Assembly: GCA_051294905.1 (NCBI GenBank)
Contig: CM119371.1
Coordinates: 17,300,001 to 17,364,000, forward strand
From: Botryllus schlosseri
Taxonomy: Eukaryota
Reading direction: 5' to 3'
DNA length: 64,000 nucleotides
The notes beneath the pieces are model-generated. The model saw only the letters and a program-made list of their open reading frames with translations. It had not been told where the DNA came from and did no database searches. The position numbers were made by a program, and so were the translations under genes. This document shows positions 1 to 64,000 of the stretch, piece after piece (positions within the stretch are counted from its first letter, which is position 1; every line of letters begins with the position of its first letter).

Positions 1-3000
1 ATGCTGGCCAATTCTGTGCAGATGTGCATTTAGTCGATAGTGACCTGTTTGAAGCCGAATAAGGATAGAGTTTTCACGCTGATTCAGTTCGTGTAGTTGG
101 GAGGTTGCACCGACCAAATTCACCAGGTAAACATATCTGGAGCTCGATTCCTGATCCCGTATCTCCTTTTGCCATTTTGTGCGACAAAAGTCTGATATCA
201 TGGATTTGCATTCGCTAAGCGTCAGCGAAATCTCTTCCATCCCATTGTTGATGATGTTCGCTGCAGCTTTTGCAAGCCTATCCGCCACTCCGTTGTTTAC
301 TATTCCTTTGTGAGCCGGGATCCATATAATTTTTGTGCGGCTGCCGCTTGACGAGAGGCTAGAAATACACTGAATGATGTCATCGATAACCATGTTGCCT
401 TCGTTGAGTCTTTGTTCGATGGCTTTGGTCGCACTTTGCCTGTCTGTAAAAATGGCAATATTTGAGTTTGATGGACAGTTACTGCATGCCCAAAACAGAC
501 TTTCCTTGATGGCGATAAGCTCCGAAGAGTACACACTTTTTAAACTACTCAAGGAAAGATTGAAAGAGACAGCAAGTGTTGGGATGTAGTAGCTGGCACC
601 GCATCCCAGGTCAGTTTTTGAACCGTTAGTATATATAGCCAAATGATGATTGTAGCGGGTAGACATATACTCTTTGCACACAATTCTGATCGCATCGGGG
701 TGTTCGATGTTTAAGGTCTAAGAGCCAAGAGTTAGGTCTACTGAAATTTCCAAAGGAATCCATGGGGGTACGGAAGCGGGTTCAATTCGGGTGAGTTTTA
801 TGTTTCTGAGCGGGTCTATATTAGATATCACATTGAATGTCTTGAAATTTTTCGAGTCTGGAAAAATTTCGTACCAGGAGTGTTGTGTTACCGATAAGCA
901 ATGGTGTCTAGCTTGGCACAATACTGTGCACCGGTATGCGGCGCATGCTTGCAGGTGCCGAAGATGTATCGGTAATTCGTTACAGAAAGTCTGTAGCGTG
1001 ATCGTTGGGGTACTAATCATTGCCCCACAACAGAGCCGAAGAGCAGAGTTTTGTATCTTCTGTATGGTTTGACTGACATACTTCGGTGCTATAAAATATG
1101 GCTCCAATCCATATTCCATCATGGAGCGAATAATGGCTCTATAAAGTAATATCATGCATGACGTAGACGCACCCCGGGATGTGCCTCGCAGACACCGTAG
1201 GATATTCAGGCGCTTACTACATTTTTCAGCTAATTGGCGGGAGTGCTGCCGGTAGGTAAGTCGAGAATCAAACGTGATGTCAAGATACCGGAATTCTCTT
1301 TCGAACTGGATCCGCGACCCATCGAGAAATAGCTCAAAATTTGCGGGCTTGCGCCGTCTCGTGAATAGCATGGCAGCCGATTTGCTCAAGTTCATTTTCA
1401 ATCCCCACTTTTTACACCAATTAGCAACCTTATTCAAGGAGTGCTGTATAATTTGCTGGCGGTCCAACGCATTCAAGTTTGAATCGTAAATACATATATT
1501 GTCTGTGTATAGGTTGACATGACAAGTGACTTCTACGGGTAAGTCATTCATCATATTTGCTAACAAAACTGGGCTTCCTTGTGGTGTGCCATTTGTCGTA
1601 TGGTAAGTATCGGACAGCTGATCTATAATTCTAACTTGAAATGACCGATGATTAAGGAAGGAGTTCAAGCAACGTAACGAACTACCACGAATACCAAGAT
1701 TATGGAGTTTATACACTATTGCTCCCTGCCATACCCTGTCATAGGCTTTTTCCAAATCTAAAAATACCGCTAGGGTATATCTCTTGTTCGAAACGGCCTT
1801 ATAAACTTCATCATGTAGAGAGATAATGCAGTCTCTGGTCCATCTGCAGGGTTGAAAGCCGCAATGAGCAGGGTGCAGGAGGTTGCCAGTTTCCAGACAC
1901 CACCATTCCACCATATACGATTGCATATCAAGCGTTCCATAATTTTACACATATCGCTTGTAAGTGAGATAGGTTTATACGAGGCTGCTTCGGTCGCTAT
2001 TTTGCCGTTTTTAGTATCGGGACCACTAAGGAGTGCTTCCATGATGGTGGACACTCTCCATCAGACCAAATGTTGTTCAGTGCTTGCAACAGTATACGTA
2101 TGGACTGTGGAGGACGATGCTTTTTCATTGCGTGACAGATTTTATCACTTCCGGGTGCAGCACCCTTTCGCTGACGCACAACCCTCATTAGTTCCTCCAT
2201 TGTGAAGGGCGAATTAAATTCATTGTTATGCGTAGTTTCTTGTAGAATCGATGGTAGATTCTCAGATTCGAACGTTGCTCGTCTGGTCTTGAACGACTCG
2301 TCCAAATGTCGATTTGCACTATTTGAGGCAAAGTGACTAGCAAGCTCGTTAGTTATTTGTTTCCTGTCAGTAGCTACATCACGACCGCATTTGAGTGAGT
2401 TGATGTTGTTCCAAGTCCGATTTCTTGATATCGCTCGAATAACGTGCCAGATCTCTTTGATACACTGGCGGTTCGATCGAGTGAGCTGCAAAACGACTGC
2501 CAATAGTTTCTTTTGGCGATTTCGATGGTCTTTCTAGTGGCGGTGCGGCGACGTTTGAAGTTGACGGCATCGTGAATATCGAATGTACGCTTCATTTTAA
2601 GGAACGCTGCCCGTTTTAGCCTGACTGCTTTACAGCACTCCGAGTTCCACCAGCGATCGCTTGGTTTTCTGAAGGGTTTGGTTAGCGGGATGCTAGCGTT
2701 TGCTGCTGCTATTATGGATCGCGAAAGTTCTGCAATCGAAATTGGGGACTCTTCTCTTTCGGAGATCAACATTTGTTCACACATTTGACTGAAGTTGTCT
2801 CAATTAGCTTTCTTCAGCGACCAGGACCTGTGGAAATCATCTGCAACGCTGATTGCGTGATCAAGATGACTCAAGATCACGTAATGGTCGCTGGCAAAAA
2901 GATTTTCCGTGACTACGGTAGTTACTTTCGCCGGCAGGCACTTTGAGGTCACGACTAGATCCAATAGTGAGGTGCGACCCGGGTTCGGAAGAGATAGGTC

Positions 3001-3490
3001 TATTCTAGTTGGCGACGTTGTGTTTAACACGACCATATCGTTCGTATCGATGAAATAATGGCGATGTCTTCCACACGTGTTCATTGAGTTGCTTACCTAG
3101 AGAGGATGGTGGGCATTGAAATCCCCGAGCAATATAAATTTGGGACCGAGGTAGGTAAAGATCTATGCATCAGCGAACGAGATATGTTTCTATTCGGAGG
3201 GATATAGACGTTCATGATTGTTAGACCTGGGATGTTGAGCGCTTGTGCCTCCATTGGGCTTATCTGTTCTATTAGTAATTAAACGTAAGGTATACCGTTT
3301 CTAATAACAAAGCATATGCCACCGCCGTGTATGTTTCGATCTTTTCCTAATAGGGTGTATCCGTGAATTTTCGGTGAATATTTAGTGATAAGATGGGTCT
3401 CCTGCAGGGCAATAAGCTCTGGTTTCGCATGCATGTCTAAAACCTATTTTTTCAGCTCGTTCAATTTTCGGTAAATCCTGCGGCAGTTTC
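1..3490 (-). pseudogene. LINE ORF2 (APE endonuclease-RT-RNase H), frameshifted
   Basis: APE motifs LLGDFNAHH, LLDLVVT, SDHY. RT motifs YKPISLTS, FLDLEKAYD, GTPQGS, with the catalytic YADD decayed to YTDN. RNase H motifs IYTNGSK and WIPAHKG..ADRLAK. Confidence 0.9.
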
Positions 3491-4438
3491 ATTGCATGAT
3501 TTTCAACTTTTCGAATTTTGGTGGTTAAAGTCTCGTTGCGTTAGGTCCATGCCGATTTCACGATGTGTCAGGTTCATGGGTGAAGTATTTTCTACTGCAG
3601 TCGTGACGGTGGTAACTGCGGAGTCAACTTCGTTCACTTGTCGTTCAGCGACGGCATTGGAAGAGTTGCGTTTCCTGCAGACTGTGTTACGATTGCTTCG
3701 ATGTCGATTTGTCTCTTTTCCGTCACACACATCAATGCGTATTTTATAACTTCCCCAATAAATAGTAAGAAATCTTATGTGGCTATTGAGATTTGTTCTG
3801 GATTGCTGGTAGATTGTGAAGGAGTTGTCGTGACCTGGCCGTGTCCTAATTGGGACACGAAAGTGTTACTGTCCGGCGTTACGTTAGCGCTGCGTCTCGG
3901 AATATTCATTTGCGGATGAATATATGTCGGTGAAGGTGCCAAGACTGGGAATTCGTTATACGACCTCACATCAGGAGGTGTCGAGTTTTGCATGATCTGT
4001 TTTCTGGCTTCCCAATAATTGATTTTTCGATTAGCTGCTAGCGCGTTGATCTGAATTTCCTGTCTGTATCGCTTACAACCTCCATGGCCCGCAGAATGAG
4101 TTTCGCCACAGTTGACGCACATATATGTATATTAGTACAATCTTTGTAATTATGACGATCTCCACACTTGGAACATCTGTAAGCCCTGCGGCAAAATTTT
4201 GATCTGTGACCGTACCGATTACAATTGAAACATCTTAAAGGCGGCGGGTTGTATGTTCTGGTACTAAAGAGCATGAACCCGATTTTGACCACGGTAGGAA
4301 TGATTGTTGACGCGAAACAGATCAAAACGGATCGACTCAGTACTGTATCATCATTTGATTTGTATGAAAACCGACGAACAAATATAACATTTTGGTTAGA
4401 CAGTTCCTCTTCAATATCGTTGTCGGATAAGTCTAGAG

Positions 4439-5090
4439 CAGTGGTTCCCAATCTTTTTCGACTCATCGCCCCCTTTTCAAACTCCACAGCGAAAGGACCG
4501 TAACAGCACTTCGTCAGCCTTCCCCCAATACGTTAGTCTTGTTCCCCCCTCCCACGGGGCGATAAAGCAAACTTCTGCACCCCTCAGACCTAACCCCACC
4601 GATACCTCTTTACCGCTACTTCCCAGGAAAAATTTTTGGACCCTCTTGTTCGTTGCAATATTCAAATTCTGTACCACAAGGAACCTATTTAGTGTGACAA
4701 TGGCTGACGCCGAGATGCCCATTTCTACTACTCATGCGTATTATTTCTTGGAGGAAGGGTGTCCAATAAGCAAGAAAAATGACACCACGAAAAGGCGCGC
4801 ACCGCAAAAATTTTGTGAAAAAGTAAATTTCCAAAATAATACTCTATAATTAATGTTAAGTCACGAAAAAAATTGTGGGCCTGATTCGAGCTCGGGCCCC
4901 ATCCCAATTGGCGGTTTCAGTGCGGCAGTTACTGTCATGGACGCCAATATAGCTATTTTGACGCGCCATCGCCCCCCCTATCGCCCCTTTCGTCCGTTTT
5001 CGCCCACCTATCGCCCCTTTGCTATTTTCGACCCCCTGGACCGACAAATCGCCCCCTTGGGGGCGATATCGCTCACGTTGGGAACCACTG
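4439..5090. mobile_element. hAT (Charlie/Buster-like) MITE, family A, inserted in LINE ORF1
   Basis: TIR cagtggttcccaa...ttgggaaccactg; 8-bp TSD gtctagag/gtctagaa. Confidence 0.85.
4494..4939. mobile_element. Internally deleted family-B element nested in the family-A MITE
   Basis: Ends aggaccgtaacagcac / gcggcagttactgtcatg match the ends of copies at 25956-26857 and 59537-61956. Confidence 0.65.
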
Positions 5091-5503
5091 GTCTAGAAGT
5101 ATATCAGTTATGACAGCACATACTTCTGGGGTTTTTGTCTTGTATAATTCAGTTTTGACTTCTATTGGTTTTACCGCAGTGCCAAGGTTATTGCAAGCCA
5201 AAAGTCTTGTCACCTGGTCGTAGTTGTTACATAATACGCTCAAATCTCCGGATGGAAGTATCCTGACCTCCTAATATGCACCACCTAGTACTTGATGAAG
5301 GTTTTTGTTGACAAGAATTGGATTATAAGAGCGAAGCTGTTTAGTCACACCTGTCACTATGACCGACTGATTTCCACCGACCGAATTACTAGATGCAGCC
5401 TCTTTAGAAGCAGGACCAGAGAGTTCCTCTTCAGCGGAGCGCGTATGCACCCCGTTTTTACCTGCCATTAAGGCTCCCTATCTACTGCAGTATCACTATA
5501 CAA

Positions 5504-6121
5504 TAGGGCTGTTCAAAAATAACTTTTTTTCCTGAATCTTGCGGGTTACGTGATTAAATCGTTAGGTTGCCTCAAAAAACGACGCACACCAAATTTGAAT
5601 TCATTCCAACCAATATTTGCGGATTTCGTAGAGTTTGAAAATTTCGAATTTGCCATTGAATGCAAAAAAAATTTTTTTCAAATTTTTCTTCCAACCCCTT
5701 AAAATTGTTGCGCTGTCTTCAAAAACGATGCAAAACAAATTTGACTCAATTCCAAGCCGTAGTAGCGGAGTTATTTGAGTTTTTCGATGACAATTCTTGG
5801 ATTATCCCCCAATCAAGGATAATCCACGAATTACCATCGAAAAAGTCAAATAACTCCGCTTCTGCGGCTTGGAATTGAGTCAAATTTGTTTTGCATCATC
5901 TTTGAAGACAGCGCAACAATTTTATGGGGTTGGAAGAAAAATTTAAAAAAAATTTTTTTTGCATTCATAGGCAAATTCGAAATTTTCAAACTCTACGAAA
6001 TCCGCGAATATTGGTTGGAATGAATTCAAATTTGATGTGCGTCGTTTTTTAAGGCAACCTAACGATTTAATCACGTAACCCGCAAGATTCAGGAAAAAAA
6101 AGTTATTTTTGAACAGCCCTA
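5504..6121. mobile_element. Fold-back (nearly fully palindromic) non-autonomous DNA transposon
   Basis: tagggctgttcaaaaataac...gttatttttgaacagcccta; ~300-bp arms meet near 5810; perfect 8-bp TSD ctatacaa. Related fragments near 8330, 24390 and 59070. Confidence 0.9.
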
Positions 6122-7128
6122 CTATACAAGCAAGAAAAAATAGAACGACCACACCTTATACGAAGTCTCCCAGACTAATCTGCTTTGTGTTCGCGAGGAT
6201 GCCAATCTCCTTGATTGCTGCACGTCCGTCCTCGACGAAGCCCACCACGAGAATCTAAAATAATCCACGATTATGTCTCACGCCATAGATTGTACTAGTC
6301 AACACGATTTTTGTTGACTTTGATCAGACAAATGATTATGACTGACTTTTGGGCGCTGAATTCAAAAATGACTTCCGTTTTTCTCTATCACGTCAAGTGT
6401 CTGGGTTGGGCATCCCCCACATTGCCTCAAAACCCACATAATAGCACCACTTTTAATGTTTTGTGTTTACTGTATATTACGTTTCAAAAACTACAACCAG
6501 TTGAAAGTAAATCATTAGACTTCAAATGAACATTTGCACTGCTTTATTTGGTTGATTTAAACTGATATTGCTTGTACAGGAAAAATAAAGTGCGAGTTTC
6601 AGGGTCCGAATTTACGCTAATAACCCATAATTCTGTAGTTTGTATAGTTTGATACTCGAGCAATAGTCAGCTAACATATGTAAGCTCTAATCTACTCTGG
6701 TATCTTATCCCCATCATCTTCAGATGTTAGGGGACATTTTCTTCTTGACCATCTCTGACTCAAGATTTTCAGAGAAATTATCAAAATATTTTTTTTAATG
6801 TCTGCTGTCCGACAAAAACATATAACAGTGGCAAGGTGTATCAGAGTTGCATGTGCTGTACATCCTTATTGTCTGAATAAAAACTAAGAAAAAACAATAT
6901 TTCAAAGCTGACACATATGATCCAATCGTGATCGCAATATTGCAACAATTCTGTGTTTCTGTATTGTTCTCAATGTTTCTGTGTTATTAACGAAGACTAT
7001 CTAAGTATGCAATTGTTACTTCACCCAAGACGTTGGCATTTTGGAGAATGCCACACTTTACGATCCTTTTTGAGATAGGCCTACATATAGGCATTTGCCA
7101 TTCACTTGAGTTCCAAATTCGGATTCAT

Positions 7129-9621
7129 CAGGGTCGTAACCAAGTCACATGGTCCCGAGGCACGAGTCAATCATACTTTTGTGGTGTTGACTCGACCCGA
7201 GTCGAGAAATTTTCAATTCATCACCGCGTCGAGTCTGAGTTCAAGTCACCGTTTAAAGGGTCAAGTCCGAGTCATAGTGTTATGACTCGAGTCCGAGTCC
7301 AAGTCACAGTATTGATGTCATGTTCGACTTATGTTTTCAATCATGCTTGGGTGATATCGAATTCCTTGCTTGACAAGCATGTTTATTTTGTCCCTATCAT
7401 AGTCTTGGCACATGTTTATTTAGGCAGATAAAGGACAGTTTCTGTCCTCATTTACCGATGCTACAGATAGACGAGACAGGCCACCAATATGATAACTTTA
7501 CTAATCTTAGAACTTTGAAACAAATATCTGTCTTCTCAGTCTGATACATCACAAATACAAGCATTCAGTTTTTATTACGAGAACATCGACGACCGCTCAC
7601 AAATAGCTTATAGAGAATTAACGAATTCACGTCTACATACTATCTGATGGAGAACAAACGAATTCACGTCTAGATACCAGCTGGTAGAGGATCAACAGAT
7701 GCATTTTTCTGTAGAGATACAGTTTTGGTTTCACATTATCAGGTGGTTGACCGAAAAAGGTCAACTTTCCTGCTCAGCTTCCAAAATAGTCACTGGAGCG
7801 TTACTTTAGTGCTGATTTACTGTATCTTAGTCGAATTTGCCTTACATTTGCCAAAATTTCTCAAAAATGAGGACAAAATCTCAAAAAGGAAGCTACTTCT
7901 TAAAATTGTTAGATTTACTGAAAGAATTTAAATTTGGCTCAATTCCAACCAGTATAAAGTAATGTCAAGAGAAATTTTTTCGGATTACTTATAAATAGAG
8001 ACTTCCGAATTTCACCGTCTACCACATGGTATTGGTAGATTGTGTAAAAATATGATTCATAGCAAATATGGCTCAATTCCAACTAGAAGAAGCGAAGTTA
8101 TTGGAGTGGAATATTTTGGATATGAAAAAATAGTCGACTTACTACTAGTATATAATTATAATATATGAAAGAATTTCTCATCAAAAATACTTCATTTATT
8201 TCCAAATCCAAAATTTTCTCCTTTCATATCATTGATTCTACATTTTAAAATTAAGCCAGATTCAGTGTTATTTTTATGCAACATAACAATTTTATCATGT
8301 AGCTACCCAGTAGAATATACAAGAAGTTATTTTTGAATAGCCATATTGTAAAAACATCGCACAATATTAGCCATTTATTATTACTCACGTGAACAATGCA
8401 CATACCTAACTAAACGTCAAATGGACGGAGGGTATTGTGTGTTTTCGCAGACAGCAGATCAAATCAATGAGTTACACTTCAAAAACACTAATGTGGAAAG
8501 GAGATCCGCAGATATGTTAAAGTGGCATGGCTTAGAATGAAATAAATCCACATCCACTGGATACACGCTCCACTGGTGCATTACATGCAGGAATTGAAAA
8601 ACATTTTTGAACCACACTGAAGAGCATTGGATACTCATCCATTCTAGTCGTCCAAAAATGCTGAGAATTATCGCCTTCAAATCTACACATGAGCTTATCA
8701 GTCTCTTCCAAGTACTTGACAATCTGAGTCATTTCATTGGCTCTAATTGAACTTTGCTTCGATTGTTTGATTGTATAATTGAAAAGTCTTGAGTACTTCG
8801 ATTACGGAGAATCTATTACCTCTTCATCACTGGATGATCTTGTACAATGCATTGCTACTATGTACCTGTTTCGACGCGGCGCTCTAGACATCAATGAGTG
8901 CCGATTTAGCAGGCGTCGAATCCTGTCTGCTCAGCTGAATCTGCTCTTGGACTCGCTAACCTTGCGTATCAGTCTTGTATTTCAAACGAATCAAGCAACC
9001 AAAGTCGAATAATACACAACGAGAAATTCAGATTTGCTTTGAGAATACAAAGATGCTAATACAAGCAAGTGAGATTCGCAATAGTGCTCGCTCGTCCGTT
9101 GCTCGATGGTATGGAGGCGTAGACAACGGTAGCGAGGACAATTTATACTAGCGAAAAAAAATACAATTTAAAACAGTAATCAAACAATCAAATCACTAAA
9201 ATCGTACAAATACAATTAGTACAGACACAAAATACAAATAAGGACAGTCGAAAGTCGAACTGATTCCTCTAAAAACGTGAAATAGGACAGTCGAAAGGCG
9301 AACGGATTCCTTTAAAAACGTTATCAAATAAAGGATAGAAAAAACATGCGCAATCGCAAACAGTACCATTGTCTTTCGTTTTTACGGCGGCATATCTGAT
9401 ATCAGACGAGTGCAACGAAAGCAGTGGTGACACGTAGCGATGTCGACAGAATTCGTCAGATGCGCTGATCTAACCATTGCGATTCGCAAATTTCTTCATC
9501 TTCAAGTCATATAAAATAAGCCGAGTCAATGACTTGGGTTGAGTCATGCGTAATGACTCGAGTACAAGTCGAGTCAATCCAAATAGTCGAGTCACAAAAA
9601 AATCGTGTCAGTACAACCCTG
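7129..9621. mobile_element. hAT transposon (gactcgagtc subterminal-repeat family) with transposase remnant
   Basis: TIR cagggtcgta/tacaaccctg; perfect 8-bp TSD ggattcat; subterminal gactcgagtc repeats. Confidence 0.85.
8459..8732 (-). pseudogene. hAT transposase C-terminal dimerisation domain fragment
   Basis: FW..RMDEYPMLFSVVQKCFSIPACNAPVERV then, after a frameshift, ISADLLSTLVFLKCN; matches the hATC pattern. Confidence 0.85.
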
Positions 9622-12194
9622 GGATTCATAACTCCTCCAGTAATTCATTGTGACAGTATCATGCCAATACCAGTATCACGGCAATACAAAAAGCTACCGA
9701 AAGTAGGCCGTCAAAGAAAAGGCTGATTCTCCTGTTCGAAAATGACATATCTTCTCTAACTTGCCATGTAATCTTTTCTCATTTCGTAAGGATGTTAACA
9801 GTTCCAAAGATTTCTATTCCAAGTCCCAAAGCTTATTTCAGTTCAATAACTTTTGTTGATTGACTACTCTACGCTCTAAATCATTTTAGATTTCAAAATC
9901 TACATCATTAAGCCTGCTATCCCTAAGATCTTCATCTTGATCCGAATTATCGAACATATAGCAGTTTAAATTTACACTAGATAAGCTGAATGGACCTATC
10001 GCTGATAGTAAATGTAATGTTTATTTTTCTTGGGATATCCTGCAGTTTGCATCAAATATGTGTGTGACATATCCTCAGATGGTTGCATTCTCGAACCAAA
10101 AATGGGAGAAGGCATCAGCCCATCTTTACCAGTACCTTTTTTCCTAATAATTCAATTGAATCCTGGGCTAGATAACTTATTATACGGTAAAAATGCGGAT
10201 TTTTATATGGTATGGAAAAGTAATATGGCCAAATTCGTGAAAATTTGCATATTTTGGGCATATGCCGTTGAGAAAAAAGTTGACGTGATATAAGAAAGCC
10301 AGTGGCATTGTTTGGAATCAGCACGCCAACATTAGCCTAGATCAAGTGCAAAATCTAAGTCAACAAATTTTTCATTCAAAATTGTTGGCCAGTGTTGTTG
10401 AAAAAAAAACGTTGAGCATGAGAGAATATAAAAAAAAACGTTAAGACTTTGATCAGAGCGTTTTGAAGTAGCTGCCCAAGAATGGGCGTGTCACAGACCA
10501 TAGAACGGCGAGAAGACTATAGTCATCACATAACCACGGTTCTTGATTGGCTGATCGGCTATTCTTCATCGATCACGACAGCGCGCAGCTTGCTGATTTG
10601 ATTAGGTGTTCAAGGAGTCTGCTACCAGCGGGAATTCTGAAAGCGCATTGTTGGTAGGTTGGCAGATGATGATTTAAAATGAATTCAGGACATGTTGAGG
10701 TACGAAATACATGATCAACGAACTCCTTGTTTCAGAAGAGATCCATCATCAGTGAATACAAATACAAAGCTTAACAATTACACTATACGTTGTGTGATCT
10801 GATTGGGCAGTATTTTTCAAGATTTTCCAAATTTTAGACAACCCTAATACACAATATACATTATACACAATACGCATACATAATTCAAGTAATGTTTAAG
10901 ATACATAAAAGGAGTTAGATATGTACTCTTATAGAGTGCTGTTAATAAACAAAAGTTTCACGAAGTTAATAATTTTATTACATTGCCATTAAGACATGAA
11001 ATTGTAAATTTATTTCAAATTCAAGTTTACACTGTTAGAGTGACGGTTGTGCCTGCATACCATTTGCGAGTTTTTCAGTAGCTCGGCTCTCATTCCAATA
11101 TATTCCGAGCCTTCGGTTAAGTATACTCATTGGGCTGAATCCGCCTTCACACGGTCATGTTATTAACAACGGAATAATTCGTCGAACAAAATTTGACATA
11201 GTAAGCTGAGTTGAGTAGGCTACATCGAAGCCCAGCGATAAAGGTGAGGCAGACATGAGGAAAGTCTTCCTGTTATAAAAAAAAAGCTGTGGCAGAATAG
11301 GGATGTGACGGTTGCCCATATATTTCTAAAATCCAGACGGTTTATACACCCTGATTTCCTTCAATACGGCTAATGTCCTAAATCATTCAAGTACAATGAT
11401 GTTGTTGTTGTTGTTGTTGACTTGTTGATCTTGGGACATCAGACAGTGAATCAAAACATACTTATAAGGTACAAAGTCATCTGCTTCGCCAAATAGGCTC
11501 AACCGTGTGTTATGCGCAGGTTGCCTGTTGCGACTGGTTAGCACGACTCGAATTTATTATTTTATGTAATGAACTGAGCCCCTGTTTCAGATGAATAGGC
11601 TACCAATCATTATTTATATACGTTCACTATTGCTAAGGATCAGAGATTTCACGTATATATAGGCTTCGTACATAAGCTAAATTATTAATTGTAAATTTTA
11701 CCGTTATTTTCTTTTCACGCAGCTTCACCGACGTCAAATCAAGATTTACCTCCTCCCCCAATTGCTCCTCGTCCAGTACAGTTTCCACTTGGAACCAGCA
11801 GTACATACCTCGATTCCAGTGACAGCAATTTGACGAATACGCGTAAACCTTGAATACCTATGAATACATTTAGTTCAGAAGGTATTTGACCATCGGGCAA
11901 GCCAATCGGCAACTGCTCTACCCCCTATAAGTCTGTGACATAACAATAAGAACAACAATTGGTTATTCAGAGCAGTGGCTGTGTTGGGATGACTCGAGTC
12001 ATGACTTGACTCGAGTCAGACTCGAGTCACCTTTTTCGTATGTCTGACTTTCGTATGAAATTAACCCTTCATTTAATCAGTGCAAATGTATGCAATTGAT
12101 ATCCAATGTTGGAAACTTCGCTTAATGCTGCCTTTTTGACAACGCGGTTCTATTTAAATTTCTGCAAGGAAAAATTCCGTTAATGACCTCGAAC

Positions 12195-12790
12195 CAGGGT
12201 TCTAACCAAGTCACAAGGCTCCGAGTCACAAGTCAATTTCACTTTTATAATTTTGACTCGAGTCAAGTCGAGTCATTTTCAACTCACCACCGAGTCAAGT
12301 CCGAATCCAAGTCATCGTTCAGAGGGTCGAGTCCGAGTCATGGTATTATGACTCGAGTCGAGTCCAAATCAATACGCTGACTGCTCAGTTCCCAGCTAAA
12401 ATCTTGTTAAACTCACTTTTTATAACTCTGTTTGATGATTTTGAATGGTTTGCATTTATAATATTGTGATTTTCCACACTTTTAGCAGGTTCTGATCGCA
12501 TTCTCACGTGCTAGTACAAATAAACGAAATCCCAATAGGGTGGATACTTTACTATTCTTCGAAATTACGAAAAAATATCGGTCTTGGCCGTCTGCGTCTC
12601 GAGTCATATGACTTGGTTCGAGTCATGCGCAATGACTCGAGTCCAAGTCGAGCCAATACACACATTGACTCGAGTCGAGTCGAGTCATTTCCGAGTTTTG
12701 AGAAAATGACTCGAGTCAAGTCGAGTGATCAGAAAATCGTGACTCGAGTCTGACTCGAGTCGAGACATAACTCGAGTCATTACAGCCCTG
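12195..12790. mobile_element. hAT MITE, gactcgagtc family
   Basis: cagggttctaacc...ttacagccctg; TSD cctcgaac/actcgaac. A truncated end of a related family lies at ~11979. Confidence 0.8.
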
Positions 12791-14589
12791 ACTCGAACTC
12801 GATTGTGTAGTTCGGATCCTCAAAAGGAAACGTGACTTTGCTGTTTGCTATGACCTGTATTATACTGCTGACTATTATCGTTTGATTGGACTGTCGGAAT
12901 CTAACGAAGTTTGCCTAAAAGTAACCTTAGCTTTCACACATAACTTGTCTGAAACGACATTTAGTCTAGTTTGATGCAGTTTCTTGCATCTCTTGCACCA
13001 TCGTGGTGTACGCTCAAAGTATACTATTTCTTCCCTATCACGAAACCAGGTAGTAAAACACGTTACGAATTTCTGAATCAATCTGAAATTATATGTTTAA
13101 TTTCTCTAATTAATGGTCAAGCGTCCAACGTGTTTAATTTTAGAATGGGTCATAAAAAATCCTAATATATGTGGCTGACCAACAGGAAACATGCCATCGC
13201 ACCAATCCGCGGACTGGTGGTTGAGATCTCATGATTTAGAATAATAAAAATAGCGCATTGCAGCGAAAATCGGAGTATTTCTTGTATTTTTGCTTGCAAA
13301 TGCCTATGCAGACGGGCAAACATTTTCAACCCCATGCAGTAGCGTCTATACCTGGCCTTACATATATATTCTTTCGAAGCCGTTCTCTATAAAGAAAATA
13401 CCCAGGATTTTTTTGTTCACCTATGACACAAAAACGTCATTTGATGCTGAACTCTGCCCTGACTACTGAGTGACAACCGCAGCTGATCATGGTTGATTTC
13501 GACGGTGTTCCACATAGAGATGACTCTTTAAACGTGGTATATGGTATGCTACTAACGTTCACAAATTTCTTAGTTTGCAACAAGCAGCAAAAAGGTTGGC
13601 AACCACTGTATGGAAGGTTGGAACCACCTATATGTTTCGGAGCCCGTGATCGCTTCCGATCTTCAAAGACCACTCACATGTGCACTGTGAATGCAAGGGT
13701 GGAAAAATGCTTGTTCGCAAGATTTCCAATATAGCGTAATGTGCAAATGAGTCAATCGGTATTCTCTGGTACAAATGCTTGATTTCACACTCGTTATGGT
13801 GAGAGGGAAACACATAAAACAACCCATCCGGAGATATATCTCAGGGATGCAATGGGTACTATTTAGAAATTTCTGGGTCAATCCACAAAAACAGAATCCT
13901 CCTCCGCGGAATCTACCTGTAATTGCCTTGTTTTCATCCGTTGCAATGAGTATGAAATCTAAATTGTGTATCAAAAAATCCCGTTTACCTGATTTGTACC
14001 TCTACGCCTCTACGCTATGGTGTGAATCTATGAAATACACGATTTCCGTTTACAATATTTGGCCACCGCAAAGTCTCATTTTCATATTAGAATATGCAAT
14101 TATGACTTCGCCTGAACAATAAACTTCACATAATGGAATTTTCCACATTCGCTCTCCTTTACCAATTTCCGTGACCATGCATCAATTCATTTGACGCTAT
14201 CTTTGTGACATCGAACGCCGAATTTAGGTTTAATAGGGACCGTAGATCTCCTAATAACGCAATCGTTTAAAAAAAGTTATTTACCACGCAAAACCTGAAC
14301 ACGAACACATGGCGCTGAGTGATGTCTCAATGCTAATTCAAACGCGAATCTATTGTTGCAATACTCTCTTCGACTTCGTCTGTTTCCGAAGTAGTATAGT
14401 CAATAATACTGGGCAACAACTTGCTCTACTATACATATGCCCAAATTATACAAAATTATAGAAATTTTCACGAATTTAGCGATATTACTTCTCTATACCA
14501 CATGGAAAACCACGCTTTTTTCATATAATAAGTTATATATACAAAGGGTCGATTGAATTATTAGGAAAACGGGTACTGGTAATCTAGGC

Positions 14590-14890
14590 CAGTGGTTCTC
14601 AACCTTTTTTAGGGGCGCGCTTTATGATAGTGAAAAATTTCGTCATATCACAAAATCCATCCGGGACGCTAGCAACCCCAACAGATTGTTTGACCGCATG
14701 GAAGGTTATGATGACCATGAGAGAATTCAAAAAATATTAAATTCGGGGTATATACAGAGAAACATGCGTGAATTGGAGGTAAATCGCGCAAAGCGCGAAA
14801 AATTTTTTCAGTTGGCCGCTTCTTCGCGCCCCTCTTCAGATGCTTTCACGCCCCCCAAGGGGGTCTCTCTTCCCAGGTTAGAAACCACTG
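14590..14890. mobile_element. hAT MITE (cagtggttctcaac family)
   Basis: TIR cagtggttctcaacc/ggttagaaaccactg; an inverted relative lies at 17739-18339. Confidence 0.7.
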
Positions 14891-15169
14891 GTCTAATTGT
14901 ATGTATTGTATGGGCTATTTTCGGGCATCAAATCCAGGCTTTTGTTATTACAACCATCGCGCGAGACCTACGGGGGTATGGCATTTGATTCGAGATCGAT
15001 GTAGCCTACACATCCCGGATTAAAAGGGCATCACTGAAAGTTGTACAGTACAGTACCTTTTCGACATGCAGTGTGCTGTAGGATACAACACCTAGATCAA
15101 AACATTTTTCAATACCTGGTTTAGAATAGCCCAGCTATCGGTATGAGTATCAGTTTAATAATATTTTCA

Positions 15170-16010
15170 TCATTTCAAAACGCGACACCACTGCCCTACA
15201 ATGAAAATTGAAAAGATAGGACGGTGTCGAAACGACTTGAAGTTGCTAGCGTGACGGAAGTGTCATAACATGAAATTGGCAACCCAAACGTACGCCAAAT
15301 TACTTTTACATGAATTAAAACAAACCACTGCATTCATGGAAACATTTTCTGACGATATTTTGCGATGATCGCAGCGAAAACATCATTTGACAGATTTTGC
15401 CGAATGTTAGTTTGCAATGAGAACTATTGTTGAAGAACTGATTGGTGGTGCAGAACTGGAACACGGCCTTTAACAGTAAATTCATATCTATTAACTCGAA
15501 GAATTTTTCGCGTGCCTCTTATCAAGAGCAACCGGCACGATAAAGGATACAGAACAGAGTTGGATTCAAAACCAAATGGCGAATTGTGACGCAATAATTA
15601 GGATTTATAAATAACATGAATTGAAATTCAACCATAGCAACTAGGCAGCGTATATAGCAACATGCAACATGCAACTTGAAAAAGTAGTACGCGTTAGGAA
15701 TAACATGCAAATACAATGAGACAATGCAGCAACACAGAAGAAAAATTGAACAAAAACACGGACAACAAATTCAATAGATCAATCCCTTAAATTCACTGTA
15801 GATAAAGAACAAAACAGTTCCCTACAAGTTCTTGATGTATAGGTAAAAAAACGGGTCATCTATTCGCCACTTGGTTTTGAATTCATCTCTGTTCTGTATC
15901 CTTTATCGTGCCGGCTGCTCTAGATAAGAGACATGCGAAAAGTATTTCGAGTCCATAAATATGAATTTACTGTTAAAAGAAGTATTGTTCTACTTCATAA
16001 TCATATGTCT
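15170..16010. mobile_element. Penelope-like retroelement fragment with inverted duplication
   Basis: 15768+ reads NSIDQSLKFTVDKEQNSSLQVLDV, like the PLE RT motif IKFTxExE..LPFLDV; also ILYRA..CS and LLLK. 15470-15585 is inverted relative to 15862-15977. Confidence 0.6.
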
Positions 16011-17738
16011 TACTAGCCTACACCATGTACTACGAGGCAATTTTTCTTTACCCCCCTCCATTTCGCCCGCGGAGCGTTTCCGCCTCCTTCAAAATCCAAA
16101 TCAGCCCTTGGGAGGCGCTGCTGGAGGCATGGTTAAGAACCACTGGTTTAAATCAATCAAATAAAGCAGTGCATATGTTTATTTGGAGTCAATTGATTTA
16201 CTTCTGACTGTTTGTGGTTTTTGAAACGTTTTATACAGTTAACACAAAATATTTAAAGTAGTACGTTAGTGTGGGTATGAGATAATGTGGTGGGTCCCTA
16301 ACCCAAAAACTTGACTTGATCGAGAAAAACTGAAGTTATGTTTGAATTCAGCGCCCAAAAGTTAGTCATAATCAATTGTCTGATCAAAGTCAACAATAAT
16401 TGTGTTTACCAGTATAATCAGTGTACTTTTCGTGCTGGTGGATGCAGCTAAATGTCCTATCAGGAGCAAAAGTGTCCTAATTTAAACCCATTATTGCTGG
16501 GCTGCTCTGAGAATCTTCGCAGACCAGAATGAATTTGTATCGATGTAGCACTTGAAGATCAGGCCTTGCTCTGCTACTTTGCAGGAAATATATTTTTCAG
16601 ACCGAATACAAAAAAGTGGTGGAAGATAGCGAAACTAGATATAATCAACCGCTGCAGCGTGATATTTCCAGCGGAATAGGTTAAAAATCAGTATATTTCT
16701 GACGGTTCAATATTTTTCTTGATTTTCTGTTTAGCGTCCTTCCGGGATGTAAAAAGGATTCATCGAATGAGAGGAAAGTAGAATTCAAATAATTTGGTGT
16801 CAAACGTTACGAATTCTGTAAAATTCCGAAATTTCACTGAAACGCTCAGCTCAAATGCATAGGAAACAATTATTGTCGAACATAAATCTCTTAATTATCG
16901 CTGTTCGCAAATTGAAACGAAAGCAAACGCAACGATCGCGTCGTTCCATGCCTATGCCCATCCATCCAATCGACACATGCATAGATTCGTTGAATGAACG
17001 TATCGGCGTGAATCGATGCCATTGAATCTTAACAGTTCTCGGTTTTGATTATGTTATGAACAAAGATATCCGTTTATATGAGTTCAACATTCAAAATGCA
17101 GAAAAAATAGATTTCCTAATTTTTCAGAATCGCGCGACGAAAGCTCATCTTCTCCACCTCGCTCACCCCTTCCGGAAGATTCCAACGCGACAACGGTAAG
17201 AATACAAATTATAGCTTCACTTGCTCGAAGTGAAACTTGTAAATTTTATGGCCGACTCCTTATGAGCAGCGACTATTTATGGATGGGCAAACTTTTCAGC
17301 TCTCGGGCTGCACTTTAAAAAATTGAGTTTATTAGCCCAAACCCACTTTTTCTGATTAATGATATACTGACTGAGGAAATATATAGATCATATGGATGCA
17401 CATATTTAAAACAAGCCAAACATTGAAGGTATGATAACGTACGCACGTCAGAAACATTGGCAAGATTTGAGCATCAATAACGAATTCGTTAAAATTATGG
17501 GAGAAAGTCGGTTGTGCCGATTTTTAGAAGAGAATGTAAAGTTGAATCTGTGAGGAACGATCTGTTCTTAGATTCTACTTATGGTTCACAGCATCATGTA
17601 GCTTTAAGTATGCATCTATAATATGTACGTAATATACCTTTAAAATAGTTCTACACATATCGAGGTCGATTCTTTGTTGAAGATTACCCGAAGTATGCGA
17701 TATCTGTATGGATGCGATAAAGGATGCAATAGTATATA

Positions 17739-18339
17739 CAAAGGGTTCTCCAACTTGGGGCGTGAAAGCATCTGCAGGGGGGTAGAAAGCTGTGGTCAAC
17801 TGAATAATTTTTTCGCGCTTCACGCGATTTACCTCCAATGCATAGTTATTCATCTGTGGATAGTCTGAATTTCATACTTAAGAATTCTATCATCAACAGT
17901 CATAACCTTCCGTGTTATCTAGGGATACCATACGTCCTCTTTTAAGAGGATTTGTCGTCTTTTTTGACTATTTTGAAAATGTCCTCTGAGAATTCTGGTA
18001 AAATGTACATGGAAATTGATAGAGATAAAAAAAAAATCAGCGGCCAAGTAACGGTCCGACGAAGTTTTCGGGACGTGAGCCTGAAAAATAACTTATTTTT
18101 TAATCAAATCGGGAAAAATTTACCATGTTTTTTTTGTTGTATTACCCCAGTATTGTAAGTCTGAAATTTTTTAAAAGTGTCCTCGTTTCGGATTTCCAAA
18201 ATATGGTAACCCTAGTGTTTTAACACTATCCGTTGGGATTGCATGCATTCTGGTTACATTTTTGGATATGACGATCAGGGGGCGTGAAATTTTTCACGAT
18301 CATAAAGGGGGCGTGTCTAAAAACGTTTGAGAAACACTG
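17739..18339. mobile_element. hAT MITE carrying a nested tagggttaccatac-family MITE (17920-18214)
   Basis: Outer ends caaagggttctccaac/gtttgagaaacactg; inner TIR tagggatacc/ggtaacccta with flanks gtgttatc/gtgtttta. Confidence 0.7.
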
Positions 18340-18351
18340 GTTGGCCTATAT

Positions 18352-19212
18352 CAGTGGTCGGTAACCTATGGCTCGCGAGCCATATATGGCTCTTTTGAGT
18401 ATAAGAAGTGGCTCTTTTCCAAATATTTATTTTTGTACTGAATTGATCAATATTGAAGCGACTTGGGAGTACAGGTTCTGTATCCTGGTGCGGTGGCAGC
18501 GATGCGATTCGAACTCACGCCATCGAAATCGATGTGACTCAAACCTCCTCGCGATGTATCCTAATAGAAATCTTGAATTGTGGGATACGTTGAATCAAAG
18601 AGCATATAGCATAGCAGACATGGCGATGCCCATTTCAAAACGCAGTTTTCAAATACCCATTGTCTTCCTGATCTACGGCGCGAAATGAACTGTTGTGGAT
18701 GTCACGTTCACAATTACAAACTAGAATTACAAACAACGCCATAGCTATCCACGTTCTCCACGTTATGTGTAGTAGCCTACTGGCGATAAAATGTGTGCGT
18801 GTAGCCGTAGCGTAACGTTATGTTACCGCCGAAAACTTCGAGAATTGAGAAGTCGATGAGAATTGGGAAATCGATAAGTATTTGGATTTTCGAAATCAGT
18901 GTGACGGTCTCATTCGATTAATATCAGTTGAAAAATTCTAAGCTACTTACGATGAATAACGTTATCATTGGTGAGACTTGGCGCGTCTGCGTCTTACCTC
19001 TCGTTTCGACCTTTGTTTTCGACCAGTTTTTACAGAGAAAATATGACGCACACGAGGGATCCCATGCAGTGAGTTTGAATAAGTGCTACCATGACGTCAC
19101 GAATTTACAATTGTGACATACCAGTTGATTGGCATATATGGCTCTTAGGGAGTTGAGATGGAAAAAATAGGGCCAATATGGCTCTTTGGACAAAAAAGGT
19201 TCCCGACCACTG
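18352..19212. mobile_element. hAT MITE
   Basis: TIR cagtggtcggtaacct/aggttcccgaccactg; perfect TSD gcctatat. Confidence 0.85.
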
Positions 19213-19234
19213 GCCTATATACTGTATACTATAT

Positions 19235-20808
19235 CAGTGGTTCTCAACCTTTTTCACCTCGCGGACCGGTAAAATTTCAGAAGATATTTGGCGGACCGGC
19301 GGACCTTAAAAATTGAAATCAACCCCAAATGTAATGTATGCAGCCTTTTTTTGCTATTCACGGCCGCATTTCGATTACTTATACGGCCTACGGCCATATT
19401 CCAGGACATAGTAGCAGTGGACTAACTTGACATCAAATACCCATGTTAAACTGTCCATGTCCATTTCTTGTGAACTCCGGACTAATCTCTTTATGCATAT
19501 CGTCTTACTATATGCATCGAAATCAGCACATAGTGGTCATGTTATGAATAATGACTGGGACCGGTGATGGTAGTGCGAAGCGCGAAAATTTTTCTTATTC
19601 ACAAATGAATGTCGCCAAAATATTCGTAGTTTCACATCTTACTATTAAATATTTATCCTTTCTTAACCAAAGTGATTCAACCAAAATTTATCGGTAGAGT
19701 TGGTAGTGAAAGTGATGTCGAAAATTTAGAACATATGATGATGAATCTTCGGGTGGGCCAATTTTTAGTATAGTCACTTTGGGGCGTGTTGTAGTATAGT
19801 CACTTTGGGGCGTGTTGTTATTTCTTGACCTCCAATCAGGTTGTCGGTATAGTGGACATATGTTGGAATCTCCACAACGTACCAGAAACATTTTTTTTCG
19901 TAAGGAGTGCACGATTCGAAATTGTTATTTCCACATGGTGTGCATCATTTTCCTCCACTGTTCTCATTTGTGTGGGGCTCGGATTGTGAAGGGCGCTAGC
20001 TACGACTATATTAAAATCGAAAAATGTAGTCGCATTGAATCGCGCCTATCGCGAAGAAAATTTCAAGGTTAAGCAAAATATCTCAAATTCGGGAGTCAAT
20101 TCATTAACTAAATTTTCATGTCCACGGTCGCACAAATTTCCTTTTACGGCCGCAGGTTGGCCATCCCTGTACTAGAGAGTGAAATTGCGAGGGTTTTGTT
20201 CGTAATAAAATATGTTTATGATGGTATTCATTTGATTTTACCGTACTGTCTGCTGAGTGCTGAGTGAAATTGACTTGCCCAGATAAACATAGGCAAATTT
20301 CGCGCCGAAGGGCGTGGATTAAAACCGACCACGCCAACTGGAATAATATTCTTCTCTTCGACAACATCCAGAGATCAAGCGTTTTGTAGTAGGACCAAGC
20401 ACATTTTCGAGCTACCTTGCTCATTTCCCACCACTGCCATACGTAGCCTACTACGAGTACAATGCACCGCACGAACACACCTGATTACAGCGATACCTGG
20501 CCATCCATAAAATTAATGAATCGAGAACGAATGAGCGTACGGATTGTGCGGTTGGCGAGTCAGCTTGTACTTAGCGAGTCGTTAACATGTCGTTACCGGG
20601 GACAGCTTGGACTTTAAGTGAAATCGAACATGTTTCTGGACCTAACATTACCGCACGAAGTTCTGCATCGGTTTAAAATTTCACCTTTTATTATTTTACC
20701 AATGGACAAGCCTTCAACTTCTTGCATCTTGAAATTAAGGTATAAGATCTTACTATACATCGCGGACCGGCAGAAAAGTCGTCGCGAACCGGCGGTTGAG
20801 AACCACTG
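19235..20808. mobile_element. hAT MITE (composite)
   Basis: TIR cagtggttctcaacc/ggttgagaaccactg; TSD tactatat/tattatat. The internal segment ~19530-20169 resembles 60440-60830. Confidence 0.8.
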
Positions 20809-20825
20809 TATTATATAGTATATAG

Positions 20826-21398
20826 CAGGGTTGTAATGACTCGACTCGAGTCAGACTCGAGTCACGATTTTCGGATGACTCGACTCGACTCGAGTCATTT
20901 TCTCAAAATACGGAAATGACTCGACTCGACTCGAGTCAATCTGTGTATTGACTCGACTTGGACTCGAGTCATTGCGCATGACTCGAAACAAGTCATTGAC
21001 TCGAGATTCAGACGACCAAGACCTACATTTCATTGTAATTTCGAAGCCAACACATTATTGGGATTTCGTTTGTTGGTACTGCTGCTTGAAAATGCGACCA
21101 CAAACTGCTAAAAGTGAGGAAAATTGATATATTATAAATGCGAACCATTCAATATCACCAAACAGAGTTAAAAAAAGTGGGTTTAGGAAGACTTTAACTG
21201 GAATCTGAGCAGTCAACACAATGACTTGGACTCGGACTCGAGTCATTATACCATGACTCGGACTCGATCCTCTATTCGCTGACTTGGACTCGGACTTGAC
21301 TCGGTGGGAATTGAAAATGACTCGACTTGACTCGAGTCAAAAATATAGAAGTGAGATTGACTTGTGACTCGGAGCCTTGTGACTTGGTTACAACGCTG
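20826..21398. mobile_element. hAT MITE, gactcgagtc family (inverted relative to the 12195 copy)
   Basis: cagggttgtaa...ttacaacgctg; perfect TSD gtatatag. Confidence 0.85.
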
Positions 21399-22309
21399 GT
21401 ATATAGCACTGTGTCAGAACGTATATGTAATATTGCGCACAAAATATGGTTCTAAACAAGAATGGCTTATATATATATTTCTATATATTTACGTGACCCT
21501 AATATTCATCTCCGTATGTCACAGGATCCAATTACGGAAATCAGCGCCCTCTAACTACTCAACTATCTCCTGCGGAGCAACGGTAATATTACATTGGGTG
21601 TCTTTAAAATGTCTGAAATGGACATTATAATTATTAGAAGAATAAATTGGTATTGTCGAACCTTTGTTCGTATTAATTCATAAAATAGTATTTTATTAAC
21701 CAGAGCCGAAGAACTGATTTCTATTCAACGGCGTGGTAAAATTGGAAAATAATTTATTAATGCTTCCTGATGATAAGGTATTCCGTTTGATAGTTGAAAT
21801 ATTAAAAGTATCCATTCCCAATCTGACCCTTATTTTTCGTAACATAAGCCTGCTATATACAAATATATACTGTAATTCAAATATTTGGGATGATTTTCTT
21901 ATGTATACCTTGGTGTAGGCAACCTGTGAAATGTGCGATTGAAGTGGGCACCGCTCCACGGAACACAGGTGGCCGACCACTGTATCAGTCAATATTGTTG
22001 AACCAGCATGTCGAATATTGTTTTAAATCTAGATTAATTCTAAATAAACATTGTTTCTAATTTCGACCATTTTAGTCGTTATTTTCGACGTTTGAATTTT
22101 CCTTTTCTCCTTTTTGGTGCCATGGCCAATATGAGTTTTACCGACGTTACCGGTACGATCGTATTTTCGTAGGATGTTATAGAGGAGGGGTGGTCACACC
22201 TGCTGCACGCGGGAGCCACATATCGAAAATCTTATTTTGAAAAAAGACATAACACACAAATTCCTGGCTGCAAGGTGTTTGAAATCATGTTCACATGACG
22301 TCAAAGCAC

Positions 22310-24276
22310 TAGGGAGCAGTTCCAGTTGAGTATTTTAGGATCGACTCCGACTCCACACATTTTCAATGGACCGACTCCGACTCCTGAGTCTTTAAGCGTC
22401 CGACTCCGACTCCGTCCCCGACTCGAACAGTATCACCAATATACTTCGAAAATGATAGGCCACAGTGACGGTTAAATGACGATCATGTAACCGTTAAGCA
22501 TATGCAAAAATATGATTAACGATGGCAGGCAAAATTGATTCATTGTGGCACAGCTCAAGTTATTCACTATGCAATTAACATGAAAGATTGCCTTTTCAAA
22601 TATCTTCCCATTTTCATATTTTATAAGTTTTATAACACAGACTCTCTAATAACATAATATGTATGAACCATACCTACGCATCAATCACGCCATATATCCC
22701 ATCCTGTATAATTACCATGTGGTTAAAACAATCGAAATTTTGCTCTTGTGTATGAGTCAGCAACTAATACAGAGATGCAACTTACTAATTTTCTCATCAC
22801 ACACTGAACCGATTACAAGCACACACACTCTCAACTCACTACTAATAGACATTGGTCGTAAACGAAATTTAGGAAGTAGTCAAATAGCATATGTCTAGTC
22901 TATATACACTTAGCCAAGTATTCAAGGATTTGCAGTCCTTCTCAATCATTTGTTCGACCCAAGCAGCTAAGCTACACTACAATTATTTTTAATTTTGTCA
23001 AGTTGGAATGAGCGTTTGGTTATATTTACATCAGTTTTACAACCAGACGATACATTTACTCCGTCACAATATCATGGTGTAATTCTAAAAATTGCATCAA
23101 TTTGTGACTGCGTCGCGAAGATTCATATTGCTTCTTTGTTATTTTATGCAACTGAAATGTAATTTGCAAATAATGTCCAATTTTATCTGTATCAGGGGTG
23201 GCCCACCTTTACGATAAAAGGGTCACGTGAGATTTACGAACCATTGCGCTGGCAACTTCAAGGTTGATAACCTTTTCTTTAGTCGTCCGATAGGAACGAA
23301 CCAAGTTAGGTAAGATTAAAAACAAGACTTATATTACTACGCTTTAAAATTGATAATAATTGTGTCATGAAAAATCCTTGTGCAACTGTACAGCGTGCAG
23401 TCATGCCCTGGTCGCGCGAAGCACGAAATATTTTTCAAAGGTAATGGATGAACTCGATCTATAAATATATTACTTGCATATGTTGGGGGTCGCTTCTGTA
23501 CAGCAATGGCCTCATTTGGCAAGGACAGGATTATTTGTCGTTTAGAGATAAGCGCATAAGCGAAGTCGCATGTTGGACGACACGTTATCTTCTAATTGGG
23601 AGTATAGTTAGACTCAATTCTGTAAATTCGCGTATTTATAATTTCCAGGAGAAGGTTCCAATACTGGATGCATGAAATGTTACTATAAATCATACAAAGT
23701 GCAAAGTTTCAAGTCAAAAAAATTTGCCTCTGAATATTCTATTTTATGATCATGGTCATATACGAAGGACGAAGGTATGCGATGAATGTGGCTTGCCGTT
23801 TGCCCCTGGTTACGCCAACGCGTCGAAACTGGTGTTTTAGTCATCATCAAATTTCGCGGTCAGGCTTATCAGATTTTGGTTGGCGTTGCAATTTGCCTGT
23901 TGTTATAACTAATCTCGAGAATAACCTCGCAGGCCACACAAAACCTTCTCAAGGGTCACATTTGTCGTGTGGGTCGTGGTTTGGCTGGCCTGATCTGTAT
24001 CGTTAGTAATAATAATGATTTATTGTACCTAAAAATCATATTACAGTTATTATTAGTAATTTAAAAGATAAACTGAAAGCAATTGTTTTCATGATAAAAA
24101 AGTTGGAGACGGAGTCGAAGTCAAAGTCATCTGCACAAACTCTGACTCCGTTCAGTATTTTTTACACGACTCCGACTCCGAATCCGACTACAGCCAGTAC
24201 AGTTATTGCGACTCCGACTACATCAAGCGAAAATCAGCCAAACTCCGACTCCACCGACTCCGACTCCAAAGCCCTG
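22310..24276. mobile_element. hAT-type element, gactccgactcc family, with nested MITE 23193-23992
   Basis: (gactcc)n subterminal arrays; colinear with 40905-42314. The nested cagggg...gcctg element has a perfect TSD atctgtat. Confidence 0.75.
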
Positions 24277-25527
24277 ACCATGCCCAATTGTTGCTGGTGA
24301 AACTCGATTCGAGAGTTCTATTGCAAAGTTATGCCAAACAAGAACTCTTGAGTGAACTTTCCCTTTTCCCATGTGCATTGTGCAATAGGGCTGTTTAAAA
24401 ATACCTTTTTCCCGGATTTCAGCCATTCACTAATTAGATTGTCCGATTACCCTAAAAAACGCTACACACGAAATTTGGTTCAATTCTAACGAGTATCAGA
24501 CACCGCAGATGCAATTAAATTTTTTAATGTTTCAGAAAAAAAAAATTTATTCGTCTCATTTGGTGATTAGGTCAACGATTTTTTGGTTGATAGGTTGGGA
24601 CCTACTGTATACATCTTATTGTGTTTTTACTAGCCCTTGCTTCGAGTCACCTGTAGTATTAGCTGGATGCTCCACTGCTGTTAGAACAGATTATCTGCTT
24701 CTGTGTAATAAAATTAGTTCGATTGAAGATAAATCTCAAGCCTCGTCGAATCAGGTCAAGATAGACCGTTCATCAAATACTTAACTTCGGAGGCGTCTCG
24801 CGTAAATATGTTTATCGAAATAACCCCAAACGAGTATCGCTCTTTATAACAGCTACATTTAAAACTGTCAGGTGACGAATTTCCAGAAGATGAGAAAAAG
24901 TGCGCTGATAATAACGACGGAATCTACGACGATATAGTCCGTAATTGAAGTCAAATATTATTCACTGCAAGCAATGATTCCCCGTAGCCCGTTGGGGTTC
25001 GAAGCAACGACGCAAGAAGAACGAGTGGCACTTGGATATTATACGCTAATTATTGAAGAATGCGTATTAGCAGTTACCCTTGTTTTATGTTCATGACGGG
25101 TTGGTTTTGCTCAATGGCGTCATTGCGCAGCCTAGATGGAAGAACTAACAATTGTAGGACCACGTTTTCACATGATCATTTTAGAACAGCGGCAACAAAA
25201 AGTTATTAGTCAATTTATTGAGTGATTGTTCATGTTATAGCTGAACTTACAAGAATATTCTAATTCATGCATTCAACACGTAAGCTAGAAATATATTGCG
25301 TTTAATTCCTATCATGACATTAGTATTTGCTTCCGTCAGCTTTTGTAGGCAGCGACAGGACAATAGTTAGTATGATCGGTCGTGGCCTGCCTGGGGCTCT
25401 TATGGGCGCGGTAGCATGCTATCGCGAAACTCGTGGTAGCATGGTGGCCCTTTAAGACGTCCCCGATCGGTGGCATGATAGCGCTCCGGAGATATAGGGG
25501 GATCGCTCATGAGGTGACCCTCTAAGG

Positions 25528-26923
25528 CAGTGGTTCCCAAACCGTGGGGAATTCCCCACTGGTTGGGAATTCAATGGTTTCTGGTGGGAAATAGACGCAT
25601 TTCTTCAAAATTATACACAGGACAGTCTACATATTCACGGAGACACATGCGCAATCACCGTTACCAGTTAACTGCTCTGGAATGTAGGCTATGTATCGAA
25701 AATTATATTGCGTGTTGTTCACAAAACCTCATTTTTAACTCTGTCCATTGATGGCGTCACAAATGCATCCAGCACGACTAGTTGGACGTGGAATAATGCT
25801 TTCGCGAACTTTTGAGCGTTACTGGTATCGGTTTTCAATACGTTTTATGTTGCAGTTATAGGCGATTATCCTGGGTACTGGTGTGGTTGTGTGTCTTGTG
25901 AGTCGAACCAGCAAAAAGCTGCTCTGTGATGACAAAAGTGCTGGGTGGTGGGGAACAGGACCGTAACTGCCGCACCATAGTACGGTGGGGGCGAGCTCGA
26001 AGGGGCCCAAAATTATTTCGTGAAATACCAAAAATGATAGAGTATTTTTTTGAGAATTTATGCCTCTTTTTCGATTTAATATTGCCGAATATCTTGAATA
26101 TTAGGTACCGTTCCCCCATAAAAATACGTAGAATTTATAGAAAACGAGACTTCGGCGTCGGCCATTACTGCGCCACGACGCACCAAGACATATGAAGTTA
26201 TAGGCAATGTAACATGCGACTCCGAGAAGTGTGCCAGAACGATCAGCAGCGAGAAGACCTTGGCCAAGAAGGAATGCCCTTGTGGTGACCGAGAACTTCG
26301 ATATATATACATTATACAATATACTATACATAAATGTTTAATTGTCTATAGGAGGATAAATGGATGGCGCCGAATGTTCCTGTCCTGGTGATTTTAACCA
26401 CACGGGACAAATGCCATCTCACAGGGAAAAAGTTATTTGCCTGTAAAGCAATACCAATTTGAAATCGTGCGTGCCTTTTAGTTTTGATGATTTCCATATC
26501 TTTTAACATAGCAGATATAGAAGGTCACGAAATAGCATAATGTAACGAAGTCAATATACCAACGGGTCCGCCCGAAGATGTTTAATTCTTATTTAGGGGT
26601 CTTACCTTTTCCAACACACCTCACTCAGCTCTACCGGTAAATCTGATTATGTGAGCAGAGAAGGGATAAAACATTGATAGCAAAATATATGCAATTCCGA
26701 TCATATTGACTGATTCAAACATGAATTATATAAAATTTTGCGCTTCGCGCGTTTAGTCGGAAAAAAGCGACGCACTAAACAGTAGACCCAATGTAGCCGA
26801 TCAGTAGCGGGGGGAAAGCGTACAGCCTCAGGGGGCTGAGGGGATGTTACGGTTCTGGTGGGGAATGAAGGCTCGGAATAAATCAGAAGTGGGGAATGAA
26901 GACAAAAAGGTTGGGAACCACTG
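25528..26923. mobile_element. hAT MITE with nested family-B element (25956-26857)
   Basis: Outer TIR cagtggttccca with TSD ctctaagg/ctctaagc; inner TIR caggaccgtaac/gttacggttctg with perfect TSD gtggggaa. Confidence 0.85.
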
Positions 26924-27081
26924 CTCTAAGCTGTTGGTGCAGCGGCATGATAACGTGAAAACTGGGGGTGGCATGCTAAAGTTTTGAGGTATAGGTGCGG
27001 CGGCATGTTAACGTTTCAGTTATAGGCTGTGGTGATGACCTGACACAGATTGCTATGTGGGAGTGAACTAACGTTCTGGGC

Positions 27082-27358
27082 CAGTGGTTCCCAACTCGGG
27101 CGATTTGGCGGTCTAGGGGGGGGGCGAAAATGACGAAGGGGGCGATAGGGGGGCGAAATGGACAAAGGGGTGATGGGAGGCGAAGAAGGCGATAGGGGGG
27201 CGACGACGCGTCAAAACAGCTGACTTTTTTTAGTCAACCCGCCGGTGATTATAATTGTTTGCATGCCCAACTTTCGGTACACAAAATTTTTTTTGGGGGG
27301 GATGATGGGTGTTGAGCTTGAAAGGGGGCGATGGGTCGAAAAAGGTTGGGAACCTCTG
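27082..27358. mobile_element. Family-A MITE lacking the family-B insert
   Basis: cagtggttcccaac...gttgggaacctctg with gggggcga subterminal repeats as at 4439 and 59308. Confidence 0.75.
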
Positions 27359-29236
27359 GTATAGGCTGTGGCGGTGAGGTGGTGTTGTGCTTATCGCATA
27401 TTATTCTATATGAGCGATTCGAGTTAATCCTAACGTTTACGGTGAGTGTGACACCAATATATCGTTATTCTTATGCATGCGGTCGCATGCGAACGTGTAT
27501 TCAAATAGGTGTGCAATAGTTTGCTAAATCTTTCGTAATTTGGTGTTACAGAGGCAGAAATCACTCGCAAGGCAATATTTCGGTGATTTGTTTACCACAG
27601 AACCGTCGTAGACGGTGATTCGGAACCAACAGTAGGTGCGCTCGCCAACTAACACTTATTCGAATAGGTGTGAAATAGTTTGCAAATCCCGCGATCGCTG
27701 ACAAGAAAACATCTCAGACGTAGCAATCTCTCAAGACTTGATGTTAAAGACATACCGATCGCTCGCAAGGTAATATTTTGGTAATTAGTTGTCACAGAAC
27801 TTGATTTCACTGGAAAGATTTAATAAGAATCATAAATATAATAAGTAACGAATTAGTTCGTTGTGAGCCTTATTCCTTTTTTCGATCAAAATCACGGAAC
27901 CGACGATTGGTCCTAATGACGAGTAACGAAGACATCAGAGAATTGGTTTTCGAGGTGACAAATTAACGAAGTGTTGCCTGTTCTTACTCTAATCCAGAGG
28001 TATCAAACACGCGGCCCGAGAAGGCATTTTAAAATTTCAAGTATTTGACATTATATTTAAGTGTTATAAGTCTTTTTTAGATTTAAGAACTGAAAGCTCA
28101 CTCAAAAACTACTACAAAAACCGGAAATCTAAACAAACTTCACCATCTCTTCACTTCTAAAATCTACCATGCGTTGGAAGATCTCTATTACGTCACATTT
28201 CAGGTTCATTATGATAAAACATGACCCGTTGATGATTCGTGACTGAAAATTGTGATTTTGTTTGGTGCGACCTTTCGATTTTGGATTGACTGGGTGATAA
28301 AGTAAATATGGCTCAAGTTGAGTCGGGTCAAAAGTTGAAATCAGAAAAGGACTTGCGTCTCGGAATAGTAGATGATGTACAGATCATGGTTTTTCGAACC
28401 CAATCCTGTTCAATGAAATAGAATCCTAATCCATTCCGGATCCTGTATTCGTCTCAAATGTAAAAAACATCCATGTCTAAAAATGTCCTGCACGATGTTG
28501 AGCATAAACTTACCCTGACGTGGAAGTTTTTCTAATTACTCCTTAGCAATGCATTGAAGTTTGCTATCAGGGATTTTTTACGCCTGCTGAGTCTAGGTTT
28601 ATACAAAATATAGAAGTAAACAACATAAAGTCACTTTTATGAACGAGAAATGTAGAATCTTGTCCTGATCCGGATCCAGCTGTCGTGCAAAAATTTGAAT
28701 CCGGATCTGAAAAACTAGCCGGATTTCTGTCCGGTTAGAATAAAAAATCCTGTTTCGGTCATCTCTAATGTTCATATGTCCACGGACGAGAGAAACAGAT
28801 AAACTATTTTTCCGCAATTTCGAATGCATTTGGCTGAGACGGGCATCAATGTTCAGATAAGACGGATATTGAAGACATGGTGCCATGTAACGGGTTAAGC
28901 AGCTGCGGCAGCTGGAGCATGAAGGTCCTGTTGAAATTTCAATAAATTGCAGCTCCATTACGGTGGCGTTCTGAAGGAAATGGCTGCGTCCAAAAATTTT
29001 TACTCGTTTTGCCATTCAATTTGAGACCACATCATTTTAGAGTGCAGTGCCACTTTAAGCTTAAGCTGTCTCTTAGCGCCGATTATTCGAAATTTCGTGA
29101 CAGTGAAGTCATATTTTGTGACACGATTGTTGACATACATTGTTTTTTCCAATTCTCTACTAGTTGCTGATGATTAGCCTTCGAGTGTGAGCTAATAATA
29201 TTCGGGTTCATTTCAATGTGAATATACTATATAATT

Positions 29237-29661
29237 TAGGCTTACCATACGTCCTCTTTTAAGAGGATTTGTCCTCTTTTTTGACTTTTTTGAAAGTGTC
29301 CTCGGAGGACGCCCTTTTGTCCTCTTTTTTGAGATTTTGTCCTCTTTTTTGAAAATTTAGGTCTGATATGCCGCAAATTAGCACAGAAGTGACGGTCCGG
29401 CGGATATTTCGGAGTGAAAAACGGTGAATTTAGCTCTGAGCGAAAAGATGACCTTTTTTTTTTTAGTCATCCACCTGGCAATGTAGAGTAAAAAACGGTA
29501 TTTTGAGATCTGAGCGGAAGTGATGACCTTTTTTTTTTTAGTCAACCGACCGCAAAGTGGGAAAAATTCACCGGTTTTTGAGAATTCTACTCCGGTTTTT
29601 GTATCTTGCAAATTTCTGAAAAAGTGTCCTCTTTTTGCATTTTCAAAATATGGTAAGCCTA
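29237..29661. mobile_element. hAT MITE, taggcttaccata family
   Basis: TIR taggcttaccata/tatggtaagccta; perfect TSD atataatt. Siblings at 17920, 41557 and 60861. Confidence 0.9.
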
Positions 29662-30375
29662 ATATAATTGTATATGGAAGTTCTATACCTCCAAAGAGCT
29701 CTCGAATAGAAGTTGTTAAATAAGTATCGCAGGCACCATTATTGACTGCTCTGAAAACGGCCCTATTGTGTAAAGCAGGGCTACTCAACTGGGGGACCGA
29801 GGTCCGCACGCGGAGCCTTTCGGCGTTATCGCGGTCTCCGTTCTTACTTAGTTTTGATAAAAACCAAATCTATTATACGCCATTTCAGCTGTGAGTCAGC
29901 GTTTTCGACAATGAACTTTATAGGGAATAGATTTCGCCTCTGTATCAACACTGACCAGGCCAGTGATAACCGTCACCATTGCCTTCTACGCACTCTCACG
30001 ACTTTCCAATCAATATTTGAAGAAGTGGCAAGAAATAAATGATATATAAATTCTTGCTGCAGCTGTGACTAACAGATTCACTTATTGCTCTTGGTAATAC
30101 CGATTTACTGGAAGATAGCTATACCGTATTATACATTTGCATGATTGTAACTTATTTCATGAGCGTCATAATGGACCTCTTATCAATTCTTACAGTTATA
30201 AAGCTGGATATTGGCTAAGCTTAGATGGGTAGCCCGGACTTTGATAATATATAGCTACATCTGATCGCTTTGAGAATGTTCTGGTTGGTGTGAACGCGAT
30301 CATTTTGTAACGCACGTGACGTCATATTGTTAATTCCAACCCTACATTTCCGTAAAGTCATATATTATTATAGAC

Positions 30376-32123
30376 CAGAGGTCTCAAACTCAAATGTGCT
30401 CGCGGGCCAATTGCTTAGTTTGGATGACGCCGCGGGCCGCACCACCAATAACAGGGATATTCAACGCAGAATTTCCAAGTAGGCCTTATTTGACGGGAGC
30501 TTGAAGACAGACATTCCAGAAACATCATGAATATGTAATTTACTATTGTACTATTCACGCTTGACACGGAAAAAATCATATTCTCAAATATTTGAATAAA
30601 ATTGATTTTGTGCCGGGCATTATGTGTTCAAATAATGAGTTATAGACACCATGCGAGAGGATGCATCATGACCAATGTTTCCCCCAAGCTGTGCACGTGC
30701 GCAAATGCGCAGAGCTGACCAGGTCTCTGCGCACAAAAAATCTAGGTTGTGCACAAAAAAATTCGAAGTGATGACATTTTTTTAGTCGTTTTAGTGTTGT
30801 CCAAGGGTCTGCGCAGTGAGTTAGCGAGTCTGGGCAGATGCGTCAAAAATTAGAGGGAGCATTGCTCATGACATCGTCAAACTGTCGGGTTATAATATTG
30901 CAGCCAGTGCACCTTTGACGTGCCACAATTTTATGTACAATATTTTAAAATCTATACTGAAGATTGATCTGATATCAGAGCATTTGAGCGGTGTAGCATA
31001 ATCCGGGTTACGATATAGCCGTGATAAGTAGGCTATTGTTACTATGTAATTGCCAAAGTCAAATTAAATAAGCGTCAGATTTTGCCTTCGATTATTATTG
31101 GAACATATCAATAACACCTTGAATATAATTATTATTGAGCCACAGTAATAGCATTGTTTCTTAACCTTAGCGATCGTACCTATCGTGCTTCCAATAAGAT
31201 TTCTCGTAGCCCCTGTTCATTTTCAACACAATTTCTGATTGTACCTATATATTAAAAATGGAAAGCCCATACACATAAAATCACGGAGTAGCGCGGAGAC
31301 CATTTTCCAGTTGAGTAAATTGGTCAAAAATATTCCCAAGCATAGGCCTAATTCCACAATGCATATCGTAGGCTACCCCATGATGTGGTGCTCCGTATCC
31401 CGGAGGGGTCTACAGACCCTGGTTAAGAATAGAAATGTCCAATCGCCCATGAATTCATTGGTGTTACAGCTGTGGAGCGTACCTTACTCGCAACCGATAA
31501 TAATATGGATAAAGAGATCGGACAACACCCAGCATTTAACCAATCATACGCCACGGGGTCACATAATGCCAATGGTTGCCATACTGACCTGATTAGATAG
31601 CTACCCTACGCAACGCAAGCTACCACCTTTTGATATATGACTATTCCCCGTGACAGTTTCATAGATTGTTACGTCCGTAGGATTGCAAAGTCACCGTTCC
31701 GCGTCGCAAGTCCTTCACCGAATTTAACGTTTGACTCGACTCAACTCGATTCATTTATATTTAGTCACCCCGTCAATCCGAAATCGAGTAATTTTACGAA
31801 AGATTGCACAAAACCAAATCACAATATTTTCAGTCACGAATCATCAACGGGTCATGTTTTATCATCATGGACTAGAAATGTGACGTAAAACTGATCTTCC
31901 ACCGCATGGTAGCTTTTAAAAGTGATGTGATAGTGTAGTTTGTTGAGATTTCAGTGTTTTATAGTAGTTTTAGGTTGAACTTCAAGTTCTTATATCTAAA
32001 AAAGAGATGTGTGGCACTGTAATATATTGTCGAATACTTGAAATTCCAAAATGCCGTGGCGGGCCGCACAAAATGCTCTCGCGGGCCGCATGCGGCCCGC
32101 GGGCCGCGTGTTTGAGACCTCTG
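30376..32123. mobile_element. hAT MITE (cagaggtctcaaac family), with nested MITE 30673-30864
   Basis: Perfect TSD ttatagac; nested element TSD atcatgac/ctcatgac. Provides the empty site for the Polinton insertion. Confidence 0.85.
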
Positions 32124-32449
32124 TTATAGACGATACCTATAGCAACGACTTACGCCACATTATGTCACAATGCTGTGATAGCCTTCATGCTTTCTTATTA
32201 AATGTCGCCGAATGTGTATCTGGAAAAGACAAATGCTGTAATAATCCCATGAAATCAATATCATTCGCCGCTTTGCCAATGATTTGGACATGGACTTGCA
32301 ACGAAATATAAGTTGACGGTCTAGGCAAGACCGAACAATGCATCCTCAAGGCGCGGTCACGCTGTTGCTATACATTGATATTGATCAGAGCAACTTGCGA
32401 CAAATAAACATATCACCCGAAAAAAGAAACTATACATGTATACAGTAGA

Positions 32450-34100
32450 TCATCAATCAGGTTTATTATTATTTTCATCGTTTCATAACATCACAAGTCT
32501 GCGATACAATGAGAAGATAGGAAGGTTTCGAAACGACTTGGAGTAGCCATTAAGATCATTCACCCACCTTAGCCTAGGCGAAGTAAATAATAGGCATGCA
32601 CACTGAATGAAAATTAATGCAGAGAATATAAGAGGCAAGCGACAAAATGAGGTGGCATCTTGCGAAGGGCGAGGTCGATGTTTGGTCGTGGTCCGGTAAT
32701 CCCGAAGACTGGCTAGTATTGATTTAGAAGAAATTGCTTGTATTTCGACTTGAATGCGGACATGCTCGACGACTGTCGGATAGCTGGCGAGATGCTGTAG
32801 CTAACACAGCAATCGGACGGATTTTGTTACTATGATGCAGTAAAGTCACCAAACAAGATAGATCCTATAAGCGTGCTATATTATTTACACTACACCACGG
32901 AGCATTCTGTATTTTAATTTAGTTGATGTTAACATTTATTATTGATTGGTTGATTCGCTGACTACCTATGTAGTGTATTTCGTTCTTGCTATTACATGAT
33001 TGCGGGCAAAGCTCACAGCAGAGAATCACTAAATATTTACAAACGGAAAGCTGAATATTTCGAGCAAACTTCTGTAACAAAGCTGATATTGTTTCGACAT
33101 GGTAAGGTTTATCCTCGTTTAGTGCTGAAGTTCCTTTCATGGTGCCAGTAACATGTGCAGTTGTGCACTGTGCAGAGTGGTCCACAGTTGAAATAGAAGG
33201 AATGTCAACCACGAAAGTTACTATAACGTAAAAAGGAGTGATACATGAAATAGGTTAGCAGTGTAAAACCTACCAAGGGTCGTTTGCGAACGCGAACATT
33301 CAAATTTCTGGGTTTCACACGCAGAAAGCTAACGTGAACAACTGAACACCACGTTCACACCATCCCTAATATAGATATATACATTCTGATCTAGTAATGT
33401 TTTGAAATGTGTTTTAAAATACACCTACTCTTAGTATCCAGATTCTAGCTCCATACAAATAAATTCTCACTTTGCTTATAACTTTTAGTTTTCAAATTGT
33501 ACCCCTACCTCGATCTGTGGGGGGCACGACCCATTGTAATCAACATACAATTGGGTCCGCGATGCACGTCTGCTACTCAATAGCGGATTGACAACTGCAT
33601 GCTGTAGCATGTCCAAGGCAGATTTCCTATGGGGCATGGCTCTTCTTTCTGGCCTGGTGAACTGCGCAATATTTGTTTGAAATCGGTGGCTGGTCTGGCT
33701 GTGAACAGGCTTCATGGGAATTGGGATCTCGCAGTACCGTACCTGGTATTCCATTCGTGGCTATTGATTGGCTACGAATGCGTTGTCGACGCTAATCGGC
33801 GGTCGATTGATTGCTGTCGAGAGCGGTATTACGTCGGTCGAGGTCGAGTCGGTTGGTCGAGCTCGAATTTTATGCATGATCCGGCACCCCAGGTCGATCG
33901 AAGGTATTTCGATATCCATTCCGCTATGAGAGCTCTATGCACCGGATATGCGAATTGCGATGTCGGAAGTGAGCGCGCCAATTCTGAAATAGGACACAAC
34001 AGCCAGCATCACTCTGTGCAAGGCGTAATAACTAGGCTTAGCACGAATACGACAAAAGAAAAACAAGTAACAATAAAATAGCAAATAAAGTCTCCGCAGC
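32450..34100 (-). mobile_element. Highly decayed Penelope-like element (RT + GIY-YIG)
   Basis: Order on minus: YYALHRV, FQTN..RRAMP, QLYVDY (like RYVDD), KPYH..S, C..C..HYIGSQR (like YIGxTxR). The end motif gatagga..tcgaaacgacttg is shared with ~15215. Confidence 0.45.
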
Positions 34101-34390
34101 CCTGTAACTACACCCAAGTGAAGGACAACTAAATTACAAAGCGTAAGGTCGTGAAAATACGGTAATTCCAGATAAAATGAATAAAGGCGGCGCCTAATGG
34201 CATCTAAGGGGAATGAAGGCGCTGTGTGCCCTCGTTAACTAGTAACTAAAATAAAACATTAAATCCTACAGCATGCACTAAGAACATGGATTCTATTATA
34301 TGGATGTAAGGTCGGTTTGAAGGGGAAGCTGTGGCGATATGGGTTTAGTTGCAGGTCGTTGTAATGTAACAATTTCAATGCCATGCGATG

Positions 34391-35336
34391 CAGTGTTGGG
34401 ATGACTCGAGTCACTTTTTTCGTATGACTTGACTTGACTCGAGTCACTTTAATAAATGACTTGACTTGACTTGACTCGGAGTATCAGAAATGTGGATTGA
34501 CTCGTGACTCGAAGCAAAATTCACGAGTCAATTTCAAGTCATCAAGCAATCGATGTCGATAAAAATCACAGTATCTTGCTATCGGATTGTTCGCGAAACG
34601 CTGGTGTAACCCGTGAAAGCGACCAATAATCCAGTGATCGTGCGTTTTACTGAGCTTCCATTGTCCCCTCACAAATAAATTGACCGCTACCGAAGTGATC
34701 GAAGTTTGTAGCTTACGCTGTCGTAAACTAGCGTAGTAAAGTAATTTAATAGCAAAATGCTATTACTGTTCTCTGTTATTACCTGAACAAAACTTCTTAT
34801 TTTATTGAAATTGAATTCGAAGATAGTTTATATAGTCCTCAACCATTGGGGCATGCTCGAATTATATCATATCAATTTGTAAATGGGAGATGTATTGCAT
34901 CTTACCAATTCGTTTCTCTATTCTCTATTTTGGCTGGTAACTATAAGCTGACGCTATACTATTACTTACGTAGTTTAGCATTTCTACGTATATGTGAGCG
35001 ATGCAGCGCCTTCTTGCGTGTATATTTAACTTCATATTTTTTTATCGGTTCAGAATCAATGACCACTCAATCTGTATTTCAGACAGCTAGTGACATGCAA
35101 TGACGTAAGCATGCCTCATAGTTCGAAAAGGCAACTTGACTTGAAATATGACTTGACTCGTGACTTGACTTGACTTGACTTGACTCGACTTGAATCGAGT
35201 CACCTCCAAAAATCGAGTGACTTGACTCGAGTCACCTTCGAAAATCGATTGACTTGACTTGACTTGACTCGAGTCAAAATGTGCAATGACTCGAAATGAC
35301 TCGTGACTTGAAGGTAGTGACTTGATCCCAACACTG
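34391..35336. mobile_element. hAT MITE with gacttgact/gactcgagtc arrays
   Basis: TIR cagtgttgggat/atcccaacactg; perfect TSD atgcgatg. Confidence 0.9.
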
Positions 35337-35654
35337 ATGCGATGCCGATGTCATTCTCGCATGGCGAATGTACGGTTTATTGTAAGGCTATGTTTGTGTT
35401 CAACAAAGACTTACATTACTTTACTATTTATTCGTATATTGAAGTTCGTACCTATAGAGAGCTCTTCAATACTAGAGAATAACCGGCGCTCTCCCACGAA
35501 GAGCGCTGGTTTTTATCGGTGGGAGAACTGAGAACAGCTTGCTGATTTAGCTGCGTAGCTAATAGACTCGAGGCGACGAGAGTCTACATGCTGTTCCAAT
35601 ATTGCTGCCGACTGAAAGTATCAAGATACGACATCTAACTTCAGAAATTCCTTA

Positions 35655-36405
35655 AGGGGACTAGCAACCCAAAAAAATCAAAATTTTTGATTTTTTTTTC
35701 TGCCAAGAAATGTTAACATTGTATCTCTGCTGTCACCTCATGGCCATTTTTTACCCAAACAATAACTAAAAATGCAAAATTTCGATTTTATTTTCCTTTG
35801 ATAATTGGGGGGGGGGGTGTTTTTTTTTCAAGTTCCTACCAAAAGATCGCATATTTCGTCCGATGACTTTATAAAATATAGTGTTTGACAGTTATAAAAT
35901 ATATCTATCTATAATATCTCCGGGTACAAATTTGTTTGATTGTTGTCAGTTGGCATTCTAGCATTCTGGCAATAATTCTTATCATTACATCGGTAACACC
36001 TGTTCATTGGCTTTATATGTTTCAAGTGTTTGATAGTCGTTTTGTCAATTGTAAAATTTTGTTAAGTTGCATCACGGCAAACCAAAAATTTGTTTGAAAT
36101 ATTTGTCGTAAATGCGTCACTCAAGGTTTTTTGAAAAGCTGAGATTCAGGCCTGTGCTATGCTAAAAGTTTTTAGTCATAGGTCTACCATGTCAAGAGGT
36201 ACAGAACGTCACAGTGAACTTACAGCAAATTTATGATAAAAATTTGGATTTTTCTGAATTTTTGAATTTCAAAATGAAATTTCTCCGAGGTGGGATGCAT
36301 GTAATCCTTCAAATTTTAGCATAGCACGGCACTGTTCTAGTACTTCCTAAAGAAGGCGATGGGCGTAGCCATCCGAAATTTAGGTTTTTGGGTTGCTAGT
36401 CCCCT
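35655..36405. mobile_element. Kolobok-like non-autonomous DNA transposon
   Basis: TIR aggggactagcaacccaaaaa/tttttgggttgctagtcccct in a TTAA context. Confidence 0.7.
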
Positions 36406-36409
36406 TTAA

Positions 36410-38750
36410 CGAAACATGTGCTTTCATAATATTGAAATAACCGGTGTGACAATCGCAGGGATGCACGAGGCAATAGAAAGGGGTGTTAAAAGTAGACTGT
36501 CCATTCTTACGACTTACGAATCCTGCTGGAAATGCAATATGATAGTAATAAATTACTGACGTACTTCTTGAGGGTACGAATGACCGGCGGTATTTCGCAT
36601 CTAGAAACGCCCGACTATACGGTGCGCACTGCGCATGTCTTGATCATGCACGTCTAATGTATATGCCGGTCGGTGTGTATGAAGGCTAATCAGTTCAAAG
36701 GAAACTATTGGTGGTTTCTTTCTCAAGCCACTGCGGTTTGGTCCCATCTAAGCAATATCTTAAATCTGAGACACATCTTGTCAGATCCGACATAGTTGAA
36801 TGAATATGGATTAGGGGATAATCGTGTTGGTATTGAGATCCGGCCAACCTGGATCTAGCAACGCGTAGGAGCGCCTAACTACTGCAATTGACTACCAACG
36901 GGTCATATTGGGACATCATTGGTATCTCAAAATTTGAATATTCAGCAGAGAACAATATAAATTGCTTGTCAGTGAATTCACGCCTAACATGAGGCTTCAA
37001 CGAAAATAAAACTACTTCCTGTACACGTTGCGTAATACGCACTCCGCTAGAAGAAGTGAACAATGGACGCACGTAATTCATGATTACGACGTCCTGAGGT
37101 AGCGAGAAACGCCGTATCGCTGAGAAATTTGAATGACGATACCGTTTGAACAAGTTTGATAACGATTTCGCAATTTACCGCGCTCGGAATTACTCTGTCA
37201 AGACCTGCCAAATGTGTTGGGACAGGTCGCCGTTCAAAAACAATCACGTTTTTTGAATTATCGGCGCTAGCTGAACCTCTGTTTATCCTGTTCACGACAC
37301 GCATACGTCGTGTTCGGTATCGCGGGAAACAGGAAAAGGTTTCATGTATTGGAAATTGCGTTGAACATTTATGTTTTTCATCGAAACATGCGGTCGTTTG
37401 CGGTAAAAATATGAATGTTCCCGCGGCATGGAAATTGCGACACTATGTCAGACGTGTGTTTGAAGTAGCAACGTCCAATTGGTATCGACTGTTTATTGCC
37501 AATGGCTGAAATCGGTAAGATAAAACATGGCGCTTTTCAGGCCAACATAAAATAATTCTCACGAAACAGTCGCACGGAAAATGGACCCTGTAAAACGGAA
37601 GATATAAACACAAGTAACACGGTTTAACTCCAGATCAGGCAGAGTCAGCAGACTAAATCACATGCAGGGATGTTGAATGCAGATTCTACCATGACTAAAT
37701 ATTTTGAGTCTGTGCTGGTGCAGTCACATTCTGGGAATAATCAATCCATTGACAAGATCGCACTTTGCTGCAATGGCTTGCTTGTTGCCCAAAAGTCTTA
37801 AGATGCCAGCACAGAATGTGCCTTGTCGCTGAATACGTAATGGAGCAATTGATGGACTTAAAAAGCTGTTGTTCCCTCCTAATTCTACTGAGGGCCCTTT
37901 CTAAAGCCATAAATCATTCGGGTTGCAACCAAATTGCGCTGGACCGCCGCCTTACTCTGCCGTGCACTATTTAACATTTGATGAGATATTGTATGGGCTA
38001 TAGCGAGCGGCGCGTAAGCTACACGCAATCTTAATCTATCCGAAACTGTGAGTGGTTTTAACGCGCGCATTTTTAGTCAGCTGCGATTTCCCGTCCAAAA
38101 GAAAATTGTCATGATCGGAGTTGGTATCAAATGGTGATTCAACATTTGAAAGTGACCTAGCCAACCAAGGTTCAACGTTTGCGTGGTTATGAACTAATTC
38201 GTCACGCAAAGTTGTAATATCTAATTTATGCTCATTAATGACATCGGACTTGTGCAATGCAACAGGAAAGATCAAATGTTAGTTGTTATCGCAGTTAGGC
38301 ACATCGTTATTCATTACGTCGGGCTGACCTGGAAAAATTCTTACGGGCTTAACAATGTTAGGGTTGCCAACGTTGGGATTAATGACTGTCGGTGTAGTTA
38401 CTAGCCAAGGAGACATAGCATGCACACAAAGATATAGCAATATATAACTTGCAATATACGAAATGGCTAGGGAATATGCTGTCGCGATAGCGTATTCCAA
38501 AAATGACAAATGAACACGAACCGTGGGTTGAATAATTTCCGGTAAATTGGTAGTTCGATGGCGAACGTCGAAAGTCCTCGTATGCAATGTAGTGGCGTTT
38601 AAGACAGGACGGACAGCATACTGCCCGCGGGTTGGATCCGGCCCGCGGACAGTTTACCATCTTACATGATAATGTGGCCATAGCGGCCCAGTATGCCGAG
38701 ATCCTCCACTACTTGCTATAACTTCGTCAAATTTTAGTGACAGTATGTTA
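36410..38750 (-). mobile_element. Very old L2/CR1-like LINE relic
   Basis: Decayed motifs in the expected order: NPRAVCCPSC (PHD-like), INEHKLDI (APE), LRNRYQTCSN (like NYRPVSN), ALLRVA, LDGT..QWL, FPAGFV (like VPQGSV). Confidence 0.4.
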
Positions 38751-40697
38751 TTATATACGTGTGCGCGCAGCGTACGAGAGATAAGATAACGCGACGAACC
38801 ATATGCCGCATGAGCAGCTCAGGAGCAAGTGCACACGGGCGTGAGAGTGTGAATGCTCTATCGGTTGCGCAACAATGGCCAATACGCTTGCGGTTCACGC
38901 TGCTTCTCACCTGCTCCCAGACGGCATCGTTGCGTCACCAAACTCCGTTGCAATGCAATATTCCAGGTTGGGTTTGGAGGGTTCCGGGAGCACGAGCAGA
39001 AGAAAATTTATATTTTCGCAATCAGTACCACGGTATAGCTTTCGATTGATACCAATTTTATCAAATTTAGTGCTTGGCAAGCCGGTCAAAATTACCGTCA
39101 AATTGTATTTGACCAAATTGAAAGTGTGACGTAGACCAATTTTACAGAGCCGTGAGATTTTCTTGTGTCCACAGCCTATATGACACTATGATTGCACGGT
39201 GTGTTGATCGATCAGAGAGAAGCAGACATGGTGGCGCCTGTACGACAATGGTGTTCTCAAATCCTCATTGACGAGAAATGGATTTGAAGTGATATCGCTT
39301 TCGTTGAAATACATTCATCAAATACGATTTATTCATTGCACATGTGGATAAATGGGCGAATAATGTATCGATTCAACAATCCGGCCGCCCGCCAAACACC
39401 TACTTTTCCTATATCCAGCCCGCCGACTGGAGAAGTTGCACGCCCCTGGTTTAAGATAACACTCGGGTCATCATGCAGAGATGTTATAGTTTTCCTGGGA
39501 GTAGAAGTATAGCTAACCAAATTAATATAGGTTGGCGGGCTGGCTAGATTACCTGGAATCCTGTTCTCCTGGTGAGATCGTCATTAGACACAGATATTAC
39601 TTAGTTTAAACAGCCTATGATTTTAGTCCACGGATTGACATTCAAAAGTAGGTTTTATGTTCTGAATTCCAGGTAACTTTCGCGGGCCGCTCAAAATGGC
39701 GTAGTGGACCGCACTTTGCCCAGGTCTGGCTTACACGGATGAGATTGGTGAGGAGTTGGTAATATGTACAAACGTTTTTCATGGGCTCGTGGTCATGGTC
39801 CGGGTACTGGGACGCTGAAGCACTGAAAAGAATTGTACACGAAGTGTGTCATTGTTATTTGTTCGATTATAAGCCATCCCCGTCATGCTGTGATACGAGA
39901 ATATTCCTGCTTACAAGGCGCACAATATGTCGCATAATGTCATATCCCTTGACGACAAAATGTTTGTTCTATTGAAGTATATGGAGATTAGTAACAAAAC
40001 AAACATTTGCAGTCGCCTTAATATGTAATTGTGTATATTACATAGTTACATACCCTTTAGTCTGATAGCCAATCATGAAGAAGCGACATAAGCTTCGGTC
40101 AATTATATCACAGTAGGAGGTAGCTTAAGATGTTATATTAAAGATAGGCCATACGCTGTCGGATCACCATCTGACTCTCTCGATACATAGAAACCATGTT
40201 TACCACAAATACGTCACTGCTTGCAGAATTAAGAAATGCAATCCAAATATATTCAATCCGACGTTACTTCCATCTCGCACAAAATGAAAGTAAAATGTTT
40301 GTACATTGTTTGTCACCAATCATGCAAAACTATCGGATAATGGATATAGGGAATAGTAGTTATAAGTCTAGTGATGATCGAACAATCCGTCATTTCGGTA
40401 TAGACAAAGAAGTGGCACCAATAGGGCAATGTGGTATCGGGCGATTCGCAATGTGGTATCATGTGGATTGAAGATGTGCGTTTTCAGAGGATTGTGTACA
40501 CTAGAATCCAGAAGTGGGACCTCCGAGTAATTTTAGAAATTGTGACTGCAGTCAAAAGACTGATCAACGATGATGTCAGAAATCTTCTTCGTATATCTAT
40601 ACTATCCAGTTAAAGGATTCTCATCATCAGACCATAATCTAAAACAGAATGAAATTGAAACTTAAAGTTTAGAAAATCCTAACAAATACCGCATATT

Positions 40698-40857
40698 ATG
40701 AATCCGACGGTGCGGTTTATTTCTGGAGTTTCATTATTTGCAAGTTTGATTATCGCGTTACCGTACGATGGCAATCGATTTCCGACCACTGAAGAAATGA
40801 TGGATAGGCTTTCCGACTTGGAACATCGCCTCAGTATGAAAATACTACAACAACACG
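40698..40857 (+). CDS. C-type lectin-like gene, exon 1 (signal peptide + short coiled coil)
   Basis: MNPTVRFISGVSLFASLIIA|LPYDG..MMDRLSDLEHRL..QQH; strong donor G|gtaagc; phase 1 matches exon 2. Confidence 0.7.
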
Positions 40858-40904
40858 GTAAGCGTTTGTATGGGCATTGGTCATGAGCAATTGAGCATCT
40901 ATAC

Positions 40905-42314
40905 CAGTGGTTCTTAACCTCGCCCTCCGACTCCTGAGTCATTAAACGTACCGACTCCGACTCCGTCGCCAACTCCGACTATTTTCTTTAAGAGGACTCC
41001 GACCCCAACCCGTCTGCAATAGTATTCCCAATTTACTTCGAAAATTATATGCCACAGTGACGGTTAAATGACTAATGTATAACCATTAAAAAGATGCGAA
41101 CATATTATTAACGATGGCGTGCATAATTGTTTCATTGTGGCGCAGCTCTAATTATTCACTATGCAACTAACATGGTAGAATGCATTTCTAAATATCCTTC
41201 GGTTTATTCATATTTTATAGGTTTTCTTGACATGGACTCTTTAATACCCTGATATGTATGAATCATTCAAACATGGCGTCTATCCAATAATGTATAGTTA
41301 AAATGTCGATAAAACAATTGAAGTGTAGCTCTTGTGTATGAGTCAGCAACTAATACAGAGATCTAATTTACCAACTTCCTCATTACATACTATAGCCTAC
41401 GGATTACAAGCACACACATTCTCACTACTAATAAACATTGGGCAGAAATGAAATTTAGGAAGTAGTCAAATGTCATATGTGTAGTCAAGCAGCTGAGCTA
41501 CAATAGAAATATTTTTAATTTTGTCAAGTGGGAAGCAGCGTATGGTTATATTCACGTAGGGTTACCATACGTCTTCTTTTGAGAGGATTTGTCCTCTTTT
41601 TTGACTTTTTTGAAAGTGTCCTCGGGGGACGCCCTTTGTCCTCTTTTTTAGTCATCCACCTAGCAATGCGGAGAGAAAAACGGTATTTTGAGATCTGAGC
41701 GGAAAGATTACTTTTTTTTTAGTCAACCGATCACAAAGGGGGAAAAATTCACCGGTTTTGAGAATTCTTCTCCGGTTTTGCCAGTCTCAAATTTCTGAAA
41801 AAGTGTCCTCTTTTTAGATTTTCAAAATATGGTAGGCCTACATTCACGTCAATCTTACAATTTCACAAAACCAGACGATGTATATTTACTCTGTCACAGT
41901 ATTATGGTGTAATTGCAAAATTTGCATAATTTGTGACTGCATCACGATAATGCATATTGCGACGCAACTGAATTGCAATTTGCAAATAGTGTCCAATTTC
42001 ATCAATATCGTCAATAAAAATAACAGTGATTGATGGTGCATAATAATCCTTTTTTAGTCATTATTAGTAATTTAAAGATACATTTGAGAGCAATTGTTTT
42101 CATAATGAAGAAGTTGGATTCGGAGTCGGAGTCAGGGTGATTTTCACAAGCTCTGACTCCGACTCCAGCCATTATATTTTCACGACTGCGACTCCGACTC
42201 CAAGTAGTGCTAAAAATGTTCGAGACTCCGACTCCGTTAAGCGAATAATTAGCCTCCGACTCCGACTCCAACTCCACCGACTCCGACTCCACCGAGTCTG
42301 ACTCCACCGCCCTG
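40905..42314. mobile_element. gactccgactcc-family element with nested MITE 41557-41840
   Basis: Colinear with 22310-24276; nested tagggttacc..ggtaggccta with TSD tattcacg/cattcacg. Confidence 0.75.
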
Positions 42315-43719
42315 GTAGGAATTGTGTCTGACAAAGTAGGTGCATAGAAATAACTAGGTTGGGAGTTTATCCTTACAGGAATATTACGAGTTATCCGGTA
42401 CTGCTGTGTTGTTAACAGTAAACATACATACGCACACGCTCGCCGCGACCCAATAACGTACGGTGTTCTGTATTTCGCGATTTCACGTAGCACTGCTTGA
42501 CTACTTCGATTGGATACAGATCAAAATCGTGGCCTGGATAGACCAGAGGTCTCAAACGCGGCCCGACAGAGCATTTTGTGCGGCCCGCGACGACATTTTA
42601 AATTTTTATTAATTTGACAATATATAAGAGTCACATATATCTTTTCAGGTTATAAAGTGAAAATTCCCTCTTAATGCTCCGAAATCCTGAAACTATTCAT
42701 CAAACTCCACTATCACATCAATTGCAAACGCTACCATGCAGTGGAAGACTTACTAATTCGCCACATTTCCAATTCATGATGACAAAACCTGACCCTGAGA
42801 CGATTCGCGACTCAAATTTGTCAGTTGGACTTGGACGCGACTCAGACTCGGGCTAGCTCGATGGCAAAATGAAAATGACTGGAGTGGACTCGGAGTGATT
42901 CGGAATGCCGTGAATTTGTTAGAACCATGGACGCATCAAACTAATCGCGTAGCCTATCAGGGGAATAGTAATAGATCAGATGGTCGCAGCTTGGTATTTC
43001 GCTAACTAAGCAAGTAGTTATGGCAACCAGTGGCAATCTGTAAGTTACATCTTTGGTCGCTATACCACGTTATTAAGGTTACTTAAAGGTACCGAGTACA
43101 GTAGTGGTACGCTCCAATGATGTAACAACAATTGGCCGTTCGGCGTTTAGATATTCCAATCACTAGGACACATTCATTAATATATCTATATTATATCTAT
43201 ATTTTTTCTGCTCCTATATTTAAAGATATTTGGCCATGAGATTAATAGCCTACTTAAGTACTTATCAGAAGTATACCCGAATCCAGGATTGGAATTACAA
43301 TCCTCAACCTAAAAATGTTTTGATATCAGATCATCAGTCTCTATTATCAATCTGTTAAATTTAAGATATTCATAGTAGCTGCAAAATTATAACCCGATAG
43401 CTTTTATGGTGGCATTATGCATTTTCTGCCCATATGGTGTCTATATCTCATAATTATTATATATCAAGTATACAACAACAATTCTATTCCAGTAGTTATA
43501 AATGTGACGATTCTTTTGGTGCCAAGCCCAAACTGATACAAGAGTTAATCACATTTTGACGATGTGTGTTTACTGTCAGTCTGCTGGGTCGGCTCACTTT
43601 CAATAGGACAATTCATTCATGCCAAAGAAGGCCTACTTGGAAAGATATAGAATACCCCTATAAATGCAGCGGCCCGCGGCAGTAGTATATAGGATCGGTC
43701 TGGGGGTGGCAGGGGCTCT

Positions 43720-44780
43720 TATGGGCCCGCTCGCATGTCGCATGGAAAACTCGTGTTGGCATATCGCGCTTTTAGACCCCCCTATCGCTCGCACATCGCC
43801 ATTGGTTCTTATGGGTGCGCTCGCATGTCGCACTTTCCGGTATAGGCATCTCTCACACATCGCATGGAAAACTCGTGTTGGCATATCGCGCTTTTAGACC
43901 CCCCTATCGCTCGCACATCGCCATTGGTTCTCATGGGTGCGCTCGCATGTCGCACTTTCCGGTATAGGCATCTCTCACACATCGCATGGAAAACTCGTGG
44001 TGGCATGTCGTACTTTTGGGTATAGGCGGTGGCGGTGATTCGCCTAGGTAATATTTTGGTAATTAGTTTACCACAGAGCCGGCGTAGACGGCGATTCGAA
44101 TATCAGCAATAACCGCGTTCACAAACTAACACTTCAAAAATGTGTGAAATAGTTTGCAAAACCCCGCGATCGCTGACAAGATAATGTCTCGGACATAACC
44201 ATCTTTCGCGACTTGGTGTTACAGGCACATCGATCGCTCACGCGGTGAAATATTCGTAAGCATCACTCGCAGAATTATATTTTGGTAATTATTTTGTCAC
44301 AGAGCCGGCGTAGACGGCGATTCCAACACCAACAATAACCGTGCACATAAACTAACACTTCAAAAAAAGGTGTGAAATATTTGTAAAATGCTACGATCAC
44401 TCACAAGATAATGTCCCAGACATAACCATCATTCGTGACTTGATGTTACATACATACCAATCGCTCACAAGGTAATATTTTGATAGTTTGGTACGGAACT
44501 TGATTTCACTCGTAAGATTTATTAAGTAACGAATAACAGACCGCCAGTGTCGGTAACTTGAATAGCGACAAATTGTCACTTATTTCCGCTCTAACCCTAA
44601 TCCTTTGTGAAGTGAACGCTTATTCAAAAGGGTGTGATATAATTTTAAAATCCAACGACCACTCACCGGATAATGCTTCAGACATAGCAATCCCTCATAC
44701 CCGCTCACAAGGTAATATTTCGGTAATTAGTTTGTCACAGAACCGTCGCAGGCGGTGATTCGAAAACCGACAATTTGTCA
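43720..44780. repeat. Tandem repeats in the Polinton terminus (122-bp unit x~2.3, then ~200-240-bp units); mirrored at 56740-58420
   Basis: cgcatggaaaactcgtg recurs at 43739, 43861 and 43983; ggtaatattt..taatt recurs near 44047, 44275, 44470 and 44710. Confidence 0.85.
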
Positions 44781-45179
44781 CTCGCCCGCGATCGCTATAT
44801 GTTTCACGCCTCCAGAATAGTGGCTGACTTTAGTTGCGTGATAAGATCCATGAAAATATTCAATCAATGTGTTAGTTTATCAACTTGAAATGAAACTCGC
44901 TACACAAATCAAGTCGATTCGTATCTGAATGTTTTAAATCGGTACAACTCTAATCCTTTGACAAATCCCTTAACGCGTTTTTGTTGAATCGAACGTAACC
45001 CGAATATTGCTGACGCCGACTTTCATCCGCATCGAATTATTCGCGCATTCCGCGCCACTGTTTTCACACTTATAGAATCAATACCAACTATAACTCTACA
45101 AGAATCAAGAATCACAAGTATGTGCATTACACAGTTATTGTCTTTATTAACTTGAAATCAAACACTTAACAAAAACACG

Positions 45180-48100
45180 CAACTAATCATTTGGCAACTC
45201 TAGCATTACCAAAAAATTCCAGTATTGTTGATTGAAAATCCTTGAGTCATTATTATCAAAAATGTTATAGTACCGCATCGGAATCCATTCGCGGGATGTA
45301 CTAAAGGTAAATCCAGATAATCCAAAATGGATTTGGACTTTGACAAACATGACTACCAACTTTGATCCAGTCACATTTCAAGATCATACTTTGAAACAAT
45401 CCTTGAAACTTACAACTCTATTCACGACTGAGTTTTCCGTTTATCAAATAGAGTTTCAGTAAATACTATCGCGATATTTTAATGTGTTACTACACACAAT
45501 AGAATCAATCAATGAAATAGCACCTGTTGTAAATATTTCTAACTTGACAACCACTTGTGCATACCGCGATCGACTTGTGACGCGATGAGTTAAATCGTAA
45601 ATCGGAATATTTCAATCTATTTGTCGAAACCTTGAACAAACTATCAGGTTATTTTTTGTTGTAATCGAGTGAACGGAAATAGTATTACGTCTCAACATTT
45701 TAACATCTTCCCATACACAAAAGAGTAAAATACAAAAAACCTTGTCAAGTCAATCCGTTTGTAACTTACCCAACCAAAGCAAAAAGTATCCTTATGAAAA
45801 GTAGACAAGACTACGCGAGTAATCACCACAATCCAAAATCCATAGCAAGTTCGGTTGTATTCATAGTCCACCAACTCGTATTTTTATTCAACTGTAAAAG
45901 TCGTTACTATTCCGCAAGACAAAGAAATTACTATGTGGTATATTTTGTAAGACAAAAGTAATTACCTCTCGGTGTCGGCGACTTGAGATTACCATATGTT
46001 TTGAGCATATGATATTTGAATGTCTGACCAACGTAGTTAAGAATTCATTTCGTACGATCGAACACCGGTATTACATTGAAAGTTATCATGCTGTAAACAT
46101 AAGGATTGACACATGGATTTGACATATGTAATAGTTGATCATGACTTGATTATTAAATTATTCGCGTTAATTAGACCCGGTGTTGCGGTAAAGGTTATTA
46201 TGACAGCAACAAACTTTTCACCACCGTGGTTATTAACATATTGATTCGTAAAACTATACTTGTCTGAAATGTTCTTGGTTTGAAAGATATTCCGTGTTGG
46301 TACAAATCACTCTGTGTATTACGGATATCAGAAAATATTTTTACAAATGTAGTTGTTTCCAGTAACCAAGACTAAAGGTGACACAACAATTTCGTTTGGA
46401 ATATCTTTACTGGACGCATCCTATTCTACTAGACTTGAGTAATACACAAAACTCATGGCATTAACAAAATCACAATAGGCGCTACACTGAAATCTACAAA
46501 ATGTGTTTGTATTGTTACTCAAAGTAGTGATCATAAATTATCATTTAAATAAGTAATTGTAATCATAAAACCAAACTTGTGAAAGTCATTACCATAACAA
46601 AAGAATATTGTAGGTTGCTTGCTAAATGTATGCCGGAAATATTTGTAGAACGCTCACGACCAAAGAAATCGGAAATTTCTCCCCATTGTCATTCGTCAAA
46701 GTATATGTTGTCACAATACTCATCCCGTAAAAGATCTTACTTGTATGTGATTGAATCGCCGGTAATTAACTCGCTAAATCAAACCATAAGGAAATTTCAC
46801 TCAGTCATCGGATTATGATATTAAACAGCGTCGCTTAATCGGCGTAGAGCGTTTTTCTAAATGCAAATCATACCTGACCAACAGAAAACAATTTTCACTC
46901 ACCTTGTAATGAAACCACACTGTTAAAAATATTCTATGCCAAATTACTGGTCTGGTCCTGGCAGCAGTTTTACGACTCTGAGACCAGTAAATTTGAAAAA
47001 TATTTTCCCGTAAATATTATTGACCGTAATTTATTTTTACAAAGACTGACTGTTAAAATTTTTACGGAAAATTCCCGTTACCTGATGTAACGGAAAACGG
47101 CTGTAATACCAAGTTACTGGTCTAGTCCAGTGCAGCAGTTTTACGCTGATGAGACCAGTAAATTCGAAATAACTCTCCCCGTAATATGATTTTACATATG
47201 CTGACCGTAGGAAATTTTACGGAAAATTTCCGTATCCTAAGGTAACAGAAATCTGCTGTAATATCAATATACTCGTCTGGTCCCTTGCAGCAGTTTTACG
47301 TTCCTGAGACCAGTAAATTTGAATCAGGTTTATTTGGTGCAGGAACACGTAAAAAAAAGTAAGTGTGGATAATGACGAAAATCCAGTCTTTCTTGTGGAG
47401 ATCATCGGTCAGCAACTGCCTGAATGAAGAAGGCTTCATCAAAACTTCAGCAGCAGTTGAAGGACTGTACTTTGGGCCATGCTTTTTTGTAGGTTCTTCT
47501 TTAATCTGAACAAAGATTATGCTGTCATCAACACCGTTAAAATTTGGAAACTTTGAGATGCTATAGTATGACATACTGCGACTTTTCATATTCTTGTCAA
47601 TTTCTTACATAATGATGGCCTAGGATAGCGATGTCGAACATAAGGCCAGCAGGCCGCATGCGGCCTGCGAAGCAATTCTGAGTAGTTTGAAAAACCCCTG
47701 TATTACCCAGCACATTTTCTAACAAATGTTGAGATATTATTGTAAGAAATGCTTCCCGCAAGGCCACAAATGTCAAGATCATAGACCGTGATATAATTAT
47801 CCGACAGTGGTGTTATGGTTTTACTCTAGTCATCATCAGGAACAAGTTGGTGATACTGACATCCAATTCCAAAAACTCCAGAAAGTGCACACTGAGTTCA
47901 TATTTTTATGAAGAAATGAGCCAAAAAGTAGTTATTCGTGAAGTGAAAAAAAACTGTTATATGCAGGTCGCATGGAAAATATAATAGTTATAAAAAATAC
48001 AATTCAAATATATTTGGTCGCACTGCTGTATCACTTCTACTGTAAGGCCCCAGACAGACAGAGAAACCCGAATGACGATTAATAATGAGCCACATTCTAA

Positions 48101-51100
48101 CGTCTGCGTTTACAATTAAATCACTTGTGTTCCTCAAAGCGCATACGATGAGTTAACGGCAGATTACGATTAAAACAAAGGGAGCATACAAATATGTCAG
48201 CTTATTCCGTGGTTAGAGTCAGTGTTTAAGCGGTTGAATTCAAACGATCAATCTTTGAATTTTTGCCAAACTTCCGTTGTTTGCGAGTAAAGGTGCTGCT
48301 AGAATATATCCATATGATATGATCGTGAATGTTATGTAATATACCAAAATGTATACAGGATTGATAATAAACTATTTAAGCGAAAAGTAAGGTCGGGCGT
48401 TTTGATGTACCTTAACATTTTGGAATGATTTGACTGATCCGGCCCGCGAGCGGTTTGAAAGTTTGAATCTGGCCAGCGACGCAAGTTGAGTTTGATACGG
48501 ATACCCTTGGCCTAGGACTTCGTACCTGAATCATCTTTTCCAGCGTGATTGCAAACTTTTCTGGCAATACTCCTTTGCATCGCACGTCCAATGTATTTCG
48601 CACGGCATCGTGCTAGAAGCGAGAGGCGAAATGATCCCTTTCTATCACATAAGCATTCGACGTCATGATTCATAATGCCATAACGCTTCCCTTTTCGTGT
48701 AGTTCAATGTCAGAAAATGTAATACATTCTTATAAGCCATAGCTTCTGTTCACCATTAAACTGTAACGAAAATACATACGTCTTCAGAAACAGGACTGAG
48801 AATAACTTGCCAGATTTGAGCTCGGATACTGCTATACCTACAATATCTGCTATCAACACCTGCAATATTCTAAAGCTAGAGTTAAGCTGTGGCATCGAAA
48901 CCCTCAATATCTTACAGCAACACATCTTGTTATTATCCAATACGAAAACATCGCGTCGATATAATATCTATCTCGGAACATTCAGCCGCACGTGCTCAGG
49001 CTCAGATATGTCTGACGTCTGACGCCACTATGTCTGGAAAATGTATGACGTCACAATGTACTGTTCGCTCGAGCAGCTACGAATTCATGATCAAACAATT
49101 CACAAGGCCATTCGCAGGAAAAAGGTAAAGGACGTCTACTACTCTCGTCTCAATGGCAAAGGAGCATGGCGGCTAAACACCAGTTCCAGTGTTTCGATAT
49201 ATAGTTTGCATCATACATGCGTTAAGGAGTCTACAATGGTGGCAGAACTGGTCCAACAGATAATTACACAAAAGATCATACCTGCAGTAAAACTACATAA
49301 CATACCAAATTCGCTTGCCATGCTACTATTGCTAGACCTTAATGTCTCAAAGGATACTATTTATGAAGCGATATAAACGATGGTATCTGCAATGCCCAAA
49401 TGTTCGGATACCATTCACCGATTAGCAATCAGCACGGCCATCGATGTCGTAATTTGGTTGATGATTGAAACATGATGTAATTACGAAAATCACATATATA
49501 TATGTACATAAGACCGTAAGCGTGTAAAATGATCGAACTGTGAGTTCAATAGCAATGTTGCAAATATTGATTATCCAGTAAATCGCTTTTACGAATGCCA
49601 AAGTAAATCCGGAATACTTATTATCCAGTTAATTGCTTTTACAAATCCAAAAGTAAATCTGAAATACTGGTTATCCCGTAAATTGCTTCTACGAATTTAA
49701 TCTGTAATTTTTTTACCCTCTAAAAACAAGTAAATTTACTTTTGACGTGCCCGTATATTAATTTAACGGGCATTTACCGTTAATATAACTGACGGGACAA
49801 ATTTACCGGTATAATTTGGGTAAATCTACGAATATTTCTAAGAGTGCAAGTGGTGGACCTTCGTTCAATATTTTGTTTGTGTCAAATACTTTGCAATAAA
49901 CACACACACTGGAGTGGTTGAGCTTTACATCATCAAGCTGTCATCTGTAAATCGAGATCACATCCGACTTGTAACTGTATCGTTTACCTAACCGAGTTGT
50001 ATGCACAGTTTCATATTTTTATCATTTAGTGATTGCTGAACATACCAAACGATACACATTCACTTCCGAAATACTGCGTTGATCTCAATTCCCTTTGTCG
50101 TGATAACCGAAGTACATTTGTTTCGAATTCGTAACAGCCGACTTTTCTATGACACGATAAATTTTGACAAGTTATGCTTAGAAGATTGGTTGCATATCGC
50201 GAAAAATAACATACTGCTCATATTGATACTGTTAATCGGTATCTTCACGTGAGTCGATTTTCAAATGAGTAAAATTTATTACATGAGTTTCTCCGCTTAA
50301 TGTAAATGAAAACTCAGTCGTCTTTTAACATCACAAAGACATTGATAAAAAGTAAGCAATCAAACACAACACTTTGTACGACACTAATTATTGTTCCACA
50401 CATCTCATTTCATACTAAGTGTATACGAAAGATATTCATGTTACACGAAAATATTCGCTCATGCTACAAACCTGTACAATGATTGGTGGTGTAAGTCCAG
50501 CACAATTGTGGTATCCATACGAGGTTAGTTAACACAATTTACGACACCGAGGTCGCCTCATCCTTCGTAAGACAACAAACCAAGGCTTCAGGATATGTCC
50601 ATGTCATAACAATAAATCAGCTACTCCAACAACAGAGTACATATGTTTTCTAGCACGGTGCTTACATCTTACACACAAATCAACCTACTTTGCTAACGAA
50701 AAGTGCTGAGTCATCACATGGTTGTCCTCACAACAATACAACTAAAACATACTATCATACAAAATGGCCGTTATAGTTTGCACACCAACGATACATCGTA
50801 CAAGTAGCAAGTCTCGAGAATCCAGTTATTCAAAAAACGTGAAAGTGTTTCTACGCCAAGTCGGTATGTTGACGAAAGCATATATTGTAATATCATGATC
50901 GATTTACATTCGTTGGTCACAAAATGTCACTACTCTAAATAATTATTTTTCACTCAAAGCCTACTTGTCACCATTCGTTTCATCAAGCACGAGTTTAAGA
51001 AACCTGCTACGACATGAATTGTTTATGTTGTGTAAATAGGTAATAATTAATTTTAGTAACACTATATCAACATCATCGAGTTGCGCGAATAAATTTACAT

Positions 51101-51340
51101 GTGGTCTTGTGGTTTTAATCGAAGTATACAGCACGGTCTAATGTAGAGTCATCTCTACTGTACAGCAACTCGGTAATCGAAATGTATTAAAATTTAAACA
51201 ACGATCTTGTTTCGTCGCACCAAAAATATGTTTACTATCGCGATACTCTGCACAGGCCGTGTAAATCCTTTTCACACTCGTAATAGTATGCCAACAGCGA
51301 CCGGCGACAACGTTTAACAATACCAACGACACTAAACATA
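45180..51340 (-). pseudogene. Decayed protein-primed DNA polymerase B, left arm (split by the EnSpm insertion)
   Basis: Reverse complement of 53100-56333 with essentially the same lesions. Confidence 0.6.
46918..49846. mobile_element. EnSpm/CACTA-type DNA transposon in the left arm only; nested hAT MITE 47626-48509
   Basis: TIR cactgttaaaaatattc/gaatatttctaagagtg; 2-bp TSD CA shown by the empty site in the right arm (54590-54605); subterminal repeats. Nested element TSD gcctagga. Confidence 0.85.
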
Positions 51341-51880
51341 CGATACCTACCCAAGTAAAATTACCATTTTCACCTGGAGGTCGGTCGTTACCCGAGTAGA
51401 AATACCATTGTCCTTTGGAGATTTATCGTTTACCCAGTGTAACAAACCCCTTTTCCTTTGGAAATCTATTTTTTCTCTGGTTAACAAACCTTTTTCACTT
51501 GGAAATATATTTTTTCTCTGGGTAACAAACCTTTTTCACTTGGAAATATATTTTTTCTCTGGGTAACAAACCTTTTTCACTTGGAAATATATTTTTTCCC
51601 CGGATAACAAACCTTTTTCCCTGAGCAACAAACCATTTTCACTTGGTGGTCCGTCGTTTACCCGAGTAAAAATATCATTTTCTTTTGGAGATCCGGCGTT
51701 TACCCAGTGTAACAATACATTTTCACTTGGAAAAATACTTTTACCTAGAGTAACTAATCATTTTCTCCTGGGTAACAAACCCTTTTCGTCTGGAAACTAT
51801 CATTTACCTGAGTACCAATACAGTTTTCACTTGGAAATCTACCTTCTCCATGGGTAACAATATCATTTTCGTTTTGAAAA
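51340..51880. repeat. 39-41-bp minisatellite, left arm
   Basis: Unit aacaaacctttttcacttggaaatatattttttctctgggt at 51483, 51524 and 51565, plus diverged copies. Confidence 0.9.
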
Positions 51881-52569
51881 CTGACAACCACACCGGACAA
51901 TTTGATAGTTTTGAACATGAATTTGTTTTCCATGATGTTTGTACACCGACAAATTGTATGTACACCTCGTCTACGTGAATACTTGTGAACAATCGTGACG
52001 TACTTGATGTGTAATGTCTTGTTATTTTCATGGAGACACAGGGTGTAACATGTTTACTTGAATATTGGTCGTTGGTTCATGAGTGAATATCCGGATCAGG
52101 CCCCCACACACTTTCTCGTATTAGTGATCCGGTTTCAGCTGACTGGAGCGACATGTATTGATCAGTAAAGACACAATATAGTAAACAGACCTGAGGAAAC
52201 TCACAAGTAACCCGGAGTTGTTAGCGCGATGGGGAACATAAATTCATTATCCGTGTATCAACCAGCTACCAAAGTCGAGGAGGTGTTTTATTCAGACATT
52301 TTGACTCTGGAAAATCCAAAGCACGAACCCGGACATCACGGACATATCGGAAACCCCTTTATCCGCCAATTCCGAAAACATACATGTCGATGTACAACAG
52401 CTCATTGTTATTGTATGTGAGTAACCAATGATTTTGATGGGATGCATCAGAGCAAGTGAATATTTGATTAGACAAATGTATCGGAGTCGTGGTTGGTGTA
52501 TATTTTGTCACTGCCCGTTGTAACAATATACAAAACTATCAAATTGTCCGGTGTGGTTGTCAGTTTTCA

Positions 52570-53100
52570 AAACGAAAATGATATTGTTACCCAGGGAGAA
52601 GGTAGATTTCCAAGTGAAAACTGTATTGGTACTCAGGTAAATGATAGTTTCCAGACGAAAAGGGTTTGTTACCCAGGAGAAAATGATTAGTTACTCTAGG
52701 TAAAAGTATTTTTCCAAGTGAAAATGTATTGTTACACTGGGTAAACGCAGGATCTCCAAAAGAAAATGATATTTTTACTCGGGTAAACGACGGACCACCA
52801 AGTGAAAATGGTTTGTTGCTCAGGGAAAAAGGTTTGTTATCCGGGGGAAAAATATATTTCCAAGTGAAAAAGGTTTGTTACCCAGAGAAAAAATATATTT
52901 CCAAGTGAAAAAGGTTTGTTACCCAGAGAAAAAATATATTTCCAAGTGAAAAAGGTTTGTTAACCAGAGAAAAAATAGATTTCCAAAGGAAAAGGGGTTT
53001 GTTACACTGGGTAAACGATAAATCTCCAAAGGACAATGGTATTTCTACTCGGGTAACGACCGACCTCCAGGTGAAAATGGTAATTTTACTTGGGTAGGTA
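52570..53100. repeat. 39-41-bp minisatellite, right arm (mirror)
   Basis: Reverse complement of 51340-51880. Confidence 0.9.
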
Positions 53101-56100
53101 TCGTATGTTTAGTGTCGTTGGTATTGTTAAACATCGTCGCCGGTAGCTGTTGGCATACTATTACGAGTGTGAAAAGGATTTACACGGCCTGTGCAGAGTA
53201 TCGCGATAGTAAACATATTTTTGGTGCGACGAAACAAGATCGTTGTTTAAATTTTAATACATTTCGATTACCGAGTTGCTGTACAGTAGAGATGACTCTA
53301 CATTAGACCGTGCTGTATACTTCGATTAAAACCACAAGACCACATGTAAATTTATTCGCGCAACTCGATGATGTTGATATAGTGTTACTAAAATTAATTA
53401 TTACCTATTTACACAACATAAACAATTCATGTCGTAGCAGGTTTCTTGAACTCGTGCTTGATGAAACGAATGGTGACAAGTAGGCTTTGAGTGAAAAATA
53501 ATTATTTAGAGTAGTGACATTTTGTGACCAACGAATGTAAATCGATCATGATATTACAATATATGCTTTCGTCAACATACCGACTTGGCGTAGAAACACT
53601 TTCACGTTTTTTGAATAACTGGATTCTCGAGACTTGCTACTTGTACGATGTATCGTTAGTGTGCAAACTATAACGGCCATTTTGTATGATAGTATGTTTT
53701 AGTTGTATTGTTGTGAGGACAACCATGTGATGACTCAGCACTTTTCGTTAGCAAAGTAGGTTGATTTGTGTGTAAGATGTAAGCACCGTGCTAGAAAACA
53801 TATGTACTCTGTTGTTGGAGTAGCTGATTTATTGTTATGACATGGACATATCCTGAAGCCTTGGTTTGTTGTCTTACGAAGGATGAGGCGACCTCGGTGT
53901 CGTAAATTGTGTTAACTAAACTCGTATGGATACCACAATTGTGCTGGACTTACACCACCAATCATTGTACAGGTTTGTAGCATGAGCGAATATTTTCGTG
54001 TAACATGAATATCTTTCGTATACACTTAGTATGAAATGAGATGTGTGGAACAATAATTAGTGTCGTACAAAGTGTTGTGTTTGATTGCTTACTTTTTATC
54101 AATGTCTTTGTGATGTTAAAAGACGACTGAGTTTTCATTTACATTAAGCGGAGAAACTCATGTAATAAATTTTACTCATTTGAAAATCGACTCACGTGAA
54201 GATACCGATTAACAGTATCAATATGAGCAGTATGTTATTTTTCGCGATATGCAACCAATCTTCTAAGCATAACTTGTCAAAATTTATCGTGTCATAGAAA
54301 AGTCGGCTGTTACGAATTCGAAACAAATGTACTTCGGTTATCACGACAAAGGGAATTGAAATCAACGCAGTATTTCGGAAGTGAATGTGTATCGTTTGGT
54401 ATGTTCAGCAATCACTAAATGATAAAAATATGAAACTGTGCATACAACTCGGTTTGGTAAACGATACAGTTACAAGTCGGATGTGATCTCGATTTACAGA
54501 TGACAGCTTGATGATGTAAAGCTCAACCACTCCAGTGTGTGTGTTTATTGCAAAGTATTTGACACAAACAAAATATTGAACGAAGGTCCACCACTTGGTT
54601 TCATTACAAGGTGAGTGAAAATTGTTTTCTGTTGGTCAGGTATGATTTGCATTTAGAAAAACGCTCTACGCCGATTAAGCGACGCTGTTTAATATCATAA
54701 TCCGATGACTGAGTGAAATTTCCTTATGGTTTGATTTAGCGAGTTAATTACCGGCGATTCAATCACATACAAGTAAGATCTTTTACGGGATGAGTATTGT
54801 GACAACATATACTTTGACGAATGACAATGGGGAGAAATTTCCGATTTCTTTGGTCGTGAGCGTTCTACAAATATTTCCGGCATACATTTAGCAAGCAACC
54901 TACAATATTCTTTTGTTATGGTAATGACTTTCACAAGTTTGGTTTTATGATTACAATTACTTATTTAAATGATAATTTATGATCACTACTTTGAGTAACA
55001 ATACAAACACATTTTGTAGATTTCAGTGTAGCGCCTATTGTGATTTTGTTAATGCCATGAGTTTTGTGTATTACTCAAGTCTAGTAGAATAGGATGCGTC
55101 CAGTAAAGATATTCCAAACGAAATTGTTGTGTCATCTTTAGTCTTGGTTACAGGAAACAACTACATTTGTAAAAATATTTTCTGATATCCGTAATACACA
55201 GAGTGATTTGTACCAACACGGAATATCTTTCAAACCAAGAACATTTCAGACAAGTATAGTTTTACGAATCAATGTGTTAATAACCACGGTGGTGAAAAGT
55301 TTGTTGCTGTCATAATAACCTTTACCGCAACACCGGGTCTAATTAACGCGAATAATTTAATAATCAAGTCATGATCAACTATTACATATGTCAAATCCAT
55401 GTGTCAATCCTTATGTTTACAGCATGATAACTTTCAATGTAATACCGGTGTTCGATCGTAAGAAATGAATTCTTAACTACGTTGGCCAGACATTCAAATA
55501 TCATATACTCAAAACATATGTTAATCTCAAGTCGCCGACACCGAGAGGTAATTACTTTTGTCTTACAAAATATACCACATAGTAAGTTCTTTGTCTTGCG
55601 GAATAGTAACGACTTTTACAGTCGAATAAAAATACGAGTTGGTGGACTATTAATACAACCGAACTTGCTATGGATTTTGGATTGTGGTGATTACTCGCGT
55701 AGTCTTGTCTACTTTTCATAAGGATACTTTTTGCTTTGGTTGGGTAAGTTACAAACGGATTGACTTGACAAGGTTTTTTGTATTTTACTCTTTTGTGTAT
55801 GGGAAGATGTTAAAATGTTGAGACGTAATACTATTTCCGTTCACTCGATTACAACAAAAAATAACCTGATAGTTTGTTCAAGGTTTCGACAAATAGATTG
55901 AAATATTCCGATTTACGATTTAACTCATCGCGTCACAAGTCGATCGCGGTATGCACAAGTGGTTGTCAAGTTAGAAATATTTACAACAGGTGCTATTTCA
56001 TTGATTGATTCTATTGTGTGTAGTAACACATTAAAATATCGCGATAGTATTTACTGAAACTCTATTTGATAAACGGAAAACTCAGTCGTGAATAGAGTTG

Positions 56101-56333
56101 TAAGTTTCAAGGATTGTTTCAAAGTATGATCTTGAAATGTGACTGGATCAAAGTTGGTAGTCATGTTTGTCAAAGTCCAAATATTTCATTTTGGATTATC
56201 TGGATTTACCTTTAGTACATCCCGCGAATGGATTCCGATGCGGTACTATAACATTTTTGATAATAATGACTCAAGGATTTTCAATCAACAATACTGGAAT
56301 TTTTTGGTAATGCTAGAGTTGCCAAATGATTAG
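53100..56333 (+). pseudogene. Decayed protein-primed DNA polymerase B, right arm
   Basis: Motif relics in Polinton-PolB order across frames: DLLLVRCIV (like D.LCLARAIV), DMQP (54246), CYEFET (54308, like FYDFET ExoI), CAYN (54437, like IAHN ExoII), KVFDT (54552, like FIDS), YQHG, VGG, DYSRSL (55689, like DxxSLYP), VKVQ..FG.SG (motif B-like). Confidence 0.6.
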
Positions 56334-59307
56334 TTGCGTGTTTTTGTTAAGTGTTTGATTTCAAGTTAATAAAGACAATAACTGTGTAATGCACATACTT
56401 GTGATTCTTGATTCTTGTAGAGTTATAGTTGGTATTGATTCTATAAGTGTGAAAACAGTGGCGCGGAATGCGCGAATAACTCGATGCGGCTGAAAGTCGG
56501 CGTCAGCAATATTCGGGTTACGTTCGATTCAACAAAAACGCGTTAAGGGATTTGTCAAAGGATTAGAGTTGTACCGATTTAAAACATTCAGATACGAATC
56601 GACTTGATTTGTGTAGTGAGTTCCATTTCAAGTTGATAAACTAACACATTGATTGAATATTTTCATGGATCTTATCACGCAACTAAAGTCAGCCACTATT
56701 CTGGAGGAGTGAAACATATAGCGATCGCGGGCGAGTGACAAATTGTCGGTTTTCGAATCACCGCCTGCGACGGTTCTGTGACAAACTAATTACCGAAATA
56801 TTACCTTGTGAGCGCGTATGAGGGATTGCTATGTCTGAAGCATTATCCGGTGAGTGGTCGTTGGATTTTAAAATTATATCACACCCTTTTGAATAAGCGT
56901 TCACTTCACAAAGGATTAGGGTTAGAGCGGAAATAAGTGACAATTTGTCGCTATTCAAGTTACCGACACTGGCGGTCTGTTATTCGTTACTTAATAAATC
57001 TTACGAGTGAAATCAAGTTCCGTACCAAACTATCAAAATATTACCTTGTGAGCGATTGGTATGTATGTAACATCAAGTCACGAATGATGGTTATGTCTGG
57101 GACATTATCTTGTGAGTGATCGTAGCATTTTACAAATATTTCACACCTTTTTTTGAAGTTCGCTTCGACGAACTTACGCGTAAGCTCCACCCTCGCTCGC
57201 TGCGCATACATGTGTGTATAATACCATACAGCCACTAAAATTTGATGTATGTGAGCATGTAGTGGGGAATCTCGGAAGACCGGGGCCGGCGGGCCATATT
57301 ATCATGTGAGACGAAAAACTGTCCGCGGGCCGTATATTGCCCGCCCCTGGTCTATGTCTTTCCAAGTAGGCCTTATTTGGCGGGAATTAATTGTTCTATT
57401 GAAAATGAGCCGATCCAAAAGACTGACAGTATCGTCAAATGTGATTTACTCTTGTATAAATTCAGGCGTGGCACGAAAAGAATCATCACATTTATGACAC
57501 ATTTATGTGCACGGTTATTGTTGGTGTTGGAATCGCCGTCTACGCCGGCTCTGTGACAAAATAATTACCAAAATATAATTCTGCGAGTGATGCTTACGAA
57601 TATTTCACCGCGTGAGCGATCGATGTGCCTGTAACACCAAGTCGCGAAAGATGGTTATGTCCGAAACATTATCTTGTCAGCGATCGCGGGGTTTTGCAAA
57701 CTATTTCACACATTTTTGAAGTGTTAGTTTGTGAACGCGGTTATTGCTGATATTCGAATCGCCGTCTACGCCGGCTCTGTGGTAAACTAATTACCAAAAT
57801 ATTACCTTGGAAGTGACTCCTAGATTTAGCAAACTATTTCGCACTGAATGGATTAGTGTAATAATCGATAGTAGCACGCATTTGGCCGGGAAACAATTCC
57901 GCACGCAGGTCATTCGAAATATAGGTCGCACTGCTTAATCCTCACAACAAGCCACGTTTCCGTTTGTGCGGTTATTGTTGGTGACTCGTACATATTCAAC
58001 ACCGCGCGAGAGATGCCTGAAAGTGCGAATCACGACCGCACCCATAAGAACACATGGCGAATCACCACAGATCCTGTAAGAATACACGACAGGCGAATCA
58101 CCGCCACCGCCTATACCCAAAAGTACGACATGCCACCACGAGTTTTCCATGCGATGTGTGAGAGATGCCTATACCGGAAAGTGCGACATGCGAGCGCACC
58201 CATAAGAACCAATGGCGATGTGCGAGCTATAGGGGGGTCTAAAAGCGCGATATGCCAACACGAGTTTTCCATGCGATGTGTGAGAGATGCCTATACCGGA
58301 AAGTGCGACATGCGAGCGCACCCATAAGAACCAATGGCGATGTGCGAGCGATAGGGGGGTCTAAAAGCATGATATGCCAACACGAGTTTTCCATGTGACA
58401 TGCGAGCGGGCCCATAAGAACCCCTGCCACCCCCAGACCGATCCTATATACTACTCGCGGCGTCGTCAAAACTGGAAATCTGGCCCGCGAGCACATTTGA
58501 GCTTGAGACCTTTGGGACAGACTGAGGTTGACGAGTTCATAATTGCATAAATTCATATTACTGCGCACATAGACGGTGAGTAGATCTTAGCGAAGGTGGC
58601 GAACATTTTTTTAGTAAACAGCACGTCAAATTAATAGGTGGGCCGCGGTAAATTGTCATCTCAAAATGTGTGGTTGCAACCATAAAAAGGTCAGAAACGC
58701 CTGCAATATAGACAAATTTCGTATGCAATGTTTTTAGCGAAGCTAGCACTTTTATCGAAGGACCAAGTGGTTTTTAACCTTTTCCCTCCAGCGCCCATTT
58801 TATTAATGTTGCCTAGGTCTGGCACCCGACATATTTTAAGAACTGTAGTATAGTACAAGCGGGGGGAGGTTGATGTCCGGTCGATCTTTTCGTATTGGGA
58901 CTTTATACTATTGGAAATATTTCGCACTTGAATCGAGCGCGAGGACCAGTAGATTAATTAACGATATAATAATTCAATGTGTAATATTCACAATCGAATC
59001 ACTCATGTTCTCGATTTTGCCCAGCCCTAGTTAAGAACCATTGGAATAACGGAAAAAATTGACAAAAGTTATTTTTGAACAACTCTAATGTATTGTATAT
59101 ACAATATACATACACTGTACAAATGTATATACACAACACAGCTATGCCTATATTTATTACGATTGATATATATATGTAAGTCTATTTTTTCGAGCCGGCC
59201 TGTCGAAGTCAGCATGAATACAGATTGGTTATCACTTTCTAATTTCCGGTATTTTAATAGTCATTGCCGAAAGCAGTGGTGACCACCACATTGGTCACAG
59301 GGTAGAC

Positions 59308-62100
59308 CAGCGGTTCCCAACCTTTTTCGACTCATCGCCCCCTTTTGAAGCTCCACACCGATCATAGCCCCCCCCCCAACTAATGGGAACCCAAACATGG
59401 GTATACAAACTGGGATCACCGGCGAGTTGACTAATAAAACAAAGGTAAACTTTTCGGCTCGACCTCGAAATAACACTTTTGCAGCTAAATTTTCATGAGT
59501 TGACTAAAAAAGTCGAATCTCCAGCTTGCCTCCAATCAGGACCGTAACAGCACTTCGTCAGCCCACCCCCCCCCCCCCAAAAAAAAAATCGTTGGTCTTG
59601 GGCCCCCATAGTCTGATAAACCATACCACATACCCCCCTCAGCCAGTGGGCTTTTTGTCGCTACATATCAGCTATACCCTATTTCATGTACTGTTTGGTG
59701 AGTCACCGTATTTAGGCTGAACGCGCAAAGCACGAAAAATTTATATAATTCATGTTTGAATCGGTCAACATGGTCGGGAATTGATTATATATTGCTATCA
59801 ATTTTTTATCCTCTCTCTGCTCATGGCTAATAAGATTTAACGGTAGAGCTGAGTGTGGTGTGTTAGAAAAGGTAGGACCCCCAGGCCCTAAGTAGTAATT
59901 ATACATCTTCGGGCGGACCCGTTGTTATATTGACTTCATTGCATGATGATTTTCCGTGACCTCCTATATCTGCTTTGTCAAAATATATGGAAATCGCAAA
60001 AACGTACCAAACTAAATGACGCACATGATTTCAAATTGGTATTTAACTGGCAAATAATTTTTCTCCGCGTGATTGCATTTGTCCTGTAGGGTTCACATCG
60101 CCAGTACAGGAACATTCGAGGCCATCCATTAGGGTGCCTATGGACAATTAAACATATATCGAAGTTTTTGGTCAGCACAAGGGCATTCCTTTTCGTCCAA
60201 GTTCTTCTCGCTATTGGACGTTCTGGCATACTTCTCGGAGTCGTATGTTACATGGCCTATAACTTCATATGTCTTAGTGCAGGGGTCGCCAACTTAAAAC
60301 GGGTCGCCGGACACTTTTCAAAATTCGTCGACGCCGCGGGCCGCATGACTTCTATATCGAGGCAACACTATTGAACGGCCATGTTTATATAACTCTACGT
60401 CAGTACAACGCTAACGTGGAAGCCGTGCAAATCATGATTTGTCATGTTATGAATAACCACAAGCATTCGCATTGTAGTCGCGCGGAGCGCGAAAAACATT
60501 TCACGTTCTCGAGTGAATTTCGTCATTAATATTAGTGAATTTTCACTTACCATCAAATATTTATCCTTTCTCAAATTCATCGGTAGAGTTGATTTAGGGA
60601 AGTTATCAATTCTGCGCTGCATCTATGGGTGGGCAAATTGTTTTAGTCCCTTCTGTTGCATGCTGTTATTTCTCGACATCTCATCAGCATTGTCGGTATA
60701 GTGTATAGATATTGGATTCGCCCAAACATAGGCCTATCAGAAACAAATTTCCTTCGTGGCGAGGAAAACACGGATTACAAATTGTTATTTATTTACGGGA
60801 CGCATCATTTTCCTCTGCAGTTCGCATCTGTATTGCATGGTATTGTGGTTAGCTATACACTAGGCTTACCATATTTCGGAAATGAAAAAAGAGGACACTT
60901 TTTCAGAAATTTCAGACAAGCAAAACTGGAGAAGAATTCTCAAAAACAGGTAAATTTCACCCGCATCATGATCGGTTGACTAAAAAAAAAAAAAAAAAAA
61001 AAGGTCATCACTTCCGCTCAGAGCTCAAAAACACGTTTTTCACTCCACATTGCCAGGTGGATGACTAAAAAAAAAAAAAAAAAAAAAAAAAAAGGTCTTC
61101 TTTTCGCTCAGCGCTGAGATCACCACTTTTCCCTTCGAAATACCCGCCGGAGCTTCACTTCTGCGCTAATTTGCGGCATATCACTCGCAAAATCTGACCT
61201 AAATTTTCAAAAAAGAGGACAAAATCTCAAAAAAGAGGACAAAAGGGCGTCCTCCGAGGACACTTTCAAATAAGTCAAAAAAGAGGACAAATCCTCTTAA
61301 AAGAGGACGTATGGTAAGCCTACTATACACTGTACTTGCTTGAAAATTATCTCCTCGTAAAGTTTGGTCTTTTGGGGAGCCCGAAGTCGTTTTCAAGGCG
61401 TCTCGGTCTGGGCAGTGGCGGGCCATTACACGTCAAGTCAATATGCTTATTCATATCAGCAAATTCTTCCTCCATGGAATGATATCACAATCGCCGAAGC
61501 CGTAAAAGCTAGTGAGGAATAGTGACATTGGGCACAGGATGATATATTACTTTGAAAAACAACGACAATATGTTTAAACTGAAATCAATTTCAGCATTTC
61601 AAAATGTTTTACTAAGCGTTTTTCCGTAATTTTAAAATCTGCTGGTCGCCGGCCGCAAAATATGACCTCACGGCCGCATGCGGCCCGCGAGCCGCGTGTT
61701 GGTGATACCTGTCTTAGTGTGTCCTGGCGCAGTAATGGCCGACGCCGAAGTCTCCATTTCCCTAAATCATGCGTATTTTTGTTTGGGGAAAGGTGCTTCC
61801 AAGTCAAGATATATGACAATACTAAATCGTGCGCAGCGCGAAAGATTTTGAAAAAGTTGCATGAATTTCTAAAAATTTCTAAAAAATTACTCTATAATTC
61901 ATGTTAATTCACCAAATAACATTAGGCCTCCTTCGGGTGCGGCAGTTACGGTCCTGACTGCATATAGCCGTTTTAACGCGCCATCGCCCCCTTCGTTGTT
62001 TTCGCCCCTTATCGCTCCCTTCGTCCGTTTTCGCCCCCCTATCGCCCCTTCGTTATTTTCGCGCCCCAGACCGCCAAATCGCCCCCGCTGGGAACCACTG
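59308..62100. mobile_element. Four-level nested hAT-type MITE stack
   Basis: A 59308-62100 (TSD gggtagac) contains B 59537-61956 (caggaccgtaac TIRs), which contains C 60280-61711 (TSD tcttagtg), which contains D 60861-61322 (TSD ctatacac). Confidence 0.9.
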
Positions 62101-62358
62101 GGGTAGACTATACGATAAGTTCGTTTGCGATCGCAACTTCTGCTTTATCGAGGTTCGCATGCGAACTAGAACGTGAAGCGAACGTCCGTACCGTCGCTAA
62201 TATGTTAATTTCCATTTTCTGCAATACGGGAAAAAATATTCCGTATCATTTTTGCGGAATATTACAAATGTTGCGTTGAAGCCACAAATATATAGAAATA
62301 TTAAGCAATAAATTGTGCGTCCGGGAAAAAATGAACAAGTCGATCACTCTGTGTCCAG

Positions 62359-62594
62359 ATAAGTGTGCAGTTGAATGGAATGGTATCTGCTTCTTTGCCT
62401 TATTCTATCATCCCGGCAAACTTACTCACGAGGCCGCAAGATTAGCCTGCAAAAAACGAGGGGCCGAGCTCGGCAACATTCATGCAGAGGATCAATTCTA
62501 CGATATTATGGAATATCTGAGACCGTATATCGCATCCAGAGCTGATGGAGTAACCAGTTACGGTATCACAACTGGTATGAGATACGAGCCCAAG
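62359..62594 (+). CDS. C-type lectin-like gene, exon 2
   Basis: ccag|AT.. (D)KCAVEWNGICFF..LTHEAARLACKKRGAELGNI..TGMRYEPK|gtatgt; N-terminal half of a CTLD. Confidence 0.88.
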
Positions 62595-63333
62595 GTATGT
62601 CAAATATTTTTTTAATCACATATACCTGTATATCCATGTTTTGCAATGGAATAGCAGAAAAGGCAGTGCAAGCATGGGCAAATATTCCAATTACGACAAA
62701 TCGCGCGAAAATTGACCCACATATATAAAGTAATCTCGAATACTACCAGCGTATTGACACACCATATGGGCCATTGAAATAGTAGGTGGAAACACAAGAT
62801 CATATTAGCATTGGAATTTAAACATCATCCGGCATGTTTGGAAAATAACATTACATCAGGCATATCACTTTCTCCCGTGTAACCGGATCCTGATCAGGAC
62901 AGTATTCGAAACTTCCGATTCATTCCAGTAATGTGAATTTACAAATTAACCGTTACCCTATCGTTTTCTTCAGATTACCACTCTTTTACACCGTTTTTTC
63001 ATGGAGATGTCATAAAATGGCCACATAATATGGAATGCAATTGTTGATGAGGCAAACTCTCCCTCTCTTTCTGACTCTCTCTCTCCCTCTCTCTCCCTCT
63101 CTCTTAAAACAAACCAGTTTTCCTACATGCTGATATCTATTTATAAAAAATCTTCTGGAGGCACAGAACTTCAATATACAATTGAATGGTATATTCATAT
63201 TGAATATACTACTTTATAGAGTAGAAACAAATGGTATAGCGAATCAAACGATCGTGGGGAAGTTTGTTTCGCAAAATGTATTTACGACGACTTGCCATAC
63301 AAATCATAACGCACCTTCATTTTTAATTTCCAG

Positions 63334-63525
63334 TCCCAGATCCTTTATTTGTCCGATGGCACCAAGGCGCCATACGTACATTGGATGTCGGGGCATCCTC
63401 CGACAGGATCGGACTATACTATCGTAGCACTCTCCGTGAAACCCGAAAGATCGCAGAATTATGGGATGTTTACCGCGAAAGCTTCGAACGCAAGATACGC
63501 GGCTCTGTGCGAAATAAATATTTAG
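63334..63525 (+). CDS. C-type lectin-like gene, exon 3 (terminal)
   Basis: tttccag|SQILYLSDGTKAPYVHWMSGHP..YGMF..AALCEINI*; phase 0 fits exon 2. Confidence 0.88.
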   Translation, partial: SQILYLSDGTKAPYVHWMSGHPPTGSDYTIVALSVKPERSQNYGMFTAKASNARYAALCEINI

Positions 63526-63566
63526 AATGCAAGCAATCTTACAAATGAACGGAAATACATATACGG

Positions 63567-63572
63567 AATAAA
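63567..63572 (+). promoter_or_regulatory. Candidate polyadenylation signal
   Basis: AATAAA about 40 nt after the lectin stop codon. Confidence 0.45.
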
Positions 63573-64000
63573 TCGACCGTTATATTACTCAGACTGAAAC
63601 GATGCATATACAATGCTATATGCAGGCGTCACTCACGGACGCGGATCAGGATGCAGGTTAGGGTTATGACTTGACAAAAAATTCAAAATTTTGTATGTTC
63701 TGTAGTCGGAAATGATGAACTTTTTTTCCTGATTTAAAAACTCTCAAAAGGTAAAACTGTCCTGCAGCGATAAGTGTCTTAAATCTAATCGGAATTATAA
63801 TAAGTCCATTCTAGCTGTCCCTCGCACTAACATAATTGCAGGAAGGTAAGTGAAATTGTTGAAAAAACTTTAATAGAAATAGAAAAGCACAAATATTATA
63901 ATAATATAATATAAATTTGTTACAAAGAATGACTTTTGATTTGTTAATTGTTTTACATTTGGACCAATGTCGAAAATTGAATTTAGTTGGTGTGGGACAT

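Follow-up and report, generated by a model that had tools for sequence, protein, structure and literature searches.

Giant palindromes with Polinton/Maverick-type ends in Botryllus schlosseri: a damaged copy and its relatives

Two kinds of described systems come close to a palindrome with transposon ends. Foldback transposons (FB, Galileo and Tetris of Drosophila, TU of sea urchins) are dominated by a pair of long inverted arms containing tandem subrepeats; they carry few genes, reach high copy numbers and tend to nest, and those of the FB, P and MULE type have target site duplications (TSDs) of 7-9 bp. Protein-primed replicons, in turn, are known for concerted evolution of the inverted repeats within one element, and snap-back defective genomes exist among adenoviruses.

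In the account of vertebrate Mavericks in PMC8097293, the ends read (AGT)2//(ACT)2, the TSD measures 6 bp and the inverted repeats span 46-1,447 bp, whereas the treatment of anole Polintons in PMC3014272 gives fewer than 10 copies and describes no non-autonomous forms. In its discussion of protein-primed replicons, PMC11886824 considers a panhandle, or homology-restoring, model, for which it states that direct evidence is lacking.

The element described here lies in a 64,000-nucleotide stretch of Botryllus schlosseri DNA (the window). It shares with autonomous Polintons the (AGT)2...(ACT)2 ends, the 6-bp TSD and terminal inverted repeats with subterminal repeats, but lacks their polymerase, integrase, ATPase and capsid genes. 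The palindromes to which it is related have arms of 6-7 kb, compared with the 46-1,447 bp that PMC8097293 gives for Mavericks and with 714-784 bp in conventional elements of this genome, and their copy number is very high relative to that given for anole Polintons in PMC3014272. Taken as a whole, the window copy is probably an old and damaged member, devoid of genes, of a highly abundant family of non-autonomous palindromic Polinton/Maverick derivatives.

Insertion site, arms and damage of the window copy

The 14.8-kb element (43681-58455) starts with AGTAGT (43681-43686), ends with ACTACT (58450-58455) and is bordered by CGCGGC at 43675-43680 and, in direct orientation and adjoining the ACTACT end, at 58456-58461, so that the coordinates given for both tips in the initial annotation hold. 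The host of the whole element is a MITE, of which flank alignments reveal an unoccupied minus-strand paralogue at 30375-30492. The left flank (43623-43643) aligns to 30492-30472 of this paralogue and the right flank (58456-58515) to 30434-30375 on the minus strand, from its first base and with 87% identity over 61 columns; the single CGCGGC earlier noticed in the sibling MITE is found at 30429-30434, where it reads gccgcg on the plus strand. The element entered this site as one discrete unit and duplicated 6 bp of target. Because CGCGGC is direct on both sides and not self-complementary, inverted duplication in situ is disfavoured, an argument first made in the initial annotation and judged sound.

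The left arm (43681-51913, including a nested transposon) and the right arm (52531-58455) pair in four collinear inverted blocks: 43681-44045 with 58455-58091 (98.4%), 44046-44351 with 57807-57502 (99.7%), 44357-46917 with 57159-54596 (99.2%) and 49847-51913 with 54597-52531 (99.5%). Together these comprise 5,302 aligned columns, 35 of which are mismatched, and stricter chaining yields 5,309 columns with 36 mismatches (0.68% divergence). The inverted identity does run from the tips to 51913 and 52531, as first described, but the paired part measures ~5.3 kb per arm, at 99.3% identity, rather than ~5.6 kb. By its length and identity, this inverted repeat is far beyond chance. Each arm contains a subterminal 122-bp tandem repeat (2.3 copies, 43738-44017, mirrored at 58119-58395), a periodicity that also occurs in the inverted repeats of the conventional element C4b, and, at its inner end, 41-42-bp tandem arrays (51439-51870, mirrored at 52565-53005). 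Most of the element thus consists of long inverted arms in which tandem subrepeats lie, as in foldback transposons.

The arms differ by several rearrangements. A 2,929-bp transposon with CACTG...GAGTG ends and a 2-bp CA duplication is nested on the plus strand of the left arm only (46918-49846), the right arm being uninterrupted at the opposite position (54596/54597); by hand count, at least 29 of the matches listed elsewhere span its positions 1-2929 or 3-2929 at 94-99% identity. The 283 bp at 57808-58090 of the right arm are deleted from the left at 44045/44046 and are uninterrupted in copy C8a, which aligns in one piece with positions 14419-15275 of the WIN sequence (window copy). Comparison of the arms further reveals a 342-bp stretch in the right arm only (57160-57501), replaced in the left by the 5 bp gttag; it holds a MITE of the host family, with 57351-57495 being 82% identical to the left flank at 43498-43651. 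These differences bear on whether the inverted duplication was created falsely during assembly by a foldback chimera. Chimeric long reads can produce palindromes, and the read check did not bridge the palindrome centre, but the nested transposon, two indels and 36 substitutions between the arms, the clean TSD with its empty paralogous site and the like-arranged termini found more than a thousand times across all large contigs make such an artefact hardly credible.

The 617 bp between the paired parts (51914-52530) had been taken as the spacer around which the palindrome turns. Its length and its unpaired state are as described, but in other copies the same stretch is paired: 36 of the 39 other full-length matches listed form 18 inverted pairs, ~1.08 kb apart. 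Since it occurs in both arms elsewhere, it is not the turn-round point; judged from this pairing, it is the innermost part of the right arm, a deletion remnant whose left partner is lost, and the true loop of ~1 kb is gone together with the innermost part of the left arm. In line with this reading, the inner blocks are spaced 1.64 kb apart in the window copy, compared with 3.3-3.8 kb in other copies, and the 80-mer across the 51913/51914 junction had no other full-length match among the best 40 scored of 1,328 candidates. After integration, the CACTG-ended transposon entered the left arm, 283 bp dropped from the same arm, and a deletion of ~1.7 kb took the loop and the left inner end, so that 617 bp in the right arm have no partner.

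The window copy has no ORF above 150 aa, and its 26 ORFs of at least 60 aa contain no Pfam domain. Searches with 61 ORFs of at least 60 aa gave no Pfam hit, apart from one sub-threshold chance hit, the Rfam search gave none, and tblastn with the ORF products of the conventional elements C4b and C2b found no match in the window copy beyond the terminal zone. PolB, integrase, ATPase, protease and capsid genes of its own were not found. Having no genes of its own, the window copy can only be a non-autonomous derivative, and its integration must have been in trans, as had been proposed from the start.

The palindromic family and its conventional relatives

The terminal motif AGTAGT-N6-GATCGSTC occurs 2,286 times in the genome (1,148 forward, 1,138 reverse), against 0 and 3 for a control, which corresponds to roughly 1,100 elements. 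The family termini are spread over all large contigs, more than a thousand of them with the same layout; as the genome searches scored the best candidates only, such counts are lower bounds. Among the terminus matches listed, a hand count gave at least 17 other convergent pairs, 11-28 kb apart, and the first 100 motif rows included 39 convergent pairs, 34 of which carry the same variable hexamer at both ends. All 11 copies selected by similarity to the terminus of the window copy, itself included, are giant palindromes with arms 99.1-99.98% alike (divergence 0.015-0.91%), a proportion of palindromes that applies to this selection. Two conventional elements, C4b and C2b, were selected for an unpaired ORF with an OB-fold. 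All 13 family elements whose ends were read have (AGT)2//(ACT)2 ends, and 11 have a perfect 6-bp TSD, each of different sequence, while the duplications of the other two match at 5 of 6 positions. In intact palindromes, a loop of ~0.3-1 kb separates two arms of 6-7 kb each, the inverted repeats making up ~90% of the element. The window element very probably belongs to this mobile, palindromic, Polinton-ended family.

The initial annotation had proposed instead a one-off defective genome, formed when one Polinton end was duplicated by template switching and the product was integrated once. Its Polinton-like ends and TSD agree with such an event, and copies C12a and C7a do hold one Polinton end on both sides, so that copy-back may have founded the family. 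As an account of this locus, however, a unique copy-back product is most improbable: the palindrome is not a single copy among conventional relatives, since all 11 terminus-selected copies share the arrangement, and the relatives carry other TSDs; loops and their borders are inherited across diverged lineages; only ~0.35 kb of the arm in the window copy is Polinton-like; and the 617-bp spacer is a deletion remnant.

The conventional relatives encode a protein-primed PolB, an rve-chromo integrase and a packaging-type ATPase; in C4b, the domains found are PF03175 (E 1.8e-8), PF00665 (4.7e-16) with PF00385 (2.2e-9), and an AAA/A32-like ATPase. Their inverted repeats (784 bp in C4b, 714 bp in C2b) are 99.6-99.9% identical within an element and 80-90% between elements. 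The best 36 of 385 candidates scored in a PolB search are 92-100% identical, 23 of them without a stop, and none of these 36 lies in an inverted pair. C4b is the PolB- and integrase-bearing element with shared terminal sequence for which a search had been suggested: the terminal stretch of the window copy (43681-44030, mirrored at 58106-58455) matches the inverted repeats of C4b and C2b at 83-92% over ~310-350 bp. The shared stretch extends to ~640 bp at 92% in C8a and to 1.5 kb at 94% in C7a, so that palindromes and conventional relatives are alike over the first 0.35-1.5 kb only. In the window copy this is ~0.35 kb of a ~5.3-kb arm (~6%), and the remaining ~5 kb of each arm matches neither C4b nor C2b. 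The (AGT)2//(ACT)2 ends, the 6-bp TSD and the terminal homology support the assignment of the window element as Polinton/Maverick-ended, as first suggested from its termini, whereas the claim that its arms are one Polinton end holds, against C4b and C2b, for that terminal ~0.35 kb.

The same termini bear on a foldback transposon of another superfamily (FB, Galileo or TU type), moved by an unrelated transposase and merely resembling Polintons at its ends. Long inverted arms, tandem subrepeats (43738-44017 and 51439-51870) and few or no genes are what such an element would show. Yet over 0.3-1.5 kb the termini match elements with PolB and integrase at 83-94% identity, palindromes and conventional elements agree in their (AGT)2 ends and 6-bp TSDs, the 7-9-bp TSD of foldback transposons does not fit the 6-bp duplications, and ORF-carrying palindromes keep the terminal gene of the conventional elements at 95% nucleotide identity; this origin is therefore very unlikely. 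The palindromes also differ from foldback transposons in that their arms are mostly complex sequence rather than arrays of short repeats, and in that their likely helper would be an element with polymerase and integrase rather than a cut-and-paste transposase.

The terminal gene encodes a 214-aa OB-fold protein, of which some palindromes carry two intact copies. In C12a and C7a the Polinton end (inverted repeat plus OB-fold gene, 1.5-1.6 kb) is present on both sides, whereas in conventional elements the gene lies at one end only. As these relatives carry the polymerase-distal end twice, the family may have originated by copy-back.

An inherited plan, concerted arms and their proposed homogenization and drift

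Loop sequences connect copies whose arms have diverged. Over their whole length, the loops of C7a, C8a and C15a share 89-91% of their sequence and have identical borders; loop identity is 93% between C2a and C4a and 98% between C12a and C6a. The arms of such loop-sharing copies are 84.5-90.6% identical over 47-73% of their length. In an 852-bp block, on the other hand, the two arms are sister rows in each of 6 copies, with support of 99-100 or outright identity. As loop types and borders are common to copies with arms this divergent, comparison of the copies demonstrates, at the level of sequence, that the palindromic plan is inherited and that the arms evolve in concert. Near-identity within copies next to wide differences between them offers a clue to the way in which the elements replicate.

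Sporadic origin as fresh by-products was considered separately and is ruled out by the inherited loops and borders, given the divergence of the arms, and by the very large size of the family. The palindromes differ in this from snap-back viral genomes: they are integrated, inherited and, in an animal genome, amplified to roughly a thousand termini rather than by-products of one infection.

Judging from the shared ends and TSD, the PolB and integrase encoded by the conventional elements would replicate and integrate the satellites in trans. The (AGT)2 terminal repeat fits sliding-back initiation. The arms may be made alike again during propagation, most likely either because the displaced single strand snaps back, pairs and is corrected, or by a homologous template switch between the arms; both would act during protein-primed strand-displacement replication. 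Either route would extend to an entire arm the panhandle logic that has been put forward for adenovirus and PRD1. As with those replicons in the discussion given in PMC11886824, each molecule retains two identical ends even as lineages diverge, and self-pairing of a displaced strand would explain both replication restart and correction, but the self-pairing part would be 6-7 kb rather than about 100 bp.

Concerted arms are equally expected if gene conversion acts inside long-lived chromosomal master copies, for which sex-chromosome palindromes and plastid inverted repeats are precedents; arms separated by no more than 0.3-1 kb are well placed to convert each other, and the intact copy C6a, at 0.91% divergence, indicates that divergence need not be a clean clock. 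In the window copy, however, alignment of the left inner arm gives 2,672 bits with the right arm of the same copy and 2,641 and 2,626 bits with the nearest other copies, near-equal values by which the distance between its arms is about that to sister copies, as free drift after insertion predicts and efficient conversion does not. Additionally, arm-specific insertions and deletions persist in this copy, and the short inverted repeats of the conventional elements show the same concert as the long arms. Conversion of this kind is thus rather unlikely, and homogenization by replication rather than in the chromosome can be put at an even chance.

A fuller model, offered tentatively, is that of self-perpetuating palindromic Polinton satellites whose whole arms act as one enormous terminal inverted repeat, form a 6-7-kb hairpin in each round and are corrected there. 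Under this model, the two intact copies of the RPA-like OB-fold gene in one subfamily would supply or titrate single-strand-binding protein for the snap-back step, and the family would preserve, in a eukaryote and at genome scale, a natural record of the panhandle intermediate that has long been postulated for protein-primed replication.

After integration, the arms would drift apart like the LTRs of retrotransposons, which are identical at insertion and diverge afterward. The analogy concerns dating only, as the repeats of the palindromes are inverted rather than direct and the elements are DNA-based, without reverse transcription; on this reasoning, arm divergence (0.015-0.91%) can order insertions by age. 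The rearranged copies (C14a, the window copy and C3a) have arm divergences of 0.30-0.89%, and five of the eight intact copies are at or below 0.124%, with C6a the intact copy at the upper extreme; across copies, rearrangement and arm divergence are loosely linked.

Anatomy and decay of the window copy

The palindromic element in the window extends from position 43681 (AGTAGT) to 58455 (ACTACT), as read from its ends, and is bounded immediately outside both by the target-site duplication (TSD) CGCGGC in direct orientation. Self-comparison yields four collinear inverted blocks with 35 mismatches over 5,302 columns (36 over 5,309 under stricter chaining, a divergence of 0.68%), leaving an unpaired middle at 51914-52530. 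End reading and self-comparison thus bear out the Polinton-type ends, the direct duplication and the inverted arms described in the initial annotation, in which the palindrome was correctly recognized but its paired length overstated (about 5.3 kb per arm rather than about 5.6 kb). The host of the insertion is a MITE-like repeat (43498-43680 and 58456-58515), an empty paralogue of which, at 30375-30492, carries one CGCGGC, as had been noted for a sibling MITE near 30425-30440. The right flank aligns with 30434-30375 (minus strand) from its first base, and part of the left flank with 30492-30472.

The two arms have been damaged differently. The left arm contains a nested transposon of 2,929 bp (46918-49846), whose inverted ends read CACTG...GAGTG and which has a CA duplication of 2 bp, at a point where the right arm is unbroken. 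At least 29 full-length copies of this transposon occur elsewhere at 94-99% identity (hand count, among the matches listed); its longest ORF is at most 117 aa, and we take it to be probably a non-autonomous CACTA/Mirage-like element. A 283-bp deletion in the left arm is evident from the right-arm segment 57808-58090, which is unbroken in C8a, a related palindromic copy, and right-arm positions 57160-57501, which include a further copy of the host MITE family (57351-57495), stand opposite only 5 bp in the left arm. The 617-bp spacer, previously regarded as the centre of the palindrome, is instead a deletion remnant, since in other copies it belongs to both arms: of its 39 other full-length matches, 36 are arranged as 18 inverted pairs separated by about 1.08 kb. 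An 80-mer over the junction 51913/51914 found no second full-length match among the best 40 of 1,328 candidates, and the inner 1.5-kb blocks lie 1.64 kb apart in the window copy vs 3.3-3.8 kb in other copies. Taken together, the spacer pairs elsewhere, the unmatched junction and the short block spacing indicate that about 1.7 kb was lost, comprising the original loop (the unpaired middle) together with the innermost part of the left arm. Asymmetric central deletions are a known fate of long palindromes.

A search of raw-read runs for the window centre listed 24 runs with a maximum share of words of 0.29, none of the runs with matching words being recorded as RNA. Contigs from four runs gave only pieces of 50-190 bases against 51500-52950, with very high summed depth and no listed piece across 51913/51914 or 52530/52531. 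The window copy is an old, damaged and gene-less element, an ordinary decayed member of its family, and it is the family that is the object of interest.

A family of hairpin-shaped satellites

In the 495.5-Mb assembly (219 contigs), the first 365 bp of the window copy match 75 places, among them 17 further pairs in convergent orientation at distances of 11-28 kb (hand count), and the terminal pattern AGTAGT-N6-GATCGSTC occurs 1,148 + 1,138 times vs 0 + 3 for the reversed control, which therefore implies roughly 1,100 elements. These genome searches score the best candidates first, and several of the pair counts are hand counts from tables. Each of the ten terminus pairs that were fetched, like the window copy, encloses a giant palindrome, and in the intact copies among them (seven) the loop measures 332-990 bp. 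Divergence between arms is 0.015% in C15a, 0.044% in C12a, 0.10% in C11a, 0.124% in both C4a and C7a, 0.30% in C14a, 0.49% in C2a, 0.56% in C8a, 0.89% in C3a and 0.91% in C6a. All 13 elements that were read start with AGTAGT and end with ACTACT, and their 6-bp duplications are perfect and mutually different in 11, the remaining two matching at five of six positions. A large share of the genome's Polinton-type ends probably belongs to hairpin-shaped satellites of 13-15 kb, the palindromic copies having been sampled by similarity and not randomly.

A family of palindromes with different 6-bp duplications rules out rearrangement in situ and, in practice, an assembly artefact as well. The single-locus copy-back origin that had been proposed for the window copy is likewise not borne out, given palindromes in all ten relatives, distinct TSDs and an element number of the order estimated here.

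Other arrangements of these termini were encountered on the same contig. About 0.5 Mb before the window, G000:C1:16768420-16810257 contains three concentric Polinton-type terminus pairs (hand reading), each pair sharing a hexamer of its own (TATATA, TAAGTA and ATAGTC), which suggests three elements inserted one within another. Additionally, convergent terminal-motif pairs only 3.3 kb (G000:C1:19317205-19320506) and 6.6 kb (G000:C1:21592462-21599084) apart may represent miniature derivatives of the family.

Inheritance of the palindromic plan and correction of the arms

The loops fall into types with common arm/loop borders. Those of C7a, C8a and C15a (920-942 bp) are 89-91% alike end to end, those of C2a and C4a (978-990 bp) are 93% alike, and those of C12a (415 bp) and C6a (332 bp) are 98% alike; for the arms of these loop-sharing copies, only 47-73% of the length can be aligned, with 84.5-90.6% identity. 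For an 852-bp block taken from both arms of six copies, the two arms of each copy are sisters (support 99-100, or identical), with 99.3-100% identity within a copy vs 92.2-97.8% between copies. The variable hexamer of the terminal motif is equal at both ends in 34 of 39 convergent pairs (hand count, first 100 rows listed). As judged from these alignments, the arms evolve in concert on a palindromic plan that is itself inherited: an uncorrected palindrome would show arm differences as large as those between lineages, and these are not observed.

The family is a mosaic, with uneven conservation along the arms. The inner-arm 1.5-kb block is 97-99% alike in 37 of the 39 other matches scored and 94% in two; towards the outer ends of their arms, the sampled copies show only 75-92% identity or cannot be aligned, a pattern which suggests that modules have been exchanged between lineages.

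The step at which the arms are corrected is inferred from two comparisons. The left inner arm of the window copy scores 2,672 bits against its own right arm, close to the 2,641 and 2,626 bits that it scores against the nearest other copies, and the arms differ by 0.30-0.89% in three rearranged copies vs at most 0.124% in five of the eight intact ones. Both results point to arms that are corrected while the element propagates and drift freely once in the chromosome, rather than to conversion of the arms inside chromosomal master copies, which we consider unlikely. Polintons/Mavericks are thought to replicate like adenoviruses, and a racket-like single-strand model is said to have been put forward by Kapitonov and Jurka in 2006. 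For adenovirus and PRD1, it has been proposed that a displaced single strand self-pairs through its inverted ends, leading to restart and to restoration of homology, a model for which direct evidence is lacking, as the paper itself stresses (PMC11886824). This course is also the natural one for propagation-time correction of the satellites: arms of 6-7 kb would let the displaced strand fold back on itself as a complete hairpin, in which the two arms would become identical through repair of mismatches or through a switch of template from one homologous arm to the other.

Conventional relatives, a shared OB-fold gene and classification

Two conventional, gene-bearing elements of the same genome, C2b and C4b, were chosen for their unpaired copy of a 214-aa ORF (see below). 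C2b (15.6 kb; inverted repeats of 714 bp at 99.9%) and C4b (about 16.5 kb; 784 bp at 99.6%) are packed with long ORFs, and C4b codes for a 1,300-aa protein-primed PolB (PF03175, E 1.8e-8), a 359-aa rve integrase (PF00665, 4.7e-16) with a chromodomain (PF00385, 2.2e-9) and a 203-aa AAA/A32-like ATPase. Among the best 36 of 385 genome candidates for this PolB, all at 92-100% identity, 23 are stop-free and none form inverted pairs. What the palindromes have in common with the conventional elements is confined to the ends: in the window copy the shared stretch spans about 310-350 bp (83-92% identity), in C8a about 640 bp (92%) and in C7a 1.5 kb (94%). The link to Polintons is a direct one. Past this terminal zone, the ORF products of C4b and C2b find no match in the 11 palindromes, save for the 214-aa ORF in C12a and C7a. 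The Polinton identity of the palindrome stands for its ends, TSD and terminal sequence, the remainder of the arm having no match to those products. Pfam found no family in 61 ORFs of at least 60 aa (26 in the left arm and spacer of the window copy, 35 in the arm and loop of C15a), a single sub-threshold match (PF10621, E 0.007) being taken as chance, and no Rfam family reached its gathering score in window 43000-59000.

The exception is an ORF of 214-218 aa. In the conventional elements it adjoins one inverted repeat, facing outward, and encodes 217-218 aa (L031:1381-2034, minus strand; C2b 14589-15239, plus strand). Many palindromes carry it twice, facing outward; C12a and C7a have one copy per arm, 95% identical in nucleotide sequence to the conventional copies (L015:1466-2107, minus strand, mirrored in L016; C7a likewise; L numbers denote sequence pieces from family copies). 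In the genome, 347 candidates were found and the best 150 scored; every one of these is open, with identities of 92-100%, and at least 98 of them form 49 inverted pairs (hand count); because the search scores the best candidates first, intact copies are favoured in this count. The window copy lacks the gene: a tblastn search with the 214-aa ORF gave no match in the window. Three gap-free pairs gave dN/dS of 0.25-0.64, a weak estimate with only 13-20 changes per pair; pairs with C4b have one codon misaligned near the start. A 159-aa ORF at the same position in C8a is unrelated and broken in other copies, and was taken as non-coding.

The 214-aa protein has hardly any relatives by sequence search. 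A word-indexed search retrieved one, at 97%, and exhaustive HMMER three, namely one at 97%, a 1,510-aa protein (E 2.4e-5) and a 214-aa protein at 26% (E 1.4e-4); cluster look-ups gave no useful names, and Pfam returned only PF01336 (E 0.12). Overall confidence in the AlphaFold model is poor (pLDDT 54), and interpretation was therefore confined to residues 124-214 (pLDDT 70-91), which superpose on RPA-type OB folds with Z of 11.8-10.9 and rmsd of about 2.1-2.5 Å over 88-90 residues. The best full-length Foldseek match is the tandem OB of RPA70 (DBD-AB; E 7e-6), and atlas features agree with the OB-fold reading. A putative single-strand-binding role would suit strand-displacement replication.

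By its ends, TSD and terminal sequence, the palindromic family is a non-autonomous derivative of Polintons/Mavericks, whereas the window copy differs from an autonomous Polinton in having no genes. In shape it is a foldback element, its arms behave as the inverted repeats of protein-primed replicons do but at about ten times the length, and it differs from a sporadic copy-back genome in that its plan is inherited. To our knowledge, Polinton replication has never been directly watched, and abundant non-autonomous derivatives have hardly been described. Vertebrate Mavericks are described with (AGT)2//(ACT)2 termini, duplications of 6 bp and inverted repeats that measure 46-1,447 bp (PMC8097293), and an anole study gives non-autonomous forms as absent (PMC3014272). 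Literature searches, judged from titles and abstracts, returned no palindromic or foldback Polinton derivative. The satellites open three questions to testing: whether displaced single strands self-pair when Polintons replicate, in what way a virus-like transposon is exploited by satellites of its own, and whether inverted repeats of such length contribute to silencing of the helper by small RNAs. Additionally, arm divergence offers an LTR-like clock for dating insertions, and satellites of this kind, if unrecognised, will be mistaken in annotation for assembly artefacts or generic foldbacks.

The window holds further repeats. On the minus strand of 1-1944, two adjoining open frames encode a reverse transcriptase (PF00078, E 1.4e-21) and an RNase H (PF00075, E 5e-10) and, by these domain matches, constitute a retrotransposon pol fragment running off the window start. 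Positions 5515-6109 form a small hairpin-shaped repeat with arms of 293 nt, 94% complementary and 9 nt apart, and 12359-21234 (about 8.9 kb), bounded by inverted repeats of 164-184 nt at 82-94%, is possibly another DNA transposon.

Follow-up and report, generated by a model that had tools for sequence, protein, structure and literature searches.

Positions 43681-58455 of the window, the 64,000-nucleotide stretch of Botryllus schlosseri DNA analysed here, are occupied by a single 14.8-kb mobile element built as a giant inverted repeat. We consider it probable (roughly 80%) that this element belongs to a gene-less palindrome family derived from, and dependent on, the Maverick/Polinton-like elements resident in the genome. 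The absence of genes, the ends shared with these elements and the trace of one and the same partner end on both arms together point to a helper-dependent, copy-back-like derivative. The stretch 53100-56333, in which the first-pass annotation saw an ancient protein-primed DNA polymerase B (PolB) gene that had decayed before the element was mobilised, is the non-coding interior of an arm and holds no polymerase remnant.

Layout of the element and its family

The element is bounded by a target-site duplication (TSD) of 6 bp, CGCGGC, whose copies at 43675-43680 and 58456-58461 match perfectly, as had been claimed. Its terminal inverted repeats have 5'-AG termini and both ends, read inward, begin AGTAGTATATAGG. 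The outer part of arm A (43681-46917) starts with the terminus 5'-AGTAGTATATAGGATCGGTCTGGGGGTGGCAGGGG and is separated from the inner part (49847-51913) by a nested 2929-bp transposon at 46918-49846, a later insertion found in arm A only and foreign to the palindrome family. This transposon has imperfect 17-bp inverted ends, CACTGTTAAAAATATTC versus CACTCTTAGAAATATTC, and a 2-bp duplication, CA; a six-frame scan gave no Pfam match in it, and a spliced RNA joint (47505>48526) lies inside it. The inner part of arm A carries 41/42-bp tandem repeats at 51439-51870 and stops at 51913, where a deletion of about 1.72 kb took away the loop together with the inner end of arm A. The apparent spacer that follows (51914-52530) is the innermost sequence of both arms in full-length copies, of which only the arm B copy is left here, as deduced from the copy C9, both arms of which align with window positions 51913-57159. 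Arm B (52531-58455) is non-coding, contains 53100-56333, and has repeat units of 41/42 bp at 52565-53005 and of 122 bp at 58119-58395; overall, the long inverted arms are internally repetitive, with tandem units of 41/42, 122 and about 226 bp.

Besides the gain of the 2.9-kb transposon by arm A and the loss at the centre, the arm-specific changes that followed insertion comprise a 342-bp insertion in arm B only (57160-57501), 82% similar to the flank at 43498-43651 and missing from both arm A and copy C9, and the loss from arm A of about 280 bp present in arm B at 57811-58090. No Rfam family reached the gathering score within 41000-62000. In one RNA run, of which about 6% was used, the depth over the arms was at most 2 and 366 of 375 reads lay only partly on the stretch, so that these data are uninformative for expression. 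Among the RNA runs, none was listed for the left junction. A contig of run X6, from a different sample, links 43674 to 58456 and skips 14781 bases, corresponding to the element plus one TSD copy. This joint, seen in a single contig that extends 26 letters past it on the shorter side, suggests that the window copy is a recent, polymorphic insertion.

The palindromes form a multi-copy family of 13-17 kb elements, a full copy being made of two arms of about 6-6.3 kb and a loop of 1-3 kb. In the C9 copy, for instance, the arms span 1040-7315 and 8291-14567 around a loop of 975 bp. No ORF of at least 150 aa was present in the four verified copies (the window copy and three others), and in C9 and C9b none exceeded 128 aa. 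When 53100-56333 was used as a DNA query, 3882 first-look candidates were obtained, and all 40 scored places (50 pieces) matched; 34 of them, mostly in -/+ pairs and 93-100% identical, spanned almost the full length of the query. Genome-wide, the end motif marked at least 156 termini (76 forward, 80 reverse); the control had none in either orientation. Among ten terminus pairs, eight had perfect 6-bp TSDs, one was perfect with a 3-bp shift and one matched at 5 of 6 bases; two more palindromic copies had the TSDs GTCATT and CCTGGG.

Several candidates were set aside. A 21.9-kb terminus pair on C6, considered as an autonomous copy, contains in its middle 10 kb no ORF of at least 150 aa and consists there of rearranged family sequence, and widely spaced arm pairs on C2 and C3 are nested or rearranged family copies. 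An open frame of about 100 aa that full copies have in their loop was rejected as a gene: two subfamilies differ in it by 5 synonymous and 5 non-synonymous codons, two of three other copies (C2mid and C11) have 1-base gaps in it, and the C9 reference has an in-frame stop upstream.

The partner element and the origin of the arms

Partner elements of 15-17 kb carry intact PolB-type ORFs of 1130-1300 aa and have the same termini and 6-bp TSD as the palindromes. The search for PolB-type ORFs gave 373 first-look candidates, stop-free in 36 of the 41 scored, and such ORFs sit within 3 of the listed terminus pairs. The family PF03175 was present in 6 of 11 homologues of these ORFs; comparison with PHROGs and with solved structures returned nothing useful. 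In the partner copy at C1:27764880-27780286, the inverted ends are 785 bp long and 99.4% identical, and the TSD is CACGTA. This copy also has an ORF of 188 aa, placed nearest to Atlas clusters of adenovirus-type endoproteases (score 0.95) and without any match in Pfam or among solved structures. We designate its predicted product an adenain-like protease, on the basis of this language-model look-alike search and of what we take to be its catalytic motifs. A search of the whole genome with PF00770 (Peptidase_C5) found no match, and its control was likewise without match, which makes the result uninformative. The polymerase lies 4.2-7.1 kb from the end opposite the protease end, and no integrase family was found among the ORFs of the partner's two ends.

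The window element and this partner copy share their terminal 45 bp at 95% identity, both starting AGTAGT, together with a 220-bp subterminal block (57830-58050 in arm B, 89%) that is common to the partner's inverted ends. Target sites are also alike between palindromes and partner (CACGTA, CACGTG, TACGTG, CACGTT). A palindromic or autonomous class was assigned for 5 of roughly 78 terminus pairs, and all the motif-bearing termini so assigned were of the palindromic or the PolB-carrying type.

The partner sequence just inside the right inverted end (L064, 3140-3304) matches both arms of 3 of 3 palindromic copies at 71-72%. In the window copy the matches lie at 45106-45270 on the minus strand (blastn, 71%, E 7e-13) and at 56246-56410 on the plus strand (71%, pairwise E 2e-16). 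They correspond to the last 40-odd codons of the putative protease gene and the sequence downstream of it, and only the first 88 bases of the arm B copy fall within 53100-56333. At the protein level the resemblance (LRVFVKCLISS in the window, IVRVFVKSLISE in the ORF; tblastn E about 1) is not significant alone. This relic of about 170 bp, present in both arms, is the sole coding-derived trace in them. Conversely, the interior of the partner's left end (L063 beyond 865) gave no match to the palindromes except for a 104-bp repeat. Since both arms carry subterminal sequence unique to the partner's protease end, the alignments show that both palindrome ends come from the same partner end, in inverted orientation, that is, from an inverted duplication of the protease end.

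The idea of a helper-dependent satellite of an active Polinton or Maverick, put forward in the first-pass annotation, is thereby supported: the palindromes have no ORF or Pfam domain of their own, and their ends and 6-bp TSD are those of the partner. With ends apparently borrowed from a Maverick/Polinton, they probably borrow the enzymes too.

Polymerase search, arm divergence and rival explanations

The supposed polymerase relic was sought by three methods. With Pfam hmmscan over six frames, stops being read as X, no polymerase-B family was found at E values up to 10; the scan returned a single row, DNA_pol3_delta_C, with an E value of 0.047 and a score of 14 bits, under its cut-off of 27. 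When the whole element and its nested insertion were scanned in six frames, no Pfam family appeared at E < 0.04, and the six frames of 43681-58455 contained neither rve nor any other integrase family, nor an ATPase. The best tblastn hit of the resident PolB-type ORFs inside the element had an E value of 5.5, the queries being five resident PolB-type and two cellular PolB ORFs used as eight pieces of at least 300 aa (L001-L008). When a profile built from the resident PolB-type ORFs was run against 2044 six-frame fragments from three copies, no match was better than E 3.3; the positive control reached E = 0. Polymerase motif patterns in any frame were limited to a DTD tripeptide directly before a stop and one K...NS match. 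In a whole-genome search with PF03175 all 9 first-look candidates were scored; none was in the window and none reached the cut-off, two of them being the cellular Pol delta and Pol alpha.

The stop density of 53100-56333 is close to random. Its six frames contain 388 stops, against 415 +/- 12.6 in 300 dinucleotide shuffles, 7 of which had as few. The longest stretch without a stop is 92 aa; in the shuffles it is 99.6 +/- 20.5 aa, and 182 of 300 had one as long or longer. The slight deficit of stops leaves room for a very old, unrecognisable coding origin of some part. As to the stops and frameshifts common to both arms, which had been taken as the mark of an old decay, they merely restate that two non-coding arms are nearly identical.

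This near-identity, with scattered changes, was confirmed. In the 3231 bases of 53100-56333 that align between the arms, there are 19 substitutions and a single 3-nt indel (0.59%); taken together, the four aligned arm blocks hold 36 mismatches in 5305 bases (0.68%). The differences quoted earlier are exact: NIVAGSC in arm B versus NVVAGRC in arm A, and VQIFHFG versus VQIHFG. Compared with 11 other copies, all 19 differences of the window copy are private to a single arm. Together with the comparisons that follow, this shows that the arms of each copy were identical on insertion and that later lesions were arm-specific; the decay of the window copy since insertion amounts to about 0.3% private substitutions per arm. 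In four elements the divergence between arms was 0.00, 0.09, 0.56 and 0.59%, and between elements it had a median of 1.40% (range 0.56-1.86, 74 pairs). The two arms of the same copy were sister sequences in 4 of 4 elements, and substitutions common to both arms of one copy formed stem branches of 0.22-0.40%. The arms of one copy being mutually closest, they evolve in concert. In a subfamily that shares 80-87% identity with the window copy, the arms are 100.000% identical across 5967 bp.

Homogenisation of the arms, which the first-pass annotation had offered as an alternative, thus held in its general form, given sister arms in every element and differences that are all private. The account that stays closest to ours retains helper dependence and has the identity of the arms maintained by gene conversion in place, as in sex-chromosome palindromes. 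It predicts the same sister-arm trees and the same stem branches. However, private differences persist (0.56-0.59% in two of the four copies, with 19 private substitutions in the window copy), and three arm-specific indels of 280-2929 bp are still unerased there, which makes conversion in place weak at best; fully identical arms in a subfamily diverged by 13-20% also fit recent regeneration better. We hold this account to be possible and rather doubtful. That a PolB-type ORF is indeed present in the partner family, that stops are marginally fewer than in shuffles and that a real gene remnant sits at the right edge of 53100-56333 can be cited in favour of a long-dead protein-primed PolB gene duplicated into both arms after its death. 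Yet this remnant belongs to the protease and not to the polymerase; all three homology searches were negative, with no motif pattern beyond the two isolated matches; and the arms come from the protease end, whereas the polymerase lies 4.2-7.1 kb from the partner's other end. Moreover, with a protease relic of about 170 bp still recognisable at 71% DNA identity, a polymerase relic of similar age should be visible. We therefore regard a dead polymerase as highly improbable.

The palindromes might also be moved by an unrelated transposase of another superfamily with 6-bp TSDs, the shared ends being a captured fragment. Other superfamilies also make 6-bp duplications, and the ends of the partner do lack a recognisable integrase among their ORFs. 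Such a capture would have to account for the 45 terminal bp in common at 95% with the same AGTAGT start, for the 220-bp block and the protease-end sequence, for the equal TSD length and similar target sites, and for the assigned termini being all of two element kinds; it appears very unlikely. Finally, two copies have arms that are 100% and 99.84% identical, which collapse or over-polishing might explain, as expected if the palindromes were foldback chimeras of long-read assembly. Four verified copies nevertheless stand at separate loci, each with its own perfect TSD, 36 sites and independent insertions distinguish the two window arms, and what the contig from another sample leaves out is exactly the element and one TSD copy, so that the chance of an artefact is practically negligible. 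Dependence on the resident Maverick/Polinton-like elements remains our preferred reading.

If the palindromes do depend on these elements, the presumed integrase of the partner would insert them in trans, and its protein-primed polymerase may copy them, starting at the ends that both have in common. The palindrome could have arisen through a copy-back or snap-back strand switch. The displaced single strand would then fold into a hairpin, in which one arm would template or correct the other, and such templating would preserve arm identity in the lineage that transposes. More tentatively, the family might represent a germline 'defective-interfering' lineage of Mavericks/Polintons, namely hairpin replicons born by copy-back of the protease end, using the polymerase and integrase of the virus and having their arms rebuilt at each cycle; we give this extended picture well under even odds. 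If it is true, rebuilding from a single template would explain arms that are 100% identical within a copy against 13-20% divergence between subfamilies.

Comparison with known systems and implications

Kapitonov and Jurka reportedly stated in 2006 that termini starting with AG are the rule in Polintons. A 6-bp TSD with a 584-bp terminal inverted repeat has been called 'features typical of Polinton elements' (PMC3014272), and the window element resembles Polintons/Mavericks in its 6-bp TSD, long inverted ends and AG termini. Unlike autonomous members, it lacks genes for a polymerase, an integrase, a capsid or a protease, and in place of ends of a few hundred bp it has inverted ends of at least 6 kb per arm, nearly the whole element. 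TSDs are 7 bp long in Galileo and 9 bp in FB. These foldback-type transposons (FB of Drosophila, and Galileo of the P superfamily; PMC3573991) share with the palindromes very long repeat-bearing inverted arms and a majority of gene-less copies; they differ in their termini and in not having the 6-bp TSD found here, and the palindromes have ends in common with a PolB-carrying element and not with a P-type transposase element.

Copy-back and snap-back defective viral genomes, as reviewed for RNA viruses, are similar in having one end duplicated in inverted orientation, genes lost, replication ends kept and a helper needed, whereas they are transient products of infection and the palindromes are integrated in the germline in many copies, each with its own TSD. 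Examples of copy-back or snap-back DNA are known from adenovirus and parvovirus. Butterfly polintons (bioRxiv 10.1101/2025.02.07.637071) have inverted ends of about 2 kb with hexon and adenain genes. As in the palindromes, the inverted end has been extended inward from the adenain end, so that the sequence of one end is present at both; butterfly polintons, however, keep their genes, are autonomous and have two copies of hexon and adenain, while here the duplication takes in the whole arm, no part of it is coding and the protease end can be recognised over about 170 bp only. Tetrahymena Tlr1 elements are, according to the passage concerned (PMC5499653), 'sometimes viewed as non-autonomous polintons' and better seen as gene-carrying polinton-like viruses; the palindromes are like them Polinton-related without the full Polinton gene set, and unlike them gene-less.

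Our literature search returned little on non-autonomous polintons and, among the papers listed, nothing joining Polintons with copy-back or snap-back, and none of the listed papers on copy-back/snap-back defective genomes mentions Polintons; Repbase may contain similar elements. To our knowledge, the replication and movement of Mavericks/Polintons have been inferred almost wholly from gene content, and the mode of replication is still unobserved. A gene-less family that has retained their ends alone would mark the cis sequences that suffice, namely a terminus of about 45 bp and subterminal blocks, and it points to Maverick machinery probably acting in trans on substrates of 13-17 kb. The concerted arms point in turn to a stage of single-strand hairpin or panhandle. 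For annotation, such palindromes carry the risk of being mistaken for decayed viral genes, as happened in the first-pass reading. In the genome, they probably give rise to long hairpin RNA and to instability. Should the palindromes prove to be hairpin replicons of the 'defective-interfering' kind, the family would be a natural read-out of the mode of Maverick replication, and perhaps a parasite that damps Mavericks.

Architecture of the inverted-repeat element

A very large inverted repeat was detected in the window by repeat search and self-BLAST, pairing 43681-46917 with 54596-58455 and 49847-51913 with 52531-54597, and starting with AGTAGTATATAGGATCGG at both sides. The element (43681-58455) is flanked by the target-site duplication (TSD) CGCGGC at 43675-43680 and 58456-58461, a perfect TSD as the first-pass annotation had claimed. 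Its left arm (arm A, 43681-46917 and 49847-51913) and right arm (arm B, 52531-58455) align in four blocks at 98.4-99.5% identity, the 5305 aligned bases containing 36 mismatches. The range 53100-56333, described in that annotation as a dead PolB relic, is the interior of arm B, where 19 substitutions and one 3-nt indel separate the two arms over 3231 bases; the reported near-identity with scattered changes holds down to the exact peptides quoted (NIVAGSC vs NVVAGRC, VQIFHFG vs VQIHFG). The arms contain tandem repeats with 41/42-bp and 122-bp units, and direct repeats about 226 bp apart. No Rfam family reached threshold in the region 41000-62000.

Arm A alone carries a nested transposon of 2929 bp (46918-49846), bounded by a 2-bp duplication, CA, and by imperfect inverted ends of 17 bp that begin with CACTG. 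An RNA joint within it, 47505>48526, was found in sequencing run X23 (8+17 reads) and in one contig of run X13; the skip has ends CT..AC, that is GT..AG on the minus strand, so some copy of the nested-transposon family is transcribed and spliced. Arm B alone contains a 342-bp insert (57160-57501), 82% similar, inverted, to the left flank at 43498-43651, and the two probably belong to a small repeat family. Three copies, 81-94% identical, of a repeat about 460 bp long lie at 29237-29661, 41556-41840 and 60861-61323; two of them sit symmetrically around the element in inverted orientation and therefore make the inverted repeat appear longer than it is.

To look for the polymerase, the six frames were searched against Pfam with hmmscan, stops being written as X. 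No family B polymerase was found in 53100-56333 at E values up to 10, the sole row being DNA_pol3_delta_C (E 0.047, 14 bits vs a cut-off of 27), and the nested transposon and the remainder of the element were also blank. PF03175 was searched in the whole genome (495 Mb, 219 contigs). All nine first-look candidates were scored and none lay in the window; two were the cellular Pol delta and Pol alpha, and six belonged to a multi-copy family of 1130-1300 aa ORFs, in which 6 of 11 database homologues carry PF03175 (best E 7e-244, 37% identity). By homology, this family is the resident protein-primed-type polymerase of the genome. The Pol delta catalytic subunit (G000:C5:11747019-11750414) is encoded in a single 1075-aa frame without interruption, in which every expected Pfam domain is present. 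Animal genes that large are not usually built this way, and this one may be intron-poor or a retrocopy. When the resident ORFs were compared by tblastn with the window and two other copies of the element, the best E was 0.44 overall and 5.5 within the element. A profile built from four of these ORFs, which recovered a held-out copy at E = 0, gave a best E of 3.3 against 2044 six-frame fragments from three copies. Stops in 53100-56333 are near random (388 vs 415 +/- 12.6 in shuffles) and no open run exceeds 92 aa, below the shuffle mean of 99.6 for the longest run. The dead PolB is thus without support from any of these searches.

A multi-copy palindromic family

A DNA search with 53100-56333 gave 3882 candidates at first look, and every one of the 40 places scored matched, in 50 pieces. 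Almost the entire query is spanned by 34, which are 93-100% identical to it and lie mostly in -/+ pairs that face each other; the family is multi-copy. Four palindromic copies were read whole, including that of the window. The first copy on contig C9 has a 975-bp loop between 6.3-kb arms that are 99.84% identical, and the C11 copy is built likewise. A second C9 copy, from a diverged subfamily 80-87% identical to the window copy, has a 3.1-kb loop and arms 100.000% identical over 5967 bp. Each of the three has its own perfect 6-bp TSD (GTCATT, CCTGGG and CACGTG), and no ORF of at least 150 aa was found in the palindromic copies read. A loss of about 1.72 kb, seen by comparison with the first C9 copy, has removed the innermost part of arm A, the loop and 51 bp of arm B from the window copy, so that arm sequence at 51914-52530 now looks like a spacer.

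The 975-bp loop (7316-8290 of the first C9 copy), missing from the window copy, shows 92.6-95.3% identity between two subfamilies, against 80-87% for their arms. It has no coding signature in full-length copies and might represent either a cis element under constraint or a segment that has recombined. Family TSDs are often close to a palindromic NACGTN (CACGTG, TACGTG, CACGTT, CACGTA, ACCGTT), pointing to a target preference on the part of a putative integrase. A further family terminus lies at G000:C1:17373514 (+), about 9.5 kb past the window's end, its partner end not being among the matches listed.

Among the Logan contigs from another sample (run X6), aligned on window 42700-59400, one joins 43674 to 58456; the 14781 bases that it skips correspond exactly to the 14775-bp element and one TSD copy. 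This joint, read in a single contig whose shorter side spans 26 letters, is suggestive of an empty site, and the insertion is therefore probably polymorphic.

Ends shared with a PolB-carrying element

With at most 2 mismatches allowed, the genome has 76 forward and 80 reverse matches to the end motif AGTAGT-N6-GATCGSTCTGGGGGTGGCAGGGG, against 0 and 0 for the reversed control. The matches are mostly paired, 13-15 kb apart, and 3 of the terminus pairs listed enclose an intact PolB-type ORF; 36 of the 41 copies of this ORF scored are stop-free. Both ends were read of one autonomous element, the Maverick/Polinton-like partner C1:27764880-27780286, whose inverted ends of 785 bp are 99.4% identical and whose TSD is CACGTA. 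Its right end encodes ORFs of 225, 141, 126 and 432 aa, and a 188-aa ORF adjoins the right inverted end. The nearest Atlas clusters of the latter are of adenovirus-type endoprotease (score 0.95, 23 of 30 matches in that set), with nothing in Pfam or among solved structures; from this look-alike search and what we take to be protease motifs, it is a putative adenovirus-type protease.

The terminal 45 bp are common to the palindromic family and the partner at 95%, as are a 220-bp block (window 57830-58050, 89% identity) and a 165-170-bp block (window 56246-56410 and 45106-45270; 71%, E 7e-13, pairwise E 2e-16). The partner's counterpart of the last block comprises the final 40-odd codons of the protease ORF and sequence reaching the inverted end. 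It is present at one end only in the partner, but on both arms in all 3 palindromic copies compared, and the interior of the partner's other end has no match to the family except a 104-bp repeat. This distribution indicates that the palindrome is an inverted duplication of the partner's protease end, as judged from the matched blocks, about 5 kb per arm lying outside them.

Polintons follow an AG terminus rule, and the TSD length of foldback and Galileo elements differs from 6 bp. A 6-bp TSD and long inverted ends, both present here, are described as typical Polinton features in PMC3014272. Foldback and Galileo elements (PMC3573991) resemble the palindromic family in architecture and differ from it in their ends. 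Butterfly polintons have inverted ends of about 2 kb containing hexon and adenain genes (a 2026 preprint, bioRxiv 10.1101/2025.02.07.637071); their ends have grown in the same direction, but with genes retained there. In the literature searched, the term 'non-autonomous polinton' was found in one paper, on Tlr1 (PMC5499653), and the copy-back and snap-back papers listed made no mention of Polinton; Repbase may include elements of this type.

History of the arms and proposed mechanism

We aligned 53100-56333 from 13 arms and built a tree. In 4 of 4 elements, each arm has the opposite arm of its own element as sister sequence, with support of 0.98-1.0 or complete identity. Divergence is 0.00-0.59% within an element and has a median of 1.40% between elements (range 0.56-1.86, 74 pairs), and substitutions common to both arms of each element give stem branches of 0.22-0.40%. 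One arm has been repeatedly copied onto the other along the transposing lineage. Compared with 11 other copies, each of the 19 differences in the window copy is confined to a single arm, 11 having arisen in arm B and 8 in arm A; at insertion its arms were therefore identical, and each has since decayed on its own. The large events are also arm-specific: the 2929-bp transposon and about 280 bp missing in arm A, the 342-bp insert in arm B.

The main rival to a hairpin step is gene conversion in place, which would likewise keep the arms identical; the arm-specific lesions left uncorrected argue against strong conversion of this kind. Taking as established an element that has no genes, ends and TSD length in common with PolB-carrying elements, an origin from one end, arms identical at insertion and many copies, we favour the hairpin route. 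A strand switch of the copy-back kind would have created the palindrome. The partner's putative integrase would insert the element in trans, and its protein-primed polymerase may replicate it from the common ends. The displaced single strand would fold into a hairpin, in which one arm may template or correct the other.
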